From an uncultured Chloroflexia bacterium (GTDB lineage Bacteria; Chloroflexota; Dehalococcoidia; UBA2247; RBG-13-53-26): a stretch of 64,000 bases of DNA. The number at the start of each line of letters is the position of its first letter. Within the stretch, counting starts at the first letter, position 1. The notes under the pieces were generated by a model. It saw only the letters and a list, made by a program, of their open reading frames with translations, was not told where the DNA came from and did no database searches. Both the position numbers and the translations under genes were made by a program. Positions 1 to 64,000 of the stretch are shown here, piece after piece. Where the stretch lies: positions 4,594 through 68,593 of the forward strand of contig CAVRFM010000006.1 of the NCBI GenBank assembly GCA_963720375.1. The letters run 5' to 3'.

Positions 1-793
1 TGCTGTTGCTGATCATCTGGTCCTCGATCAATACATGGCAGCTCAAAGCATACATGCCGGAGGTTATCGTCCACAAATGCACATCATGGATATCCTTCAC
101 GCCCTTTATCCGGCCGACCGCAGTGCTGATCCGGGCCACATCGAGATGCTTGGGGACGGCCTCCAGGAGAATATCGCTCGATTCCCAAACCAGCGCTACC
201 GCCCCTCTCAGGATCAATAGCCCGATGAGGATACTGATGATAGGGTCGGCGGTAGTCCACCCCGTAACCAGAATGATAATGCCGGCAGCAATCACTCCTA
301 TGGAGGAGATGGTATCACTCCACATATGCAGAAAGGCGCCCCTGACGTTCAGGTTGCCGCGGCTTGCGGAGCGCAGTACCAGAATGCCCACCATGTTGGC
401 CACCAATCCGATTGCTGCCACCGTCAGCATCAGCCCGCCCCGCACCTCGGGCGGCGTAACGAAGCGCCGGTATGCCTGATAGAATATGTAGACGCTTATG
501 AGGATCAATATGGCCCCGTTCGCCAGAGCGGCCAGGACCTCTGCCCTGTGAAAGCCGTAGGTCCTGTTCTGGCTGGCCGGCCTCCTGGCAAGGGTGAGAG
601 CAAAAAGGCTCAAGCCCAGGGCCAGGGTATCGGTGAACATGTGACCGGCATCGCCGAGCAGGGCCAGGCTGTTGCTCAGGACTCCGCCAACCAGCTCGAC
701 TACGGTCATCAAAGCCGTGATCGCCAGGGCAATCAGCAACCGGCGCTGATTGGTGGTTATTGTTGAATGGCGCTCATGAGCATGCTCAGTCAT
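1..793 (-). CDS. czcD: Cation diffusion facilitator (CzcD/ZitB-type metal exporter), 3' end runs off the window
   Basis: Manual minus-strand translation from ATG 793: MTEHAHERH...SNSLALLGDAGHMFTD...TYGFHRAEVLAAL...NLNVRGAFLHMWSD...IHDVHLWTITSG, typical CDF motifs. Missing from the ORF track because there is no stop in the window. Confidence 0.9.
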   Translation of the reverse strand, partial: MTEHAHERHSTITTNQRRLLIALAITALMTVVELVGGVLSNSLALLGDAGHMFTDTLALGLSLFALTLARRPASQNRTYGFHRAEVLAALANGAILILISVYIFYQAYRRFVTPPEVRGGLMLTVAAIGLVANMVGILVLRSASRGNLNVRGAFLHMWSDTISSIGVIAAGIIILVTGWTTADPIISILIGLLILRGAVALVWESSDILLEAVPKHLDVARISTAVGRIKGVKDIHDVHLWTITSGMYALSCHVLIEDQMISNS

Positions 794-851
794 ATCGACC
801 CTATATCTTCATCCCATCCGCTCGTTGTTGTCAAACGTCCTCTCTGCTCCC

Positions 852-983
852 TCTGCGGACGGGCGGGATACGGAACCGGGGCCCATGTTCATCTGTGAGG
901 TGTGCGGCCATACTGTGGAGGGGAAGGCCCCTGACAGATGCCCGGTATGCCAGGCTCCCAGGACGAAGTCCCGGAAGTTCTGA
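852..983 (+). pseudogene. Remnant of a rubrerythrin C-terminal rubredoxin-like domain
   Basis: Reads ...GRDTEPGPMFICEVCGHTVEGKAPDRCPVCQAPRTKSRKF* (two CxxC). No N-terminal ferritin-like domain upstream. Confidence 0.55.
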
Positions 984-985
984 AG

Positions 986-2880
986 CTATATAGCCGGAAT
1001 CCACACGGCAGGTGTTATCTTCAGCTTAGTACCGTCAGGTCGCCGGCGCTGAGCAGTCTCATCCCCCTGATGGCTACTACCTGCCCGCCGGCATTCTTTT
1101 TCCTTCATATTCTCCGGCAGCAGGGAGAGGTACTGCTGCACCATGGAGTAGCTCTGCGCATACTCTGTGGTTGAGGTAAGAAAGTCCCAGGTAAGCCGCA
1201 GCGGCACTGCCATTACCCTTATGGAATGGTTGCTGATATATTTGTCCGCGCTTAGCGGGGGAGAGAAGCACTCCCCGCCGATGACAATAATATCCCCGGT
1301 GCCATCAGAGATCTCGAAACCGCCGAAACCATCCGGGATCCCCAGCAATGTCGATGGCCCGATGGCAGCAAAGGTTACCGTGCCTTCCAGAGTGACGTAT
1401 GAACCCTCATAGGTCGTGAAATGGGAATAGAGCTCGGCTATGGACACCTTCCGGTCTGCGCTCACTTTGACTTCCATTTCCCGGCTGAAGCTCCCGGAAT
1501 CGTCGGTGGCAGTCAGGGTGATCTGGTGATAGCCATCTGCCACGGAGGACGTATCCCAGGTTGCGGTGGCCGTGGCCCAGGGCGTTCCCTCCTTGACCTC
1601 CATCGCAACGGCCGCACCGCCGTCGATCTGGTAGCTCGCTTCGGAAATGGAGCCGTGCTCGCTGAATACCCTGGCGGTCAGTTGCAACTGTCCGGTCACT
1701 ACCGGCCAGCTCGCGTAGGCCGCATCGCGCAAGTCGAGGTCTATCACCTGATCGCTCCCTGTTCCCTTGTAAAGGCTGTCAACTTCCTTGCCGCTGACCG
1801 AAACGAGGCGATAGCCGGCGGGACTTCCATCAGGGCAGTCGCCATACCACCACTCCCCGGAGACCGCCCCGGTAAGCTGCTCGGAGATGCTCTTCACCTG
1901 GGATGCGGTAGAAACCGGGACCCGGGGGGTGCGGTGATATCCTGATGCAGGTGTCCGCAGAATGCGTTCACCTGATGCTTGCCGAGTATTTCCAGGAACT
2001 GGTCGCGGTTCTGCCAGCTCGTGGTTGGCTCGTGATAGAAGAGCAGGAGAGGGCTATCCTTGCGGAAGCTCAGGTCTTCCTTCAGCCACTGCAGTTGAGT
2101 CTCCGATATCTGGTAGACCTGCTTTCCATCGACCAGGTCATTCGGGTCGAGGACGATGCAGTGGTACTGCCCCCAGTCGAAGGAGTAGTAGGAGGGGCCG
2201 AAGAGGCTGGTGTATATCCCTTCCCCATATCCGGGGTCGGTGCTGGCAACATCACTGCGGTTTATGCCAACGACGTCATGGTTCCCCACCGCATTGAAAA
2301 CGGTAATGCCAAGATCGGCTATGGCATTCTTGTACATGTCGAACCACTGCTGGGCCTGGGCGACGGTGGCAGTATTGCCTTCGGCAATGAGGTCGCCGGT
2401 GGCGATGACAAAGGCCGGTGAAAGCCCCTTCAGTTCTGCCGTGACTTCATTGAAGTCCGAGAGATGGTTTGCGTCCAGGTGGATATCGGTTATCTGGGCA
2501 AAGGTGAAGTCGGAGGCATTCTTCTCCGGCGTATGCTGCAGGCCGAAGTCGAATTCGCCGTCGGCAATGCGGCGATACCAGGGGCCGGTCGGCGTGTAAT
2601 CGCGAGGGATGGTGATGAAAACGAGATTGCCCACTGAGGAGAGATTGTATTCGCCCCCTTTGTTGGTGGTGCGTGACAGTGTTCCGTTGGAGACAAGGAC
2701 GTTAGGGACGCCTGGCTCACCTTGGTCTTTGATGCCGTTGCCATTAAGGTCTTCGAAGACTGTGCCGGAAATCCCTTGAGGGAACTCCGGGCCGGAGGCA
2801 CAGCCGGAGACAGTGGGGACGATGAGCGCCAGAAGAATCAGGAGTATTGCCGCATATCTTAAGGCCATCTCTCTTAACAC
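986..2880 (-). CDS. Secreted calcineurin-like metallophosphoesterase lipoprotein (Cna-B-like N-terminus, Ig-like C-terminus), one frameshift near 1925
   Basis: Signal peptide ending SGC; DIH, GD, GNHD, H-E and GHLH motifs. The frame change at a C-run joins the 1894..2880 ORF to the 986..1897 ORF (GAVSGEWW...PDGSPAGY). Confidence 0.75.
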
Positions 2881-3019
2881 TCCTTCGATCGAAGACTTGC
2901 CCGCCGTGCGCCACTGCGGGAGGCCACTGCGGGCTGACGCTGGCTGGTGACATCATAGCACACTATATTGGTGATGCGCCAAGGCATCCGCAGTCCGGAA
3001 TGACAATAGGTGTGACGGG

Positions 3020-3200
3020 CGGTTCTCGAACCGCCCCTACGGTTGTCACCCCACCGATTCACATATCATTCCTGCATAAGCTTGCCCCCATGAAAATGGA
3101 GGCAGGAATCCACCCATGCTCCCTCCCCTGGCGGGAGGGAGGCAGAGGGAGGGGACATTGCAGATATCCCCGCCTGGATTCCCACTTGCGTGGGAATGAC
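3020..3200. repeat. REP-like palindrome cluster
   Basis: GTAG-type stem (reverse), CCCTCCC..GGGAGGG stem and ATTCCC-N8-GGGAAT at 3178-3197. Confidence 0.7.
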
Positions 3201-3583
3201 GCAAAGCGTAACACTATCCACGGATTGAGGCACAATCCACACGGAGGTTGACACCTGCATACTGTTAATGTACGATTATATCGTAATAGTATATGATGTA
3301 TGGGCTGTAATCGTACTGTTAGTGCATTTTGGGCCAAGGGGGTCGAGGGGTGTCATGAATCCAGTGAGAAGGTCCTTTGTTTCATCCCTTGTGCTGTGTT
3401 CCTTGCCGCATCCGCACTAAATGCACAAGCCATGTCATTCAACGCGCCAGTGAACTATGTGGTCAGATTCAGATATGGGTATGGGGGTAGAAAGAGATGA
3501 AAGAACTTGTCAAAGCGAGGATGTTTATCGGGACAAGAATAAGGCAGAAACTGGAAGGATTGAGGAACACTAAGGAGATAATC

Positions 3584-6500
3584 ATGTCAGAACCCGGAAA
3601 TATTATGCGGCTAATCATCGGAGTTCTCCTACTCCCTCTCTTAGTGATGATGCTTCTGCTGATGACTCCTCCTCCCCCTGCCATGGCGGGTACCATTTCT
3701 GGCGGCTTCACCACCCTGACAGCTTCTCCCATGAACATAACTTGTTTTACAGTCGATCCAACAACAGGATTAATGTACGGACAGGGGGATCAGAGTAGCA
3801 CCAACTATTACAGATATGATCCCTCATCAAACCTGTGGTCTACGCTGGCGTCCTGTCCCATCTCCTCGGGGAACAATGGCGGTGCTACCTATATGGATGG
3901 CAAAATATATAACAGTTATTGCACTCATACCGACATGATGGTATACGATATCGCATCCAACACATGGTCAACAATAGCTGGGGGACTGCAGAGCGGAAAC
4001 ATCGCAAATGATGGAACAGATATCTACGTTTCGGCAAATAACTCCTTCAAGAAATGGGATATCAGCGCCAGCCAGTGGGTATCACTCACTGCCACAACCA
4101 CTCAAGCCTGGGGTGGCTTACAATACCATAATGGTTATTTCTATTCTCACGCGGGTAATGGATCCACTTCTTTTAAGAGATATAGTGTCGCCACCGATAC
4201 CTGGGAAAATCTGACCGCTGTCCCGGGTGGAGCGGTCCTTGGTTCGGCAATATTCGATGCCTACTACTACTGTATGGGCTCGTACGGCGGGACAAACCTG
4301 TACTCCTATGACCTGGGCGCCGGAGAGTGGAACAACACTCTGACGCTCCCTTTTACCATTAACGACACCTCTATAGTCGTCTACAATAATTCGTTATATA
4401 TTGTTCAGGGAGAGGCCGGGACTGGCTTTACAAAGTTCACTCCCAATAATCCTATCCTCTCAAGCATCGAAGGAACTTCAATTGCCTATACCATTGGTGA
4501 TGGAGCTGTTGTGATCACCTCAACTATCGTCGGGGCTGATAATGATGACACCAATTTTGAAAGCGGGACCGTTTCGATCACCGGTAATTTCGAAACCGGA
4601 AAGGATGTCTTAGCTTTTGTTGATCAAAACGGTATCTCGGGGAGCTGGAATTCCATAACCGGAGTGCTGACACTCACCGGTTCGGCGACCATTGCCAACT
4701 GGAATACCGCCTTAAGAAGTGTGACTTACTCCAATAATTCCTTAGCTTCAACAGAAAACACGCGGACCGTTTCTTTTCAGGTTAGAGACGGGGAGCAAAA
4801 TTCCAATGTTCAGACAAGAAGTATCGTTGTTACCGTTGCACCCGCCGTGACGCTGACCTCTACGGCCACCTCTCCCACGAATACCTCGCCTATACCCATG
4901 ACGGCCACCTTCAGCGAGGCGGTCACCGGGTTTGTCATCGGCGATATCACCGTGGGCAATGGCACAGCCGACAACTTCGTGGCCGTGAGCGGCACGGTCT
5001 ACACCTTCGATGTGACTCCTTCCGGGCAGGGCGCGGTCACCGTGGATGTGGCTGCCGGCGTGGCCCAGGATGCCGCTCTTAACAACAATACCGCGGCTAC
5101 TCAGTTCAGCATTACCTATGACAGCGTGGCCCCCACGGTCACGCTGACCTCTACGGCCACTTCTCCCACCAAGGTCTCGCCCATCCCCATGACGGCCACC
5201 TTCAGCGAGGCGGTCACCGGGTTTGTCATCGACGATATCACCATGGGCAACGGCGCAGCCGGCAACTTCGTGGCAGTGAGCAGCACCGTCTACACCTTCG
5301 ATGTGACTCCTTCCGGGCAGGGCGCGGTCATCTGTCGATGTGGCTGCCGGCGTGGCCCAGGATGCTGCTCTTAACCCCAATACCGCCGCTACCCAGTTCA
5401 GCATTACCTATGACAGCACCTCACCCACAGTGACGCTGACCTCTACGGCTTCTTCACCCACCAAGACCTCGCCCATCCCCATGACGGCCACCTTCAGCGA
5501 AGCGGTCACCGGCTTTGTCATCGGCGATATCACCGTGGGCAACGGCACTGCCTCTAACTTCGTGGCGGTGAGCGCCACCATCTACACCTTCGATGTCACT
5601 CCCTCCGGGCAGGGCGCAGTCACCGTGGATGTAGCTGCCGGCGTGGCCCAGGATGCCGCTCTTAACAACAATACCGCGGCCACTCAGTTCAGCATTACCT
5701 ATGACAGCACCTCACCCACCGTGACGCTGACCTCTACGGCTTCTTCACCCACCAAGACCTCGCCCATCCCCATGACGGCCACCTTCAGCGAGGCGGTCAC
5801 CGGGTTTGTCATCGGCGATATCACCGTGGGCAACGGCACTGCCTCCAACTTCGTGGCGGTGAGCGCCACCATCTACACCTTCGACGTCACTCCCTCCGGG
5901 CAGGGCGCAGTCACCGTGGATGTAGCTGCCGGCGTGGCCCAGGATGCCGCTCTTAACAACAATACCGCGGCCACCCAGTTCAGCATTACCTATGACAGCA
6001 CCTCACCCACCGTGACGCTGACCTCTACGGCTTCTTCACCCACCAAGACCTCGCCTATCCCCATGACGGCCACCTTCAGCGAGGCGGTCACCGGGTTTGT
6101 CATCGACGATATCACCGTGGGCAACGGCACTGCCTCCAACTTCGTGGCGGTGAGCGCCACCGTCTACACCTTCGATGTCACTCCCTCCGGGCAGGGCGCG
6201 GTGACTGTGGATGTAGCTGCCGGCGTGGCCCAGGATGCCGCTCTTAACAACAATACCGCGGCCACCCAGTTCAGCATTACCTATGACAATCTCCCGACCA
6301 TAACTTCCTTCACGGCGACCTCGACTGACGAGGGCGATGTGGTGATCATCACCGGCACCGACTTCACCGGGGCAACGGCAGTCAAGTTTGGGGACACGGA
6401 TGCCTTAAGCTTCACTGTCGATTCGGACACCCAGATCACCGCTGTGGTAGGCCATGGTAGCAGCGGGAAGATAACCGTGACCACTGATGGCGGCACTGCC

Positions 6501-6644
6501 ACCTACGCCGACGACTACACCTCACCTGCATCACCTGCAAGACCAGTCAACTGGTGGGTGATTGGCAGCATCATTGGCGGGGTCATTCTGATCGGTGCGA
6601 TTGCATGGTGGCTGATGGTCTTGCGCCCCCGCAGAGCAGGATGA
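3584..6644 (+). CDS. Large surface protein: signal peptide, Kelch-like propeller, cadherin-like domain, 5 bacterial Ig-like repeats, IPT/TIG domain, C-terminal TM anchor; +1 frameshift near 5331
   Basis: AAGGAG RBS before ATG 3584; GG..Y.YD..W repeats; 97-aa repeats; C-terminus NWWVIGSIIGG...RPRRAG. ORFs 3497..5374 and 5340..6644 are one gene. Confidence 0.8.
4847..6290 (+). repeat. Five tandem 291-nt coding repeats (Ig-like domains)
   Basis: Repeat starts at 4847, 5138, 5430, 5721 and 6012 (periods 291, 292, 291, 291). Confidence 0.9.
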
Positions 6645-6890
6645 ACGTCGCCCAGCCTTACCGAAGAGATCGGCACAAGGGAGTGGAGCACTGATTGAGA
6701 GCTCTATTGGGGTATCCTGGGTATTCCGCTGCGTCGCTGCAGCCAGTCTGGCAGGTATGGTGGTATTCAACGTGTTTATGCGGAGGATGTCCCGCTAGGA
6801 TCGCGTCAGGTCATTATCTGCTGATTCGCCAAGTTCCGTGAGTGCCAGGTCCCCGGAAGCTGTCTACTATGTCCACACTGTTGTCATTGC

Positions 6891-7950
6891 TGTAAGTGTT
6901 ACGTAATTCGAGGACAGAATTCAATGAATTGTGCCGGTGTTTTGCCTCCCAGTGCTTGATGCGGACGGTGGTGGTTATAGTAGACCAGGTACTGCATGAG
7001 CTCATCTTTGAATTGCTCGATCGAGTCAAAGGTTGTTTCATGCAAGAGATCCTCTTCAAGAGTTCTCCAAAAGCGCTCCACCTTGCCGTTGGCCTGAGGA
7101 CGATACGGTCGGGTGTAGCGGTGAGTAATGCCCAGTTCTGTGAGCATGCGTTCAAATGGATGCGAGGCCTTCTGCTTGGAATCGCGGGTGCCCACCTCAG
7201 GACCATTATCTGTGAGCACTTCTTTGAACCGGAGTGTATAGCGGTCAGCCAGGATGTTCAGACAGCGTAGAGCGGCAAACATCACAGTGAGTGCCTTGAT
7301 ATCATCGACCACCTCAGCCCAAGCCACGCGCGTGCAGGAGTCGATGACACAGACCAGGTAACGCCGCTTGCTCTCGTTCAGGACGAGGCATTTGGAGAGA
7401 TGATGGCAGTCGACATGTGCCAACTCCCCAGCTTTCTCCTTGATTATGGTGCGTTTGGCTTCTTTCATGACGGGTCGTAATCGGTTCAACCCCTGGCGCT
7501 TGAGGATGGTGTACACCCCTGATGGCGAGGGTGTCAACTCACCTAGCTTTGGCCTGAGGACACTCACGATCTCATAGCGGTTCATCCCCCTCTCGCGCAG
7601 TGTCCTGACCTGCTCCTCAACAAGGTCGGGAGCTCGGCGGGTTTTCCATTTGGGTCCCCGTTTACGCGGTAGCAGATCCTCCTCTTTCCCACTGTGAAGA
7701 TAGCGATTGTAATATTTGCGGAAGCTCCTCCGGTCTGTGTCGTGGAAGGCATAGAACTCCTGGGCAAAGCGAAACCGTGGGTGCTTCCCAGCCTTGACCA
7801 ATTCATACTCCCGAATCAGGAATCGGTACTTCTGAAGGTAGTTCCTCTTAATGGTCTCATCTTGACTGTTGTTCCTCATCGACGAAAAGCCTCCTTCCCA
7901 GCACATGCTGGTTAGTAGCATTTTCGTCCCCGAAATATGTAACATCTACA
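6891..7950 (-). mobile_element. IS481-family insertion sequence, copy 1 (1060 bp, TGT...ACA ends, 5-bp TSD ATTGC)
   Basis: Imperfect terminal IRs TGTAGATGTTACAT / TGTAAGTGTTACGT; ATTGC at 6886-6890 and 7951-7955. Confidence 0.9.
6899..7879 (-). CDS. IS481-family DDE transposase
   Basis: HVD..D..TDNGPE..HRYTRPYRPQANGKVERF..YN..RPHQALGGKTP; AGGAGG RBS before MRNNSQ. Confidence 0.92.
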   Translation of the reverse strand: MRNNSQDETIKRNYLQKYRFLIREYELVKAGKHPRFRFAQEFYAFHDTDRRSFRKYYNRYLHSGKEEDLLPRKRGPKWKTRRAPDLVEEQVRTLRERGMNRYEIVSVLRPKLGELTPSPSGVYTILKRQGLNRLRPVMKEAKRTIIKEKAGELAHVDCHHLSKCLVLNESKRRYLVCVIDSCTRVAWAEVVDDIKALTVMFAALRCLNILADRYTLRFKEVLTDNGPEVGTRDSKQKASHPFERMLTELGITHRYTRPYRPQANGKVERFWRTLEEDLLHETTFDSIEQFKDELMQYLVYYNHHRPHQALGGKTPAQFIEFCPRIT

Positions 7951-8042
7951 ATTGCGAGGAGGCCTTCATCAGAAGGACGACGAAGCAATCTCGGGGTGGT
8001 GCTTCTTCACCGGAAGCTGATTCTTATGCAGTCAAGAAGGGT

Positions 8043-8072
8043 TTGCCCTTTGACTTTACGGTGTGATATACT
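8043..8072 (+). promoter_or_regulatory. Probable sigma70 promoter of the cobamide operon
   Basis: TTGCCC-N18-TATACT with extended -10 TG, directly upstream of the riboswitch. Confidence 0.45.
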
Positions 8073-8094
8073 TTCCCAAAATTGAATAAGAGAC

Positions 8095-8210
8095 GCAGGG
8101 GTGCCCCGACGGTGACTAGGGGCTTAATTGGGTAGCAAGTCCGGTGAGATTCCGGAGCAGGCCCGCCTGCTGTAACTCGCCTTAGGCGAGAAGCCAGAAC
8201 GCCCACCCCT
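8095..8210 (+). ncRNA. Cobalamin riboswitch
   Basis: GGTG..TTAATTGGG..TCCGGTGAGATTCCGGAGC..GCCCGC.TGCTGTAA..hairpin..AAGCCAGAACGCC, upstream of btuF/cob genes. Confidence 0.85.
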
Positions 8211-8335
8211 ATCCGTCCTGAAGCCTCCGCTGGGAAAGGGGGTGGGACTATGACCCGGGCACCGTGATAATCCCCTTGGCCTTCCGGACAAGGGGATTTA
8301 TTTTTTCCGGTTTCCAAGCTATTGAGGAGGTTCAA

Positions 8336-9250
8336 TTGAAGAGATTAATTTCTATTCTATTTTTATTTCTGTTGCTGCTTATAGCGCTTCCTGCATCGGC
8401 TTTGAGATGTGGCTCTGAGCCAACGGCCATCACTGCCGTGGACGATGCGTCGAGAGAGGTCCACATTGCACAAACGCCCCAGAGGGTGGTCTCTCTGGCA
8501 CCCAGCATCACGGAGATCCTCTTTGCTGCCGGTCTTGGCGATAAGGTGGTTGGCGTCACTGACGACTGCGACTACCCTGATGCAGCCAAGGCCAAGCCTA
8601 AAGTCGGCGGGTATTTCACTACCAGCCTGGAGGAGATCCTGGATAAGAACCCGGACCTCATCCTGACGGACGGCTATGATCCGGTGACGCAGCAGCTTGA
8701 GGGGTTGGACATCCCCGTGCTCGTTCTTCAGCCGAATGACATCGACGGTATCTTCAAGGACATCAATCTGGTGGGCAAGGTGATGAACAAGGAAAAGGAG
8801 GCAGCCAGTCTGGTGGACAGCCTCCAACAACGGCTGGACAAAGTGGCTGAAATTAAAGCCGGCGCAACCGGCAGTCCGACTGTGTTTTACGAAATAGATG
8901 CTACCGACCCGACCAAGCCCTGGACTGCAGGGCCGGGCTCGTTTGCGGATATCCTGATTTCCCTGGCGGGTGGCAGCAACATCGTCACGGGGGGCGGGAG
9001 CTGGCTGCAAATCAGCCTTGAGGACCTGCTCTCTGCCGACCCGGATATCATCATCCTGGGCGACTACCCCTATGTGACTCCGGAGCAGGTGGAGGCGAGA
9101 AGTGGCGTCTGGCAGGATCTGACGGCAGTCAAGCTGGGAAAGGTCTATGCAGTCAGCGACCCCAGCCTGACCAGCCGCCCCGGGCCCCGCATCATCGATG
9201 GGCTGGAGGAGATTGCCAGAATGATCCACCCTGAGTTGTTCCCTTCCTAG
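8336..9250 (+). CDS. btuF: Cobalamin ABC transporter substrate-binding protein
   Basis: QRVVSLAPSITEILFA, VGVTDDCDYP, SRPGPRIIDGLE; TTG start after GAGGAGG. Confidence 0.88.
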   Translation: MKRLISILFLFLLLLIALPASALRCGSEPTAITAVDDASREVHIAQTPQRVVSLAPSITEILFAAGLGDKVVGVTDDCDYPDAAKAKPKVGGYFTTSLEEILDKNPDLILTDGYDPVTQQLEGLDIPVLVLQPNDIDGIFKDINLVGKVMNKEKEAASLVDSLQQRLDKVAEIKAGATGSPTVFYEIDATDPTKPWTAGPGSFADILISLAGGSNIVTGGGSWLQISLEDLLSADPDIIILGDYPYVTPEQVEARSGVWQDLTAVKLGKVYAVSDPSLTSRPGPRIIDGLEEIARMIHPELFPS

Positions 9251-9277
9251 CTGACCATGAAAAGGGGAGTTGATGCG

Positions 9278-10357
9278 ATGAAAAGACAAAGTGAAGAAGT
9301 GATCCGGAATACGGTCAATGCCATAGCACCGCTGGATGAGGCAGCGATGGCGCAAGCCGGGGCCAGGCAGGACCAACTTACCAAACCGAGGGGAAGCCTG
9401 GGCAGGCTGGAGGAGCTGTCCATCCGGATGGCCGGCATCAGACGGGAGGCGGTACCACGCCTGGCCCGGAAGGTGATCATCACCATGGCCGGTGATCATG
9501 GTGTGGCCGCCGAGGGTGTAAGCGCCTACCCCCGGGAGGTAACGGCCCAGATGGTTTACAACTTCCTGCAGGGGGGTGCCGCCATAAATGTGCTGGCGCG
9601 CTGCATCGGAGCCAGGATCGTGGTGGTGGATATGGGGGTGGCAGCATCTCTGGCCCCTCATCCACAGCTGATCTTGAAGAAGGTGGGGCCCGGGACGGCC
9701 GATATGGCCAGAGGCCCGGCCATGAGCCGGGAGCAGGCGCTCCAGGCTATCCGGGCCGGCATCGAAGTGTTCGAGGAGGAACTCGGCAAAGGACTGGACA
9801 TCGTTGGCACCGGTGATATGGGCATCGGCAACACCACTCCCTCCAGTGCCATCTGCGCCGTTATAACCGGAGAGCCTGTGGAGGGTGTCACCGGCAGGGG
9901 AACCGGTGTGGATGACGTCCAGCTTTCCCATAAGATAGCGGTGATAAAACAGGCCATCCTGGTAAACCGCCCTGACCCCAAAGACCCGCTGGACGTGCTG
10001 AGCAAGGTGGGTGGCTTTGAGATCGGGGGGTTGGCCGGGGTCATGTTGGGTGCTGCAGCACACCGCATCCCGGTGGTCATCGATGGTTTCATCTCAGGGG
10101 CAGCCGCCCTGATCGCCACCGGGCTGTGCCCGGAGCTGAAAAACTATCTCATCGCCTCCCATGTCTCGGTAGAGGCGGGGCATCAGGCTATCCTCCGCCA
10201 TATGGGACTCAAGCCTTTGCTTGACCTGGACATGAGGCTGGGAGAGGGTACGGGTGCGGCGCTCGGCATCTTCCTGGCTGAAGCAGCCGCCAGGACGCTG
10301 GCGGAGATGGCTACCTTTGCCGAGGCCGGCGTCTCAGAGAAAGAGGAGAACGGCTAA
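9278..10357 (+). CDS. cobT: Nicotinate-nucleotide--dimethylbenzimidazole phosphoribosyltransferase
   Basis: [43 protein letters not shown]. Confidence 0.95.
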
Positions 10358-11102
10358 GTGGGCTTTTTCACAGCTTTGAGGTTCCTCACCGTGATACCGC
10401 TGCCGTCACGTCTGCAGGCAGATCCCGGAGAAGGTGGGCCGCTCCCTGGGTTACTTCCCCCTGGTGGGACTCCTCCTGGGGCTGCTCATCATGGGGCTGG
10501 ACCGCGGGCTGGGACGGGTGCTGCCCGTTTCCGTGGTCAGCGGCCTTCTGGTGGTAACCCTGGTGCTGGTCACAGGAGCGATGCACCTCGACGGCTTCAT
10601 CGATACCTGCGACGGCCTTGTTGCCGGCAGAACACCCCAGCAGAGATGGGAGATAATGCGGGACAGCAGGGTGGGAGCCTTCGGCGTGGTGGGGGCCTGC
10701 TGCCTTCTGCTGCTGAAGTACGTTTCACTGGCAGGACTGCCGGAATCATCGAGGATGGGAGCGCTGGTGCTCATGCCCGTCCTGGGCCGCTGGGCAGTCG
10801 TCTGCTCCATATCCGCCTTCCCCTATGCCAGACCCGAGGGTTTGGGCAAGGCGTTCAAGGACGGAGCAACCTGGTGGGGGGTGGCCCTGGCTACCATCAT
10901 CGCCCTGGCCGCCTCCGTGGGATTCCTGCATCTCCAGGGACTGGCAATCATGTTCGGGGTAGGACTGGTGACCTTGATACTGTCTCTCATTCTGAAACGC
11001 AAGTTCGCCGGACTTACCGGCGATAGCTATGGCGCTGTCATTGAGGTTGCAGAGGTAACCGCCGTTATTCTGGCTATCGCTATCCCTTCATGGAGTTGGT
11101 GA
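10358..11102 (+). CDS. cobS: Adenosylcobinamide-GDP ribazoletransferase, frameshift near 10425
   Basis: ALRFLTVIP in one frame, then GAMHLDGFIDTCDG, IMRDSRVGAFG, GLTGDSYGA in the next. Confidence 0.9.
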
Positions 11103-11106
11103 AACT

Positions 11107-11712
11107 GTGACCAGACTGATGTTGGTGAGGCATGGGGAGGTTGACGCGGACATGAGCCGCTACTGGGGGCACACAGACGTTCCCCTGAGTGTCGAGGGGC
11201 TGAAGCAGGCCGATAACCTCTGCCGCCGCCTGGCGAAGGAGAAGGTTGATGCCGTTTACTCCAGCGACCTCAGGCGGGCAGTGGATACTGCCGCCGTCAT
11301 TGCCATGCCCCACCGGCTGCCTGTGGTGACTTGCCCCGAGCTTCGCGAGATCAACTTCGGGCGGTGCGAAGGCATGACCTTTGCCGAGGTGAAGGAGCAT
11401 TATCCGGAAGCGGAAAAACTCTGGCTGGGTGCTGACCCTGAGCTCGGTTTTCCGGGCGGGGAGAGCCTGAGGACCCTGGCTGAAAGGGTTCAGACTTTTG
11501 CTGCAAGGCTGCGTTCTCATCAGGCAGATGCGGTGCTGGTGGTGGCTCACGGCGGCCCGCTGCGGGTGCTCATCTGCCGTCTGACGGGGCTCGATCTGTC
11601 CTGCTGGCAGCAAATCCAAATTGAGCGGGCATCCCTCTCCATCATGGAAATCGATACCTGTGGAAGAGTGATCCATTTCTTGAATGACGTTTCTCATTTA
11701 CAAAGGAGGTAG
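11107..11712 (+). CDS. cobC: Alpha-ribazole phosphatase (histidine phosphatase)
   Basis: LVRHGE, SSDLRRA, LREINFG, VVAHGG, in cob operon context. Confidence 0.85.
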   Translation: MTRLMLVRHGEVDADMSRYWGHTDVPLSVEGLKQADNLCRRLAKEKVDAVYSSDLRRAVDTAAVIAMPHRLPVVTCPELREINFGRCEGMTFAEVKEHYPEAEKLWLGADPELGFPGGESLRTLAERVQTFAARLRSHQADAVLVVAHGGPLRVLICRLTGLDLSCWQQIQIERASLSIMEIDTCGRVIHFLNDVSHLQRR

Positions 11713-11720
11713 GAAATAAA

Positions 11721-12404
11721 ATGACTGAAGCTATCAGCTCCTGGAGCGGCGGAAAGGACAGCTGCTTTGCCTGTTACCTGGCCCTGGCGCAGGGCTACAA
11801 AGTCACTCATCTGGTCAACTTCATATCCCGGGAATTCCGGAGGGTCTCCTTCCACGGCACCCGGGCCCGCCTGATCCACCGGCAGGCGGAGTTGATCGGT
11901 ATTCCTCTGGCCCAATACGCGATCCCGCCGGATATGGCCCTTTATGAACAGACATTCAAGAAGACCGTGTCTGCCCTGAAGCGCCGTGGTGCCGAGGCCA
12001 TGGTCTTCGGCGATATCTATCTTCAGGAGCACCGGGACTGGGTGGAGAGAGTCTGTGCCGAGGTAGGTCTTACCCCCGTATTGCCCCTGTGGAACAGGGA
12101 AACGGAAGGTATCATGAAGGAGTTCATCGGGGCAGGCTTCGAGGCAGCGGTGATCTCAGCCAAGGCGGACATCTTCGGTGAAGAATGGTTAGGGCGGAGG
12201 ATAGACCATAGCTTCCTCACTGACGTGAAGCATCTGGCTCAGACGAAGGATGTTGACATCTGTGGCGAGAAGGGAGAATATCACACCGTCGTGCTGGATG
12301 GCCCCCTGTTTGGGAAGCGGATACAGCCGACTTATGGCGAGAGGGTGCAGCGTGACGGCTACTGGTTCCTTGACATACCCCGGTCCAGGGTCAAGCCCAA
12401 GTGA
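11721..12404 (+). CDS. Diphthine-ammonia-ligase-like PP-loop ATP pyrophosphatase
   Basis: SWSGGKDS, VFGDIYL, PLW, DICGEKGEYHT. Confidence 0.85.
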   Translation: MTEAISSWSGGKDSCFACYLALAQGYKVTHLVNFISREFRRVSFHGTRARLIHRQAELIGIPLAQYAIPPDMALYEQTFKKTVSALKRRGAEAMVFGDIYLQEHRDWVERVCAEVGLTPVLPLWNRETEGIMKEFIGAGFEAAVISAKADIFGEEWLGRRIDHSFLTDVKHLAQTKDVDICGEKGEYHTVVLDGPLFGKRIQPTYGERVQRDGYWFLDIPRSRVKPK

Positions 12405-12524
12405 CACGCGCCAAATCCGTGGATTCTCACAGTGGGTGTCAGTTCCCATACCACGCGGTTGGGTGTCATCCTTCTGCAGAAGGACGACCGCAGTGTGGGT
12501 GTCAGGTCCCCGACCTGACCCATA

Positions 12525-12612
12525 TGTCATTCCCGCGCATGCTATCATGTCATTGCGAGGCGCGCAAGCGAGGAATCCAGTGTCTGTAGGGGCGCTTCGC
12601 GAAGCGCCCTCA
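12525..12612. repeat. REP-like palindrome cluster
   Basis: TGTCATT...GGAATCC plus GTAGGGGCGCTTCGCGAAGCGCCC. Confidence 0.7.
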
Positions 12613-12636
12613 AAGAAAGGCGTAGAATGAGTTCAG

Positions 12637-13203
12637 ATGGCTAAGAGATGTATTCTCATTCTGGGCGGGGCCCGGAGCGGCAAGAGCCGTTTTGCCCAGG
12701 AGATGGCGTCGCGCCTGGGTGAGAGGGTGCTCTTTGTGGCCACGGCGGAGGCCCTGGATGAGGAGATGAGACAGAGGATAGAGGAACACAAGAAGGCCCG
12801 TTCTTCAAGCTGGCGTACTATCGAGGCACCCTTCGGCGTGGGGCGAAGAATCCGGGAACAGAGTGGCGATGCCCAGGTGGTTGTCCTGGATTGCCTCACC
12901 CTGCTGGTGTCCAACGTCATTGGCCGGTGCGGCGGTGATCCTGACCGGATCGACACAAAGCTGGTGGATGAGAAGCTGTCATTGGAGGTCAGTGCATTGG
13001 CGGAGTGTATTGAGGACACAGCGGCCAGCTTTGTCCTGGTGAGTAACGAGGTGGGTATGGGGATTGTCCCGCCTAACAGGCTGGGACGGATCTACCAGGA
13101 CTCTCTGGGCAAGGTGAATCAGGAGTTGGCTCAGCGTGCCGACACTGTCTACCTCATGGTTGCCGGTATACCGGTGATGGTCAAAGGGCTGCAGGGCCTT
13201 TGA
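12637..13203 (+). CDS. cobU: Bifunctional adenosylcobinamide kinase / cobinamide-phosphate guanylyltransferase
   Basis: GGARSGKS, ATAEALDEEM..RI..H, LDCLTL, VSNEVGMGIVP. Confidence 0.95.
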   Translation: MAKRCILILGGARSGKSRFAQEMASRLGERVLFVATAEALDEEMRQRIEEHKKARSSSWRTIEAPFGVGRRIREQSGDAQVVVLDCLTLLVSNVIGRCGGDPDRIDTKLVDEKLSLEVSALAECIEDTAASFVLVSNEVGMGIVPPNRLGRIYQDSLGKVNQELAQRADTVYLMVAGIPVMVKGLQGL

Positions 13204-13716
13204 GGCCGGGAGGTATATCGAAGAAGGCGGACGCGACTCCTTGTGACAGGCGGTGGGTCTTCAGAACCGTGGTATGAGGAGAGGATGACAAAGCAAGAGG
13301 TCTGTCACCCTCGTAGGGATCAACAGTCAACAATTCCTGGGGCGAATGCTAGTGTTTTCGTTTCCTTGTGACTTCACCTATAACTATCATCCCAACAGTC
13401 GCTGCTACGAAGCCTAAGAGAACATACCATCCAAGCATGGACCCTCCTCTGCCTTTTCTAAATCATACCACAATTGCCCTTCATGTTTGAAGTGGCGAAT
13501 TGAGAGACCTAGCACAAGCCCACATGGCCCTCTAATCATCTCTACGCAACGTACTATCAATAGAGTGATTAGTTTGGTTCTGCTAAATTAAGGTTGATGA
13601 TGATTGACGGGGGCCAATCGGGAAGATCCTCGGAGAACCCTCGTTCACTACATCGGTGTCACTCTTTGACAGGATGAATGAATCATGCTATATGTTGTGT
13701 CGGTGCTTGAGGTGAA

Positions 13717-14559
13717 ATGACGGATATCATCGTTGCCGTGGTTGGCATAGCCGTTACAATCGTATTGGCTTGTTTTTTCTATTGGAAGCAGCGCGCTGCG
13801 AAAGAGCCACGTTGGGCGATCCGCACCAATAATCTGGTAGCTGACTGGAAGGAGAGACTACCTCGCCTTGCTATCCTCTACGAAGGAAAGCCTGTCAGTA
13901 GTCTGTCTGTGAGCAGGGTGGTGTTCTGGAATGCTGGCAGATGCTCAATAAGGAAGGAAGATATAGCGCCAGCGGATCGGCTGAGGATACAGTGCAAGAA
14001 GGATGTGCGTATTCTGAGCGTAAGTCTCATCGAGTCCAACAGCCCACCTAGCCGAATGTCATATAATTTGGAGCCTGACGATGCGGCAGTCACGCTAGAA
14101 TTTGACTTTCTTGAGAAAGAGGAAGGGGCGGTGTTCGAAGTCGTGCACACAGGGACCAGCTCTGACGATATCCGAGTCGCTGGCACAATAATCGATGGTG
14201 GGCAGCCAAAGTTTCAGGACGTGAGGGTCCCCAAATTCAGAGGTTTTATGGCAGTGCTCGTTCGGAACTTTCATAAGCTTGCCCTTAAGATCGGAAGGTC
14301 TCAGGCTATTGTGCTAGGCTTTCTTGTTGGTTTGGTTATGCTAGCGACTGGAGTGACGATCTTCATCACTGGGTTGCATCGCATCCCAGAGGGTCGATTA
14401 TCAGTGTCTCTGGTAAGGGTAATTGTATTATATGCTCTAGCAATGTTAGCGACTGTCCCCACGAGCCTCGCACTCGGGTACTCGTTGTACGGGCTTCCCC
14501 CAAGAGGACTACAGTCTTTCTTGGGGAAAATCCCCTATGAAGGCGATGACGAGTCTTGA
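13717..14559 (+). CDS. Hypothetical membrane protein (first cargo of the array)
   Basis: 280-aa ORF with an N-terminal and two C-terminal TM segments; TTGACA-N17-TATATG upstream. Confidence 0.7.
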   Translation: MTDIIVAVVGIAVTIVLACFFYWKQRAAKEPRWAIRTNNLVADWKERLPRLAILYEGKPVSSLSVSRVVFWNAGRCSIRKEDIAPADRLRIQCKKDVRILSVSLIESNSPPSRMSYNLEPDDAAVTLEFDFLEKEEGAVFEVVHTGTSSDDIRVAGTIIDGGQPKFQDVRVPKFRGFMAVLVRNFHKLALKIGRSQAIVLGFLVGLVMLATGVTIFITGLHRIPEGRLSVSLVRVIVLYALAMLATVPTSLALGYSLYGLPPRGLQSFLGKIPYEGDDES

Positions 14560-14700
14560 GTCATAGTTGCAAGCCTCTGTGTTTGTAATAGCCACGGCCT
14601 TGTAGAACTTCAGGCTATCCCCTTTCTATCCAGGCTGAGGTTGGGTGGTATAATCGTTGAGAGCCAATCATTTTTGACAAGGACATCGGCAGGAATAGTT

Positions 14701-15018
14701 ATGGAGACCGCAGTCACTGTATTCTCGGTTGTTTGGTGTCTCGTGGTTCTTTTCTTCATATATCGCATGTGGAAAGCCCACGAATTGAGGATTGGCATAA
14801 TGAACGATGACCTTGATACCTATATGAGGCTGCCCTCCTATGGTGAGATGGTCTTCAAGTTCTGGAGACCGTGGTCCTCGTTCATCGAGGAGACTCTAGA
14901 GGGCACCCCGGAAGAAGAAGCAACATCGCTTGATACCAGGCAGACGGACGAGGTGATTGTCCCCGGTGAGCACGACCCCGAATCTCCTTCAGGGGCCTTC
15001 CTCAACTCTCAACCCTGA
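14701..15018 (+). CDS. Small hypothetical protein with an N-terminal TM helix and acidic tail
   Basis: ATG 14701 follows a site and TATAAT; lies between two full sites. Confidence 0.6.
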   Translation: METAVTVFSVVWCLVVLFFIYRMWKAHELRIGIMNDDLDTYMRLPSYGEMVFKFWRPWSSFIEETLEGTPEEEATSLDTRQTDEVIVPGEHDPESPSGAFLNSQP

Positions 15019-15172
15019 TAAAGCCAACGGGCAAGGCTTAGTAGAAAGACCTCACCCCACCATCGCCTTGTAGGACTTCAGGCTGTCTCCCCTTTGTATC
15101 CAGGCTGAGGTTCGGATGGTATAATGTCGCAGAGGATTCCAGCCTAATAAACAGAGGCAGGCGAATTTGGAG

Positions 15173-15367
15173 ATGGCTATCATGAGCACCTTTCGGATTC
15201 TCAAGAAAGCGGCAAGAGACATCTATAAGTGGCTAATGAAATACAGCGGCATGACAATGATCATAGATAACGTGGAAGAAAGACGCCGTAAACGAGAAAG
15301 CCTCAATCATTCTGAAGAGCCTTCCGATACCCAATCTACTGCAGACCCTCCATTAAAAGGTAAATAG
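15173..15367 (+). CDS. Small hypothetical protein
   Basis: ORF follows a site and TATAAT; no recognised motif. Confidence 0.4.
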   Translation: MAIMSTFRILKKAARDIYKWLMKYSGMTMIIDNVEERRRKRESLNHSEEPSDTQSTADPPLKGK

Positions 15368-15423
15368 GCTCATTACTGCACAGGGTTAGTAAATTTCACC
15401 TGGACCAGTTCTCGGAGGGCAGG

Positions 15424-16881
15424 TCAATTTCCCTGTTCATCCTCTTTGATGCCAGCCAGGCTCTTCGCTGTTTTCTGCTTACTCTTAATGTCGACCAGGC
15501 GGGATATCATGATCCTCTGTGCCTGTGGCGAACCGGCACCGTGCATGGATTCAGTAAGATATCCTACTGCTGCAGTACCGAGTGTTATATTTTCGATAAG
15601 CCGGAGGATACGCATCCTGTTTTCCGTTGGGATATCGTCCCTCCCTTTGCAATATTTTCTTATCCACTCGCCTACGTCTGCTGATCTCATATCCTCTTCA
15701 GAGGGGAGGGTAACCAGGAGACCGCCTGCGATATCCTGCGCAAGCCTGGCTATTTCATAAGGGAACCGTGTCACATTCTGTTTGTGTACATTTGCGAGGA
15801 GCGTATTAACGTAGTAAGTGCCGCTGGGCTCAGGGTGCCCTTCAGAGGCGCAGGCAATACATCCGCAGTAGAGCGTTTCATTAAGATGATTCATCTCGAT
15901 GATTTTATCTTTCACGTGGGAAGCCTTTTCGATACCATTGTATTCTGCAATCGTCTGTGTCGCGCCTATGAGAACATCGCCGACTCCGACCTTGCAGGCA
16001 TAGCTTTGCCGGTGATACGAGGCGAATTGCTCCACCAGCTGGCCGGAAAAGTCATATTCCTTGTACATGAATACCCGCTCCCATGGAACGAAGACATCAT
16101 TAAATATTATCAACGCTTCGTGTCCTCCGAAATTGATGTTGCCTCGATCGATTTTGCACCCTTCCAGCTTCCTGGTATCGCATGACTGGCGTCCTATGAC
16201 ATAGATTATACCTTTGGTGTCGCTAGGCACAGCAAAGGAAACCGCGTAATCCTTGTCCTCTTCCCTCATGGAAATCGTGGGCATTACAATGACCTCATGG
16301 GAATTCACAGCCCCCGTCTGATGGGCTTTGGCCCCGCGTACCACAATACCGTCCTTTCTTTCTTCGACTACCCTGAGGTACTGGTCAGGATCGGCCTGCT
16401 TGTGCGGCGGCAGGGAACGGTCGCCCTTTGGATCAGTCATGGCTCCGTCGCAGACAAGATCGTTCTCCTGGACATACTCCAGATACTTTAAGAATCTTTT
16501 GTTGTATTCAGTACCGTACTTTGCGTCTATGTCATATGTTGTCATTGACAGGGCATTCAAGGCGTCAATTCCCACGCATCTCTGGAAACAGCATCCTGTC
16601 AGGGAACCAAGCAGCCTGCCCATCTTGCTTTTCTTGACAAGGTCATCAACGCTTTGATGAATATGGGTGAACCGGTTGATTTTTGCCCCTGTGATGTGGG
16701 AAGTCGCTGTCATAATATCTTCATATTTCGGATTACGAGCAAGGGCATAAGTCATGGAAATCGCATTCAGGGATGGTCTGATTATGGGATCATCCACGAC
16801 ATTTTTCACTCTTTTGCCGAACATGTATACTACCAGTTCGAGCTTTCTCAAACTTTCGATGTATTCTTGCGGAGTTTTCAT
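15424..16881 (-). CDS. abfD: 4-hydroxybutyryl-CoA dehydratase (HpaB/AbfD family)
   Basis: CFQRCVG Fe-S motif, DGAMTDPKGDRS, VRGAKAHQTG, YHRQSY, MHGAGSPQAQ. Confidence 0.9.
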   Translation of the reverse strand: MKTPQEYIESLRKLELVVYMFGKRVKNVVDDPIIRPSLNAISMTYALARNPKYEDIMTATSHITGAKINRFTHIHQSVDDLVKKSKMGRLLGSLTGCCFQRCVGIDALNALSMTTYDIDAKYGTEYNKRFLKYLEYVQENDLVCDGAMTDPKGDRSLPPHKQADPDQYLRVVEERKDGIVVRGAKAHQTGAVNSHEVIVMPTISMREEDKDYAVSFAVPSDTKGIIYVIGRQSCDTRKLEGCKIDRGNINFGGHEALIIFNDVFVPWERVFMYKEYDFSGQLVEQFASYHRQSYACKVGVGDVLIGATQTIAEYNGIEKASHVKDKIIEMNHLNETLYCGCIACASEGHPEPSGTYYVNTLLANVHKQNVTRFPYEIARLAQDIAGGLLVTLPSEEDMRSADVGEWIRKYCKGRDDIPTENRMRILRLIENITLGTAAVGYLTESMHGAGSPQAQRIMISRLVDIKSKQKTAKSLAGIKEDEQGN

Positions 16882-17188
16882 AAATCTTTTACTCTCCTTC
16901 GATAAATCTTTCTCCATAATTCAATGCCGCGTTGACCTGCCCCAAGTATTTGTACCACTTCTTAGGCCGCAGTTGCCAGCCTCCTCTGTGTTTGTAACAG
17001 CCACCGCCTTGTAGGACTTCAGGCTGTCCTCACCAATAGAGTGGACAGAGATGTCCAGCCTTGTCTTTTCTTCAGTATCAGCCAACCCCTTTTGTATCCA
17101 AGCTGAGGTTGTGGGTGTATCATGTCACTGAAGGCAATCTGCTGATGGTACTTCCGCTGCTAAATGGAAGGTAGAAAGGGGCTTTGCT

Positions 17189-17407
17189 ATGGCGAAGGGA
17201 ACAATCAAGAAACTAATTAGAGACAAGGGCTATGGGTTCATCCAAACTGAGGAGGGGAAAGAGCTTTTCTTTCACCGGAATCAGCTTCAAGGTGTGGACT
17301 ATTCTTCTCTCAAGGAAGGCCAAGAGGTAGAATACGAGGCTGGCACTGGGCGTGGTGACCGCCCAGAGGCTACCAAGGTGAAGCTACCACAACCCAAGAC
17401 TGAATAG
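17189..17407 (+). CDS. Cold-shock domain protein
   Basis: KGYGFI..LFFH RNP motifs. Confidence 0.9.
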   Translation: MAKGTIKKLIRDKGYGFIQTEEGKELFFHRNQLQGVDYSSLKEGQEVEYEAGTGRGDRPEATKVKLPQPKTE

Positions 17408-17521
17408 CACTCACCCCACCAGTGCTTTGTAGAACTTCAGACTGCCCGAGATAGTTTTGTGGTATAATGTCTCCATGGTGATTTTCCTATGAGAATTACT
17501 TCTGCGTGTACTTGAGGGTAA

Positions 17522-17665
17522 ATGGCTGCCAAAGGTGTTGTCCACCAAGCCCACCACTGGATGATAGACACTCTGCCTAAGAACGGCTTGTACCACGCCA
17601 TGTGCAGGAAGTGCGGCGCAGAAAAGGATTTTCCCCAGAGGAGCCTCGCTTCAGATTCAGTATAG
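17522..17665 (+). CDS. Small His/Cys-rich protein (possible Zn ribbon), 47 aa
   Basis: Manual translation MAAKGVVHQAHHWMIDTLPKNGLYHAMCRKCGAEKDFPQRSLASDSV; GAGGG RBS; fills a cassette. Confidence 0.55.
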   Translation: MAAKGVVHQAHHWMIDTLPKNGLYHAMCRKCGAEKDFPQRSLASDSV

Positions 17666-17943
17666 ATAGAAAGCCAGTTGCACCATCAGCCATAGAACCA
17701 CCTGACTTGAGTGGCACTTCTGTACATGATAGATGTGCCTGAGCCAGGCTCGTCCCAAGTCCCCTAGCGGTATCACTACAGGAACCCTGGGACAAGCCTT
17801 AACCTCCAGCATCACCCCGGCAGCACCCTGTAGAACTTCAGCCTGTCCTCATTGGTTGACATTCTCTATTGCCTGTGTGCTATTATCCTAGATGACTTCT
17901 ACATATAGGTATGTATAGAGTCGGAAGCAGGAAGGAGAGTGGC

Positions 17944-18090
17944 ATGGTCAAGAAGAGAGTGCGCAACCCGGTTACTCACAAATACTATGCCCAGCAGCAA
18001 AGGGATGGGAGACTGAGACGAGGTCAGTTCGTCGGTCTCTGGCATCCTCCCAAGAGAAAACCAAAGGAGGCCCAGATTCCGCAGGCTTAG
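17944..18090 (+). CDS. Small basic hypothetical protein, 48 aa
   Basis: MVKKRVRNPVTHKYYAQQQRDGRLRRGQFVGLWHPPKRKPKEAQIPQA; AAGGAG RBS; TTGACA...TATTAT upstream. Confidence 0.6.
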   Translation: MVKKRVRNPVTHKYYAQQQRDGRLRRGQFVGLWHPPKRKPKEAQIPQA

Positions 18091-18211
18091 GCCGCAATTC
18101 TCCCTACAGTCCTCTACTAAGCTATCTTTCCATCAAAGCTGAGGTTGGGGTGGTACAATGGTGGCAGGCGGGTCACACCAAGGAGAAGGTGCGGGAAGAA
18201 ATGGAGGACAG

Positions 18212-18712
18212 ATGGATAGCATCCTGGACGTGATTGTCTCACGAAGAAGTGTCAGGAAGTGGAAATCCGATGCGGTCTCTGATGGCGACATCAAGGACAT
18301 ACTCGAAGCGGCGATGAATGCCCCATCGGCGGTGAATGAGCAAGCATGGCAGTTCGTGGTGCTGAACGGTAAGATGCTCGAAGACTTTGTGAAAATCAAC
18401 GGCAATACTCCCAAAGGCTCACCCGTGGGGATCCTGGTTTGCGGCGACAAGAAGCTGGACAAGCTCGGGGGATTCTATCTGCATGACTGTTGTGCTGCCA
18501 CGCAGAACATTCTTCTCGCGGTTCATGCTAAAGGACTGGGAGGAGTCTGGACTGCCATCTTCCCCAACGCTATTCCGGAAGTGCGCAAGCTGCTGAATCT
18601 GCCGGACCACGTCATCCCACTCGCCTTCGTTCCTTTTGGATACCCCGTCTCAGAGCGGCCCAAACCGGCCAGCCGATACGACGAAACGAAGGTGCACAGA
18701 AACGGCTGGTAG
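18212..18712 (+). CDS. Nitroreductase family protein
   Basis: SRRSVRKW, APSAVNEQAW, QNILLA..GLGGVW; GGAGG RBS. Confidence 0.9.
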   Translation: MDSILDVIVSRRSVRKWKSDAVSDGDIKDILEAAMNAPSAVNEQAWQFVVLNGKMLEDFVKINGNTPKGSPVGILVCGDKKLDKLGGFYLHDCCAATQNILLAVHAKGLGGVWTAIFPNAIPEVRKLLNLPDHVIPLAFVPFGYPVSERPKPASRYDETKVHRNGW

Positions 18713-19417
18713 GCTCTCCAGGTGCGGTGCTTAGCAGGACTTCAGGCTGTCCTGACCAATACCTTTCTGGAACTCTGAAACCATGCACATTATGTCCATA
18801 TCTACCAACCATCAACCTTTCCCCAAACGTCATGCTCGTGCATAGTAAACTTGACAGGTCTATGCAGGCATGTTACAATCACACCACGATATTCGTAGTG
18901 CGATGGGATATCCACTCCCACCCAACAAACAAAAGGAGGGAGGAGAAAGACAAGATCTGGAATACGGAAGGCTGCGGATATCCATTCACAGGAAGAGCAG
19001 CCTACTAACTAGATGGCTGGCAGTCAGTTCAATTTTATTGAAAGGGGGGTGAACATGACTCCGGGGTGTGAGTCGTGTTGCTGACTGACCAGCCATCCTT
19101 ATTTAGTTCAGATACATCAGAGCAAAATCTACGACTACGCGCTGCCATGCTTAGAGGATAAACCCGTTTGGACACCATCGCCTTGTAGAACTTCAGCCTG
19201 TCCTCCTTTCTGTCCAAGCTGAGGTTGTCTGACACAAAACTCCATGTAAGATAACTTCCCTGACAGCAAGCATTTACTGTGCCTTTACCATTCTTGTGCT
19301 AAGGTATACACAGGCGAGCAGATGGGGTCGATTGATGAAGCGGGTCGCAGATAGAACGAAGTCCCTGACAGGCTGTGCATACCTGATCAAGGGCCACAAA
19401 TAACATAGGAGGGCAAC

Positions 19418-19534
19418 ATGCGGCATGCACGTGAAGGTATGGGCTGGTGGGTAGGGTTGATGATCGGCATAGTGACGTTTCTTGTCTGGGCAGGGTCTAC
19501 TGAGCTAGTTGTCCGGGTTATCCCACACTTGTGA
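19418..19534 (+). CDS. 38-aa single-TM ORF, truncated relative of the SHOCT gene
   Basis: GGAGGG RBS; MRHAREGMGWWVGLMIG...; decayed SHOCT-coding sequence follows the stop. Confidence 0.4.
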   Translation: MRHAREGMGWWVGLMIGIVTFLVWAGSTELVVRVIPHL

Positions 19535-19984
19535 ACCACGGTGACTCAGGATCAGCGGGCAGGGGAAATGGTGCTTTGACAATAGCTAGAGGAACGCTAC
19601 GCCCGAAGAGAGATCACCAAGGAAGAATTCGACCGGATCAAGAAAGGTCTGTCATAGAGCACTACGAGGTATTGGAAACGCCTTAGAAAGACTCCCCCCA
19701 CGTCCTTTCTAAGCCAGAGAAGCCCATCTGTGAAGGTGGGCTTCTTCTATTCCCTGAATCCCAAACCCACCATCGCCCTGTAGAACTTCAGGCTGTCCTG
19801 AAAAACTCTAATCATTTTCTAAGCATCTCCTAATCCGGATTTAATGCAAGACCGGATGCCCTTCGGTAGAATGAAAGTGTCTTTGAGAGGTTATCCCCCT
19901 TTCTGAAGTGCCAAGTGACAGAAGTCGCATACCTTGTATCGATAGGGTAATACAATATTGGAATGGTGCAGAGGAGGTGTAGAC

Positions 19985-20233
19985 ATGATGTGGGAGCATT
20001 GGCATGAAGGTGTAGGTGCCTGCGGTGGTTGGGGTGTAGGATGGATTATTGGTCTATTCTTTCTGGCAGTCGTCGTTGGACTGATTACTTGGGGCATTGT
20101 GGTACTGGTAAGACACGGTAGATCAGGATCAGCGGGCAGGGGAAATGGTGCTTTGGCCATAGCCAGAGAACGCTATGCCCGAGGAGAGGTCTCCAAAGAA
20201 GAATTCGACCGGATCAAGAAAGACCTGTCGTAG
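19985..20233 (+). CDS. TM plus SHOCT-domain protein
   Basis: ALAIARERYARGEVSKEEFDRIKKDL; GGAGG RBS; hairpin terminator near 20257-20282. Confidence 0.85.
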   Translation: MMWEHWHEGVGACGGWGVGWIIGLFFLAVVVGLITWGIVVLVRHGRSGSAGRGNGALAIARERYARGEVSKEEFDRIKKDLS

Positions 20234-20508
20234 TTCACTCTGAAGCATGTCACCGAAGCCCATCTGCATAAGGTGGGCTTTCGTCATCTCCGTCTCCCCA
20301 GCACCGCCTTGTATGACTTCAGGTTGTCCTGAAAAACTCTAATCATCTTCTAAGCATTTTCCAATCCAGACCTAAGCTTAGCCCGGTATGCTGAGGGTGG
20401 CTTTGAGGAGAAGGAGAAGACACAGTGAAACAGACCGGCAAACTGGAACAGCAAGAGGCGTATCAGAGCATCATCAAGGGCCACAAATAACAAGACCAGG
20501 AGGGCAAC

Positions 20509-20622
20509 ATGCGACATGAAAGCGGAGGTATGGGTTGGTGGGTGGGCTTGACGATCGGTATAGTGACGTTTCTTATCTGGGCAGGGTCTACGGCGCTGAT
20601 TGTCCGGGTTATCGGACGCTAG
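20509..20622 (+). CDS. 37-aa single-TM ORF, paralog of 19418..19534
   Basis: MRHESGGMGWWVGLTIGIVTFLIWAGSTALIVRVIGR; GGAGGG RBS. Confidence 0.4.
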   Translation: MRHESGGMGWWVGLTIGIVTFLIWAGSTALIVRVIGR

Positions 20623-20757
20623 TGAACCATGGTGACTCAGGATCAGCAGGCTGAGGTTGGGGGTGTATGGTGTATAATAGTGCAAGGTGCGATGGCACGG
20701 GCCGCGCATGGATGCAGCCGATGGCGTGGATAAGCTGATGCCCGTGAGGAGGTAGAC

Positions 20758-21072
20758 ATGAAGGACCATCCCCACTGCTATCATATCAACTTCGCTCATG
20801 AGACAGAGACATGCTGCTGGTGCTCTGACATACGCAAGCTCAAATTCGGGCAGGGTCACCTTGACCGTGACGTTGGCATGACGATTCCGCTAGTGAGCGT
20901 CTGGTGGTGGCGGTATAATCCCAAAATGTATGCCTTGTACGAGCACGTCAAGCAGTTTGGCACACCTGAGACCGCGCATGGACCGTATGGCATCCAAGAT
21001 GGTTTGTTTGTCGAGTACGCTGACGAAGACCTATGCTCGATGAGAAAGCAACCTTTGGAAGGAGTACCTTAG
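20758..21072 (+). CDS. Hypothetical protein
   Basis: GAGGAGG RBS; lies between sites; no recognised family. Confidence 0.6.
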   Translation: MKDHPHCYHINFAHETETCCWCSDIRKLKFGQGHLDRDVGMTIPLVSVWWWRYNPKMYALYEHVKQFGTPETAHGPYGIQDGLFVEYADEDLCSMRKQPLEGVP

Positions 21073-21255
21073 GAGACTCAGGAGAAGCCGAAGACGTCAA
21101 AGCAGTCCTTTTACCTCACCCCACCAGCGCCTTGTAGAACCTCACGCTGTCTCCTCCTTCTGTGTCCAGGCTGAAGTTGACACCCTCCGTCGCATCGTGA
21201 TACTGTCCGTTGGGGCTCCCACCCTGCGGCCCAAGAATCGATACACGGGGTTTTC

Positions 21256-22128
21256 ATGAGAATAATCGCCACCTGGTACGGCACAGCAGCGCTTCACCTC
21301 GTCGCGGAAGATAGTCTGGGGATCTTCTTCGATCCCTGGTTTGAAAGGCCCCTGAATGCCAGGCCCAGGATCGTGGCTGATCCCAGGAACATCAAGCTGG
21401 AGCCACTCGACGTGATCTTTGTGAGCCACAGTCACTTCGACCATGTTTACAACCTGCCGGACTTAGTACAACGCTACCCTGCTGTCCATGCCTACGTGCC
21501 GGCACTGACGGCTGAGAATTGCCGGAAGCTGTCCAGTGGGGCGATCTTCAAGGACCACGTCTGCAAATTGTCAGAAAATGACTGGGAACGCGTCCACACC
21601 GTTGCAGCGGGAGACCACGCAGAGCTCTCATCCCGGGATGGCAGTGTTCGGTTGCGGGCCACGGCCATAAAATCGGGCCATGTGAGGTTTGATGTCTATT
21701 CTGTCCTTCGCGTGCTCTTCAACTACAGAGTGATCCGGGGATTCGCATACTATGCGAAGTTCCTTCTTGGATTCCCCGCGAAGGATGTGCTGGGCTGGGA
21801 ACTGCAACTGGAGACTGCCAGGGAATCCAGGCGCATCGTGTTCTTCGGCAGTCTCTGCAGGCAATACTCCCATATCCTGCTGCAATATGCCGGCTGTGAT
21901 TGTCTTGTTCTCCCTCTAGCCGGAAGGAGAAATATCCTACCGTACGCCAGCATAGTGACGGGAGTCTTACGGCCCAAGGCGGTAATCCCGGTGCACCATG
22001 ATGATTTCTTCCCTCCGATCTCCTATCCCGTTGACTACCGCAACTACTCGAAGTGGCTCAAGGAGAATTTCCCCGGGACAAGGCTGATTGAATTGCAGCC
22101 CGAACAACCAACGAGTTTCTTGATGTGA
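21256..22128 (+). CDS. MBL-fold metallo-hydrolase (UlaG-like)
   Basis: FFDPW, SHSHFDH, IPVHHDDFF. Confidence 0.85.
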   Translation: MRIIATWYGTAALHLVAEDSLGIFFDPWFERPLNARPRIVADPRNIKLEPLDVIFVSHSHFDHVYNLPDLVQRYPAVHAYVPALTAENCRKLSSGAIFKDHVCKLSENDWERVHTVAAGDHAELSSRDGSVRLRATAIKSGHVRFDVYSVLRVLFNYRVIRGFAYYAKFLLGFPAKDVLGWELQLETARESRRIVFFGSLCRQYSHILLQYAGCDCLVLPLAGRRNILPYASIVTGVLRPKAVIPVHHDDFFPPISYPVDYRNYSKWLKENFPGTRLIELQPEQPTSFLM

Positions 22129-22194
22129 ACCGGCTGCAAAGCGCCTACAGCCAATCGGCCTGCTGGCAAGGGGGCAGACAGTGGGACCAGACCT

Positions 22195-22746
22195 TCAGGG
22201 CGACTCGATAGAGACCCTGGTCATCACCACATCCTGCAGGGGCTTCTTATTGACGTCGACGGGGACGGCGGCGATTGCCCGGACAATGTCCAGTCCCTCG
22301 ATGACCTGTCCAAAGACAGCGTAGTTGCCGTCCAGATCGTGCTGAGCACCATCACAGATATAGAACTGCGATGAGGCGCTATTGGGAGACGAACCCCTGG
22401 CCATGCCCACAGCTCCGTCGGTGTGCGTTAAATCCTTATTGATCTCCAGCTTAATGGTTTGCCCTGATCCACCCATCCCTGTCCCTGTGGGGTCACCCGT
22501 TTGAATGACGAAACCTTTGACTACCCGGTGGAAGATCAGTCCATCGTAGAAGCCGCTCTCTGCCAGCTTGATGAAGTTGGCAGTGGTGATGGGAGCCTTA
22601 TCCTCGTAGAGCTCGAACTTGATGATGCCCATGCTTGTTTCCAGGACAGCGATGCGGTTGGGTGCAGCAGTACCACCGCAGCCTGTCAGCAGGACTGGTG
22701 ATAAGGCCAGCATGACTATCAAGAGAGGCCTGGAGTGTCTCCTCAT
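22195..22746 (-). CDS. Cyclophilin-type peptidyl-prolyl isomerase, lipoprotein
   Basis: [38 protein letters not shown]; LTGC lipobox. Confidence 0.92.
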
Positions 22747-22876
22747 GGCATTTAGCCGCCATGATAGGCCTGTTTGACGGCGATAGTCAAGTTCGGGGCC
22801 GCTTTGAATCAGTCCACATGCGCCACTATTGTTAAAAACGATATACTAATCAGGGAAATGGCATAGGGAGGGTAGC

Positions 22877-23920
22877 ATGGCGAAGGTACTCTACGAAGAG
22901 AAAACCTATCGGGAGATTCCCGAATCGATGGTAATCAGGCAGGCTGACGACGCCTGGCATCCCCTGAAGGACCGCCTGTACATCGAGTGGTGGTACTTCG
23001 ACCTGGTGAACGGTGACGGGAGCCTGGTCAGAGGCCAGCTATTCATTGCGGGAGATGTCTCCCGGCCAGGCAAGGTGGTGACCGGCGTCAGAGCCAGCTA
23101 TGTGAAGACCGATGGGACGGAGATCACCATTGAAGAGAGGCTCCCTTACTCCTCCTTCAAGGCTTCGACAGAGGTCTGCGATGTCCGGATCGGCAGGAAC
23201 TTCATCAGGGGAGACCTCTCGCACTACGTGGTGCATATCGAGGGCGGAGAGAAGGCCCTTGACCTGGAGCTTGATTCCAGTGTCGGGGGGTTCACCAGCC
23301 ATGCCTGCTTTGGCGATGAGACGAGGTACATGTACTGGGTGGTTCCCCAGCCGCACTGCCAGGCCCGAGGCTCCTTCAGAACCAAGGGGGAGACCTATGC
23401 TATAGAGGGGGTGGGCTATCGGGACCACAATTGGCTGAATATCGCCCCGTTGGACCTGCTGTCATACTGGGACTGGGGAAGGGTTTACAACGAAGAGTAC
23501 ACCATTATCTTTGCTGATATAGTGACCAGCGGCAGGATGGAGGGGGCTGAGGTGAAGCCGCTGCTGATCTACGACTCCCGCAAACTCGTTTACCTGACCA
23601 CGGACTCCGGGAAATGGAGTCTGGCCAAGTCAGATATGAAGCCGGATGCGGACACAGGAGAGGAGATTCCCTGGAAGCATGTGCTGAGGGTTAAAGATGA
23701 AGGGTTATCTCTGGAGATGACGCTGGAGCTGCAGAGGGCCTTTCAGAGGATAGACCTGCTGGCTGATTTCAATCCGCTGTTGAGATTCCTTATCCGGACG
23801 TTCAAGGCTAAGCCTACTGTAACGTCATTCTTCTCTCTTGGCTCGGGGAAGATGGAGATTGACGGACAGCAGAAGAGTCTGAGCTGCACGGCGATCCATG
23901 AGCTGGTGAAGAACCACTAG
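22877..23920 (+). CDS. CrtC/lipocalin-like (tocopherol-cyclase-like) protein
   Basis: EWWYFD, GYRDHNW, WDWG motifs. Confidence 0.6.
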   Translation: MAKVLYEEKTYREIPESMVIRQADDAWHPLKDRLYIEWWYFDLVNGDGSLVRGQLFIAGDVSRPGKVVTGVRASYVKTDGTEITIEERLPYSSFKASTEVCDVRIGRNFIRGDLSHYVVHIEGGEKALDLELDSSVGGFTSHACFGDETRYMYWVVPQPHCQARGSFRTKGETYAIEGVGYRDHNWLNIAPLDLLSYWDWGRVYNEEYTIIFADIVTSGRMEGAEVKPLLIYDSRKLVYLTTDSGKWSLAKSDMKPDADTGEEIPWKHVLRVKDEGLSLEMTLELQRAFQRIDLLADFNPLLRFLIRTFKAKPTVTSFFSLGSGKMEIDGQQKSLSCTAIHELVKNH

Positions 23921-23961
23921 TATCTAGCGTTGTCATCCCCGCAGTGAATCCACTAGCCTTC

Positions 23962-24022
23962 ATTGGGCGCTTCGCGAAGCCCCTAACACCCGTTGTCATT
24001 CCCGTGCAAACGGGAATCCAGA
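23962..24022. repeat. REP-like palindrome cluster
   Basis: GGGCGCTTCGCGAAGCCC plus ATTCCC-GTGCAAAC-GGGAAT at 23998-24017, between convergent genes. Confidence 0.75.
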
Positions 24023-24055
24023 ACCAATTGAAAAGGGGGCTGTGATAACCAGGCG

Positions 24056-24752
24056 CTAGGCCCAGCCCTCGGCGGCGAGGGCGTCGTGCAGTTCATCGGG
24101 GTGGTGGCGGCAGCGGTACTCCAGGCGGCTGGATTCGGCATGCGCCTTGCTGTAGGGCCAGCCTTTGGCCATGCGATTGCGCTCATGAAGCTCGTGCAGC
24201 AGCACGTACGGGCGCTCCTCCTCCATGATATCGTCATCGATCCAGACCTGGTTTTCCGGCACAAACTCATACACGTAGTCGTGGCCGCCGGCGGTAAAAT
24301 CGATGTCGAAAACGCTGCGCACCAGACGCCCGGTGACGATCCAGACGCTGAGGCCACTCTCCAGCGTCTTCCACAGCCGCTGGTGGACTTCCTGTCCGTC
24401 CGGCAGTTTCCGCCCGTGATGAGTCAAAAGGTTGACGTCTCCGGCACGGCGGCGCTCTTTGCGCTCCTCGCGGTCGGCCAGCGGCAGGGCCTTTTCATAC
24501 GGCATGCCCTTTGGCCATAAGATGGTGCTCCATCAGCAGGTGGTCGATGAAAAAGCTCTGCTCATCTGATCTGGTGGCCTGATCGATCCACAGCTGGTTC
24601 AAGGGGATATATTTATAGCGGTAGTGCTGGCCGAAGTTGGTGAACTCCTCGTCCATGTGGCCGCGGATATAGACGCCATCAACCAGCCATACCTCCAGAT
24701 CACCCCGATCATCCAGCTTTTGGAGATAAGGCAGTTTCAATGACTCCGCCAT
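24056..24752 (-). CDS. Hypothetical protein with a duplicated HE-L-E/H domain, frameshift near 24505
   Basis: Both halves read VW(L/I)V.G..(I/V)R...F..(F/G)G..Y.Y..(I/V)P....WID; removing one G joins AKG to MPYEKAL. Confidence 0.6.
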
Positions 24753-24773
24753 AAGCCCTTCCTCTGTTGCCGG

Positions 24774-25532
24774 CTAGCGCAGCATCGCCTGGCCGCCATC
24801 CACCATGAGGGTCTGGCCGGTGATGTAGTCGGAATCCGGGCTGGCCAGGAAAACCACCGCCCGCCCGATGTCCTTCTCGCAATCGCCCAGACGGCGCAGC
24901 GGCGTCAGCCCTGCGATGAGGTCCAGCATGCCCGGGTGAGCCTGCCCCCAATCCAGGAAGCGGGGTGAGGCCGCCAGGGGGCAGATGGCGTTCACATTGA
25001 TCTTGTACTGGCCCCATTCGTGGCAGGCCACACGGGTCAGCGCCCGGATGCCCTCCTTGGAGGCAGCATAGCCTGTCCAGCCCACATGCCCTTCCAGTCC
25101 GGCGGCCGAGCCGAAGTTGATGATCTTGCCGCCGTGTTTCTTCATATAGGGAAAGCACTCCTGCATAAAGTAGAAGGTCCCCATCAAGCCTGACCCCAGC
25201 GCCAGGGCCATGTCGTCATCTGTGGTGTCCTCCATGAGCACGTCACCCCTGTAACCCTGGGCGACATTGACCAGGATATGCACTGTGCCGAACTCCTTCA
25301 CTGCTGCCGCTACCACGGCCTTGACCTGGGCGCGGTGGCTCACGTCGCAGGTCACTGCCAGCGCCCTGCCGCCGAGGGCCTTGATTTCCTTTGCCGTCCG
25401 GATGCCGTTCTCTGCTATCAGCTCAGCCACGACGACCGCCGCTCCTTCTTTGACCAGCTCCAGAGCAACCCCCCGGCCGATGCCCTGACCGGCCCCGGTG
25501 ACAATAGCTACCTTACCGTCCAGCTTTCCCAT
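24774..25532 (-). CDS. SDR family oxidoreductase
   Basis: TGAGQGIG, YAASK, ITGQTLMVDGG. Confidence 0.92.
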   Translation of the reverse strand: MGKLDGKVAIVTGAGQGIGRGVALELVKEGAAVVVAELIAENGIRTAKEIKALGGRALAVTCDVSHRAQVKAVVAAAVKEFGTVHILVNVAQGYRGDVLMEDTTDDDMALALGSGLMGTFYFMQECFPYMKKHGGKIINFGSAAGLEGHVGWTGYAASKEGIRALTRVACHEWGQYKINVNAICPLAASPRFLDWGQAHPGMLDLIAGLTPLRRLGDCEKDIGRAVVFLASPDSDYITGQTLMVDGGQAMLR

Positions 25533-25675
25533 GGATGATCAACCTCCTTTGTCAATCATTTTGCCAGCAATATCCCTGATTACATGTCGATATATACCTT
25601 ATATAAACGGCTTGTCAAACATGTCTCTGAGATCGTTTGCTAACTATACAACTGCCACAGACTTAAAGCCAGGCG

Positions 25676-26161
25676 CTAGACCGATGCCAGAATGACAGTG
25701 TAGTTCTTGCCGTAGACCTTGGCACACCTGGGACAGGTGGTATAGAAGAAGTACATCTTCTTCATTTCCCTGCCCTTTGATTTGACATAGCCATTCATTT
25801 CCCTGACCCACTTGCCGGTATCCTTGAACGATCCTTCAAAGACCTTGCTGAGGAAAGTTCCCGATATCTTTTCCATCCTGGCCCCGGGCACCTCTTTGCT
25901 CACGGCGATGTAGAGGTCGGCTCCAAAAAGAGACTTCTCCTCATAGAGCATCAGCGGCATGGCAGAAAGGGCATCGGCCTGCTTGATTCTCTCCATGTTC
26001 CTCAGCATCACTTTCCCGAAGCCCAGCGGGATATGCAGAAAAGTGCAGACATGGTCTTTGATGAACAGCTTGTCCTGGAAGGTCACCTCTTTGTCAGTCC
26101 ACGGCTCCGGATTGAACCTGGGGCAGCAACCTGTCTCTGATTGTTCGTAAAGTTTGTCCAT
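25676..26161 (-). CDS. Conserved hypothetical protein (putative hydrolase, GyrI-like fold)
   Basis: ETGCCPRFNPEPW...FFYTTCPRCAKVYGKNY, a recurrent anaerobe family. Confidence 0.65.
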   Translation of the reverse strand: MDKLYEQSETGCCPRFNPEPWTDKEVTFQDKLFIKDHVCTFLHIPLGFGKVMLRNMERIKQADALSAMPLMLYEEKSLFGADLYIAVSKEVPGARMEKISGTFLSKVFEGSFKDTGKWVREMNGYVKSKGREMKKMYFFYTTCPRCAKVYGKNYTVILASV

Positions 26162-26397
26162 AGTGATCAGCTCCTTTCGCTCGGTTTCTGACATTTTAGC
26201 ATCTGACTCGATAGCTGTGAAGTGTGGAGCACAGACCTGCATCTGATGATCCGGCAGAAGGATAGGGCAGAGCAAAAGCTCATCCGGAAACCAGCGGCTT
26301 GTGCCGGAGGCAGGGCTGATGGCCCGTATTTAAGCTATCTCATAGAAGATCAATTCATGTCAGCTAATTCATCTCAAAAAGACATTCGTTTACGCAA

Positions 26398-26426
26398 TTG
26401 ACAATTATGACATTGTAGGCTATATA
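26398..26426 (+). promoter_or_regulatory. Probable sigma70 promoter
   Basis: TTGACA-N17-TATATA. Confidence 0.45.
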
Positions 26427-26632
26427 TATACCCGACCCTGTCGCTCTATAACAACAGAGAAGCCCGCCTACTATAGGTCAGTACCCGTAGCAATCACTAA
26501 TAGTATCCTCGCTGTGTGGGGAGAATGAGGGATGTTCTGAGCAAAATATAGCAAAGCCGGAGACAGATCCATGGCTGCATCACCGAGCTGTCTCTGAAGT
26601 AAATAAATATATTAAAAGGGGGGTTAGGAAAG

Positions 26633-27184
26633 ATGGCAGATGCTCTCAGGGAACGAATCATGAACTACATGGACAGGTGCCCGGTATGTACTGTTGCTAC
26701 GGTCGGCGTTGACGGTCAGCCAAATGTGGCTACGGTCTATTTCAAGAGAAAGGGGCTGGACGTCTACTTCAATACTGACAGAAGCAGTCAGAAAGTGCAG
26801 AACATCCTGGCCAACTCCAGGGTGGCCATAGCAATGCAGGAAGACGCACCCGTTCCCAGGGCAAGTCTGGAGATTAAGGGTATTCAGAGTGTCGGAACAG
26901 CCGGAGTATTAGCTGACGGGGATACTGCCGGAGTGCCCAGGGCGGTGATCACCAGGCACAACGCCTTCAACCGCACCGGGTCCGGGAGTTCCGTGGTTAT
27001 CAGGGTGACTCTGGCTGAGATATCTCTGATTGATTATTCGCTTGGTCTCTGGCATCGAGACCAGATCCGGCCTCAATCGGGGACAGACGTGCACCAGAGT
27101 GTTGATGCTGCCACTCTCCTCCGTTACCCGAGGTTAATCACCCCGATAGTCACTGTCTCCGGCCTGGATGCCGGGTTGGGCTAG
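26633..27184 (+). CDS. Pyridoxamine 5'-phosphate oxidase-like FMN-binding protein
   Basis: VATVGVDGQPNVATV.F, S.K.QNI..N.RVAI; the C-terminus may be out of frame. Confidence 0.75.
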   Translation: MADALRERIMNYMDRCPVCTVATVGVDGQPNVATVYFKRKGLDVYFNTDRSSQKVQNILANSRVAIAMQEDAPVPRASLEIKGIQSVGTAGVLADGDTAGVPRAVITRHNAFNRTGSGSSVVIRVTLAEISLIDYSLGLWHRDQIRPQSGTDVHQSVDAATLLRYPRLITPIVTVSGLDAGLG

Positions 27185-27204
27185 CGCCTCAACAACCCTG
27201 CATT

Positions 27205-27288
27205 TCCCTCTCCCTTTGATGGGAGAGGGCTGGGGTGAGGGTGATGTTCTTACGCCCATTGTCATTCCCGTGCAAACGGGAATCCAGG
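27205..27288. repeat. REP-like palindrome cluster
   Basis: CCCTCTCCC..GGGAGAGGG plus ATTCCC-N8-GGGAAT at 27264-27283. Confidence 0.75.
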
Positions 27289-27313
27289 AGGGTGGCGACT
27301 TGATGGAGGTGTA

Positions 27314-28393
27314 TCAGTTGGGGTTGAAGCGTACCACCACGATGTCCCCATCCTGAACCTGATAGTTTCTTCCCTCCATGCGCTGCTTGCCGGCACGGGC
27401 CGCCGCGGCCTCGCTGCCCAGCTCCAGCAGGTCTTCACAGCGGATGACTTCCATACGGATGAAGCCCTTCTCCATATCCGTGTGAATCTTGCCTGCAGCT
27501 ACAGGTGCGAGGTCCCCCTGACGGCATGTCCAGGCATGGACTTCGTCCTCACCGGTCGTAAAGAAGCTGACCAGCCCTAACATGCGGTACGCGGCGCGGA
27601 GCAGCCTCTCCATCGATGATTCCTTCAAGCCAAGCGCCGCCAGGAAATCCTGCCGGTCCGCAGGATCAAGCTCACTTATCTCGGCTTCATCCCGGCCGCA
27701 GATGACGACCATCTCCGAGCCTTCCGCACTGGCGATCTCCTGAAGCCCCTTCACCGCAGAATTCGATGAGTCCTGTATCGATTTGACGTTGGCTATGTAG
27801 AGCACGGGTTTAATAGAAAGCAGATTGCAGTCGCGGATGCTGGCGATCTCAATGGCGCTTAGACTTTGCCGCCGCGCCGGTATGCCTTGTCCCAGGCCGT
27901 CTTTGACTTTCTGACAGTTTTCCACCATACGTGATAGGTCGGCATCGGTGCGTGCCTTCTTTGCCAGGCGGCCGATCTTGTTCTGCAGCGTCTGGCTGTC
28001 AGCGACCATCAGCTCCAGATCGATGTTCTCCACATCGCGCCTGTGGTCTATGGTGCGCTGTTTAAGGGGAGCAGTCTCGTCTTCAAAGCACCGGACGACG
28101 TGCAGCAACGCCTCAACATCTTTGATGTGGGACAGCAGGCGCAGCCCCCGGCCGTCTCCTGCCGCAGACTGGGGTTTGATGCCGGGAATATCCACAATAT
28201 CCACGGTGGCGGGGACAGTCTTCGCCGGATGGTATATGTCCGCCAGGAGATAGACACGCCGATCGGGGACACTGACAACAGCGCGGTTCATCTCCGAGCC
28301 GCTGTAGCTGGCTGCGCCCGCGGCGGTGATGGCATTGAAAATCGTGGTCTTTCCGGACGAAGGAAGGCCAATCAGTCCGCAGGTGAGTGACGT
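27314..28393 (-). CDS. ychF: YchF/OLA1-family ATPase with an apparent ACG start
   Basis: In-frame N-terminus SLTCGLIGLPSSGKTTIFNAIT; DIPG; TGS domain FFTTGEDEVHAWT...IHTDMEKGFIR. Confidence 0.88.
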   Translation of the reverse strand, partial: TSLTCGLIGLPSSGKTTIFNAITAAGAASYSGSEMNRAVVSVPDRRVYLLADIYHPAKTVPATVDIVDIPGIKPQSAAGDGRGLRLLSHIKDVEALLHVVRCFEDETAPLKQRTIDHRRDVENIDLELMVADSQTLQNKIGRLAKKARTDADLSRMVENCQKVKDGLGQGIPARRQSLSAIEIASIRDCNLLSIKPVLYIANVKSIQDSSNSAVKGLQEIASAEGSEMVVICGRDEAEISELDPADRQDFLAALGLKESSMERLLRAAYRMLGLVSFFTTGEDEVHAWTCRQGDLAPVAAGKIHTDMEKGFIRMEVIRCEDLLELGSEAAAARAGKQRMEGRNYQVQDGDIVVVRFNPN

Positions 28394-28615
28394 AGAAGTT
28401 CCTTTTGTCTGCCCCCGGACAGCCGGCTGCTGTTGGAGGGATCAGGAGTTGATAGGAGGCATCGCATGTTCTAAGAGCACAATTATACGCCGCAAATGAG
28501 GCGGTTTCAAACGTTGATTCCGGTGTGGTTCACCTTCCCCGTACCTGTCATTCCCTCGGGCATAGTGTACAATGGTGACTGAGGACCGGCCCTTAAGCCG
28601 CTCGGAGACAGCACC

Positions 28616-29191
28616 ATGAAGAAGATCATCCTGGCCTCAGCTTCGCCCAGAAGAAAGGAATTGCTGGAGGCGATCGGCCTCAAGTTCGAGGTGGAGCCGA
28701 GCAACTATGAAGAGGATATCAGCTCCGCCGCAGACCCCCATGAGCTGGTAAAATCCCTGTCCCTGGCGAAGGCCCGTGCGGTGGCCGGGAACCACCGCAG
28801 TGCCCTCATTATTGCCGCAGATACCCTGGTGGTCTGCGAAGGCAGGTTGCTGGGCAAGCCGCATACGGAAACCGAGGCCAGGGAAATGCTGGAGGCCATT
28901 AACGGTAAGCAGCATTCGGTGATCACGGGCTTCACCATCATGGATGCCGGCGATAATAGAGCGGTGTCCGGATCGGTGGAGACCAGGGTTTATATGAAGC
29001 GGCTGACATCTGAGGAGATCGGGGCTTATGTCAAATCAGGGGAGCCGCTGGGCAAGGCCGGAGGATATGCTATCCAGGGGCTGGGCTCGGTCATCGTGGA
29101 GCGGATTGAGGGGGATTATTGCAATGTGGTGGGGCTTCCCCTGAGCGCTCTCGCAGAGAGCTTGAAGGAATTCGGCGTCCGCGTGCTGTAG
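28616..29191 (+). CDS. maf: Maf-family nucleoside triphosphate pyrophosphatase
   Basis: LASASPRRKELL, AADTLV, KAGGYAIQG, NVVGLP. Confidence 0.95.
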   Translation: MKKIILASASPRRKELLEAIGLKFEVEPSNYEEDISSAADPHELVKSLSLAKARAVAGNHRSALIIAADTLVVCEGRLLGKPHTETEAREMLEAINGKQHSVITGFTIMDAGDNRAVSGSVETRVYMKRLTSEEIGAYVKSGEPLGKAGGYAIQGLGSVIVERIEGDYCNVVGLPLSALAESLKEFGVRVL

Positions 29192-29200
29192 CGCAGAAGT

Positions 29201-29630
29201 CTATCGCCCTTTCGGCAGTGGCGCTTTGACTGTGAGCAACTGCTTCACCTGGTCCAGATCATGTTCCGATGCCACCTTGATGAAGAGCCAGCGTCCCTCG
29301 GGATACGGGTGGGCATCCTCAATGGCCTTCCTCACATTCCGGCCCGGGGCCAGTCCCAGCACTTCCTCTACCTGGGCCTCACCGAGAATAATCTGCACGG
29401 TGAATTCTTCTTTCCCGGGATAGAGGGATAACAGCGCCTTGCCTCCCTTGCGGAAGCGGAGCGCCCAGCCGTAGTTCTTGCCATAGAAACCGAGGTCCTG
29501 CCTGGACGCGATAGTTATCGGCAATGAACCGGGCCAGGCCTTCCCACAGAGGTCTGCCGGGGCCGATTGCGGCGAATATCTCCTCCATCGTCGGCCGGTG
29601 TTCTTTATCGGTGAATATGCCTCTAGCCAT
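29201..29630 (-). CDS. DUF3788-like protein, frameshift near 29500
   Basis: FTDKEHRPT then YGKNYGWALRFRKGGKALLSLYP and YPEGRWL in a second frame. Confidence 0.7.
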
Positions 29631-29639
29631 AGTTTTCGG

Positions 29640-30976
29640 TTACCCTGCCCTGCCGATCGCTCTGCGGGCGGCGTTCTCTCCCGCGACATAGCCTGTGGAG
29701 AAGGCGGCCTGGAGGTTGTAGCCGCCGGTGTCGGCGTCCAGGTCCAGCACCTCGCCGCAGAGGTAAAGGCCCTTCACCAGGCGGGAGGCCATGGTCTGCG
29801 GATCGATCTCCTTGAGGGAGACACCGCCGGCGGTGACCGTGGCGGCGGCCATGGGCAGCGGGCCCTTGATGTTGAAGCGGAGCGACTTGAGCAGGCGCAA
29901 CAGCCGCTCGCGCTCCTCGGCCTTTATCTGGTGCCCCAGCCTGTCGGGCGGGATGCCGGTCAGCCGGATGAAGGGATCAACCATCTTGTGGGGCAGCAGC
30001 CCGTCGAGGAGGTGGCGGCAGGTCCGCCTTCCGTAGCGGTCGAAGTCGCCCTGCAGCCGCTGGCGCAGTTGTTCCTCATCGAGGTCCGGGAAGATGTCGA
30101 TGGAGATACCGACGGGGCCATGCTCCAGCGCATCGACGACAGCCAGGCTCATCAGCAGGGTTGCCGGCCCGCTGATGCCGAAGTGGGCCATCATCACCTC
30201 GCCCGTGCGGCTTTCGATGATGGGGGGCGGCGGTTTCTTCCCGGCTATGCCGCGTCCATAATCCCTGGTTGGGGGTCAGAGAGGGATCGATCTCATCGGC
30301 GGGGCACTGATAGGCAGTGAGGCGTACATGGCGCAGGCTGACTCCCTGCATGCTCTTGGCCAGTTCTGCCTCACGGACGATAAGAGGAACCAGAGCGGGA
30401 CGCAATTTGACGATGGTATGGCCGAGGGCAGCCGCCAGGCGGTAGCTGTCACCGCTGGAGCCGGTCTCGGGATAGGAAGCGCCTCCGGCGGCCAGGACTA
30501 CGGCGGCCGCGCCATGCTCCTCCTGCTCCGTCCGGACGCTGACTGTCTTCCCCTTTTCAACCCGTATGGCGGCCACCGGGGTGCGGGCCAGTGTCCGGAC
30601 ACCGCCGTCCGATATGTACTGTTCCAGGGCTCTGACAACATCGCCGGCATCGCCCGAGGCGGGGAAAATCCGCCCGTCCGCTTCGGTTTCAGTCTCCACG
30701 CCATAGCGGCTCAGGAGCGCCAGCAGGTCATGCGCGGAAGAAATGGCGAAACGCAGGGTAAAGAAACCGTCCGTTGGGGCCGTACATGGGGATGAAGTCA
30801 TCCGGTTCCCTGGCGTTGGTCAGGTTGCAGCGGGTCTTGCCGCTGAGGCGGAGTTTATTGCCGGGGCGCTCCGTCTTTTCCAGCAGAAGGACGCTGGCAC
30901 CAAGCTCGGCCGCCCGTCCGGCGGCTATCATACCGCTGGCCCCGGCGCCAATGACGACGACCTGCTTTGCAGTCAC
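29640..30976 (-). CDS. HI0933/BaiN-like NAD(P)/FAD oxidoreductase, several frameshifts
   Basis: IGAGASG..AA, GKTRCNLTN, AAGGASYPETGSSG, AAATVTAGGV, DADTGGYNLQAAFSTG spread over three frames. Confidence 0.88.
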
Positions 30977-31037
30977 GCGAGACCTCTCATGGCTGATATT
31001 CTAACGCTGCTGGCCGAGAGAATCCACAATTCCCCTC

Positions 31038-31066
31038 TGGATTCCCGTTTGCACGGGAATGACAAC
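31038..31066. repeat. dRS3-like palindrome
   Basis: ATTCCC-GTTTGCAC-GGGAAT at 31041-31060. Confidence 0.75.
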
Positions 31067-31204
31067 AGGCTGGGCCTTCTTGGATTCCGGCCTGCGGGGG
31101 GTTGTTTTGAATTTTGTCCTTTGGTCATTATGATTTGTTTAGAATTTCGTGCTTGGGAATTCAGGGGTGAGAACCGCCCCTGCGGTAATGCACCCGTTAC
31201 GCTC

Positions 31205-32149
31205 TTAGATACGAAGGTGTGATTCCTCCACTACCATGGGGTGGAGACCCTGGGCCTGGGCTTCCAGGATATGGCTGTCCTCCAGCTTCATGCCCACCAG
31301 GACAACCTTGGCGGGCTGCCCGAACCAGAGGACCGGCCGGGCCAGGAACGTCAGATCGGCTTCTCCCCCGGGGTCGAAGCCGGTGGCCTTCCTCAAGAGG
31401 ACAGGCCTGCTGCTCTGAAGCGCCATTTCCACGATGGAACCCCTCGCGATGGCATCCTTCCTTCTGGGCATGTGGTGAGCAGGGTAACCCTTCTTTCCCA
31501 GGCGGAGGCCTGAAGTGTAGACGGCACAGGCCGCATGGAAATCGGATGGCTGTGCCGGAGCATTCCGGTGCAGGCCGCCGCTCCGCTGGTAAATGGCGCA
31601 GGCCAGTTCCTTCCGGCGGGAGCCGCTGGCCCGGTTGAGAAGCTCCACCGCTCTGATGGCTATGGCGGAGTAGGAGCGGTAGAAATGCCGGTGGAGCCAG
31701 AGGATATCGAAGTGGCTTTCGTGGAGGGCCTGGAGGAAGATATCCTCCTGCATCAGCACTGCGGCCGCGAAGCAGTTGGCCCTCCAGCAGTCTTCGGATC
31801 GCGGCGGCTGTTCATGACCCGGAGAGATGGCCTCCAGACGGTCGAGGATGATCTCATAGAACTCGTGGAGCAGGGTGAACTCCACGGCGCCCCGCCATTC
31901 GCCATTCTCATAGAAGATGGTGGGGTCGCCGCCCCGGTAGCAGAAGTGGTGTGCCCGGAGACCGGGCGTCTCAGCTTTCTGCAGTGAGAGCCCGTAGCGT
32001 TCAAGCTGCCCGTGGATCTCTGACAGCGACGGCAGGGCCGAAAGGCCGCTGTGGGCGATCCATTCCCGGGCCATGACCTCCGGTGAGGTGGACTGCGGGC
32101 CGGGGTACTTGCTGAGCAGCAGTCTGGAGAAGGTATCAAGCGGATTCAT
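31205..32149 (-). CDS. ImmA/IrrE-like metallopeptidase-fold protein with HExxE variant motif
   Basis: FTLLHEFYE followed by WRANCFAAAVLM; C-terminal GAF-like region. Confidence 0.6.
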   Translation of the reverse strand: MNPLDTFSRLLLSKYPGPQSTSPEVMAREWIAHSGLSALPSLSEIHGQLERYGLSLQKAETPGLRAHHFCYRGGDPTIFYENGEWRGAVEFTLLHEFYEIILDRLEAISPGHEQPPRSEDCWRANCFAAAVLMQEDIFLQALHESHFDILWLHRHFYRSYSAIAIRAVELLNRASGSRRKELACAIYQRSGGLHRNAPAQPSDFHAACAVYTSGLRLGKKGYPAHHMPRRKDAIARGSIVEMALQSSRPVLLRKATGFDPGGEADLTFLARPVLWFGQPAKVVLVGMKLEDSHILEAQAQGLHPMVVEESHLRI

Positions 32150-32193
32150 GGATTATTGTCCTGGGCTGGCAGCAGTATATCCGAAGCCTTGGC

Positions 32194-32577
32194 TTATTCA
32201 ATGCCGGGCTGGCCGGTGTCTTCAGGCAATGCCTCGTCCTGTCCCTTGATGCTTTCCAGTATCTCGATGGCGCTTTCTGCCTGCGAAGCCAGCACGTAGA
32301 CTTCATGCGATAGATTGAGAGGGCTGATCTGGAAAGCTATGGCCAAATCCGGACGTTTTACCAGGCAGTGGATGCCGTTATCTTCCAGGATGGCTTCCCA
32401 TAAGTCAGCTATGAACTGATTAGGGGCGGTGGCAATATGCATCAGTGGCCTATTCTCCCTGGCACTCTGGGGCGGCTCTGATCCAGGTGCGGTTTCCCTT
32501 GTCAGGGCAACGCCGCAGTCCGGACAGGTCTGCGCCCGGTCCTGGAATTCGCTATGGCATTTCGGGCAGTATGGCAT
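32194..32577 (-). CDS. Zinc-ribbon plus DUF2007-like protein
   Basis: YCPKC...CPDCG; A..WEAILEDNGIHC..K...V.V...A..IL. Confidence 0.75.
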   Translation of the reverse strand: MPYCPKCHSEFQDRAQTCPDCGVALTRETAPGSEPPQSARENRPLMHIATAPNQFIADLWEAILEDNGIHCLVKRPDLAIAFQISPLNLSHEVYVLASQAESAIEILESIKGQDEALPEDTGQPGIE

Positions 32578-32685
32578 GCTTTTTCTCTGCGATCCCCTGT
32601 AGGGCAGTTCGCAGACCGCCCTGCTCAGGGCTGAGATTCTTCGTTTCGATCGGATGACACCGCTACAGGAACGATAAGGCGGAGA

Positions 32686-33125
32686 CTAACCCTTTCGGGT
32701 GAATATGCGCTTCAGGCGGGACCACCAGGAGACGGACTGTTGTTCCTGTTTCGGCGCCTCCAGAAGCTTCACGTTCTGGGTCAGAGTTATGATAATCGTG
32801 TCCAGTCGGGCCACCTCCTGGCGGAGGAAGGATATCTCCTCCCGCAGGAAGGTTACCTCATCCCGCAGAGCGTCCTCTACTGCCCCGGACGGCTTCAGGA
32901 TGTCCGTCGTGACGTCATGGACGCCGCCATTTGCAGTCTGGACGCCACCGTTTGAACCGTCGTTGGTGCTCTCCTGCGCCTCCGTCCCGTCCAGGACAAC
33001 GAGCCACTGGCCCCCCCATTCTTGTGGGCCTTTATGGTCCCCCGCTTGATCCGCTTCCTCAGTGCCTCTGTGGATACTCCGAGAATGCCGGCTGCTTCAC
33101 CGATCGTCACCGTGCGTTCTGCCAT
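32686..33125 (-). CDS. HTH (MerR/excisionase-like) plus coiled-coil protein, frameshift in a G-run near 33010
   Basis: TIGEAAGILGVSTEALRKRIKRG, then LRDEVTFLREEISFLRQEVARLD...SWWSRL. Confidence 0.7.
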
Positions 33126-33357
33126 GACTGAACGGTCCCTCCTGTTTGTCGTATTCTCCCGCCGCACGTCATTCTACGCCTCTATTATGAAGGGTGCAAG
33201 ACGCCGGCCGGAATGTTTTCCAGGCAGACCATACACAAGCTGAATGAGGTCTTCAATAGTATTTTCGCCGGTGAAGACGAAAGAGAAGTCCAAGAACCGG
33301 AAGGACGGGGCCGCTTTTATGAGGGTTGTAGTATGCTCTGCTCCCTGGATATCCGGG

Positions 33358-33882
33358 TCATGCCAGGGATTCACCAATGTAGATTACCTGGTCCTTATTG
33401 ATAGCGACAAAACCGAACCTCGATTCGCCGCTGATCAGTGCAGGCGATATCCCCACATTAGTCATGGGCAAGAAGCCCTCATCCGTTTCGATGGTGTCCA
33501 ATAGTTCCTGCCAGACCTCGGCATGCATCTTACCCACGAGGGCATATGATGGCACATGGACTTCCGTTACAATAGGTTTCTTTTTCTTCTTCAGGTGCAT
33601 TTTTGACCTGTCTTCTATCGCTGGCAACTCATGTGCTCTCTCATTCTTTTCGCCAACGAAGACGATATTGGTTTTCCTGATATACGTAGACGCCAGACGT
33701 GTCTTTCTTCCATCCCGGAAGAACACCTCAACTTCGCTAAGCGGCACAAAGTCCTTGCCGACCCGCATCGATTGTGCCACAAAGCCCTTGTTGATGGCAT
33801 CCAGAAGGCGCTGATCAGGCAAACGATAGGCATATCCGGCAAAGATGCAATCAGCAGTACATACTACTACCTTTACCTGCAT
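33358..33882 (-). CDS. Hypothetical protein with two similar domains
   Basis: Each half has G...(LP/VW)..(R/E)LLD.(I/L)...F.P...V and (I/V)(R/N)K..(I/V). Confidence 0.6.
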   Translation of the reverse strand: MQVKVVVCTADCIFAGYAYRLPDQRLLDAINKGFVAQSMRVGKDFVPLSEVEVFFRDGRKTRLASTYIRKTNIVFVGEKNERAHELPAIEDRSKMHLKKKKKPIVTEVHVPSYALVGKMHAEVWQELLDTIETDEGFLPMTNVGISPALISGESRFGFVAINKDQVIYIGESLA

Positions 33883-34084
33883 GAGTCTGGGATCACCGTG
33901 CAATCTACCAGATGCTGATTGCCGCGGAAGTGATGAAGCCTGCATTCAAAGCCTCCTGCTTGGGACTAACGGGCAAATTATACCACAGGTCGGCAAGTTT
34001 GGAGATATGGAGATCGTTTATTAACTCTTTCAACCCCCCTGGGCTTAGTCTGCCAGGAATAGGCGTCATTCACAAGGTGAAGGG

Positions 34085-34285
34085 AGACCCCCCGTCCTTC
34101 GCTCAGGGTGACATGTTGCCCACTGTGTCATTCTGAGTATAGCTGAAGAATCTCGAGGTGTGAGGTTCAGCATAATCGGTAGATTAGCTACTATGTATGT
34201 GTCATTCCCACGCAAGTGGGAATCCAGAACCGAATTGAATAAGGGCCGCATCTCCAGGTTCCTGCTTCCGCAGAAATGACATATG
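34085..34285. repeat. REP-like palindrome cluster
   Basis: TGTCATTCTGAG..GAAGAATCTC; ATTCCC-N8-GGGAAT at 34204-34223; TTCCTGCTTCCGCAG.AATGAC. Confidence 0.7.
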
Positions 34286-34383
34286 GAACGATCCACGGAT
34301 TCAGGATTGTTATGCTGACTTGTGCCACCATACACTACGCCCCCGGTCTGGGGGATTTCCATAGGACCGATTCCGGGCAGGCG

Positions 34384-34488
34384 TTAATCTTTGTGCTTCG
34401 GATAGGTCCACCAGCCGAGAACTATGAGGGCAAAAAATCCACCGCCGACGATGATTCCTATGATGGCAAGAGGTGGTAAGGACGACAT
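34384..34488 (-). CDS. 34-aa single-TM small protein
   Basis: AAGGAGG RBS; MSSLPPLAIIGIIVGGGFFALIVLGWWTYPKHKD. Confidence 0.55.
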   Translation of the reverse strand: MSSLPPLAIIGIIVGGGFFALIVLGWWTYPKHKD

Positions 34489-34936
34489 CCTGAGCCTCCT
34501 TATTGCCGGCAGCGCCGGCAGAAAACGATTGTCGATAAACTCTGCCTCCTTTGACAGCATGGGTTTCGGGATAGGCTGAGGTCTGTCCTGCAGGCCCGGA
34601 TTCCGGGCAATTTCGATGACAGCCTGAAATCCGGCTAAGTGCCGCAGTCTTGAGAGTAGAGCCCGGACAGCAGCCTGAAACTAGACGCCTGCGGTATAGG
34701 CCGCTAGCTCAGGCTGAGGGCAGGAGCAACGCACCAACCCCTCACACAACACCCCCGAAAACAAACCTGGCAGATTTATAGACTATATGATTATATCTAT
34801 ATGGTACTACATTTGTCAACTTACGGACGTCCCGGCAATGTCTGCCACGCATCCACCTCTATGAATTCTCCGGCCATTTCCGGACCGGCCAGCTGATCAA
34901 TTTTGGCAACAAAACTGATTCCGCCGGGCTGCCCGA

Positions 34937-37231
34937 TCAATCTTTAAACGCGAACCCCTTGTTGGTAAGGACGCTCACACAGGCATCCACCACGTCAGGA
35001 TCATAGAGAATGCCTCTATTCTGAGAGATCTCGTCCATTGCCTTGCCCACGCCGAGGGCGGGGCGGTAGGGCCGATGCGAGGAAATGGCCTCTACCACAT
35101 CGGCCACGGCCAGGATGTTGGCCTCCGGGAGGATCTGCCCATTTCGAAGACCTGCAGGGTAGCCCGAGCCGTTAGCCCTTTCGTGGTGTTCCAGGACGAT
35201 GTCAGCCACAGGCAGGGGGAATTGTGCTGCTATCAGTATCTCGTAGCCCACCTGGGGATGGGCTTTGATCAGTGCGAATTCAGCCCGGGTCAAGGGGCCA
35301 GGCTTGCTCAGAATCTCTGTCGGTATCTGTATCTTACCCAGGTCGTGGAGCAGTCCGGCTATGCGGACTGCCTCGGCCCGGTCGCCGGTAAGGCCCATCT
35401 CACTGGCTATGGCACAGGCCAGTTGGGTCACATGGCGCTGGTGACCGGCCGTGTAGGGGTCTCTCTTTTCGACCGTCAACCCGATGGCCTGGATGGTGGC
35501 CTCCATGGCTGTTTTCAGTTTCTGGAAGCTTTCTTCGAGTTGCTGTTCGGTCTGCTTGCGCTCGGTGATGTCGAGCGAGACATTGGCCAGATACAGGGGC
35601 GCACCGCTCTCCGGGTCCATGACCGTGAACGCCATCGCGCGCACGTCGGTGATTTTGCCTGTCTTGAGATTGCGATATTGAAAGTCGCCCTCCCAGGTGC
35701 CGCGCTCCATCAGTGACGGCAGGAGTTCATTTTTCATCTTCCCTTGCAGATGATCGGGGATAACCTGCATGAAGTCTAATTGTTGAACCTCTTCGGGCTC
35801 GATGCCCACCATCTGCCTGCCTGCCTCATTGAGGAAGACCATCTTTCCATCGAGGGTGGTCAGGGTGACGAACTCCCTGCTGTGCTTGACTATGGATGCC
35901 AGCTTCTCCAGTTCCGCTTCTGCTTTCCTGCGCTGGGTGATGTCGCGGATATTGCATTGAATGACCCTCGACCCATCCACCAGATAAACATTGCTCACAG
36001 ACTCCACGCTGATCCGCCTTCCATCCTTAGTCTCCAGGGGTGGATGCTCGTAGCGGATATAGCCCTTCCCCTGCAATTGCTGAAAAGCCTTCTCACTGGC
36101 GGCAATATCGTTGAAGGGTCTGATTTCCCAGAAGGCTTTGCCCAAGAGGTCATCAGGGGAATAGCCGAGCAGGTTCAGCAGGAACGGATTGGCGTCGGTT
36201 ATCCGGCCGGTGTCCGCATCGAGGATCAATATGCCGTCCTGGGCCGACTCAAAAAGCCGCCGGTAACGCAGTTCGGAAGACCGGAGCTGGTCCTCGGCCA
36301 GCTTGCGTTCGGTGATATTCCGCAGCACTCCTGTGATCGCGACCGGATGGCCATCAGGCTCACGTATGAAACTGACCGTGGTGTCCCCCCAGACCGTGGA
36401 GCCGTCCTTGTGTTGGAACTTTAAGGCCATCTCCCGCGGGTTGACAACCGACCCCGGCGCCTTTTTTTCTGCATTCATGGCTGCTGCAAAGACCTTTGTA
36501 GCCATATCAAGGGAATCAGGCATCAAGGTTTCTTGCATGCTGCGGGCCATGCCTTCCTCTACGCTGTAGCCAAGCAGCCTGGTGTAGGAAGGGCTGAGAT
36601 AGGTCGGCCGCAGGTTCATGTCCGCGACCCAGATGACGTCTGAGGCATTCTCGGCGAGGAGACGGTAGAGTTTCTCGCTGTCGCCGAGAGCATCCTCTGT
36701 TCTCTGGCGCTCGCCGATCTCCCGCACCAGACTGCTGTTTGTCTCCTCAAGCTGCAGTACGTTCTCTTCCAGCTTGCGGACGAGGGCTTCGTTATACTTC
36801 ATCAGAAAGAGTTCTTCTCTTGGCGGCGCTTTTTGTGACAGAACAAGCTTGCCCTGCCGGTGTTCTTCCAGAACCTGCTTTACCAGTTCTATGAATTTCT
36901 CGGGGGCAATCGGCCTGACGATGAACTTATCAGAGCCCAGCTCTAAGGCCAGTTTCTCGTCCCTGGGATCGGTATAGATAGCGGTATAGAAGACAAAGGG
37001 GATCTTCTTCAGACTGCTTATCCCTCTTCCACTCGCGGCACAGAGTGAAGCCATCCATGACCGGCATCATGATGTCGGAGAATACTATGTCCGGCGGATT
37101 TTCCTTCGGGCTGTCTTCAGCGCCTCCACCCCGTTGGCTGCCGAAGTCACTTTGTAGCCATGGACTTCCAGAAGCACCTTCAGCATGTACTGGTCCTGCT
37201 TGTTATCATCGACGACAAGGACTGTTATCAT
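34937..37231 (-). CDS. Receiver-PAS x3-HD-GYP phosphodiesterase, frameshift(s) near 37030-37110
   Basis: LVVDDN receiver start; three PAS/PAC units; RDPYTAGHQ, LLHDLGK, HHERANGSGYP, RPYRPALG. Confidence 0.88.
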
Positions 37232-37630
37232 ATCTACCACCTGTACCACCTCCTCCTTCACGCGATGGGACAGGTACCGCTCAATTTCAGCAGCAAACGT
37301 ATCCGGCTGGAACGGTTTCTCAATGTAGCCCGTGCAGCCGGCCGCCATTATCCGCTCCCGGTCGCCAGCCATGGCGTAGGAAGTCTCAGCTACAATAGGC
37401 ACGTCGGCCAGCGCCGGGTTTTCCCTCAGCTCCCGCGCCACATCGTAGCCGTTCATGATAGGCAACTGGATGTCCAGGAGGATCAGCGCCGGTTTGACCT
37501 GGCCGGCAAGCGCAATGCCCTGACGGCCATCGCGCGCCGAAACCACCTCATACCCCTTCTTTTGCAGGATGATCGTCATGAGGTACAGGTTATGCTCATT
37601 GTCCTCGATGATGAGTATCCTTTTCTTCAT
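37232..37630 (-). CDS. CheY-like receiver, in frame with the next receiver as assembled
   Basis: KRILIIEDN, LILLDIQLP, YIEKPF; near-copy of 43510..43854. Confidence 0.8.
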
Positions 37631-37944
37631 TCCATTTGCCTTCCCTGCCGACCGGCGGGAACGTTGCAAGAGTGATTCCCGGTGCCTTCTGGCTTCCGAC
37701 TCCACTCTCACCGCCCAGGGTTCCGGAGCTCCCTTGCGGACGATGCCAATGGCTCTTTTCCTTGCCTTTTCCTCCACACCGTACCTCCAGCCCCTGGTTA
37801 TTATCTGGCCAGTAAAGGGGCAGTGGCATGATTGTATCATGATAATTTCCTAAAATGCAATATGTACGATAAGAACTTATAAGTACTAAATGTATAGTTG
37901 CGTAATGGCTCCACCCCATTCAATTGCCATTCCTGTTTAGCGAC

Positions 37945-38002
37945 CTGTCATTCTGCGACGAAGCAGGAATCCACTGCAGTGGGCGCTTCGCGAAGCGCCC
38001 TC
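37945..38002. repeat. REP-like palindrome cluster
   Basis: TGTCATTCTGC..GCAGGAATCC plus GGGCGCTTCGCGAAGCGCCC. Confidence 0.7.
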
Positions 38003-38423
38003 AACGTTTCTGCCATTCCCAGCTCATGAGCATATGAGCTATCAGCCGTGGAGCGATTTCGAATTTCGGATCTCAAGAATAGTTGTTTCGGATGAGTTCA
38101 GACATGTCGGATTTAGGGTTTGGAAGAGCCCCAGAGTGAAGCGTCCGGGCTTGACAACAGAAAACCAGATACTACATAATAGCGGCGGCAAACGTTATCA
38201 TATTAGTACATATCCTACTAGAGCGGTGCTCCGATAATATATCGGTATCGGAACAACTCGTGAGGCAATAATGGCAGGTAAGGGCTCGCCCGGGGGGAAG
38301 GCTGGCAGCGGTCTAGCGGTGGAGTTCCTGCTGGGTAGTGCTCTTCAGAATGGTGAATCAGTCCTGTCTGTTTGTCTTTGAGGAGACCGTCGCGGGACTG
38401 AATCTGGGGGGACAAAGGGTGTC

Positions 38424-41400
38424 ATGAACAAAGGAACGGTGAAAACAGGCATTGATATCATCGGTGATGTCCCCTGGGGCACCCACCTCTGCCAGTTCTA
38501 CCGGACAAAGGACGATTTGATCGACATCCTGGTGCCCTATTTCAAGGCCGGCCTGGAAGGCAACGAATTCTGTCTGTGGGTTACGGCACTCCCCCTCACC
38601 GAAGAGGATGCCCGCGAAGCAATGGCACAGGCTATGCCCGATTTTGGCCGGTATGTGGAAAAGGGCCAGATCGAGATCGTGCCCTATGACCGGTGGTATC
38701 TCAGAGACGGCGTTTTCGATTCGGAACGGGTCATCGGCAGCTGGTTTGACAAGCTGGATGGCGCTCTGGCCAGGGGCTACTCCGGCATGAGGCTAACGGG
38801 TAACATAGCGTGGCTCAAGAAAAGCGATTGGGGACGGTTCATTGATTACGAGGAGAAAATTGCAGGATTCTATCCCCCGTCATCCCATTGTAGGTCTTTG
38901 CTCCTACCGTCTTAGCAGAGTCGGGATAGCCGAAGCCATCGATGTGGTCAAGAACCACCACTTTGCTCTTGTAAAGCGGAACGGCAAATGGGAACTCGTC
39001 GAGAACTCCGATCACGGCAGGATGGAGAAGACGCTGAAGGAGCTGGGCAAGGAGCGCCGGCCGCGGGTCTCATTCAAGGGCACACGCGATGGCATGCTTA
39101 TCGTCGATGCCGAAACCATGAAGGTAGAGCTGGCCAATGAGGCTGCTGCCAGAATCTGCGGATTCGATTCTGCAGAGGACATGGTTGGACTGAATCTATT
39201 CTCCCTCCTTCGCATGGGCGATAGAGAGCGGGTTATCAAACTGGCGAACCGGAATGTGCCTGAGAAGGGCCTCCATAAGGTGAAGGAACTTCGGACATTG
39301 ACAGAGGATGGCAGGGAGATCTGGATCAGCACTCTTGGCAGGAGGATCGAATACCAGGGCAGATCGGCATTTCTGGTCTTTATGAGAGATATCACTGAGC
39401 GCACCAGGGTGGAAGAGGAGTTGCGGGCATTGGAGAAAGAAAATCGTCTGCTGGTGGAGAACGCCGGTGAGATCATCATTGTGGTGCAGGATAAGAGGCT
39501 GAAGTTTGTTAACCACAAAGCCGCGGCGATATCAGGTTATTCAGATAAAGAGATGACCTCCAGGCCCTTTGCGGATTTCATCCATCCTGATGACCGGCAG
39601 ATGGTAACGGATCTCTATTTCAAGAAGCTAAAGGGCGAGGAAACTCCCCCTGATGCAACCTTCAGAGTCATTGCTAAAGACGGTAAGGTTATATGGTCAG
39701 AGCTCAAGTCGGTTCTCTTCACCTGGGAAGCGAAACCGGCTGTCTGGTGTTTTCTGAATGACGTCACCGAACACAAACAGGCAGAGGAGGCGTTGAGGGC
39801 TTCGGAAGAGAGAAACCGCCTGCTGGTAGAGAATGCCATTGAAGGCATTGCGGTGATTCAGGATGGGGAGTTGGTCTTTGCCAATCCCCAGGTCATCGAG
39901 GTCATGGGCTACCCGGAGGCAGGGCAGTCCTCCAGACCCGTGACGGAGTTGATCCATCCTGATGATCGGCAGATGGTGATGGAACGCCTTCTTGGCGTGC
40001 TGGGGGGTCAAGACAGGCCTGGCATTTTCTCTTTCAGAATCCTTGATAAAGAGGGCCAGACGAGGTGGGTGGAAGCCAACCTGGTCTCATTCAACTGGAA
40101 CGGCAGGCCGGCCATCTTAAGTCAGGTGGAAGACGTCACCGAACACAAAGTGGCGGATGAAGAGATTCGCCATCTGGCTAACACCACCCCGGTACTGGTA
40201 GAGTTCATCTGAAGGCGAGGTGCTTTTCATCAACCCTGCGATGCATAAGTCCATCCAGCAATGGCCATCATGATCCCGCCAGATTATCCCTTTGAATGGC
40301 CAGACCTCACCCGACAGTTGCGGAAAGTAGACGTCCAGGAGCTCCAACTCGCCGGGCGGATTTTCGAGGAGCGATCTGCTTTACCCCGAGTTCCAACTTT
40401 GCGGATTTATCAACGGATATCACGGGCGCAAAGGTAGAGGAGGAACTGAGGGCTTCAGAGGAGAATATCGTCTGCTGGTAGAGAACGCCTATGAAATGAT
40501 TGTAGTGGTCAGGATGGTAAGGTGTCTTTACGAATCCCCAATGTGCGCAGGTGTTCGGCTATACGGAAGAAGAGATGGCTGCCAGACCCTTTATAGAGTT
40601 CATTCACCCTGACAATCAGGGACAGCGATGGAATACTACACCAAGAGGCTGGAGGGCAAGGAAGTCCCCAGCGCCTATTCTCTCAGAATCATGGACAAAG
40701 AGGGCAACGCAAAGTGGACGGAGGCCAATACGGTCTTGCTCACCTGGAAGGGAAGGCCGGCTATCCTGGGTCTGGTAACCGACGTCACCGAGCGCAAGAG
40801 GGCGGAGGAGTCCCTCGCAGAGAGCGAGAAACGCTACCGCTTTATAGCCGAGAATGTGTCAGACGTCATCTGGGCCATCGATACGAACCTGCGGCTTACC
40901 TATTTCAGCCCCTCCATCACCAAGATGAATGGCTACAGCGTCGAGGAAAACATGGCCCGTGGGATAGAAAAGAGCTTGAGTCCTGCCTCCCTTGAAGCCG
41001 TCTCAGGGATAGTCATGAGAGAATTGGCAAAGAAAGGCAAGCCAAACACGGCCACACTGCTGACTCCGGTGACGGCGGAGATAGAACACAAGGACGGCTC
41101 CAAAATCTGGGCCGAGTCTGCGGGGACCCTGCTGCGTGATTCAGATGGAAAGCCTGTTGAGATTGTGGGAGTACTGCGCGATATCACCGAGCGCAAGAAG
41201 GCAGAGGAGGAACTGCAACGTAAGGAACAACACTTCCGGGCGCTGATAGAGAATTCTTCCGATGGCATTGCTGTCGTAAACCGTGATGGAAGCAGCCGCT
41301 ACATCAGTCCATCCCTCGCGCGTATGCTGGGATACGATTTAGGAGAACGGATTGTAATGAGCATGTTGAATCGTGTTCATCCGGATGATATCAAGCTGGT

Positions 41401-43535
41401 ATCTGATACCTTCACCCGGTTGGCACAGAATCCGGGTACCACGATGCGGGCTGAGGTAAGGGTCCAGCACAAGGACGGCACATGGCGTACGGTCGAGGCT
41501 ACGGGCACTGCTCTTCTCCACGATCCGGCTGTTGATGGCATTGTCGTCAACGTCCGTGATATCACCGAGCGCAAGAAGGTAGAGGAGGAACTGCAACATC
41601 AAGGAACAACACTTCCGGGCACTCATAGAGAACTCTTCAGATGGTATCTCAGTCGTAGACCGTAATGGAACCGTTCTATACAACAGTCCATCCATCGGGC
41701 GTATGTTAGGATTCACACCCGAAGAACGAATTGGCCGCAACATGTTGGCGTTCGTTCATCCGGATGATATCCAGCTTGTATCTGATACCTTTGTCAGGTC
41801 GCTGCAGAATCCAGGTATTACTATGCAGATTGAGGTGCGCCTCCAGCACAAAGACAGTACCTGGCGCACAATCGAGATCGCAGCCATTAACCTCCTTCAT
41901 GATCCGTCTGTTGAGGGCATTGTCGTCAACGTCCGTGATATCACCGAGCGCAAGAAGGCAGAGGAGGAAATACAACGTCAGCAGAAACACTTCAGGGCGC
42001 TCATAGAGAACGCTTCAGACGCTATAACAATCGCAGGTGCTGATGGAACAATCAGCTACGAGAGCCCATCATGCGAGCGTATGTCGGGATTCAAGCCGGA
42101 GGAACGCATCGGTGCCAACATGATCGAACGCGTTCATCCGGATGATATCAAGCTTCTATCTGATACCTTCTCCCGGTTGATACAGCATCCGGGTAGCACC
42201 ATGCGGGATGAGATACGGCTCCGGCACAAAGACGGCACATGGCTCACAGTTGAGGCTACGGTCACCAATCTTCTTCATGATCCCGCTGTCAATGGCGTTG
42301 TGGTCAATCTCCGCAACATCACCGCGCGCAAGAGGGCTGAGGAGGCACTACGGGAATACGGGCACAAAATCAGGGCCATTTTTGACGGTGCATATGATGG
42401 ATTCATTAGCGTGGACTGCCAAAGCAGGAAGTTCTTTGAACCAAATAGAAGAATGATTGAGATGCTGGGATATGAATCTGAAGAAGAAATGAAGGATCTC
42501 ACAGTCTCGGATATACATCCCGAGAAAGACCTGCCATACATTCTGGGAGAGTTTGAAAAACACGTGAAGAGAGAGATTTCACAATCTGAAGATATGCCTG
42601 TGAAAAGAAAGGATGGCAGCGTTTTCCTTGCTTCCATCAGTTCATCCCCGGTAACCATAGCCGGGAAGACGTATCTATCGTGCATCTTTAGAGATATCAC
42701 CGAGCGCAAGAGGATCGAGGACGAACTGAGGGTATACCGCGAACATCTGGAGGATCTGGTGGAGGAGCGCACGGCAGAGCTGGTGATCGCCAAAGAAAGG
42801 GCCGAAGAAGCCGACCGGATCAAGTCAACCTTCCTGGCAGCCATGTCCCACGAGCTGCGCACCCCGCTCAACTCCATCATTGGTTTCAGCGGCATCATGC
42901 TGCAGGGCCTGGCCGGTCCCCTGAATCCCGAACAGACCAAGCAGTTGAAGATGGTACAAAGCAGCGGCCAGCACCTGCTGGCGATCATCAACGACATCAT
43001 AGATATCTCCAGGATTGAAGCCGGGCGGATTGAACCCCACCCTGAGCTGTTTGAACTGCGTCAACAGATCGACGAGACCATAGCGGCGATTAAACCCATG
43101 GCCGATGAGAAGAATCTCACTCTGGTGGCTGAGGTGGCACCGGAGGTGGGCCATATTAACAGCGATCCGCGCCGGGTGTCACAGATTCTCCTGAATCTCG
43201 TCGGCAATGCCATCAAGTTCACGGACAGGGGTGGAGTGCGCGTCGAATGCAGGCATAGCGGCGGCCGGGTGGAGATACGCATTGCAGACACAGGCATCGG
43301 CATCAAGCCGGAGGACATGAAGTATATCTTCCAGACTTTCCGGCAGATTGACAATGGCCTGACCCGCCTGAGGGAGGGCAGCGGACTGGGGCTGGCTATC
43401 TGCAAGGGGTTGGCCGAGCTTCTGGGCGGTGAGATCCGGGTGGAGAGCGAATTCGGGGTGGGCAGTACCTTTACGTTGATCCTGCCCATCAGCAGGGAAG
43501 GCAAATGGAATGAAGAAAAGGATACTCATCATTGA
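38424..43535 (+). CDS. Very large sensor histidine kinase: MEDS domain, about ten PAS/PAC units, HisKA and HATPase; several frameshifts (may be two genes)
   Basis: PWGTHLCQFY (MEDS); repeated PAS units; FLAAMSHELRTPLNSI; NLVGNAIKFT; DTGIGI; GSGLGL; GVGSTF. Confidence 0.8.
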
Positions 43536-43854
43536 GGACAACGAGCATAACCTGTACCTCATGACGTTCATCCTGGAAAAGAAGGGGTACGAGGTGGTTT
43601 CGGCGCGCGATGGCCGTCAGGGCATTGCGCTTGCCGGACAGGCCAAACCGGCGCTGATCCTCCTCGACATCCAGTTGCCCATCCAGAACGGCTATTCTCT
43701 GTCGCGGGAGCTGAGGCGAACCCCGGCGCTCGCCGGCGTCCCTATCGTAGCCGTGACTTCCTACGCCATGGCTGGCGACCGGGACCGGATACTGGCGGCC
43801 GGCTGCACGGGCTGCATTGAGAAGCCGATCAAGACGGATACGTTTCGCTGCTGA
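43510..43854 (+). CDS. CheY-like response regulator, frameshift near the 3' end
   Basis: KRILIIEDN, LLDIQLP, IEKPI. Confidence 0.88.
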   Translation: MKKRILIIEDNEHNLYLMTFILEKKGYEVVSARDGRQGIALAGQAKPALILLDIQLPIQNGYSLSRELRRTPALAGVPIVAVTSYAMAGDRDRILAAGCTGCIEKPIKTDTFRC

Positions 43855-43898
43855 AATTGAGCGATACCTGTCCAACTGCCCGGGAGATGAGAGGGATT

Positions 43899-46617
43899 AT
43901 GAGCACAATTCTGATTGTTGACGATAACAAGCAAGGTCTGTACATGCTGAGGGTGCTGCTGGAAGGCCACGGCTACAAGGTGGCTTCGGCAGCCAACGGG
44001 GCGGAGGCGCTCCAGGAAGCCCGGGGGAATCCGCCGGACCTGGTACTCTCCGACATCCTCATGCCGGTCATGGACGGCTTTACCCTGTGCCGCGAGTGGA
44101 AGAGGGACAAGCATCTGAAGAAGATCCCCTTTGTCTTCTACACCGCTATCCATACCGATCCCAGGGACCAGAAACTGGCCCTGGACCTGGGTGCTGAGAG
44201 GTTCATTGTCAAGCCAAGTGCCCCCGAGAAATTCATAGAACAGGTGAAGCAGGTTCTGGAAGAGCACCGGCGAGGCAGCCTTGTTCCCTCACAAAAAGCG
44301 CCGCCAAAGGAAGAAGTCTTTCTGCAGAGATATAACGAAGCCCTCGTCCGCAAGCTCGAAGAGAACGTATTGCAGCTTGAGGAGACAAACCGGGGTCTGG
44401 TGCAGGAGATCGCCGAGCGCAAGCGGGCTGAAGAGGCGCTGGGGGTTTCGGAAGAGCGATACCGCCTGCTGATAGAGAACGCCAACGAAGGGGTTTTGGT
44501 GGTTCAGCATGGTAAGGTGGTCTTTGCCAATCGCAAAGCCGGCGAGATCGCAGGCTATTCGGGGGTAGAGCTGACCTCCAGGCCCTTTGCAGAGTTCCTT
44601 CCCCCTGATGATCGGCAGATGGTGATGGAACGTTATCTTAATGGGCTGAAGGGCGAGAAGGTCCCCCGCGTTCTTGATTTCAGAATCATTGATAAAGAGG
44701 GTAATACGAAGTGGGTGGAGGCCAATGGGGTCGTGTTTACCTGGGAGGGAAGGCCGGCTGTTCTAGCCCTTATAACCGATATCACCGGGCGCAGGCTGGC
44801 CGAGGACCAGATCCGGTCTTCCGAACTGCGTTACCGGCGGCTTTTTGAATCGGCCGAGGATGGCATATTGATCCTGGATGCCGACACCGGCCGGATAACC
44901 GACGTCAATGCATTTCTGATAAACCTCCTGGGCTATTCAATATGAGGAGTTCCTGGGGAAGAACGTCTGGGAGATCAGTCCCTTCAAGGATATTGCCTTG
45001 AATCAGGAGGCTTTTCAGGAATTGCAGAGGAAGGGGTATATCCGCTATGAGCATCTGCCGCTGGAGACCAAGGATGGAAGGCAGGCCGAGGTGGAATTTG
45101 TCAGCAATGTCTATCTGGTGAACGGCAAGGGAGTCATTCAATGCAATGTCCGTGACATCACCAAACGCAGGATGGCTGAGGAGGCATTGCACGAGGCGCA
45201 GGACAGGTCACAAAAATACCTGGATATAGCTGCCGTTATGCTGATAGCCCTCGACGAAGAGGGCAGGATTGCCCTGATAAACCGGAAAGGATGTATGGTC
45301 CTGGGCTATGAAGAGGCGGAGCTTGTCGGCAAGCGCTGGTTCGATACCTGCGTACCGGGGCAGGTCAGGGATGAAGTGCGCCTTGTTTTCCAGAGGTTGA
45401 TAGCTGGAGAAGTCGAGGCTGTTGAATCCAATGAAAGCCTGGTGGTAACCAAAGGGGGAGGAGAAAGGGTCATCGCCTGGCATCATATTCTTTTGAGGGA
45501 TGAAGCAGGCAGGGTCATTGGCAGCCTCAGCTCAGGAGAAGACATCACCGAGCGCAAGCAAGCACAGGAAACAATAAGGGAATCGGAAGAGCGGCTGAAG
45601 ATACTATTTGAATTTGCTCCCGATGCCTATTATCTGAGTGACCTGGAAGGAAACTTCATCGATGGGAGCAGGGCTGCAGAGCAGGTCATGGGTTATAAGA
45701 GGGAAGAACTGATCGGCAAGAATTTCTTCAAGCTGGGGCTGATGTCTCCGGATCAGGCCCCAAGGGCGGCGGCATTGCTGGCCCGGAATACCCTGCATCA
45801 ACCCACCGGGCCGGATGAGTTCATCTTGAACCGGAAGGATAGCAGCCAGGTTACCGTGGAGATCAATACATTCCCTGTAACTATCAAAGGGAAGGCCCTG
45901 GTATTGGGCATTGCCCGCGATATCACCAAACGCAAGGAGGCGGAGGAGGAACTGAGGCACCTTTCCCGTCGCCTCGTCTCACTGCAGGAAGACGAACGAC
46001 GCATGATTGCCCGCGAGTTGCACGACGAGGTGGGCCAGTCCATGACGGTACTCAAACTCTTTCTGGACAGGGCTTCACCCGCAGAGCTTGGCGGAAATGG
46101 GGCTGAACTGCGTACGGCCCGGGAAACATTACGCGACCTGATGACACAGATACGGAATATATCGCTGGAACTCCGGCCAACTATGCTGGATGACCTTGGC
46201 CTGCTGCCGACCCTGCTGTGGCATTTCAAGCACTACACTGCCCGAACGCATGTGCAGGTCGATTTCAAACATGCGGGGCTGAGGAGAAAGCTGCCGCCGG
46301 ATGTCGTCAGCACCGCCTACCGCATTGTTCAGGAAGCGCTGACGAATGTGGCACGCCATGCGCAGGTGAGTGAGGTGATGGTCTATATTCACGCCGGGCG
46401 TGATGCGCTTGTCCTGGAGATAGAAGACCAGGGCGCCGGCTTTGACACTGACAGGAAGTCTTCCAGAAGCATAGGCCTCAGCAGCATGCGCGAGCGCGTG
46501 CTCGCCCTGAATGGCAGGCTGGTAGTACAATCCATCCCCGGGAAAGGTACTTCTTTGATGGTCGAACTGCCTCTGCCGGCAAAGCGGAGGAAAACGAAAA
46601 AGGAGACAAGCCCATGA
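43899..46617 (+). CDS. Hybrid receiver-PAS x4-NarX-type (HisKA_3) histidine kinase, frameshift near 44940
   Basis: ILIVDDN; PAS units; QEDERRMIARELHDEVGQ; QEALTNVARHA; EDQGAGF; GLSSMRER. Confidence 0.87.
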
Positions 46618-47264
46618 TAAGCATAGTGTTGGCCGATGACCACAATATCGTGAGGCAGGGCCTGCGGAGCCTGCTTGAGGAGCAACCGGACTTCTGCGTG
46701 GTCGGCGAGGCAGCCGATGGGGTGGAGACATCTAAAATTGTGGAACGTCTGCACCCCGATGTCCTGGTGGCTGACGTTATGATGGGCAGCATGAACGGTA
46801 TTGAGGTCACCCGGCAGGTGAGAAGGCTTTCACCGAAGACGCGTGTCGTCGTTCTCTCGATGCACGCTGACGAGGGCTATGTTATGGAAGCACTGCGGGC
46901 GGGGGCGAAGGCCTACGTTCTCAAGGACTCCATTGCAGACGACCTGCTGCATGCCATACGGGAAGCGGTTCTGGGCCACCGCTATCTCAGCCCACCGCTC
47001 TCTGAGCATGTGATCGAGGGGTATCTGGAGAAGTCGGAGGCTACAGTACAAAAGCCTCATGAGAGGCTGACGATAAGGGAGCGCGAGGTCCTCCATTTAC
47101 TGGCCACGGGCCACAACAATGCGGAAATCGCAGCGCAGCTATGCCTCAGCCGGCGCACTGTGGAAGTCCACCGGGCCAGAATGATGCACAAACTCGGTCT
47201 GCACGGCTCAGTCCAGTTGCTCCGTTATGCCCTGGAGCAGGGGATTGCAGCACCGGAAAAGTAA
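46614..47264 (+). CDS. NarL/LuxR-family response regulator
   Basis: LADDH receiver plus LTIREREVL..NAEIA..RTVEVHR HTH. Confidence 0.93.
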   Translation: MISIVLADDHNIVRQGLRSLLEEQPDFCVVGEAADGVETSKIVERLHPDVLVADVMMGSMNGIEVTRQVRRLSPKTRVVVLSMHADEGYVMEALRAGAKAYVLKDSIADDLLHAIREAVLGHRYLSPPLSEHVIEGYLEKSEATVQKPHERLTIREREVLHLLATGHNNAEIAAQLCLSRRTVEVHRARMMHKLGLHGSVQLLRYALEQGIAAPEK

Positions 47265-47279
47265 TTGACTCCTGCTCTG

Positions 47280-47407
47280 CCGTAGGGGGCGGTTTTTCAA
47301 ACCGCCCCGATACGTCCGAACTCACCCCACGCTTCTCCTTGAGGGCGACTCACCCTTCGCTGGAAGAGCCCCCACAGAGATTGCTTCGCCGCTGCGCTCC
47401 TCGCAAT
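47280..47407. repeat. REP-like cluster; its last unit is the IS target
   Basis: GTAGGGGGCGGTTTTTCAAACCGCCCC and GAGATTGCTTCG..CTCCTCGCAAT. Confidence 0.7.
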
Positions 47408-48467
47408 TGTAGATGTTACATATTTCGGGGACGAAAATGCTACTAACCAGCATGTGCTGGGAAGGAGGCTTTTCGTCGATGAGGAACAACAGTCAAGATG
47501 AGACCATTAAGAGGAACTACCTTCAGAAGTACCGATTCCTGATTCGGGAGTATGAATTGGTCAAGGCTGGGAAGCACCCACGGTTTCGCTTTGCCCAGGA
47601 GTTCTATGCCTTCCACGACACAGACCGGAGGAGCTTCCGCAAATATTACAATCGCTATCTTCACAGTGGGAAAGAGGAGGATCTGCTACCGCGTAAACGG
47701 GGACCCAAATGGAAAACCCGCCGAGCTCCCGACCTTGTTGAGGAGCAGGTCAGGACACTGCGCGAGAGGGGGATGAACCGCTATGAGATCGTGAGTGTCC
47801 TCAGGCCAAAGCTAGGTGAGTTGACACCCTCGCCATCAGGGGTGTACACCATCCTCAAGCGCCAGGGGTTGAACCGATTACGACCCGTCATGAAAGAAGC
47901 CAAACGCACCATAATCAAGGAGAAAGCTGGGGAGTTGGCACATGTCGACTGCCATCATCTCTCCAAATGCCTCGTCCTGAACGAGAGCAAGCGGCGTTAC
48001 CTGGTCTGTGTCATCGACTCCTGCACGCGCGTGGCTTGGGCTGAGGTGGTCGATGATATCAAGGCACTCACTGTGATGTTTGCCGCTCTACGCTGTCTGA
48101 ACATCCTGGCTGACCGCTATACACTCCGGTTCAAAGAAGTGCTCACAGATAATGGTCCTGAGGTGGGCACCCGCGATTCCAAGCAGAAGGCCTCGCATCC
48201 ATTTGAACGCATGCTCACAGAACTGGGCATTACTCACCGCTACACCCGACCGTATCGTCCTCAGGCCAACGGCAAGGTGGAGCGCTTTTGGAGAACTCTT
48301 GAAGAGGATCTCTTGCATGAAACAACCTTTGACTCGATCGAGCAATTCAAAGATGAGCTCATGCAGTACCTGGTCTACTATAACCACCACCGTCCGCATC
48401 AAGCACTGGGAGGCAAAACACCGGCACAATTCATTGAATTCTGTCCTCGAATTACGTAACACTTACA
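47408..48467 (+). mobile_element. IS481-family insertion sequence, copy 2 (1060 bp, TSD GCAAT)
   Basis: Matches copy 1 in the opposite orientation; GCAAT at 47403-47407 and 48468-48472. Confidence 0.9.
47479..48459 (+). CDS. IS481-family DDE transposase
   Basis: Same translation as copy 1. It reads on the + strand although the ORF track labels it minus. Confidence 0.92.
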   Translation: MRNNSQDETIKRNYLQKYRFLIREYELVKAGKHPRFRFAQEFYAFHDTDRRSFRKYYNRYLHSGKEEDLLPRKRGPKWKTRRAPDLVEEQVRTLRERGMNRYEIVSVLRPKLGELTPSPSGVYTILKRQGLNRLRPVMKEAKRTIIKEKAGELAHVDCHHLSKCLVLNESKRRYLVCVIDSCTRVAWAEVVDDIKALTVMFAALRCLNILADRYTLRFKEVLTDNGPEVGTRDSKQKASHPFERMLTELGITHRYTRPYRPQANGKVERFWRTLEEDLLHETTFDSIEQFKDELMQYLVYYNHHRPHQALGGKTPAQFIEFCPRIT

Positions 48468-48650
48468 GCAATGACATTTGAACAGGGGCGCTTCGCGAAG
48501 CACCCCTAAACCTGTTGTCATTCCCGTGCAAACGGGAACCCAGAAGGGAATGCCCATAATTCCCTCTACCTTTGATGGGAGAGGGCTAGGGTGAGGGTGA
48601 TGTTTTCCCCTCCCTCTATCTCCCTCCCGCCAAGGGAGGGAGAATGACCA
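48468..48650. repeat. REP-like palindrome cluster
   Basis: GGGGCGCTTCGCGAAGCACCCC, ATTCCC-N8-GGGAAC and CCCTC..GGGAGAGGG stems. Confidence 0.7.
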
Positions 48651-48980
48651 TCCCGGCATTGACGGACGTAGTATTAATACGTAGCAGCAATGATGAACGA
48701 TCTCAATTTATAGCTTATAGGATATTAACTAATCACTAAAGACAAAGATTAAGTATTTCCCACAACCCTATTTAAGTAATTTTGCGGATATCATCTCTGG
48801 CTCGAAAACAGTGATACTGTTGCAGGTGACGGACGGACTGAGCATTACAAGGTATTACCAGCTTACCCCGGCATTTGTACCTCCCCTGAATGAAGGCGAA
48901 AGGCGGGTTTGGGCTCGCAGTTAATATACACTGTCAGGAAGGACAAGAATGTCGGGGCTATTCTGGGAAGGAGGGGCAGC

Positions 48981-49451
48981 ATGGCACAACAAACGTTATT
49001 GGTAGGGCAAGCAACAGCCGCGCGTACTCAGACACAGTCGAGGAGGCTATCCGGAAGCCAACAGAGGATGGTGGTCGATAATGCCCGGATTATTATGACC
49101 GGTGTGGCCATCGAGACTGCAAAGTTGATTGACGTTGTCTGCTGCGGTTTCGGTGAAGTGGTCGACTGGCGGTACTATCGACCTTCCACAATGTCCGGCG
49201 GTCTGGGTGAAATTATCCGTTTTGCACTGACCGAGAATGAAAAGGGGTTGCATGCTGGCGGCTACATTGAACTCAGCGTGCTGCCAGGAGAAGATGAGAT
49301 CAGTGTAAACAGCGGATATTACGATACCTATCACCAGCCTACAGTGGTTTGCCGGCAGTCTCTGCCTTTAAGCAAGATGAATCATCAAAAGCTGGCACAG
49401 GCATTGATGGGGATCTATGACGGTGTCATAAGGGAGTGCAGGGCCCGCTGA
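48981..49451 (+). CDS. Hypothetical protein
   Basis: GGAGG RBS; no recognised family. Confidence 0.55.
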   Translation: MAQQTLLVGQATAARTQTQSRRLSGSQQRMVVDNARIIMTGVAIETAKLIDVVCCGFGEVVDWRYYRPSTMSGGLGEIIRFALTENEKGLHAGGYIELSVLPGEDEISVNSGYYDTYHQPTVVCRQSLPLSKMNHQKLAQALMGIYDGVIRECRAR

Positions 49452-49529
49452 ATTCCTTGACCCGCAGGTATGTGTAGCGCACTCTGTGTCATTCATACGC
49501 AAGCAGGACTTCAGTATCAGTAGGGGATA

Positions 49530-49700
49530 CCCATAATCCCCTCTCCCTGAGATGGAAAGAGCTGGGCTGAGGGTGGCGTTTTCCCCCTCCTTTCCGCCTC
49601 CCTCAGGCCAGGGGAGAGAGCGACTGGATTCCTGCTTTCGCAGGAATGACACAACCTAGCGTGAGTGCAAAACCGTAGGGGCGCTTCGAGAAGCGCCCCC
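49530..49700. repeat. REP-like palindrome cluster
   Basis: CCCTCTCCC..GG stems, GGATTCCTGCTTTCGCAGGAATGAC, GTAGGGGCGCTTCGAGAAGCGCCCC. Confidence 0.7.
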
Positions 49701-49710
49701 TTCATATGTG

Positions 49711-50355
49711 TTAGCGGGCCTCATCACTAAGGCTGAACGGCGGGTAGCGGTCGGTGGTGAGCAGGAAGGCATAGGCAGCAACCCTCAAGGACCAACGGAA
49801 GAAACCGACCATATAGTCAAAAAAGCCTTTGGGGTAGCGGCCGGTGAAGAGGATGACAAACCAGGTCATAATTACCACTGCGATGGCTGCAATTCCCAGG
49901 AAGAAGAGGACAATGTAGTGGGGGATGGCCAGGAACCATTTCACCAGCGGCAGCCATTGATAGAGGTCGTTCTTGGCATCGGGGTAAGGGATCTCGAGGT
50001 GAACTGCCTGTTCCTCGTCCGTCGAGGGATACTCATCCCTCATCAGAGTGACATAGGCGCCAACGCGCGCAGTGAACCTGGTCAGGGCCAGGTTCCAGTC
50101 GAACCACCACCGGGGATACTTCTGCCGGAAGAGAAGCATAAGTACGATAGGCAAAAACAGGAGTCCGCCGGCGGAGAGTACAACGATCCACCCGTTCTCG
50201 TGGCCCCACCGGAATACGGTGCCGTTGGCCAGGCTGAGGACGATAACGATGGGGATCATGGTGATCAGCCTGAAGAAGCTGGTCAACCTGTTCAGCTCTC
50301 TATCGGGATAATCGATGGAAAGGCTGGCTGGATACGGGGCCGTAGATTCTGCCAT
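49711..50355 (-). CDS. DUF4389-domain membrane protein
   Basis: LFRQKYPRWWFDWN..YP; PLVKWFLAIPH; ILFTGRYP..FF..TDRYPPF. Confidence 0.88.
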   Translation of the reverse strand: MAESTAPYPASLSIDYPDRELNRLTSFFRLITMIPIVIVLSLANGTVFRWGHENGWIVVLSAGGLLFLPIVLMLLFRQKYPRWWFDWNLALTRFTARVGAYVTLMRDEYPSTDEEQAVHLEIPYPDAKNDLYQWLPLVKWFLAIPHYIVLFFLGIAAIAVVIMTWFVILFTGRYPKGFFDYMVGFFRWSLRVAAYAFLLTTDRYPPFSLSDEAR

Positions 50356-50509
50356 GATAGTCCCTCCTTAAGCAGTTATGGTGGCTCTGGCGGCACATTT
50401 TCAACGCTGACCGCAGGGTGACACCTTTTTAAAGTCCCTTCTCTGCTGGCACTAAACGTACAGGATGTAATCTCTGGCTGTCAAGCGCTTCTTGTCATTC
50501 TCTCATCTT

Positions 50510-50706
50510 GAGGGCGCTTCGCAAAGCGCCCCTACAAGTTCGCTCTCATGTCATTCCCGTGCAAACGGGATTCCGGAAACGTCAGTAGCTTAGGCATACG
50601 GTGGATTCCTGCTCCCCGTTTTCACCGGGACAAGCTTCGCAGGAATCCGGAGGGAATGCCAGTAATCCCCTCTCCCTGCGACGGGAGAGGGCTGGGGTGA
50701 GGGTGA
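50510..50706. repeat. REP-like palindrome cluster
   Basis: Same three families, including the extended GGATTCCTGCTCCCCGTTTTCAC..GACAAG variant. Confidence 0.7.
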
Positions 50707-50736
50707 TTTGTGAAGGGCTCTCGGTCAAGCAGGAAC

Positions 50737-51663
50737 CTAGCAGGTGTATCCGTTGAGTCTCTCGTTGAATTCCTCTGGACTGAAGCTGTAGTCCTGAGTG
50801 CCATAGCACTCTACAGCAAAGGAAGCGCAGACGCTGCCCATTCTGGCGCACTGCTCAATGTCCTTGCCCCGAACCAGACCGCTGATCAGACCGCCTCTGT
50901 ACGAATCACCGGCACCTGTCGGGTCCACTACTTTCTTTGGTTTGACAGCAGGAATACGGATTTCCCTGTCTGCTGTGGAGATCTGGGACCCCAGCTCTCC
51001 CAGAGTGGTGATGATAACCCTGGCCCGCCCGAGGAGGGCTTTCCTGTTCAGGCCGGTCTTGCTCATGATCAGGTCCATCTCATAGTCATTGGAGATCAGG
51101 ATCCGGCACCCCTCTATGGCCCGGACCAGTTCCTGCGCATTCCACATGGGCAGCGATTGACCGGGGTCAAAGAGGTAATCGATCCCCCTGGCCTTGCAGG
51201 CGCGGGGGTAGTTCACCATGTCCTCAAAATTGCCGGGGGCGATGATGGCGACAGTCTCCTCTGGATGGAGTTTGCCGAAATCGAAGGACGAAGAGTATTT
51301 CATAGCGCCCGGGTTGAACCCGGTGATCTGGTTATCAGCCCGGTCGGTGGTGATGTAGGCACTGGCAGTGAACTCGGCCTCTATGATCTTGATGTGTTCG
51401 GTGGAGATGCCGTTCTTTGCCAGCCATTCGAAGTACCTTTGATAATCACAACCAATGGTAGCAGAGATTACAGGCTTTTCACCCATCAGGGTAAGCGCAT
51501 AGGCGATATTGCCTGCCGTGCCGCCGAATCTCTCCCTCAGGCCGTCCACCTGGAAACAGACGTTCAAAACATGTATCTTCTCCGGCAGGATATGATCTGC
51601 GAAATGCCCTGGAAAATCCATGATCCTGTCGTATGCCAGAGACCCGGAGACAACGATATTCAT
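50737..51663 (-). CDS. PfkB-family carbohydrate/nucleoside kinase (adenosine kinase-like)
   Basis: GSLAYDRIM, FGGTAGNIAY, VDPTGAGDSYRGG. Confidence 0.92.
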   Translation of the reverse strand: MNIVVSGSLAYDRIMDFPGHFADHILPEKIHVLNVCFQVDGLRERFGGTAGNIAYALTLMGEKPVISATIGCDYQRYFEWLAKNGISTEHIKIIEAEFTASAYITTDRADNQITGFNPGAMKYSSSFDFGKLHPEETVAIIAPGNFEDMVNYPRACKARGIDYLFDPGQSLPMWNAQELVRAIEGCRILISNDYEMDLIMSKTGLNRKALLGRARVIITTLGELGSQISTADREIRIPAVKPKKVVDPTGAGDSYRGGLISGLVRGKDIEQCARMGSVCASFAVECYGTQDYSFSPEEFNERLNGYTC

Positions 51664-51893
51664 GATCTTCTCAGATTACCTCGTCCACTGGCACTAAACG
51701 TACAAGATGTGGTCTCCGGCTGTCAAGCCCTTGTGTCATTCCCCCCTACACCCGTTGTCATTCTCCCGCCTTGAGGGCGCTTCGCGAAGCGCCCTCACTT
51801 GATTTGTGAGGCTGGGAGTCGTAAACTGCTTTTCAGAACCGACCGGCTTTTGAGGCCGGGACGAGTTTGTTCTGTGGAGGAAGCATCAAAGCG

Positions 51894-52818
51894 ATGAAGA
51901 ACCGGAGATTCAGCATGGCGGATGCCATTGGCAATACCCCGCTCATAGCATTGCGGAGCCTGAACGGAAACTCCAGGGTGAATATCCTGGGGAAACTGGA
52001 GGGCGCCAACCTCACCGGTTCGGTGAAAGACCGTCCGGCCCAGTACATGATCCGCAAGGCGGAGGAATCCGGCGAGCTCACCGAAGGGAAGACCATTATC
52101 GAGGCCACATCGGGGAACATGGGCATTGCTCTGGCAGCCATAGGCGCTGCCAGGGGACACCGGGTCAAGCTTTTCATGCCCGAATGCGTTAGCGTAGAGA
52201 GGCAGCGCGTACTTACAGCCCTGGGCGCTGAAATTATACTCACCCCGGCAAAGGAAGGCACTGACGGGGCCATCAGAGGAGTCCGCCATCTCCTGGAAAA
52301 GGAACCGGAGAAGTACTACATGCCCAATCAGTTCGATAATGAGGACAATGTTCTGGCCCATTATGAAACCACCGGCCCTGAGATATTCTCCCAGACCAGG
52401 GGCAAAGTGGATGTCTTCGTGGCCGGCATGGGCACGACCGGCACGCTGATGGGGACAGGGAAATACCTCAAAGAGAAAAAACCGGAGATCACTATCGTGG
52501 GAGTGGAGCCTACTATAGGGCACACGATACAGGGCCTGAAGAACATGAAGGAGTCCATAGTGCCTAAGATCTACCGGCCTAAGGTGTGGGATGAGAAGGT
52601 GACGGTTGAGGATGAGGATGCCTTCGAAATGACCAGGCTGCTGGCCACCAGGGAAGGTCTCTTTCTGGGGATGTCGAGCGGGGCGGCGGTGGCCGGAGCC
52701 TTGAAGGTTTCGAAAAATCTGGACCGCGGCACCATCGTAGTCATCCTGCCCGGACCGCGGGGACCGCTACCTCAGCACCACGCTGTTCAGGTCCATCTGC
52801 GCCAAGTGTCCGCCTTAA
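51894..52818 (+). CDS. PLP-dependent cysteine synthase (CysK/CysM family), frameshift near 52752
   Basis: IGNTPLI, GSVKDRPA, EATSGNMG, GMGTTGT, GMSSGA; removing one base restores PDRGDRYLST...SICAKCPP*. Confidence 0.9.
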
Positions 52819-53120
52819 TCCCCGATCTGCAGCAGCTTACCTGGTGTTTGGACATGTCCAGACATCTGTCCTGACTGTCCTGGACAGTGACCGTAGTGCA
52901 GTACAGCCTGCCCCACTATCTACTGTGTCTCCCTTCATACCTGCTTACACAATAATCCACCCAAAATGTAGCCTATTGGGTCGCAATTCTTAGCCTCTTG
53001 TATCTTGCGAGAAACCACAACAGAGGCTCAGAATGAGATGTACTTATTATCCACATTGTCACAGCGATTATTCTGTCAAAATGATAGCTTTTATATGGCT
53101 GCTCAACGCGTGGAGTTTGA

Positions 53121-54266
53121 ATGGTAAATGACGGTAGGGATTTGACAAAGGTTCCGTCTGACGCCGTAGCCGTAAAAAAAGACGTTGAGGCGGTGGATCT
53201 GTCTGTGGTGAGGGATTTCACCGAGCGCAGGGTGGCCGCGGAGGCGTTGCGTGAACGCGGGGGTGAGAATGAGCACCGGTTCCGCGATCTGGTCGAGACC
53301 ACCAGTGACCCCGTGTGGGAAGTAGACCAGAAGGGTGTCTATGTCTACGTCAGCCCGATACTGTGCGATATGTTGGGTTATAAGCCCGAGGAAGTGCTGG
53401 GCAAGACCCTCTTCGACCTGATGGCTTTGAGAGAGGCCGGCCAGATGTTCAAACTTTTCGCCACGGCAGCCGCTGCGCGAAAGCCATTCAGGCTTATCCG
53501 GAACACCCACCTCCACAAGGACGGCCATCCGGTTCTGATGGAGACCAGTGGAGTGCCGTTCTTTGACCGCAGTGGAGAACTCCGCGGCTATCGCGGGATT
53601 CATCGGAACATCAGCGGGGTCAGCAATGAAGACGATATGATCAAGGAGACGATGCGGAAAATGGAGAGGGTGGTGGAAGGCACCATTCAAACGATAGCGG
53701 TGACGGTGGAAATGAGAGACCGTTATATAGCCGGTCACCAGCAGAGGGTGGCTCGGCTTTGCCGTGCCATAGCTATAGAAATGGCCTTTCCGTATGAGCG
53801 TATCCAGATTATCCGTGTGGCGGCACTCCTGCATGACCTGGGGAAGATCTTCGTACCAACGGAGATACTGAACAAGCCCAGCGCTTTAACCGGGGACGAA
53901 AGAATTGCGATCAGGAGCCATCCCAAAGCCGCTTACGATGTGTTGAAGAATGTGGAATTCCCCTGGCCGATTGCCGATATCGTGCTCCAGCATCATGAAA
54001 GGATAAATGGGTCAGGCTATCCCTCCGGCCTTAGAGGCGAGGAGATTCTCATAGAGGCACGCATCCTGGGGGTTGCTGATGTTGTTGAAGCCATGTCCAG
54101 TCCCCGATCCTACCGACAGGCTCGTGATCTGGACAGTACTTTGACAGAGCTCGCCAAGAACAAGGGCGTTCTTTACGACTCCAACGTGGTGGAGGCCTGC
54201 CTGAGCATCTTTCTGGATAAAGGGTTCAAGTTTGAAGCAGAACCGGTGGATTCTCCGGCATCCTGA
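53121..54266 (+). CDS. PAS plus HD-GYP protein
   Basis: PAS unit; RDRYIAGHQ, LLHDLGK, HHERINGSGYP. Confidence 0.9.
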   Translation: MVNDGRDLTKVPSDAVAVKKDVEAVDLSVVRDFTERRVAAEALRERGGENEHRFRDLVETTSDPVWEVDQKGVYVYVSPILCDMLGYKPEEVLGKTLFDLMALREAGQMFKLFATAAAARKPFRLIRNTHLHKDGHPVLMETSGVPFFDRSGELRGYRGIHRNISGVSNEDDMIKETMRKMERVVEGTIQTIAVTVEMRDRYIAGHQQRVARLCRAIAIEMAFPYERIQIIRVAALLHDLGKIFVPTEILNKPSALTGDERIAIRSHPKAAYDVLKNVEFPWPIADIVLQHHERINGSGYPSGLRGEEILIEARILGVADVVEAMSSPRSYRQARDLDSTLTELAKNKGVLYDSNVVEACLSIFLDKGFKFEAEPVDSPAS

Positions 54267-54574
54267 GGTTACTGCCGGAGGCCGCTGCGATGCGGGAAGA
54301 ACGCCAATGGATGTCGGCGGCTATAAAGTATAAAGAGGGTCCCGGAGGTTGGGGTATAGCGGTAGAAGCATACAAATAACCAGGGTGATATTGTTTATTC
54401 GGGAGGAGGGACAGTGTGGATGCAGCCATGCCGGGGATAGAGCAGTCGGGGGACATTGTCGCCTCCTCCCTTTTTGCAGATTTTTGCATTTGGGAGGCAG
54501 GAAGGTTGGCGGGTGCGTCAATGGGACAGCACAGAGGTATCAGTGAGGTGATGGGGCTGCCGATGGTGCAGGAT

Positions 54575-55030
54575 TCAGGAAGACCGGATCAACTCAAGTG
54601 CGCGGTGGTATAACTTGTCCAGATATGTCTGCAGGCGGTCACATTCTTCCGGCGAGAGGCAGGAGAAAATGGCGATGCGGGCGACACTGGCCTCGCTTAG
54701 CCTCTGGTAAGCCTCTTCGCCCTTTGGGGTTAGCATTACTCTGACCATGTTTCTCTTTTTCGGGTCTCTCACCCTGTTCACCAGGCCTTCTTCTTCCATC
54801 TGGTCCAGTAACTTGGATATCTGCTGTGGGTCCCGGTGCAGAAAGTGCGCCAGCATGCGCGGGTTTACCGGCTTCCGGGCATATTTGAGGAAGAATACCG
54901 CCCCGGCTTCAGCCACCGGGATGTCAGCCTGTCGCAGTTCTTTGTCCCTGGCTTTGACCATGGCCCACGAGGCCCGGTGCCACTGTATCCAGAGGTTATT
55001 GCATTGGTCGATGTCAGGATTGACTTTCAT
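54575..55030 (-). CDS. MarR-family transcriptional regulator
   Basis: ISKLLDQMEEEGLV.R.RDP..R..V...LT..G winged helix. Confidence 0.88.
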   Translation of the reverse strand: MKVNPDIDQCNNLWIQWHRASWAMVKARDKELRQADIPVAEAGAVFFLKYARKPVNPRMLAHFLHRDPQQISKLLDQMEEEGLVNRVRDPKKRNMVRVMLTPKGEEAYQRLSEASVARIAIFSCLSPEECDRLQTYLDKLYHRALELIRSS

Positions 55031-55133
55031 GAACCCCTTCCGGATGAAGCAAATATTTTGTATATTGTATCAGATTTGCGCAAAGATTGACGGCGTTCTA
55101 TCGTCCATCTCATATCAGCGATCATCTTCAAAT

Positions 55134-55232
55134 GTCATTCCCGTGCAAACGGGAATCCAGAAATGCGGTGGCTGGGCATGCGGTGGATTCCTGCTCCCCG
55201 TTTTCACGGGGACAAGTTTCGCAGGAATGACA
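55134..55232. repeat. REP-like palindrome cluster
   Basis: ATTCCC-N8-GGGAAT at 55137-55156 plus the extended GGATTCCTGC...GCAGGAATGAC variant. Confidence 0.75.
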
Positions 55233-55375
55233 GAGGATATCTACTCGATGTTGTACTCCTTCAGGATAATGTAGAGTGTGAAGGGTTTGGATAAGGGATG
55301 CTAACCTTTTCCGGATTCTATCGTTATATAAATCAGAAACGGTATTCCGGGGGGTGATGGAAAGGAGGTGACACG

Positions 55376-55735
55376 TTGAAAAAGAGATTGATTCTGGGGA
55401 TGATCGCCATCGCTCTCCTCGGCACAGTGCTGGGTGTGGCCTGCAGTAGTAAGGCCAGCAACAATACGAACAACAATGGCACCACGTCTCCGGCGCTCCA
55501 GGTGACAGAGCCACAGGACGAGATCACGGTCAACACGTCTACAGTTCAGGTAGATGGCGTGACCACTGCCGATGCTACGGTCAGTGTGAACGGCTCCCTG
55601 GTTGATGTAGGTGCAGATGGCAAATTCAGCACCACGGTCCCCCTGGAACAAGGGCCCAACTCCATCGAGGTGGTTGCCAGCGACTCTCAGGGGAATGAGA
55701 ACAGCCAGGTTCTGACTGTTATTTACGCACCGTAA
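55376..55735 (+). CDS. Lipoprotein with a single Ig-like domain
   Basis: VAC lipobox; LQVTEP, SVNG, F...V.L..GPN.I.V.A; AAAGGAGGT RBS. Confidence 0.8.
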   Translation: MKKRLILGMIAIALLGTVLGVACSSKASNNTNNNGTTSPALQVTEPQDEITVNTSTVQVDGVTTADATVSVNGSLVDVGADGKFSTTVPLEQGPNSIEVVASDSQGNENSQVLTVIYAP

Positions 55736-55770
55736 GTGCGACTAGGGTGTCAAGTTTTAGGAGGCAAAGG

Positions 55771-56894
55771 ATGAAAAGAATACTGCTAGTAGTTATGGCT
55801 CTGGCACTGGCCACAGGACTGATTCTGGGGACTGCAGGCAGCACCCTGGCTGCCACCGGCACTCAGAATGGCCGGGGTATCTTTGGCACCGTCCAGAGCA
55901 TAGTTATGACCGACAACACTACCGGAGTAGGAACTATTACACTCACGAATGTGAAACCGGCAACGGCCGACAACGCCAGTGTGGAGATTCAGGTCACTGA
56001 AAACACCACCTACAACATTCCCGCCGTTACCGTTCAGCCCACCCAACACTGGCTGACCTGGCAGCAACTCACACCGGAAAGCCAGCAGCTGGTTCTGGGA
56101 GCGAAGAGGGTGGCAATCCTGCTGACGGAACCTGCCGGCAATGTTGCAGAAAAGGTAATGGTAATACCGACAGGATACCTGGCATATCGGTATCACCATC
56201 ACCTGGGTGTGGTTACCGCAGTCAGCGACAATGGAACAGCCACGATAGCCGAGAAGAAAGGCGAAGAGATCACAGTTACCCTTGGTGAAGGGGTTCAGGT
56301 GGCAGTGGGGCAGCTTGTTATGGTAGTCACCGACTCCAGCGGAGGGACAGAACTCAAAGCCATCAAGGCCTACAGAATAGACCAGATGGTTGATCGCTTT
56401 GAAGGTTACCTTGAGGGTTCGTTGACCGAAGCTAACTTCGACAACGTGACCGCCTTGATACAGCAGACCCATGACAAGTATGTGGCCTATCTCCAGAACT
56501 TGGAGTCACTCCTGCAGTCGGAGAACCGCACGCAGGCAGCAGCAAGCGGTGGGAACAGCTATCGATTATGCTAAATGCCCGCTTCTCCGAGGCCCTGCAG
56601 TTCCGAGCGAAGATCAAGGACTGGGTTGACAACCATGGTGGCTGGACGGCGTGGCAGGAACACTGCGGCGACATCAGCGGGACTATCACCGAAGTGACCA
56701 CTGTCGGGAGAACCTTAACCATCAGCACCGACAATGGCACCGTTACTGTTCATGTCCCGGTAGCCGCCCGGATAGTGAAGGACAACGCGCTATTCGTCTT
56801 CAAGAGCCTGGCTGCCGGCAACACGCTTGAGAAGGTGATCTACTACAAGTTAGACAACGTCAATGAAGCACTCTACATCCTGGTGGCCGATTAG
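55771..56894 (+). CDS. Secreted hypothetical protein with OB-like beta modules, frameshift near 56550
   Basis: Signal peptide; repeated G.V..V..T...I modules; ORFs 55747..56574 and 56568..56894 appear to be one gene. Confidence 0.6.
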
Positions 56895-56927
56895 CGCAGC
56901 AGAGCAAGACTGAGGATATGCGTTCCA

Positions 56928-56966
56928 AACCTCAGCCCCCGAAATCGGGGGCTGAGGTTTTTCTAT
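56928..56966 (+). terminator. Rho-independent terminator
   Basis: AAACCTCAGCCCCCGA-AA-TCGGGGGCTGAGGTTT followed by a T-run. Confidence 0.75.
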
Positions 56967-57003
56967 ATACGGCAGAACACTGACGAAACAGCAGGCAACT
57001 GTG

Positions 57004-57813
57004 CTATGCGGCCCTCAGGAAGGCGAGTACCTCCCGGTTGAACCTGCCGCTCATCTCGAAGTTCCAAGCATGCGATCCGCCCTGCACCATGACCAGCCGG
57101 GCATTCGGTATTGTGCTTGCCATGACCTCGGACTGGTGAGGCGAGATAATCTTGTCCTCAGTGCCGGTGATGACCAGGGTAGGGGCTTTGATCAGATGCA
57201 GCCTGTCGAGGCGGTCGTGGTCTGAGATGGCCTCAAGCTGTTTCAAGAAGCCCTCTGCGCTGGCTGATTTGATATAACCCCTGGCGAGGAAGGGCATCAG
57301 CCACCGGTAGAGCCTCTTATTGAAGGACAGGGATATCATGGCTTTCGTCGACCTGGTGACATCGACCTGACGGATATCGAGCTTGTCAGAGGCATCCCTG
57401 AGGCCAAAGGCCTTCATCATTTCGGGATGCATGTCATTGGGATCGCCCTTGCCGGGATCTGTGCTGGCCAGGATGAGCTTCTTAACCCTCTCCGGGTGGT
57501 TGATGGCGATCTCCTGGGCGATCATGCCTCCCAGGGATAACCCCAGAATATGGGCTTTGTCAATGCCGAGGTGGTCCATCAGGCCGACGGCATCCTCTGC
57601 CATCGTCTTCAAATCCCAGGGCTGCTCGGGGATATCCGTTCTACCAACGCCCCGGCTGTCGAAGGTAATCACCCGGTAGTGCTTCCGGAAGGCGGGAAGC
57701 TGGCGGAACCAGGTGCTGTGGTCTGCCCCGAGACCGGTGACCAGAACCAGGGGCTCGCCCTGACCATGAACCTGATAATAGATATTGATGCCATTCACAC
57801 TCGCCCTGGGCAT
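57004..57813 (-). CDS. Alpha/beta hydrolase (enol-lactonase-like)
   Basis: FDSRGVGRT, GLSLGG nucleophile elbow, PTLVITGTED, GGSH. Confidence 0.9.
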   Translation of the reverse strand: MPRASVNGINIYYQVHGQGEPLVLVTGLGADHSTWFRQLPAFRKHYRVITFDSRGVGRTDIPEQPWDLKTMAEDAVGLMDHLGIDKAHILGLSLGGMIAQEIAINHPERVKKLILASTDPGKGDPNDMHPEMMKAFGLRDASDKLDIRQVDVTRSTKAMISLSFNKRLYRWLMPFLARGYIKSASAEGFLKQLEAISDHDRLDRLHLIKAPTLVITGTEDKIISPHQSEVMASTIPNARLVMVQGGSHAWNFEMSGRFNREVLAFLRAA

Positions 57814-57870
57814 GCTCACCACCCTCCAGATTGAACATCTCCCATAGCCACCTCAGTAGGGGTGTCTGTG

Positions 57871-58272
57871 TCAACCCGGTTGGCCTTCCAGGTATCTCTT
57901 CATTGGTTGCCAGTAGTTGTCATGCCAGCCCTGGCGAATGGACTCATAATGCTCCTCCGGGATCTCCGTCTGTGTGAAGGTGAGATGTGTAACCCCTGCC
58001 ACCTCCTTCAGCGAGAACGTGGCTATCGAGTAGTGGCCTTCCGGCCAGTCGATGCCGCGCCACAACTGAACGACCCTCCTGTCCGGCAGCAGTTCCAGGT
58101 TCACACCGTCAATATAGTCGTCATAAGCAGAGATCTTGCCACCGATAGCACGGCTGATCTTGGCCTTGGCGCCCGTGAATTTGGAATGCTGGCGGGAATC
58201 CATGAGCGCCTCATATACCTCGTGTGGGCTGACCTTGAACGTTATCGACTGCCGGAGAGTCCTGGTTTTCAT
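57871..58272 (-). CDS. SRPBCC/AHA1-like protein
   Basis: EVYEALMD..H..FTG, VQLWRG.DWPEGHYS, GWHDNYW. Confidence 0.88.
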   Translation of the reverse strand: MKTRTLRQSITFKVSPHEVYEALMDSRQHSKFTGAKAKISRAIGGKISAYDDYIDGVNLELLPDRRVVQLWRGIDWPEGHYSIATFSLKEVAGVTHLTFTQTEIPEEHYESIRQGWHDNYWQPMKRYLEGQPG

Positions 58273-58374
58273 TGATTTCTCACCTCCGCCTGATCTTCAA
58301 CATGCTTCTTTATCATAGACTGAACGGGGCTATTTTACACCTTACGCCGTCGGAATAGTTAAAGGTGTGCCAAT

Positions 58375-58440
58375 AGATTCCTGCTCCCGCAGGAATGACA
58401 TTTGCCATCTTGTGTCATTCCCGTGCAAACGGGAATCCAC
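58375..58440. repeat. REP-like palindrome cluster
   Basis: ATTCCTGC..GCAGGAATGAC and ATTCCC-N8-GGGAAT at 58417-58436. Confidence 0.7.
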
Positions 58441-58453
58441 ATATGTGCTGCCC

Positions 58454-58493
58454 TTGACAATGCTGATAAATCAGAATATACTGACAAATCAGC
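58454..58493 (+). promoter_or_regulatory. Sigma70 promoter with two overlapping palindromic operator-like boxes
   Basis: TTGACA-N17-TATACT; CTGATAAATCAG in the spacer and CTGACAAATCAG over the -10/+1 region. Confidence 0.65.
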
Positions 58494-58537
58494 AGTATCC
58501 ACGGTTTGGGCGCTGCTGACTGATGGGAGGTATGAAT

Positions 58538-58813
58538 ATGGCGAAGGATGCGAAGGAAGCGGTCTGCGGGCTTCCGGCAGGCGGGGAAGCGAGCTGCTGC
58601 AATGTTGAGGCAGTGGTCAGTGTGGATGAGCGGGGGCAGATGGTACTGCCCAAGGAGATCAGGGATAAGGCCGGCATTAAGGCAGGCGACAAGCTGGCCA
58701 TCATAGCCATGCGGCAGGGCGGCAAAGTGTGCTGCCTTTCCTTGATCAAGGTGGAAGCGCTGGCCGGCATGGTGAAGGGCATGCTGGGCCCGGTAATGAA
58801 GGAGATATTCTAG
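58538..58813 (+). CDS. AbrB/MazE-fold protein resembling HgcAB-associated HgcC
   Basis: SCCNVEAVVSVDERGQMVLPKEIR.KAGI..GDKL..CC. Confidence 0.75.
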   Translation: MAKDAKEAVCGLPAGGEASCCNVEAVVSVDERGQMVLPKEIRDKAGIKAGDKLAIIAMRQGGKVCCLSLIKVEALAGMVKGMLGPVMKEIF

Positions 58814-58832
58814 AATGAAGCGAGGTGTTGAC

Positions 58833-59693
58833 ATGAAAGAGCAAGAAATCAAGAAGGCGGTCAGGCAACGTTATGCCAGAGTCGCCAAACAGCCTAGTTC
58901 CGGCTGCCTGGGAGCGAGTCCGTGCTGTGGAGGCACTGATCTGACCCAGAACATCAACATCAGCAAAGCCGTTGGGTATAGCGACGAAGAGATGGGGTCG
59001 GTTCCCGAAGGCGCCAACCTGGGTCTCGGCTGCGGGAATCCCGTGGCCCTGGCTTCCCTGAAAGAGGGCGAGGTGGTCCTGGACCTCGGGGCAGGTGCCG
59101 GGTTCGACTGTTTTCTCGCGGCCAAGAAGGTTGGCCAGAAGGGGAAGGTCATCGGGGTGGACATGACCCCGGAAATGATCGACAAGGCCAGAGAGAATGC
59201 CCGGCGGGATGGTTATTCAAACGTCGAGTTCCGGCTGGGGGAGATCGAGAACCTGCCCGCCGCCGACAACTCGGTGGACGCGGTGATATCCAACTGCGTC
59301 ATCAACCTTGCGCCTGATAAAAAGAGGGTCTTTGGGGAGGCCTGTCGGGTGCTGAAACCCGGCGGCCGTCTAATGATCTCGGACCTGGTCCTGCTGAAGG
59401 AACTACCGGAGGTCATCAAGGCCTCTATCGAGGCGTATGTCGGCTGTATCTCGGGGGCGAGCATGCGGGATGATTACCTGGGGGCCATGCGGGCGGCGGG
59501 ATTTGAAGATGTAAGGGTAGTTGAGGAAACATCCTTCCCTGTTGACCTCATGGCCGATGATCCGGCTGCGAAAGCGCTTATGAAGGATACGGGCATAACT
59601 GCCGGGACACTGAAAAACGTGGCCAAATCAGTGGTAAGCGTGAAGGTCGAGGCCATCAAACCGAAGGGGCAGGCGAAGAAGGCTTCGAAATAA
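58833..59693 (+). CDS. arsM: Arsenite S-adenosylmethyltransferase
   Basis: SPCCG, NLGLGCGNP, VLDLGAGAG.D, SNCVINL, VGCISGA. Confidence 0.92.
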   Translation: MKEQEIKKAVRQRYARVAKQPSSGCLGASPCCGGTDLTQNINISKAVGYSDEEMGSVPEGANLGLGCGNPVALASLKEGEVVLDLGAGAGFDCFLAAKKVGQKGKVIGVDMTPEMIDKARENARRDGYSNVEFRLGEIENLPAADNSVDAVISNCVINLAPDKKRVFGEACRVLKPGGRLMISDLVLLKELPEVIKASIEAYVGCISGASMRDDYLGAMRAAGFEDVRVVEETSFPVDLMADDPAAKALMKDTGITAGTLKNVAKSVVSVKVEAIKPKGQAKKASK

Positions 59694-59750
59694 CATAAAG
59701 GATCGCCCTTACACTGGTTGTCATTCTGAGCGGAGCGGAGGGATCTCCCC

Positions 59751-60393
59751 TTACTTAATATTCTCCGTTGCCGGTGTGGCTGCTTTGGGTTTCTTCGGTT
59801 TCTTCAGAATGCGCAGCCATCCTGCCCAGACCAGCAGGACAAAGACCATATTGAAAAGATAGAAGTAGTCGTGGACATTGACGCCGGTCCGCCATTCCAG
59901 GTAGATGCTGATGGTGATACGGAACAGATTAAATGCCACCAGTATCAGCAGGCCTGCAATCAGGCCGATGAGGCGCTGCCGGCGGGTGACCCCCGACTCG
60001 GCCAGGACCAGTGCTATATAGGCCCAGAAGAGGATGCCGCCCAGGCAGGCCGCGGAGATATCGAAGGTGAGAAGAGTATCATTTACCCTTATGATTGTTA
60101 CGATCGGGCCTGAGACCGAGTGGCCCACTCCGGCGAGCCCCAGTATCCAACCCACGAATGATGCCGTAGCGTGCCGCAGTGTGTTGTGTACGGAGGGAAA
60201 GAAATAGAGGATGGCCATCTCCAGGCCGATGAGAAGCAAGAAGGCAATGGTATAGCGGATCAGAAAACCGAGAAAGGGCTGACTTGAACTTGCGGGCAGA
60301 GATAAAATAGCCTATTGCGGCAAAGCCGGCGATTACTCCGATGAGGACCGCCAGTACGAAGGCCAGCCCTATGGCCCAGTTCGAAAGAAGCAA
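59751..60393 (-). CDS. Exosortase/archaeosortase-family membrane protein, frameshift near 60280
   Basis: Multi-TM protein with ordered Cys (ISAACLG), Arg (FNLFRI) and His (VHD); hydrophobic N-terminus in the adjacent frame from 60393. Confidence 0.75.
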
Positions 60394-60547
60394 TAATCAC
60401 CCCCTCGCCCTCTGTTTGGTGACTCCACACCAAACGAAGAGCAAAGCATGCCTATGCCTAAATGTAACGCTTTCTCTCCGGCATGGCAACCTCTCTCCCG
60501 TTATTCCAACGTCGTAGGTGCGCTTAGCGCAGTGCCCCTCCACCTGC

Positions 60548-60730
60548 TGTCATTCCCACGAACGTGGGGATCCAGGAGGGGATATCTGCAATTCCTTCTC
60601 CCTTCGATGGGAGAGGGCTAGAGTGAGGGTGATGTTTCCCCCTCCCTCTGCCTCCCTCCCGCCAGGGGAGGGAGAACGGATGGATTCCTGCTTTCGCAGG
60701 AATGACAGATGCAAAAACGGGAATGACATG
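60548..60730. repeat. REP-like palindrome cluster
   Basis: Same families as at 3020-3200 and 48468-48650. Confidence 0.7.
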
Positions 60731-60928
60731 TGAGGGAAAGGGGAATGACATAGTAAAGCAAAGGCTCAGGAGTGATGACTGAGGCAGAGGCTATTCCATT
60801 GTAATTCTTCTGTTTGAAAGGAATTTGTGACTGCAAAAGTCGTTGCCGAGACTCAGGCGTGATATGTCAGATGTATATTTCGTGAACATCAGTATCTATT
60901 CTTATGGAAAGGAGAGAAAAAGAAACAC

Positions 60929-61240
60929 ATGGCGAATGAAGCATCGTTAGTTGAGAAACTGGGTGGGGTTGTGGCTCACGTCAAAGCAATGGAGCGTGAG
61001 AGAGACGAAGCTATCGCTCAAATCAAGTCGCTGGAGAGAGAGGTCAACGACCTCAGGACATTGATAGCAATGGCGGAATCGAAGGCTGAGGAAATAATGG
61101 GGCCTGTGTCAGAGACGGCGCCTCAGGATGACATGTCGCCGGCAGCCGACAGGGAACTCCAGCCGGCGGCTAGTAAGACAGCAACTCAGGCCCAGGGAGA
61201 ATTGAAGAGGGCTTATCGACAGCCGTTCTCATATAGCTAA
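60929..61240 (+). CDS. Coiled-coil hypothetical protein
   Basis: Heptad-rich N-terminal half; AAGGAG upstream. Confidence 0.6.
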   Translation: MANEASLVEKLGGVVAHVKAMERERDEAIAQIKSLEREVNDLRTLIAMAESKAEEIMGPVSETAPQDDMSPAADRELQPAASKTATQAQGELKRAYRQPFSYS

Positions 61241-61533
61241 GCGGCTGGAATAACTCTCTGCCGAGGTGCTCCGGTGCAGGCAGGAGGAATAGACAAGGAT
61301 GATGATGGGGCAGTCGACTCGGTATGTAAGGCAGCAGATCGCCCCGGTCGAGCACTGTGCTAACCGGACTCCGCCTCTCCTCGGAGGCGGCGCTGGCTGA
61401 GTCGACTGCCCCATTTCTGTAGAAGGAGGTGAGTTGCCAGGGAAAAATCACACATGATTGAAGACAGGAGTCTTAAATCGAGTTATAATATCCATCCGAA
61501 GATCCAAAGAACCAACGAAAGGAGACAAGAAAT

Positions 61534-62565
61534 ATGAGTATGAGTACTATTCGAAAGCGCGATATACTGGCTCTCGTAGTAGTCGTAGCCATACTACTAG
61601 CCATGATACCGACCATGGTTCTGGCTGCCAGCGATCAGGGTTCCATAACGGGGGAGTACACCCTGGGTGATAGTGCGCCTACAGTAGACAACGTGACATT
61701 GTACACGACGGCCAACGCTACGGCGACTACGATGATCCCGGAGACCGAGTTCGTGGTCAAGGTTACCGTTACGGATAACAACACTCTGAGAGACCTGGAT
61801 AATGTAACGGTGACGATCTTCTACGACGCCGACGGCAGTTATGTTCCGGGTGATGTACCTTCGAACGGCAACCCACAGACCTGCGGCATCATCACCTGCA
61901 GCAGCTCGGACAACTGGAGTACGCATAGCTGGGCCACAGATTTCGGTGGCTCCACCAGATGGGCCTTTGATAGTGGCAGCAGTGTCATACCAACGGACAT
62001 GAACGCATCCACAGGAACGTTCGAGTTCTACTTCACACCCGGTGCGGTGGCGACAATGACAGTCACCCCCAGCAGGTGGCATATATATGCCAAAGCCGTT
62101 GACAGTAGTAGCGAATCTGGCACCAATTACCAGGCCAATTTGCAGATGGCCTGGTATGGTGAGTTGGACATCACTCCCCCCACCACTGTTACGTGGAACA
62201 ACCCAACTGCCGGCATGACTGATGCTCCCGCTACCCAGACTGTTTCGGTGAAATACATTGCCAACGGAGCTTACAACTCAAAGGTGGCAGCCACCGGGAC
62301 ATGGGGTAGTGCTACTCTGATCACCGACAACTCGACCCTTGGTAGCAATGACTTCAGGCTCAAGGCATACAGGGATAATACTCCGGGCTCGGCGGTAATA
62401 GTGCAGAACTATAGCACATCATACTCCGATCCCATCTACTCGGGAGAACAGACCACGGAGGCTGGGAACCCGATAGATACCAACACGCTATGGCTGTCAC
62501 TCGGTTCGCCGTTCACTAACGGAACCTACAGCGGCACCATATACTACAAGATAAGCAATAGCTAA
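61534..62565 (+). CDS. Secreted Thr/Ser-rich beta protein (surface or fibre subunit-like)
   Basis: Signal peptide ending VLA; C-terminus GTYSGTIYYKI; no TM anchor. Confidence 0.75.
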   Translation: MSMSTIRKRDILALVVVVAILLAMIPTMVLAASDQGSITGEYTLGDSAPTVDNVTLYTTANATATTMIPETEFVVKVTVTDNNTLRDLDNVTVTIFYDADGSYVPGDVPSNGNPQTCGIITCSSSDNWSTHSWATDFGGSTRWAFDSGSSVIPTDMNASTGTFEFYFTPGAVATMTVTPSRWHIYAKAVDSSSESGTNYQANLQMAWYGELDITPPTTVTWNNPTAGMTDAPATQTVSVKYIANGAYNSKVAATGTWGSATLITDNSTLGSNDFRLKAYRDNTPGSAVIVQNYSTSYSDPIYSGEQTTEAGNPIDTNTLWLSLGSPFTNGTYSGTIYYKISNS

Positions 62566-62584
62566 GAGGACATTTGGGGAAAGG

Positions 62585-62625
62585 ATCTTGGTTGGGGATA
62601 GGGGGGCAAGCCCCCTACCCCAACG
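62585..62625 (+). terminator. Stem-loop between operon genes
   Basis: GTTGGGG.TAGGGGG..CCCCCTACCCCAAC. Confidence 0.5.
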
Positions 62626-62654
62626 GCTGAAAATATGCGACAATAGTGATTAGC

Positions 62655-64000
62655 ATGAACCGCAATCACTGTCTGAAACGGGGGGCCATTCGAGTGGCCC
62701 TCCTGTTCTTTTTATGCGGGGCTACGATGCTGGTGGGACTGCTTACGGCAGCACCGGCCAAGGCCGACGGCGGCATAGCTATCTCAGGCACCTTCTACAT
62801 GCAGGTTATGGAGATACCGCAGGGCTCTTATGTCAGAGGCCAGAGCATCTATGTAGTAGTGTTCAACCAGAGCAGCGAGGCATTCGTAGTGAACATGACT
62901 ACTACAGCACCTCCTGGAGTCACTGTAGACTTGTCAACCACTACGTTTGTTCTCCAGCCAGGCGATCAGCAAGAGGTACCGATCGACCAAGTAACCGTCT
63001 CTTCAGATGTGGTGCCGGGTGATTACCAAATAGAGGTCAATGCACAGGCCTTACGGGATAATGCTGGGGGAGTGCAGATTCTGGGGGCTGCCGGGCAGAC
63101 TGCTACGCTGACAGTCGTTGGTGAATCGGCATCAGTGGTCGTGGACACGGTGGGCCCCAGTGGGGAGCCAGTGGCAGCGGTGATCAGATTATTCAAGGTG
63201 ATCAATGGACTGAAGTACGAGTTCTCCTACTGCACCACCGGGCACCTTGAAGCCACAGTCTCCCCGGGGCACTATCGGGTAGAGGCATACAGCAACAGCG
63301 GTGATGTGCTGGCCGAGCCGCAGGAGTTTGATATCAACGCCGGCGAAGAGAAAACGCTGACTCTGACTGCAAACACTATCTACTTCGAGTCCTTCGCTAT
63401 TAACCCGGCTTACCGTACCGGCACTGGCGAGTTGGGTTATGTCCAGATTGTCTATACCGTCACCAATGTCTATCAGCAGATAAATAACGCTGAGGTCAGG
63501 TTAGTGGCAACCTTCAATGGTACACCACTGGAAGAGGTTTCCCTGTTGACTCTCAATCCCTTTAACGTTGGCCGGATGGGGGTGCCATATAACTACATTC
63601 CAGCCGGAGGTTGGCAGAAGGGCACCTACGGCTTCACCCTGCAGCTTTATGTCAATGACCAGCTTTATGCAGGCACCACGGAGCGGACGCTGGCGGTGGG
63701 TGGGACTGGGGCCTCCCGCAGCTGGATGTGGATCGTCATTGCCATCATAGGGGGTGGGCTGGGGTTGCTCATCCTGGGAGTGCTGGTATTGAGGAGGCGG
63801 AAGCGTGGAGGCAGACCTGTTAAGGTTGAAAAACGGCGACAGCCGGTAACGGCCGGAAAAGAGATCGGCGTCGCCGGGGTATTTGCCAGGAGAGGTATCC
63901 TCGATGCAGACGACAGTTTCAAGATGAAACCCGCTGCTGCAAGGCCCGGCGGCAATGGCAAGGGAACCAGCCTTGCGAAGGCAACCGGTGTTGAAAAGGA
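62655..64000 (+). CDS. Secreted Ig-like protein with TM helix and basic cytoplasmic tail, runs off the window
   Basis: Manual translation is open from ATG 62655: signal peptide ending PAKA, beta domains, WMWIVIAIIGGGLGLLILGVLVLRRRKR. Confidence 0.75.
   Translation, partial: MNRNHCLKRGAIRVALLFFLCGATMLVGLLTAAPAKADGGIAISGTFYMQVMEIPQGSYVRGQSIYVVVFNQSSEAFVVNMTTTAPPGVTVDLSTTTFVLQPGDQQEVPIDQVTVSSDVVPGDYQIEVNAQALRDNAGGVQILGAAGQTATLTVVGESASVVVDTVGPSGEPVAAVIRLFKVINGLKYEFSYCTTGHLEATVSPGHYRVEAYSNSGDVLAEPQEFDINAGEEKTLTLTANTIYFESFAINPAYRTGTGELGYVQIVYTVTNVYQQINNAEVRLVATFNGTPLEEVSLLTLNPFNVGRMGVPYNYIPAGGWQKGTYGFTLQLYVNDQLYAGTTERTLAVGGTGASRSWMWIVIAIIGGGLGLLILGVLVLRRRKRGGRPVKVEKRRQPVTAGKEIGVAGVFARRGILDADDSFKMKPAAARPGGNGKGTSLAKATGVEK

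Follow-up and report, generated by a model that had tools for sequence, protein, structure and literature searches.

The 64,000-nucleotide stretch of DNA analysed here (the window) comes from an uncultured Chloroflexia bacterium and contains two copies of an insertion sequence (IS) that interrupts a dispersed repeat at one fixed position. This is probably an active IS481-like element whose DDE transposase picks its target by sequence. The targeting habit extends beyond this genome and belongs to a large clade that crosses phyla.

The element is 1,060 bp long and is bounded by 28-bp TGTA...TACA terminal inverted repeats, which match at 21 of 28 positions. Copy 1 lies at 6891-7950 on the minus strand, with the terminal inverted repeats TGTAGATGTTACATATTTCGGGGACGAA and TGTAAGTGTTACGTAATTCGAGGACAGA, and copy 2 lies at 47408-48467 on the plus strand. 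The genome to which the window belongs is a 2.48-Mb bin in 28 contigs. A search of the whole of it finds exactly three copies, all intact and 100% identical, the third being on another contig (G000:C11:69159-70218). Between copies 1 and 2 the identity extends over 1,080 bp if the common flank is included. Neither solo IS ends nor MITE derivatives were found in this genome; this absence, together with the identity and intactness of the three copies, points to recent activity. Searches of a plasmid collection with the element, at both the DNA and the protein level, returned no matches.

Read in the orientation of the IS, the junctions of copy 1 are GAGATTGCTTCG-tcgtccttctgatgaaggc-CTCCTCGCAAT[IS]GCAATGACAACAG and those of copy 2 are GAGATTGCTTCG-ccgctgcg-CTCCTCGCAAT[IS]GCAATGACATTTG. 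These are exactly the flanks given in the initial annotation, with GCAAT duplicated at both ends, and they share the pattern GAGATTGCTTCG-loop-CTCCTCGCAAT[IS]GCAATGACA. The loop is 19 nt long at copy 1 and 8 nt long at copy 2, and the DNA outside the repeat is unrelated between the two on both sides. Copy 3 has the junctions GTCATTGC[IS]ATTGCGAGGAG-cacagcga-CGAAGCAATCTC; bond and duplication are unchanged, but the repeat is reversed relative to the IS. All three copies split the repeat TGTC-ATTGC-GAGGAG...CGAAGCAATCTC at one bond and have a 5-bp duplication, ATTGC/GCAAT. Insertion at the same base had been proposed for copies 1 and 2, and the third genomic copy extends it; that the insertions are independent, as was also proposed, is supported by the differing loops, the unrelated outer DNA and the reversed third copy.

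At copy 1 the TGTC head of the repeat occupies 6882-6885 on the plus strand, where TGTCATTGC runs directly into TGTAAG (6882-6896). The same five bases, ATTGC, abut both ends of the IS, at 6886-6890 and 7951-7955 (plus strand), and the remainder of the split repeat, ATTGCGAGGAG-GCCTTCATCAGAAGGAC-GACGAAGCAATCTC, occupies 7951-7992 (plus strand). At copy 2 the body side comes first (47377-47407, plus strand, GAGATTGCTTCGCCGCTGCGCTCCTCGCAAT), its final five bases being one copy of the duplication. The two duplications there are at 47403-47407 and 48468-48472. The second GCAAT and the GACA repeat head together span 48468-48476 (plus strand) and are followed by a mosaic of other repeats.

Empty sites also occur. 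Genome-wide there are 15 empty and three filled YGTCATTGCGAG sites (3/18), which supplies the count of empty and filled repeats suggested in the initial annotation. An empty paralogue at C14:22836-22934 spans the junction and is 95% identical over 99 bp to the flanks of copy 1 joined with one duplication, so removal of the IS and one GCAAT does restore the repeat, as had been stated. With about 17 positions of this kind in 2.48 Mb, three insertions made at random would all fall on one of them with a probability of about 3e-16.

The IS is absent from the contigs of the public read runs that were searched. One contig from a peat-metagenome run (X2) joins 6885 to 7951 and was considered as an empty allele. 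Its identity is about 94% and its loose ends match C14, so it most likely represents the C14 paralogue. A related strain in the same run has 6798 joined to 7990 by 19 other bases, and is without both the repeat composite of about 126 bp and the IS (window 6799-7989). Because this strain does not have it, the repeat composite looks like an insertion itself.

The transposase gene lies at 6899-7879 on the minus strand in copy 1 and at 47479-48459 on the plus strand in copy 2, and encodes 326 amino acids in both. A longer listed reading frame of 348 amino acids starts within the left inverted repeat. The true start is almost certainly the ATG preceded by GGAGG, which gives 326 residues, because nearly all of the 120 homologues listed have this length. 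The stop codon sits within the right inverted repeat. The protein matches the integrase core models rve, rve_2 and rve_3 of Pfam, with weak helix-turn-helix matches in its first 150 residues. The motifs HVD, TDNG and GKVER were located, and the putative DDE triad is D157, D224 and E268.

The element is closest to the IS481 family. The best NCBIfam model is IS481 (NF033577), with 206.3 bits (E 6.9e-61) against a curated cut-off of 224, and the runner-up family, IS3, reaches only 84 bits. The transposase is encoded in a single frame with no programmed frameshift, a trait that separates IS481 from IS3. The description as a REP-targeting IS481 therefore stands as regards targeting and the best family; since 206 bits falls just below the curated threshold, the element is better called IS481-like. 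Members of the IS481 family in ISfinder are about 0.95-1.3 kb long, with inverted repeats starting 5'-TGT and target duplications of 4-15 bp. The present element fits these traits, with its 1,060 bp, its TGT...ACA ends, its 5-bp duplication and its one reading frame; the inverted repeats begin TGTAGATG... and TGTAAGTG..., each with 5'-TGT. It resembles IS481 of Bordetella pertussis and the ISfinder family generally in its length of about 1 kb, its single DDE reading frame, its TGT...ACA ends and its short duplication. Canonical IS481 makes a 6-bp duplication at the short palindrome NCTAGN, whereas the present clade duplicates 5 bp within a 12-bp non-palindromic site on a repeat family.

The target repeat has the form TGTC-ATTGC-GAGGAGCGCAGCGACGAA-GCAAT-CTC. 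The arms are 5 bp long and are separated by 12-42 nt in the occupied subtype, loops overall ranging from 8 to 42 nt. The occupied subtype is not a true hairpin or palindrome and has only a 5-bp closing stem. Compared with shuffled sequences, the DNA folding z-scores of 36-nt target units are +0.08, +0.93 and +1.21, and that of the copy 1 unit is -1.1; an NTS-type unit scores -5.24. The "REP palindrome" of the initial annotation is thus a REP-like, TGTC-tagged repeat in which only the arms ATTGC...GCAAT pair, and which folds no better than shuffles do.

Canonical members of the superfamily of CGTC/TGTC-tagged REPs have stems of 8-9 bp and loops of 4-5 nt (Di Nocera et al. 2013, PMC3733652). The target resembles these repeats in its unpaired TGTC head, which stands beside a stem starting with A-T (ATTGC, closed by GCAAT), in the ATT at the start of its body and in the closing AAT followed by a C-rich tail (PMC3733652). 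It differs in that it forms no stable hairpin with such a stem and loop: the stem is 5 bp, there are 12-42 nt between the arms and there is no excess folding energy. A consensus for the Neisseria NTS/dRS3 repeats and a motif for Ssn-related repeats have been published (Chenal et al. 2025, PMC11893778). The latter, HGTCWYN(0-2)YYVSBRHN(0-5)WNVSBRGN(0-2)RNCYNB, has no match in ATTGC-type units, and NTS-type units of the window's genome match it.

Target units sit in mosaics with canonical hairpins such as TGTCATTCCCGTGCAAACGGGAATCCAG, which is nearly the Neisseria NTS/dRS3 consensus. Eight hairpins of this type occur in the window, at 23981-24023, 27247-27289, 34187-34229, 48503-48545, 50536-50578, 55120-55162, 58400-58442 and 60535-60577. 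The whole genome has 53 NTS-type hairpins, roughly half of which fall on the contig of the window; the IS occupies none of the 53.

Other repeats share these regions. Several copies of the ATTGC-type repeat (G000:C6:1788-1841, C14:17664-17723 and C25, about 52292-52345) have a GTAG-tagged palindrome, GTAGGGGCGGTTCGCGAACCGCCC, nested in their loop, so one repeat family has been inserted into another. Related palindromes are found in the window at 12590, 37981, 48486, 49679 and 51775. Four copies of CTCTCCCTTTGATGGGAGAGGGCTGGGGTGAGGGTGAT adjoin hairpin repeats in the mosaics (27198-27248, 48554-48604, 50660-50710 and 60586-60636); we take these to resemble BoxC-like or "triplex" repeats. The window's contig (C6) and C14 have about ten times the density of TGTC-headed repeats found in the rest of the bin. 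Their composition also deviates slightly, with a GC content of 0.55 versus about 0.52 and a tetranucleotide correlation of 0.93 versus about 0.98. The two contigs may represent a variable or accessory part of the genome, or may have been mis-binned.

Relatives of the element are widespread. Protein-guided searches yielded 16 loci from species genomes and 45 from metagenomes, with 55-92% amino acid identity. A further search, at the phylum level, picked up elements present in several copies in complete genomes that belong to another genus of Chloroflexota; only five copies per genome were looked at there, 17 in all. The ends of the relatives were placed by means of the inverted-repeat consensus. 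The hosts among species genomes include Zixibacteria, Thermodesulfobacteriota, Tenacibaculum/Joostella (Flavobacteriaceae), Chloroflexota, Ignavibacteria and Acutalibacteraceae. The clade comprises at least 2,230 protein clusters at E <= 1e-60, and among those listed nearly all proteins have 326 residues. Most homologues are on contigs of about 1.0-1.3 kb, as would be expected of a multi-copy element at which assemblies break.

About 75 related elements (55-92% amino acid identity) share the site consensus YGTC^ATTSC^GAG. They almost always abut ...CTCGCAAT[IS]GCAATGAC(A/G) or GTCATTGC[IS]ATTGCGAG..., and nearly all 17 copies in the complete genomes are at the equivalent site. Had further copies shown unrelated flanks, targeting would have been in doubt; the third copy and the relatives have the same junction. 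A perfect 5-bp duplication is present in 30 of the 35 loci that have one head and one body flank, and orientation relative to the repeat is unbiased (21 versus 14). In a position matrix of 54 body-side flanks, the duplication is followed by G (45/54), A (45/54) and G (38/54). On the head side GAC follows in 61 of 61 flanks, GAC itself having been the criterion by which these were sorted. Immediately outside the duplication the matrix has TC-N5-GA symmetry. The duplicated 5-mer matches the local variant of the repeat: GAAAT in Flavobacteriaceae, GGAAT in the other Chloroflexota genus and GCGAT at locus L048.

Mixed flanks occur in about a quarter of the metagenome loci (8 head/head and 4 stem/stem), in one of the 17 copies in complete genomes (L076) and in none of the three in the window's genome. 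They are tentatively attributed to recombination between IS copies or to chimeric assembly, which may affect metagenome contigs. Where copies lie in opposite orientations, recombination between them is expected to give such products and is a recognised cause of missing duplications (PMC11708052). Chimeric joins across a multi-copy element could yield them too. The duplicated 5-mer was also examined as a character that might track the phylogeny of the transposase, on which it is clustered (16 changes versus 24.8 in shuffles). This was set aside, much of the signal coming from near-identical copies within genomes and the label being confounded with the host's stock of repeats. Two copies in one complete genome (L075 and L091 in G146) have in their left flanks a fragment like the element's inverted repeat, GTAATTCGTTAACAGAAT, which suggests insertion beside older IS remnants.

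The following mechanism is proposed. The transposase itself, probably by means of the helix-turn-helix region near its N-terminus, would read duplex DNA, and the IS would integrate at a site of about 12 bp, 5'-YGTC^ATTSC^GAG-3'. In the window's genome this site occurs almost only at the head of the dispersed TGTC-tagged, REP-like intergenic repeat. A cut with a 5-bp stagger around ATTSC would give the 5-bp duplication, and a transpososome with two-fold symmetry would fit the symmetry of TC-N5-GA. Because TC-N5-GA is symmetric, both orientations occur. Transposition itself would probably follow the copy-out-paste-in route of IS3 and IS481 relatives. The element would in this way land in "safe" intergenic DNA, and could do so in any host that has these widespread repeats.

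A different model is that the transposase recognises the structure of the repeat, either as an extruded hairpin or cruciform or as single-stranded DNA at a fork. Every target has the complementary 5-bp arms ATTSC...GSAAT, and some insertions, though few, are found in genuine NTS-type hairpins (L020, the right flank of L076, L080 and L089). Palindromic units are also the insertion targets of IS1397 and other REP-targeting elements (Tobes & Pareja 2006, PMC1525189). The target unit, however, is no stabler than shuffled sequence, and the point of insertion does not shift as the loop varies from 8 to 42 nt.

The choice between repeat types also bears on this model. In four complete genomes of the other Chloroflexota genus there are 196 GAG-type heads and about 788 NTS-type ones, so that the GAG type makes up about 20% of ATTCC-headed repeats; body-side junctions, read by eye in these complete genomes, are of the GAG/GAA type in 13 of 16 (binomial P ~2e-7). 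In the window's genome three of about 17 ATTGC-GAG units are occupied, versus none of the 53 NTS-type hairpins, and the preference for ATTGC-type over ATTCC-type repeats is weak when taken alone, with three copies (P ~0.014). Stable hairpins with the same head are thus 3-4 times commoner than the target type, yet they are largely avoided in two independent lineages. Counting against the reading of sequence, one insertion (L081) is in an apparently non-repeat site, ATTAT-GAC. Because stable hairpins are avoided in both lineages, and because the best-conserved positions, GTC and GAG, lie outside the arms, we favour a transposase that would read sequence on duplex DNA over one that recognises hairpins. 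All targets also have the distal GSAAT arm, so the two readings are not fully separable; recognition of structure is nevertheless considered unlikely.

Targeting might alternatively be imposed by the host, if a repeat-binding protein or a repeat-nicking nuclease, such as an Ssn-type GIY-YIG enzyme, recruited the transposase or opened the site. Ssn nucleases of Neisseria and other bacteria do bind and cut related TGTC/CGTC-tagged repeats as single strands (Chenal et al. 2025, PMC11893778). This is very unlikely to be the explanation here, given that at least five phyla, whose proteomes differ greatly, keep the exact junction, that the target subtype falls outside the published Ssn-related motif and that a DDE transposase acting alone normally leaves a clean 5-bp duplication. 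As to a possible Ssn-type partner, the GIY-YIG proteins of the window's genome are UvrC and a small protein that is YhbQ-like by eye, and no repeat head was found within the first 1,700 bases of the contig carrying the small protein's gene; the candidate was rejected.

That there is no targeting at all, the shared flank belonging to the element or to a duplicated segment, or random insertions surviving only in neutral repeats, is scarcely credible: copies 1 and 2 do share identical flanks of eleven bases at one end and nine at the other, but the repeat at copy 3 is reversed, loops differ beside 100% identical IS copies, 15 empty sites and an empty paralogue exist, and survival bias cannot give the same phosphodiester bond at more than 60 independent junctions. 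The flank is therefore target rather than element, and the possibility raised in the initial annotation that it moves with the element is answered by its occurrence in either orientation and with loops of 8-42 nt.

Two further ideas were rejected. Guidance by an RNA is at odds with the little non-coding sequence in the element, which amounts to roughly 70 nucleotides at the 5' end only, with the lack of complementarity to the site by eye and with the classical duplication. Mimicry of the inverted repeat by the target was scored for the right end (8, P ~0.04) and the left end (6, P ~0.30), and is not significant after four comparisons.

A more speculative extension of sequence-directed targeting is that the IS481-like clade is functionally coupled to pan-bacterial TGTC-tagged repeats, with the non-hairpin "ATTSC-GAG" subclass serving as a dedicated landing pad and spreading along with the element. 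Perhaps the transposase of the element even creates or mobilises the pad, an idea suggested by a faint resemblance between the repeat head and the transposase-binding part of the inverted repeat (GTAATT-CGAGGA versus GTCATTGCGAGGA). We regard the landing pad as improbable; if it were real, one class of orphan REP-like repeats would gain its missing enzyme.

Insertion sequences that target REPs are established in the IS3, IS110, IS4, IS256 and IS5 families (Tobes & Pareja 2006, PMC1525189). No published case of REP targeting in the IS481 family was found in the searchable literature, where absence is not proof, and PMC1525189 does not include IS481. The "type 1 association" defined there, in which every copy is at the same position of an extragenic repeat, is seen in all three copies of the present element (Tobes & Pareja 2006, PMC1525189). 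In IS1397, ISKpn1 and ISPsy8 the transposase itself is regarded as the source of specificity, and for the first two experimental evidence suggests so (PMC1525189). The conservation of the junction across phyla suggests that the specificity of the present element may likewise reside in its transposase.

The closest parallels are IS1397, ISKpn1 and ISPsy8 of the IS3 family, which also have an rve-type DDE transposase and in which all copies occupy the same place within a dispersed intergenic repeat. They have two frameshifted reading frames, whereas the present element has one, and their targets are GTAG-type palindromic units of enterobacteria and pseudomonads, whereas the target here is TGTC-tagged and essentially without a hairpin. 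IS1397 inserts in the loop of the palindromic unit. The present insertion is at the boundary of head and body, and the habit spans many phyla, unlike that of the IS3-family REP elements.

Another group, ISPa11, ISPpu9/10 and IS621 (IS110/IS1111), is similar in that all copies occupy one REP position (PMC1525189). These elements have a DEDD recombinase and neither terminal inverted repeats nor a classical duplication. The present element differs in its DDE transposase, inverted repeats and 5-bp duplication, and it has almost no non-coding room for a guide. ISPa11, ISPpu9/10 and IS621 are guided by an RNA that they encode. The habit as such is thus already known from other families; what looks new is the family that shows it, a TGTC-tagged target that is not a hairpin, insertion between head and body and the reach across phyla.

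As far as the searchable literature goes, IS481 would join the list of repeat-targeting families. With one protein of 326 amino acids, a site of 12 bp and a 5-bp stagger that does not vary, the element offers a tractable model of nearly site-specific DDE integration. The clade also links a very abundant environmental IS to the TGTC/CGTC-tagged repeats of many phyla, whose origin is unexplained. For annotators, the flanking halves of the repeat should not be taken as part of the element, and assemblies of metagenomes can be expected to break at it.

Several other features of the window were observed. The end of IS copy 1 lies 131 bp upstream of a cobalamin riboswitch (Rfam RF00174, 38.4 bits) at 8082-8224, which precedes a reading frame at 8264-9250 whose translation resembles a periplasmic binding protein by eye. 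On the other side, a large reading frame ends at 6644, just ahead of the site of the repeat and IS, and contains five tandem 291-bp repeats (4839-6303). Its C-terminus has a hydrophobic stretch followed by basic residues, and it may encode a surface protein. Farther along, a 47-nt motif around CGCCTTGTAGAACTTCAGGCTGTC is scattered in nine copies over 14581-21159, spaced 400-1,900 bp apart, with longer paired repeats at 19407-20682. Together these may mark a tandem family of paralogous genes or cassettes.

Follow-up and report, generated by a model that had tools for sequence, protein, structure and literature searches.

A Dehalococcoidia-like Chloroflexota chromosome carries small, self-promoted genes stacked one behind another, with one conserved site of ~60 bases between them. 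The window (the whole stretch of 64 kb that was analyzed) contains 10 left arms and 7 right arms of this site, in a single orientation at 14.6 to 21.2 kb, and none elsewhere. The site has two parts: a left half, CACCCCACCAGCGCCTT-GTAGAACTTCAGGCTGTC, made up of an element termed U (CACCCCACCAGCGCCTT) and, 3' of U, the left arm; and a right half made up of a C/T tract, GTA-TCCAAGCTGAGGTTG, and a promoter. The features are listed below (L numbers denote the loci compared; L116 is the same chromosomal locus in a related strain, with a cob operon 94% identical to that of the window).

13460..14579, +: proximal end of the variable region; L116 (94%) and contigs of runs X2/X3 are homologous only up to 13459/13460
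13717-14559, +: 280-aa membrane protein gene with its own TTGACA/TATATG promoter, no 5' site, and no Pfam match
14580..14656, +: site 1, full (U, GTAGAACTTCAGGCTATC, CCCTTTCTA, TCCAGGCTGAGGTTG, and GGTGGTATAAT); covariance model score 72 bits, E 8e-18
14657..15047, +: membrane protein cassette, 125 aa (about 105 aa from the ATG at 14702); same cassette in L116 at 9013-9478
15048..15127, +: site 2, full; 85.5 bits
15128..16988: cassette or cassettes with a 66-aa ORF (15167-15367, +) and an HpaB/4-hydroxybutyryl-CoA dehydratase-family gene (15424-16917, -; Pfam HpaB_N and HpaB); metagenome contigs jump from 15081 to 17086
16989..17125, +: site 3, split into a left half (16989-17028), a 58-nt insert containing a terminator hairpin (17042-17057), and a right half (17087-17111) with TATCAT
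17126..17406, +: cold-shock (CSD) cassette, gene at 17189-17407; Pfam CSD
17407..17470, +: site 4, left half joined to CGAGATAG-TTTTGTGGTATAAT, the spacer lost together with the right arm's 5' portion; this junction type recurs in L127, there after the 104-aa cassette
17471..17807, +: 47-aa ORF cassette (17522-17665); also L119 and L127
17808..17872, +: site 5, left half joined to a CTCATTGG-TTGACA...TATTAT promoter
17873..18094, +: 59-aa ORF cassette (17911-18090)
18095..18161, +: site 6, degenerate left arm (CTACTAAGCTATC) with TCAAAGCTGAGGTTG and GGTGGTACAAT
18162..18714, +: nitroreductase cassette (ORF 18158-18712); Pfam Nitroreductase
18715..18751, +: site 7, left half only, joined to CTGACCAATACC; this junction type recurs in L128 behind a different gene
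18752..19162, +: cassette without a clear ORF; promoter TTGACA-17-TACAAT at 18851-18879
19163..19240, +: site 8, full; 71.3 bits
19241..20644, +: three paralogous SHOCT cassettes (Pfam SHOCT; repeats D4, D6, D8, and D9), the first copy frameshifted (19418-19686), the second intact (19958-20233), and the third truncated (20509-20640)
19758-19809 and 20289-20340, +: sites 9 and 10, left half only, between the SHOCT cassettes
20645..20659, +: site 11, right arm that lost its 5' part to a deletion reaching into the SHOCT gene
20660..21111, +: 104-aa ORF cassette (20758-21072); 22 homologues, every one on short environmental contigs
21112..21193, +: site 12, full; 65.1 bits; the GTTGACA of its arm is the -35 box of the next promoter
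21194..22171, +: MBL-fold hydrolase cassette (21256-22128); L144 and X2/X3 are homologous as far as 22171, inside a terminator hairpin; four different preceding neighbors across other contigs

The sequence-only reading had described 12 elements in one orientation between 14590 and 21180. All 12 are present on the + strand and an array does lie there, but the variable region extends more widely, from about 13460 to 22171, and takes in the 280-aa membrane protein gene and the MBL-fold gene. Arms that had been described as standing alone were found at their positions, but several are decay products: the supposed right-only site at 18136 has a degenerate left arm upstream, those called left-only at 17433 and 17834 still carry a promoter and the right arm's 3' remnant, and the right arm at 20648 was truncated through an ordinary deletion into the SHOCT gene. 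The array was correctly suspected to be richer in AT than its flanks (GC content of 0.47 to 0.53 versus 0.55 to 0.63). With ≤3 mismatches allowed, the left arm GTAGAACTTCAGGCTGTC has 10 matches in the window, all within 14602-21151, while shuffled sequences average 0.07 (0 of 100 reach 10). Seven true copies of the right arm TCCAGGCTGAGGTTG lie in the array region, against 2.6 chance matches expected window-wide. A covariance model scan, as had been proposed, here with a model of 48 independent sites run over the whole window with filters off, gave significant matches only at 14580-21193; the site is absent from the remaining 57 kb.

The arms lie 14 to 20 nt apart, and the spacer is hypervariable in sequence as well as variable in length. 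Across the 48 sites, T24, A25, and G26 never vary and G23 reaches ≥90% conservation, directly 5' of a stem of only 8 to 11 bp with a loop of 20 to 25 nt. Pairing is restricted to AACTTCAG/CTGAGGTT plus 2 bp, and two G.T positions favor the top strand, not the bottom strand. The initial view of the two arms as one hairpin site did not hold, as no covariation between arms was found, most copies fold no better than shuffled sequences, and the two halves belong to different cassettes. A -10-like box follows 43 of 91 distinct right arms, in agreement with the TATAAT-like sequences first noticed just after the site, and 20 of the 91 form a TTGAC -35 box at two different registers. Because the arm sits at two registers relative to promoters, promoter function alone is insufficient to explain it. 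Most cassettes bring their own promoter. Hairpin GGTGGGCAGAGATGTCCACC, U, arms, and promoter, in this order, make up a conserved inter-cassette module of 60 to 130 nt whose copies are 80 to 94% alike in BLAST matches, so that homologous recombination could contribute to shuffling.

With this array included, 121 sites were found in 50 loci (45 metagenome contigs, one Dehalococcoidia MAG, and the window), and 116 of the 121 follow the majority orientation within their own locus. The metagenome material consisted of assembled contigs, among which no circular intermediate was seen. Intervals between sites (n = 66) have a median length of 598 nt, and their longest ORF is co-oriented with the sites in 46 cases and opposite in 19. 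Their content is hyperdiverse: 174 ORFs fall into 152 families, including VOC, SnoaL, alpha/beta hydrolase, methyltransferases, Mrr, DNA methylase, and AAA_15. Recurrence of arrays with other gene content, which had been suggested as a test, is borne out by about 150 other gene families elsewhere. Most matching contigs are 1 to 5 kb long and end near a site; the arrays account for the poor assembly of these regions from metagenomes.

Gene order and content differ at the same locus in the related strain, consistent with the mobile cassettes originally proposed. L116 has the order 127aa...NTR-CSD-104aa, with unique cassettes in addition, and the window has 125aa...CSD...NTR...104aa; the nitroreductase cassette therefore precedes the CSD cassette in L116 and follows it in the window. 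Further orders occur in L119, L127, and L144. The CSD cassette is found in at least eight other contexts, among them beside purF in L140 and L150. Deletions alone cannot have given rise to the orders in L116, L119, L127, and L144. It is this presence of the same genes in altered order in related strains that makes the behavior integron-like.

Within each site, the left half (U and left arm) is linked to the upstream gene and the right half, with the promoter, to the downstream gene. The junctions fall within a C-rich tract that follows the left arm immediately on its 3' side, and not at G|TT, where attC recombines; numerous metagenome contigs show joins at these points. Unusual junction types (CGAGATAG, CTGAAAAACTC, and CTGACCAATACC) occur after three or four different upstream cassettes, always directly 3' of GCTGTC, where every left-half-only junction also breaks. 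Junctions to unrelated DNA repeatedly use the same nucleotide in several independent cassette families. Exceptions occur (in L116 after CACCCCACC and at 20645 within the right arm), and some junctions are plain deletions between C runs; since the spacer is also hypervariable, the crossover can be localized only to ≤10 nt.

Searches of the window, where the lack of an integrase had first been noted, and of the array-bearing loci (~260 kb) yielded no tyrosine, serine, or HUH recombinase, and a six-frame search found neither IntI nor an intI pseudogene. The suggested check for a neighboring tyrosine recombinase was negative at all 50 loci, and the sole integrase match, a fragment in L118 without the IntI-specific insertion, is a tRNA-linked relic. 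About 260 kb of loci contained no tblastn match to E. coli RayT.

Integrons and many CALINs have been reported, Chloroflexi included (PMC4889954), and the arrays resemble them in architecture and in their co-oriented short cassettes (median about 0.6 kb) of one or two unrelated, hyperdiverse small genes. Sites are also homogeneous within one array, as in sedentary chromosomal integrons, with inverted arms bounded by AAC...GTT; order and content vary between close strains, no integrase adjoins the arrays, and GTTGGGT fits GTTRRRY in many copies. An ordinary CALIN (an attC cluster lacking an integrase), with unusually short attC sites and IntI encoded elsewhere in the genome, is nevertheless improbable. 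The consensus is GTAGAAC...GTTGGGT or GTTGACA, in which only AAC and GTT pair and the R' consensus fits class A copies only; GTAGAAC is unlike RYYYAAC and not complementary to GTTGGGT. The second (L''/L') box pair is absent, GCTGTCC and TCCAAGC not being complementary, and comparison with attC aadA1, to which the covariance model gives no match, puts the paired stretch at the position of the unpaired spacer of attC. The distance from AAC to GTT is about 37 to 45 nt, as estimated from alignment columns and spacer lengths, and, by a count on the alignment, the putative R boxes span about 45 to 51 nt from outer end to outer end, below the attC length range. attC sites measure 57 to 141 nt, 57 nt being the known minimum. 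The strand favored by the G.T positions, the crossover at the 5' arm of a site split between adjoining cassettes rather than at G|TT with the whole site following the upstream ORF, the promoters of most cassettes, and the lack of IntI in window and loci likewise differ from integrons. A site shorter than canonical attC and separate from it, as first suggested, agrees with this comparison of boxes, length, and crossover position; Rfam gave no match to the site.

A slightly better, though still unlikely, explanation is a passive intergenic module (terminator, spacer, promoter, or MITE/REP-like) that spread in the lineage, with shuffling as a by-product of homologous or slipped recombination and no dedicated recombinase. 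The conserved unit of up to about 130 nt from hairpin through promoter, the deletions between C runs, the failure to find a recombinase in the window or loci, the match of the arms to a terminator stem, and the REP-like pairing of a GTAG tag with a palindrome would all suit it, whereas junctions to unrelated DNA at one nucleotide in independent families, about 150 unrelated genes with identical ends, confinement of sites to arrays of almost always one orientation per locus, and the lack of terminal inverted repeats at unit ends and of target duplications argue against it. The arm sequence, AAC(C/T)TCAGSC/GSCTGAGGTT, equals the stem of a normal terminator at 56913-56985, but the site differs from an intrinsic terminator in its long loop and lack of a T tail, and metatranscriptome contigs run across sites. 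A MITE was considered and rejected, the inverted arms being offset by 2 versus 12 nt from the cassette ends, with no target duplications seen. REP/BIME elements combine a GTAG tag with an imperfect palindrome, and their RAYTs are HUH Y1 transposases (PMC3733652). The present site similarly has an invariant unpaired TAG, usually GTAG, just 5' of an imperfect palindrome, with G.T mismatches compatible with one strand only, but differs in its stem and loop lengths, in bounding genes in arrays, and in showing neither high-copy dispersal nor head-to-head pairs. The REP-like scatter named at the outset as an alternative is not matched by one array in 64 kb. A regulon, with the motif serving a single regulator as operator or promoter element, was the other alternative then named and is most improbable. 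The right half does lie immediately upstream of, or overlap, promoter boxes, but left halves lie at gene 3' ends, the arm has two registers, and the genes are unrelated, many of them tiny or broken; the variation in order and content among L116, L119, L127, and L144 already contradicts it. Acinetobacter plasmids contain pdif (Xer) modules, which, like dif-integrating elements, are gene units flanked by a short site and moved by host XerC/D; the dif core is 28 bp, with two 11-bp arms around 6 bp, and pdif orientation alternates. Discrete gene modules, a short conserved site, and a recombinase encoded elsewhere are points of likeness, whereas the present sites lack an 11-6-11 dif-like core, are all direct, and form chromosomal arrays in Chloroflexota.

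The reading favored here, with a probability of roughly 0.55, is an integron-like chromosomal array of mobile cassettes with a new bipartite, sequence-conserved site and a recombinase not encoded beside the array. Each cassette begins with a C/T tract and GTA-TCCAAGCTGAGGTTG, continues with a promoter of its own, one or two genes and often a terminator, and finishes in CACCCCACCAGCGCCTT-GTAGAACTTCAGGCTGTC; co-oriented arrays occur at several chromosomal loci. A trans-acting site-specific enzyme would cut at the C-rich core and free a cassette, probably circularized by the joining of its left half to its own right half, and the released cassette would then enter another site at that site's core. 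When a cassette inserts instead at a short C-rich secondary site, half-sites could result and new arrays could be seeded, and later deletions would erode sites. More tentatively, and at less than even odds, the arrays may represent an independent, integrase-less class of gene capture in Dehalococcoidia-like Chloroflexota, with promoter-carrying cassettes and a GTAG-tagged site foldable on one strand and broken at the 5' side of the loop. The break-point geometry fits a single-strand (HUH/rolling-circle-like) or other trans-acting enzyme better than IntI. The fold-capable strand has leading-strand composition and therefore would be the lagging-strand template.

Apart from integrons, no well-understood system is known to stack and reshuffle single genes, and every known integron relies on IntI and structured attC sites. 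The candidate differs through its site, its self-expressed cassettes, and a recombinase acting from elsewhere, and the compact ~60-nt site could serve as a recombination tool. If it is indeed a second system, gene-cassette capture evolved more than once, and an abundant uncultured lineage of sediment, peat, and wetland would hold a large hidden pool of mobile genes, defense genes included.

Copies of the left arm of the site (GTAGAACTTCAGGCTGTC) with ≤3 mismatches number 10, all of them + strand and confined to 14602-21151 (0.07 expected), and seven real copies of the right arm (TCCAGGCTGAGGTTG) lie within the same stretch. A covariance model of the site (R1), built from 48 independent sites and run unfiltered over all 64 kb, gave significant matches only within 14580-21193. 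The sequence-only reading of this region was accurate in its site coordinates, which direct reading and a repeat scan reproduced, in its gene descriptions (cold-shock, nitroreductase, SHOCT, and HpaB/AbfD family), and in describing the array as more AT rich than its flanks (GC, 0.47-0.53 versus 0.55-0.63). A transmembrane and SHOCT cassette is present as three tandem paralogues at 19241-20644 (frameshifted, intact, and truncated), which shows duplication and decay within the array. No Rfam RNA family matched the site at the gathering threshold or up to an E value of 1. The site was also considered as a coding relic, its minus strand reading ...NLSLDxKGDSLKFYKALVG before a stop, but the frame shifts between copies and no gene continues it. 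One borderline R1 match, at 56913-56985 (-), is a perfect terminator hairpin (AACCTCAGCCCCCG-ATTT-CGGGGGCTGAGGTT) whose stem sequence is that of the cassette-site arms, and the site may be derived from a terminator of this kind. Beside it, an alpha/beta hydrolase gene (57004-57822, -) has homologues within cassettes of two other contigs, L118 and L157.

The left flank of the array holds a cobalamin-salvage operon preceded by a cobalamin riboswitch, the right flank holds genes for an MBL-fold protein, a cyclophilin, an SDR, YchF, and others, and the remainder of the window contains sensor kinases and housekeeping genes. Mobile-element proteins in the window are limited to an rve-type IS transposase, present in two copies whose Pfam scores are identical.

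6899-7945, - strand, rve-type IS transposase, copy 1
8082-8224, cobalamin riboswitch (Rfam RF00174, 38.4 bits)
downstream of the riboswitch, ending at 13203, btuF-like/cobT/cobC/cobU salvage operon
47413-48459, + strand, rve-type IS transposase, copy 2

The first IS copy (~6800-7996) is inserted between Ig-like surface protein genes and the riboswitch and is not in the syntenic contig L116, which represents the same chromosomal locus in a related strain. The last element of the syntenic flank is an open reading frame (ORF) that has a GGAGG ribosome-binding site and encodes a conserved membrane peptide of 29 aa (13360-13450, -). All compared strains diverge directly upstream of it, at 13459/13460, after a tract (CCTCCTCTGCCTTTTCTA) like the spacer between the arms. 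YchF relatives bear the names Chloroflexi or Dehalococcoidia, and a ychF relative with 78% identity was set aside for its different synteny. Exact-protein look-ups with the window proteins found nothing on record, NCBIfam gave no match to the window's unknown proteins, and a 347-aa neighbor protein appeared by eye to be AttH/CrtC-like and not recombinase-like.

The cob operon of L116 is 94% identical to that of the window up to position 13460, beyond which L116 carries an AAA_15 gene and others not in the window. Four cassettes are common to both (91 to 94% identity), in the order 127aa...NTR-CSD-104aa in L116 and 125aa...CSD...NTR...104aa in the window (CSD, cold-shock; NTR, nitroreductase). 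Other contigs have the orders CSD-47aa-SHOCT-MBL (L119), CSD-104aa-MBL (L144), and 104aa-47aa (L127), and the CSD cassette lies beside purF in L140 and L150, with one extra cassette there in L150. Contigs of four peat and freshwater metagenomes contain many joints with ends at sites, and all leave homology with the window at 13459. These orders, contexts, and joints show translocation of site-bounded units, and the strain and contig comparisons exclude a fixed operon. The prospect that the motif marks a regulon, with the same genes kept in the same order in related genomes, is contradicted by the different order and content at the same locus in L116; given such translocation, we regard a regulon as highly improbable.

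A full-site pattern search retrieved 45 metagenome contigs, and a left-arm search found, among the matches listed, five contigs of the Dehalococcoidia MAG JBGOWL01. An 18-mer scan of genome contigs gave mostly chance matches, those listed that were real being the JBGOWL01 contigs and a few Dehalococcoidia half-sites; viral contigs held only single half-sites. In total, 121 sites were collected in 50 loci, and 116 share the orientation that predominates in their locus. Together with the single array that R1 found in the 64 kb of the window, this runs counter to a REP-like scatter in both orientations. The median length of the 66 intersite intervals is 598 nt (interquartile range, 459 to 984 nt), and the longest ORF is co-oriented with the sites in 46 and opposite in 19. 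ORFs of at least 100 aa number 174 and represent 152 families, and the identified cassette genes are small enzymes and defense-type genes (VOC, SnoaL, alpha/beta hydrolases, methyltransferases, DNA methylase, Mrr, AAA_15/AAA_21 ATPase, and zinc-ribbon proteins). Arrays occupy several chromosomal places, since they adjoin dnaK, groEL, purF, and the cob operon. Right halves also occur head to head (CAACCTCAGCTTGGA...TCCAAGCTGAGGTT) and tail to tail (L154, 2480-2535; L144, 1700-1745), and therefore inversions or convergent arrays exist. A stretch (CTCAACCCTGATAAAGCCAACGG) at 14963-15034 recurs at the 3' termini of cassette genes that are not related to one another (L115, 1997-2060; L117). SnoaL cassettes read it as ...LSTLIKPTGKVQA, and the 125-aa gene uses a different frame; this sharing suggests chimeric cassette tails.

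Aligned sites have the consensus ...ACCCCACCA-CGCCTT GTAGAACTTCAGGCTGTC, a C/T tract ending in GTA (the spacer), TCCAAGCTGAGGTTG, and a promoter, with a conserved CACCCCACCAGCGCCTT (U) 5' of the left arm. The extended -10 form of the promoter, GGTGGTATAAT, accounts for 43 of 91 distinct right arms, and a second form, in which GTTGACA serves as -35 with TATTGT ~17 nt on, accounts for 20; conservation of the arm thus holds in two promoter registers. In a third class of cassette start, the position immediately 3' of the right arm is taken by a conserved leader instead of a promoter box. A terminator hairpin (GGTGGGCAGAGATGTCCACC) often lies 5' of the left half and, with its T-rich tail, is a third, recurrent conserved module of the intercassette region.

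L128, L138, L152, L153, and L118, leader GACTCTACTACAACCAGTGAG
window 17042-17075, GGTGGGCAGAGATGTCCACC hairpin and T-rich tail
L040 65-100, the same module
L038 3315-3350, the same module
L116 6440-6470, the same module
L161 7815-7840, the same module

In pairs of sites that have just one neighboring cassette in common, either upstream or downstream, U and mostly the left arm track the upstream cassette, the promoter tracks the downstream cassette, and the spacer is variable whichever cassette is shared. The C/T tract is retained in every true right-only site, and left-only sites all end directly after GCTGTC(C). Each of three odd junction types is found behind three or four distinct upstream cassettes.

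GTC joined to CGAGATAG..TTTTGTGGTATAAT, 47-aa cassette
GTC joined to CTGAAAAACTC, SHOCT cassette
GTC joined to CTGACCAATACC, third type

Linkage, half-site ends, and odd junctions together place the exchange point at a short, C-rich core immediately beyond the 3' end of the left arm and not at G|TT of the right arm. Hypervariability of the spacer limits its resolution to this core, short of the exact nucleotide. Plain decay accounts for some junctions, namely, deletions from the C run of U to that of the spacer, the arm truncation at 20645, and, in L116, an insertion after CACCCCACC.

The arms can pair (AACTTCAG/CTGAGGTT plus 2 bp), with 82% of alignment cells paired. The site alignment contains no covariation or compensatory change between the arms, and folding energies were no better than those of shuffles on either strand (z-scores, -2.2 to +0.7), save for one copy. 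Two G.T positions fit the + strand only (T30.G65, in 45 of 48 sites, and a G27 variant), and a hairpin structure is thus neither supported nor excluded. Recognition of the arms by a sequence-specific protein is at least as likely as recognition of structure.

As the sequence-only reading held, no integrase was found in the window: its proteins have no Phage_integrase, resolvase, or Y1 transposase match, and six-frame searches with IntI1, TnpR (from R100), and Escherichia coli RayT were negative. Target-site repeats of tRNA or tmRNA genes, as in Dehalococcoides ssrA islands, were rejected, as the window has neither gene. The expectation that arrays recur beside a tyrosine recombinase was not borne out, the sole recombinase-like sequence near any array being at L118 1445-1923 (-). 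This is a frameshifted, N-truncated, phage-type tyrosine integrase beside a tRNA, 41% identical to the IntI1 C terminus and without the IntI insertion. The layout at L118 1290-1923 runs from dnaK through the tRNA and the integrase remnant to an abutting truncated alpha/beta-hydrolase cassette and the first site. Relic integrases lie at the same tRNA in L163 to L165. The L118 sequence was discarded as the enzyme of the arrays, its homologues being tRNA-linked relics in housekeeping contexts with no sites.

Function and array layout match those of integrons and of attC clusters lacking an integrase (CALINs) (PMC4889954), and the array might accordingly be read as an IntI-dependent CALIN with aberrant attC sites. 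Judged by its sequence, however, the site fails the attC definition: R'' departs from RYYYAAC and lacks complementarity to R', the L''/L' pair is not present, attC aadA1 is unpaired where the paired part of this site falls, the site is shorter than the known attC minimum, its crossover position is unsuitable, and, unlike integron cassettes, those described here carry promoters. R1 did not match attC aadA1, and with the negative IntI1 search of the window, a CALIN seems doubtful. A passive terminator-promoter repeat, shuffled through homologous recombination, is unlikely too, if slightly less so. REPs tagged with GTAG are cleaved by RAYT (PMC3733652), and the present site resembles them in having an invariant TAG, in most cases as GTAG, at the 5' base of its palindrome; its distribution is not REP-like, and tblastn of ~260 kb found no E. 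coli RayT homologue. No dif-like core, MITE end, or Rfam family fits the site. We found no account of such arrays in Dehalococcoidia in the literature, which is weak evidence of novelty given incomplete coverage.

The observation itself is real and widespread. In the reading that we favor, with a probability of roughly 0.55, a putative recombinase acting in trans would exchange self-promoted cassettes site specifically at a new bipartite site. A more novel and less probable reading is a single-strand, HUH-like mechanism, which would cut on the loop's 5' side.

Follow-up and report, generated by a model that had tools for sequence, protein, structure and literature searches.

The 64-kb stretch of DNA analysed here (the window), from a genome placed in Dehalococcoidia in our analysis, carries an array of about ten cassettes or units, bounded by cobU and an MBL-fold gene; no recombinase gene was found in this array or elsewhere in the 64 kb. 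Sequence comparison identifies the left arms that border these units as copies of the last 11 codons plus stop of a Dehalococcoidia recombinase gene family. Taken together, our analysis suggests that this is probably an integron-like cassette array, with arms copied from a recombinase tail and cassettes moved by recombinases of the same family.

A co-oriented repeat borders the units of the array

The whole 64 kb was searched for the 21-nt core CTTGTAGAACTTCAGGCTGTC, allowing up to 3 mismatches. Nine matches were recovered as compared to 0.02 expected by chance (none of 100 shuffles reached nine), all on the + strand and starting at 14599, 15067, 17008, 17426, 17827, 19182, 19777, 20308 and 21131, with no others in the window at this threshold. 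The first-pass annotation had listed these nine, each of which was found where it had been placed, but had overlooked a more diverged copy of repeat family D9 (left arm 6, Table 1); ten co-oriented copies thus span 14.6-21.15 kb.

Its minus-strand translations of the arms agree with ours, as do the TGA following Gly at the same position in four copies (15.06k, 17.42k, 17.82k and 21.13k) and the variable Ala codon (GCC, GCG or GCA among copies). This codon-like variation had been taken as a sign of coding sequence, a view that our counts do not bear out: across the 53 copies whose recovery did not depend on the search pattern, the third, second and first codon positions differed 57, 52 and 44 times (chi-square p = 0.43), and in the window copies alone 7, 10 and 2 times. 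With no codon periodicity, the arm copies are therefore not evolving like coding sequence at present, and those inside the window are non-coding. That they originated as coding sequence is concluded from their homology with real genes and not from the substitution pattern. The stop codon is in place in only 11 of 33 cassette-type arms, and therefore some cassettes could not provide a functional tail.

A typical unit comprises a pyrimidine-rich loop, a right arm, its own promoter, a single small gene and a left arm (Table 1). The right arm, TCCARGCTGAGGTTG, is an inverted repeat of AACTTCAGGCTG, which forms part of the left arm. Most cassettes have an extended -10 or TTGACA element at their start: of eight TGNTAYAAT sites in the 64 kb, five fall inside the array, without exception on the + strand, and 22 of 34 sites in which both arms are present (L/R sites) either have a -10-like element after them or themselves form TTGACA. 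GC content is 47-53% in the array versus 55-63% in its flanks, which we count as foreign character in favour of the preferred explanation. There is no Rfam match within the array, no tRNA or tmRNA in the window and no tRNA fragment in the array. Other REP-like repeat families are also present in the window.

Table 1 Arms, promoter elements and cassette genes of the array.
Feature	Position	Strand	Remarks
Left arm 1	14597..14619	-	Tail fossil DSLKFYKAVA..., stop not in place; forms complete L/R site with right arm 14629-14643
Right arm 1, TCCAGGCTGAGGTTG, then extended -10	14629..14654	+	TGGTATAAT at 14646-14654
Cassette gene	14701..15018	+	Small membrane protein, no Pfam match
Left arm 2	15052..15087	-	Tail fossil DSLKSYKAMVG*
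Right arm 2 and TGGTATAAT	15099..15125	+	TGGTATAAT at 15117-15125
Cassette gene	15167..15367	+	66 aa, no Pfam match
HpaB-family flavin monooxygenase or dehydratase gene	15424..16917	-	Sole minus-strand gene of array
Left arm 3	17006..17028	-	EDSLKSYKAVAV..., stop not in place
Long R element	17029..17111	+	57-nt insert 17029-17085, loop, right arm 3 at 17097-17111
Cold-shock-domain cassette	17086..17446	+	Loop and right arm, TGTATCAT, gene 17189-17407, left arm 4
Left arm 4	17411..17446	-	Tail fossil SLKFYKALVG*; right arm absent after; TGGTATAAT at 17460-17468
Cassette gene	17522..17665	+	Cys-rich, 47 aa; read by eye
Left arm 5	17812..17847	-	Tail fossil DRLKFYRVLPG*
TTGACA, then TGCTATTAT	17856-17861, 17878-17886		After left arm 5; read by eye
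Cassette gene	17911..18090	+	Basic, <=59 aa; flanked by left arm 5 and the lone right arm at 18133
Right arm, then TGGTACAAT	18133..18159	+	No adjoining left arm; TGGTACAAT at 18151-18159
Cassette gene	18215..18712	+	Nitroreductase family
Left arm 6	18731..18751	-	Diverged tenth copy, TTAGCAGGACTTCAGGCTGTC, reads DSLKSC*
Cassette	18752..19181	+	No long ORF; strong predicted promoter 18851-18879; structured 217-nt transcript with 9-codon ORF 19056-19085
Complete L/R site 7	19182..19227	+	Left arm 19182-19202 (EDRLKFYKAMV...), right arm 19213-19227
Small transmembrane ORF and SHOCT-domain remnant	19419..19660	+	ORF 19419-19534; frameshifted remnant 19531-19660
Left arm 8	19777..19797	-	FQDSLKFYRAMVG...; right arm absent after
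Cassette gene	19958..20233	+	SHOCT-domain membrane protein
Left arm 9	20308..20328	-	FQDNLKSYKAVLG...
Small transmembrane ORF, second copy	20509..20623	+	
Right arm	20645..20659	+	No adjoining left arm; fused to truncated copy of SHOCT gene region
Cassette gene	20758..21072	+	Cys/His-rich, 104 aa
Left arm 10	21116..21151	-	Tail fossil DSVRFYKALVG*
Right arm 10	21165..21204	+	Arm at 21165-21179; its TTG opens a TTGACA-16-GATACT promoter-like site upstream of MBL-fold gene at 21256

The arms match the 3' end of a family of recombinase genes

The motif TF(E/Q)DSLKFYKA, given in the first-pass annotation as a recombinase C-terminus, proved correct: homologue searches place the peptide at the extreme C-terminus of PF00589 proteins in Dehalococcoidia/Chloroflexota, and not at the end of a housekeeping gene, the alternative that had been raised. 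At 21 of 21 bases, left-arm DNA is identical to the 3' terminus of recombinase genes that are intact on metagenome contigs and end ...GRWESLEMVQRYTRSVTFxDSLKFYKAPL[S/G]*. Open frames of 112-378 codons end with the 21-nt core at seven metagenome loci; the three that were tested match PF00589 at E 1e-24 to 2e-25, the only domain that Pfam reports for them, and carry an N-terminal helix-turn-helix. Among 1735 homologues at E <= 1e-10, the strict DSLKFYK-type tail pattern is present in 94 of the best 120, the inspected remainder being close variants, and source records name the recombinase proteins Chloroflexota or Dehalococcoidia. Full-length relatives bear the R..HxxR..Y catalytic signature, with R199, H279, R282 and Y314 invariant (alignment A1), and tail residues D322, S323, Y327 and L331 show little or no variation in a 35-member alignment. 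In real genes this tail lies C-terminal to the catalytic tyrosine, and its protein sequence is conserved: one family member with 5 of 21 tail bases different still encodes DSMKFYKAPLS, so the peptide is ancestral to the gene and the repeat derived from it.

Judged by its profiles, the family is one of Xer-like tyrosine recombinases and not IntI. Its best NCBIfam match is archaeal XerA (131 bits, under the cut-off of 220), and the IntI profiles TIGR02249 and PRK15417 score 30-51 and 23-31 bits as compared to cut-offs of 265 and 435. The array is very improbably an ordinary integron array lacking its integrase (CALIN), with L/R sites acting as attC, folded as single strands, and IntI encoded elsewhere. 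Such an array would share the co-oriented small genes between imperfect inverted repeats, and right arms often have GTTGGGT at their end, a match to a GTTRRRY box. However, the left box, GTAGAAC, does not complement the right one, ten single-strand DNA folds of the sites were no better than shuffles (z -1.4 to +0.8), the sites are conserved in sequence and not in structure, the cassettes have their own promoters, and the related recombinase, at 41 bits on TIGR02249 (cut-off 265), is not IntI. Left-to-right arm spacing ranges over 6-16 nt, odd for a rigid two-arm core site and thus a point against our preferred explanation. Amongst 165 non-redundant arms, 28 run into recombinase coding sequence and 102 into other DNA; a right arm follows 35 of the 165 after 6-34 nt, and within 16 nt in 34 of those.

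Cassette limits stay constant from one context to another

The cassettes behave as modules whose order is reshuffled. The cold-shock cassette, delimited by the loop ahead of its right arm and the end of its left arm, lies on five contigs, with five distinct neighbours on its left and four on its right, and recurrent units of 350-1100 nt keep the same limits when their surroundings differ. The orthologous locus L034, which likewise has no recombinase, shares with the window both the cobU flank and four blocks of cassettes, in a different order. The gene at 14701..15018 is ~94% identical in L034 and L123, with a different left neighbour there, and the 104-aa gene is ~94% identical in L034, directly after the cold-shock cassette. 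The long R form also opens arrays, after cobU (L034, L143) or an MBL-fold gene (L149). Contigs of runs X2 and X3 are missing both block 15088-17085, which holds the HpaB-family gene, and unit 19765-20297, which holds the SHOCT gene. Joints on X1-X4 contigs (15081>17086, 21151>17091, 19798>17091, 17848>17093, 22171>17041 and 19764>20298), and left-arm ends joined to right-arm starts in other metagenomes' assemblies, were taken from assembled contigs of different populations and not single-culture reads. These contigs contained no circular cassette or direct excision product.

Cassettes are also over-represented as compared to flanking genes: X1 depth is 532-666 over cassettes versus 62-64 over the cobU flank, some cassettes reaching ~9x their flanks. 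The same cassettes turn up in more than one species-level bin and metagenome.

Some rearrangements could have arisen via homologous recombination between the 45-75-nt repeats, which are long enough for occasional exchange. Extending this to the whole array, as intergenic promoter- or REP-like repeats shuffled by homologous recombination and acquired by some recombinase genes at their 3' end, seems to us quite unlikely. The right arm is indeed tied to promoters, the copies lack a coding-type substitution pattern and the window has further REP-like families, but the tail peptide is conserved family-wide, including members with diverged DNA, so that the gene must be the source of the repeat; breaks concentrate at one arm edge, and the same cassettes span species-level bins and metagenomes.

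Junctions cluster at the inner edge of the tail

The core is present on at least 120 metagenome stretches, ascertained via the exact left-arm pattern, and on about 10 Dehalococcoidia MAG contigs. In three contig pairs (L042 vs L132/L038/L120, L048 vs L080 and L131 vs L077), one and the same flank and left arm are joined either to a recombinase-coding stretch, intact in L048 only, or to unrelated DNA, the break falling 0-6 nt after the Asp codon / CTGTC. The repeat corresponds to the last 11 recombinase codons and junctions cluster at its inner edge, all in assembled contigs and none as an event at an intact gene. A crossover at about the place that had been proposed, just before (E/Q)D, would fit these breaks.

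A single locus, L070, fits the layout expected of insertion at a recombinase tail: tRNA-Met, recombinase, tail, promoter and cassette gene, then a second tail beginning exactly at the Asp codon. At L149, a long R and cassette are followed by a left arm that continues into a recombinase fragment. The L070 layout and the contig pairs give partial support to the earlier suggestions that the att site overlaps the recombinase 3' end and that each incoming cassette supplies its tail, and L070 has a cassette gene and a further site downstream, as had been named as supporting evidence. Intact genes, however, are mostly solitary with no adjoining array, the window has no recombinase and only a third of cassette-type arms keep the stop. 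None of the homologues is an intact recombinase with a cassette-type tail (KAMVG or KALVG).

Recombinase 3' fragments are common and of many lengths (about 24-120 codons). In relatives, and not in the window, the recombinase neighbours tRNA-Met (L070, L048) or tRNA-Leu (L136), as island integrases do; tRNA-Val adjoins an integrase fragment in L156, and L001 and L004 have a tRNA or its remnant, then the tail alone. These features, and arrays without a recombinase, would suit a graveyard of serial integrations, in which recombinase-carrying islands arrived in succession and each left an att site (the recombinase tail), nearly all the rest was deleted, and the cassettes are leftovers that do not move themselves. 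We consider this unlikely: the 350-1100 nt units recur with identical limits in different contexts, have a common conserved right arm and a promoter at their start, and reach depths that far exceed their flanks, and such a common 5' module with precise boundaries is not expected from random decay.

Discussion

We infer that the recombinase family moves the cassettes and that these insert into the recombinase's own tail. In the integron-like model that we favour, the arms would be the conserved half of a recombination site bordering small gene cassettes, and family recombinases, whose genes would lie at another place in the genome or on different elements, would cut and rejoin either at the left arm's right edge or immediately beside it. 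A circular cassette with a joined L/R site could then enter any resident site. Since the recombinase gene's own tail would be one such site, insertion there would swap its last 11 codons for the cassette's copy.

As in integrons, a tyrosine recombinase family is tied to arrays whose genes are small, for the most part co-oriented and without functional relation to one another, with an imperfect inverted-repeat site bounding each of them; one cassette occurs in different arrays, positions and orders, and arrays can lack an adjoining integrase. Unlike in integrons, the recombinase is Xer-like, with no IntI-level match to TIGR02249 or PRK15417; the sites have neither the complementary RYYYAAC / GTTRRRY boxes nor the stable bottom-strand fold of attC; half of each site is derived from the coding end of the recombinase itself; cassettes have individual promoters and do not depend on a platform promoter; and an array next to a recombinase lies at its 3' end (L070), not upstream. 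This seems to be an integron-like gene-capture system apparently undescribed before.

An att site inside the 3' end of a protein-coding gene is known from phage 21 and e14 at icd and from mycobacteriophage integration-dependent immunity, where incoming DNA supplies or alters the C-terminus. There, however, the gene is a host gene or repressor and not the recombinase, and no cassette arrays are formed.

Tandem units split by repeats of a gene's 3' end occur within the same bacterial class, in the ssrA-specific genomic islands of Dehalococcoides (PMC3146451), but those islands span many kilobases and repeat the tmRNA 3' end, whereas tmRNA sequence is absent here. Tycheposons and other tRNA-targeting islands that accrete in tandem, with integrase fragments and extra att-site copies dispersed through the island (10.1101/2020.12.28.424599), resemble our case in that a tyrosine recombinase adjoins a tRNA gene (here in relatives only) and that repeated integration pushes older elements inward. 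Their repeated att site is a partial tRNA, whereas here it is the integrase tail, the window has no partial tRNA or tmRNA copies between units, and the units are single-gene cassettes with a common 5' arm.

The SSV-type 'suicidal' integrases (SSV1, pTN3, pT26-2) have the recombination site within the integrase's own frame, and recombination splits the gene (PMC8371274); a site within the frame may also be the case here. Those are reported from archaea only and carry PF16795 (Phage_integr_3), whereas here Pfam gives PF00589 alone and the hosts are bacterial. The archaeal genes break up into N- and C-terminal halves that are inactive; here just the last 11 codons lie past the junction, and a partner site can supply an equivalent tail, so gene inactivation is not required. 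We therefore put forward, as a tentative and still somewhat doubtful proposal, a bacterial non-suicidal counterpart acting as an integron-like capture platform: its site would be the integrase's last 11 codons, circular single-gene cassettes would bring a promoter and a replacement tail, and arrays would spread and persist without the integrase.

A cassette array delimited by two repeats

Between a cobalamin operon ending in cobU and a gene for an MBL-fold protein, the window carries small genes that are unrelated to one another, separated by repeats and set in DNA of 47-53% GC as compared to 55-63% outside. One repeat, the left arm, has a 21-nt core, CTTGTAGAACTTCAGGCTGTC, present in nine copies where the first-pass annotation had placed them, against a chance expectation of 0.02 in 64 kb; no further copy with up to 3 mismatches occurs elsewhere in the 64-kb window. 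The minus-strand peptides previously read from these copies were also correct, including four TGA stops in register. The second repeat, the right arm TCCAGGCTGAGGTTG, is found seven times in the same region, and its core CAGGCTGAGGTT imperfectly repeats, in inverted orientation, the left-arm sequence AACTTCAGGCTG. Across 34 distinct complete sites, in which both arms are joined, the consensus reads tcaccccaccagcgC then CTTGTAGAACTTCAGGCTGTC, a C/T-rich spacer of 6-16 nt (mode 10) ending in TGTA, and TCCAAGCTGAGGTTG.

Rfam and tRNA scans of the array were negative for tRNA, tmRNA and every Rfam family, and no recombinase gene lies within the 64-kb window. A motif scan showed the extended -10 motif to be enriched in the array, where five of the eight TGNTAYAAT sites of the window fall, all on the + strand and just 5' of ORFs; a two-hexamer promoter scan gave no enrichment (9 found, 8.3 expected). 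At 22 of the 34 complete sites, a -10-like element comes next or the TTG of the arm starts a TTGACA.

The right arm also has a longer version, long R, made up of GGGCAGAGATGTCCAnCCTTGTCTTTTCTTCAGTATCAGCCAA followed by a loop and the right arm. It opens arrays straight after chromosomal genes (cobU, MBL-fold gene) without a left arm, and is a candidate for the primary entry site on the chromosome. The right arm and long R were also considered as diverged recombinase coding sequence, which was rejected: aligned locally with the 3' regions of seven recombinases, they mostly scored no better than shuffles, with z mostly below 3.

Around the array, two IS481-like transposase ORFs with identical N-termini in inverted orientation enclose approximately 39.5 kb, array included; they may form a composite element or serve as a substrate for inversion. 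Palindromic intergenic repeats of three families, which often adjoin one another, look REP- or MITE-like.

Features of the array and its surroundings (window coordinates unless a contig is named)
Feature	Position	Strand	Remark
Left-arm core, nine copies	14599-21151	+	up to 3 mismatches
Tenth left arm	18731		more diverged; repeat-family search
Right arm 9-13 nt right of left arm	14.6k, 15.1k, 19.2k, 21.15k		four sites
Right arm 68 nt right of left arm	17.0k		fifth site
Right arm without adjacent left arm	18133, 20645
Long R	17029-17111; L034 6381-6515; L149 80-170 (flipped); L143
cobU	12637-13203
MBL-fold gene	21256-22128
Two membrane proteins			without family
HpaB-family enzyme		-	sole minus-strand gene of array
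Cold-shock-domain protein	cassette 17086-17446
Nitroreductase
SHOCT-domain protein	19958-20233		intact
SHOCT second copy	19531-19660		frameshifted
Several ORFs			<110 aa
Small transmembrane ORF, two copies	19419-19534, 20509-20623		local duplication, 19419-20660
Cassette without long ORF	18752-19181		near-consensus promoter with TG, 18851-18879; ORF MTPGCESCC, 19056-19085
Cobalamin riboswitch	8082-8224		38.4 bits, gathering score 31.5; precedes substrate-binding protein gene and cobT-cobS-cobC-like-cobU
IS481-like ORF, 348 aa	6899-7945	-
IS481-like ORF, 348 aa	47413-48459	+
Palindromic family, core GTCATTCCCGTGCAAACGGGAATCCAG	23981-60577		8-9 copies
Palindromic family, core GGGCGCTTCGCGAAGCGCCC	3017-60557		8 copies
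Palindromic family, core CCCTCTCCCTTTGATGGGAGAGGGCTGGGGTGAGGGTGAT	27180-60633		5 copies
Adjoining palindromic families	48484-48644, 60516-60676		81% alike
Surface-protein gene	4839-6303		five 291-nt tandem repeats
Runs of ~375-nt repeats	39374-45954		PAS domains of very long sensor kinase genes
tRNA near recombinases or tails	L070 964-1036; L048 19-92; L136 9687-9774; L156 9795-9869; L001 1731-1800; L004 ~1190-1235

The left arm descends from the 3' end of a recombinase gene

Species-representative genomes scanned for the left-arm core yielded approximately ten Dehalococcoidia MAG contigs, the other matches being roughly the 17 estimated by chance from database size and pattern degeneracy; none of these MAG copies terminates a long gene. 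Scanning metagenome contigs returned at least 120 stretches with the core, which in seven of them terminates an open frame of 112-378 codons. Three of the seven frames were tested, and all encode PF00589 tyrosine recombinases with an N-terminal helix-turn-helix, whose C-terminus reads ...HTFRRTFACLLRKAG.DTMTIKDLGRWESLEMVQRYTRSVTFxDSLKFYKAPL[S/G]*. The first-pass annotation had taken the left half of each site for the fossil 3' end of a gene, probably the recombinase, and this was borne out by intact PF00589 genes that end in the core.

A protein search identified 1735 homologues at E <= 1e-10, those with a named source being mostly Chloroflexota, Chloroflexi or Dehalococcoidia. The strict DSLKFYK-type tail is present in 94 of the best 120 of these 1735, the inspected remainder carrying close variants, and a 35-member alignment shows little or no variation at D322, S323, Y327 and L331 of the tail. 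One member keeps the peptide though its tail DNA differs at 5 of 21 bases, which indicates that the tail peptide has long belonged to the enzyme under selection and that the repeat descends from it, not the reverse. No intact recombinase with the cassette-type tails KAMVG or KALVG was found; all that a second protein search returned were fragments of 30-77 aa.

The family is Xer-like: in NCBIfam and the PDB it matches archaeal XerA best, in all cases below the family cut-offs, and NCBIfam comparison places it far from integron integrases. Alignment to XerA locates the tail beyond the catalytic tyrosine; in Cre, XerD and lambda Int, the C-terminal segment at this position touches the neighbouring protomer. 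In a structure model (mean pLDDT 80; below 50 for residues 296-316 around the catalytic tyrosine) the tail is predicted as a short helix of pLDDT ~65, and the low confidence of the C-terminal region is compatible with a mobile C-terminal segment.

The copies in the array are, on sequence grounds, fossils or sites and not coding ends. Variation by codon position had been proposed as a sign of coding, which did not hold: across 53 copies not ascertained by the search pattern, differences were spread evenly over the three positions (57, 52 and 44), and this absence of periodicity also removes it as proof of a coding origin. The stop is in register in 17 of 26 arms attached to recombinase sequence, 47 of 101 followed by other DNA and 11 of 33 followed by a right arm, rates far above chance, yet with evident decay. 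The best-conserved bases fall within TTCAG and GTAG, which looks like constraint on DNA rather than protein. A folded, attC-like hairpin was rejected, as folding energies were no better than shuffles on either strand; given this weak hairpin and the variable spacer, the sites are more likely to be recognized as double-stranded sequence than as a folded attC-like substrate.

Cassettes are modular and occur in many orders

The cobU flank of the window is approximately 94% identical to those of L034, the orthologous locus, and L143. L034 carries four window cassette blocks at 91-94% identity in a different order (nitroreductase plus non-coding cassette, then cold-shock, then a 104-aa gene), and its opening cassettes differ. 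The cold-shock cassette recurs on five contigs, where its left neighbour differs each time and its right neighbour is one of four. What the copies share begins at the pyrimidine-rich loop preceding the right arm and stops where the left arm ends. In assembled contigs of four freshwater and peat metagenomes (X1-X4), the ends of left arms are linked to the starts of right arms in numerous combinations, including 15081 to 17086, 21151 to 17091, 19798 to 17091, 17848 to 17093, 22171 to 17041 and 19764 to 20298, and summed contig depth reaches 532-666 for some cassettes versus 62-64 for the cobU flank. Both arms also occur in co-oriented runs on dozens of further contigs, mostly a few hundred to ~2000 nt apart.

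Within the locally duplicated part of the array, the shared segment has a third copy, joined directly to a right arm at ...GATCAGC|AGGCTGAGGTTG (20640-20659); this looks like recombination between the right arm and a look-alike within the SHOCT gene. The cassette without a long ORF is the deepest of all in run X1 and has no Rfam match; its predicted 217-nt transcript folds far better than shuffles (z -3.95), with a 9-codon ORF, kept in L034 as MTPGSESCC, inside a long hairpin. This cassette could be a small RNA or leader-peptide element.

The recombinase tail as a possible entry point

In three contig pairs (L042 with L132/L038/L120, L048 with L080, and L131 with L077), both partners have a left flank and left arm in common; beyond these, one side continues into recombinase-coding sequence, intact only in L048, and the other into unrelated DNA. 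Identity stops 0-6 nt past CTGTC. On L070, a tRNA-Met precedes an intact recombinase whose end reads HDSLKFYKAPLG*; after it come a promoter and small gene, and a second tail, DSLQFYKAPLS*, whose similarity begins exactly at the Asp codon. This layout is the product expected had a cassette entered at the tail. The crossover had been placed just before (E/Q)D; junctions cluster there and the L070 tail agrees, which favours the place without fixing the exact point. Because the 45-75-nt segment from left arm to TATAAT is common to the sites, context comparison leaves the cleavage points unreadable. No recombination joints at the intact L070 locus were seen in contigs of four groundwater runs, at a depth of ~6.

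Recombinase 3' fragments are abundant and of many lengths. On L149, long R just after the MBL-fold gene starts an array in which a cassette left arm continues into a recombinase fragment of ~30 codons, while L136 carries an intact recombinase gene and then a short older tail. Against such a link, recombinases on long contigs are often solitary, L151 and L152 having no arms nearby. Members of the recombinase family, whole or as fragments, repeatedly have a tRNA gene (Met, Met, Leu, Val) at ~30-1200 nt; on L001 and L004 only the tail remains, 25-105 nt past a tRNA or its remnant, as though a precise deletion had taken out the body of the gene.

Taken together, the left arm is most likely the conserved half of a site used by this Xer-like family. 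The window array, now without a resident enzyme, would have been built by repeated recombination at such sites, with cassettes presumably moving as circles. Of the earlier proposal that the att site overlaps the recombinase 3' end and each cassette supplies a new tail, the homology of the left arm to that 3' end stands; one clean example, L070, and the clustered junctions suggest that the enzyme's own tail may act as the entry point, so that cassettes could renew it.

Relation to known systems and implications

To our knowledge, integrons are the only well-studied system that builds single-gene cassette arrays by site-specific recombination, relying on one integrase clade and folded attC sites. 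The outcome here is alike, but the array departs from integrons in defining traits: integrase family, attC structure and promoterless cassettes. The array also resembles the tandem accretion of tycheposons at tRNA genes (10.1101/2020.12.28.424599) and of the Dehalococcoides ssrA islands (PMC3146451), but its repeated sequence is another and its units are single genes. Placement of the site within the integrase frame, which is probable here, would be common to SSV-type archaeal integrases (PMC8371274), and that 2021 review reports it only from archaea; a recombination site in a bacterial integrase gene would, if true, contradict this statement. Searching the literature for a description of a recombinase-tail cassette system returned none.

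If correct, this would be a second cassette system, with an unrelated Xer-like recombinase and sequence-conserved sites, and cassette capture would have evolved more than once. The 45-75-nt repeats break metagenome assemblies of Dehalococcoidia, and knowing their structure should improve binning and annotation. Dehalococcoidia are abundant in sediments, peat and aquifers, hard to culture and important in organohalide and carbon cycling, and the system would, if true, offer a handle on gene flow among them.
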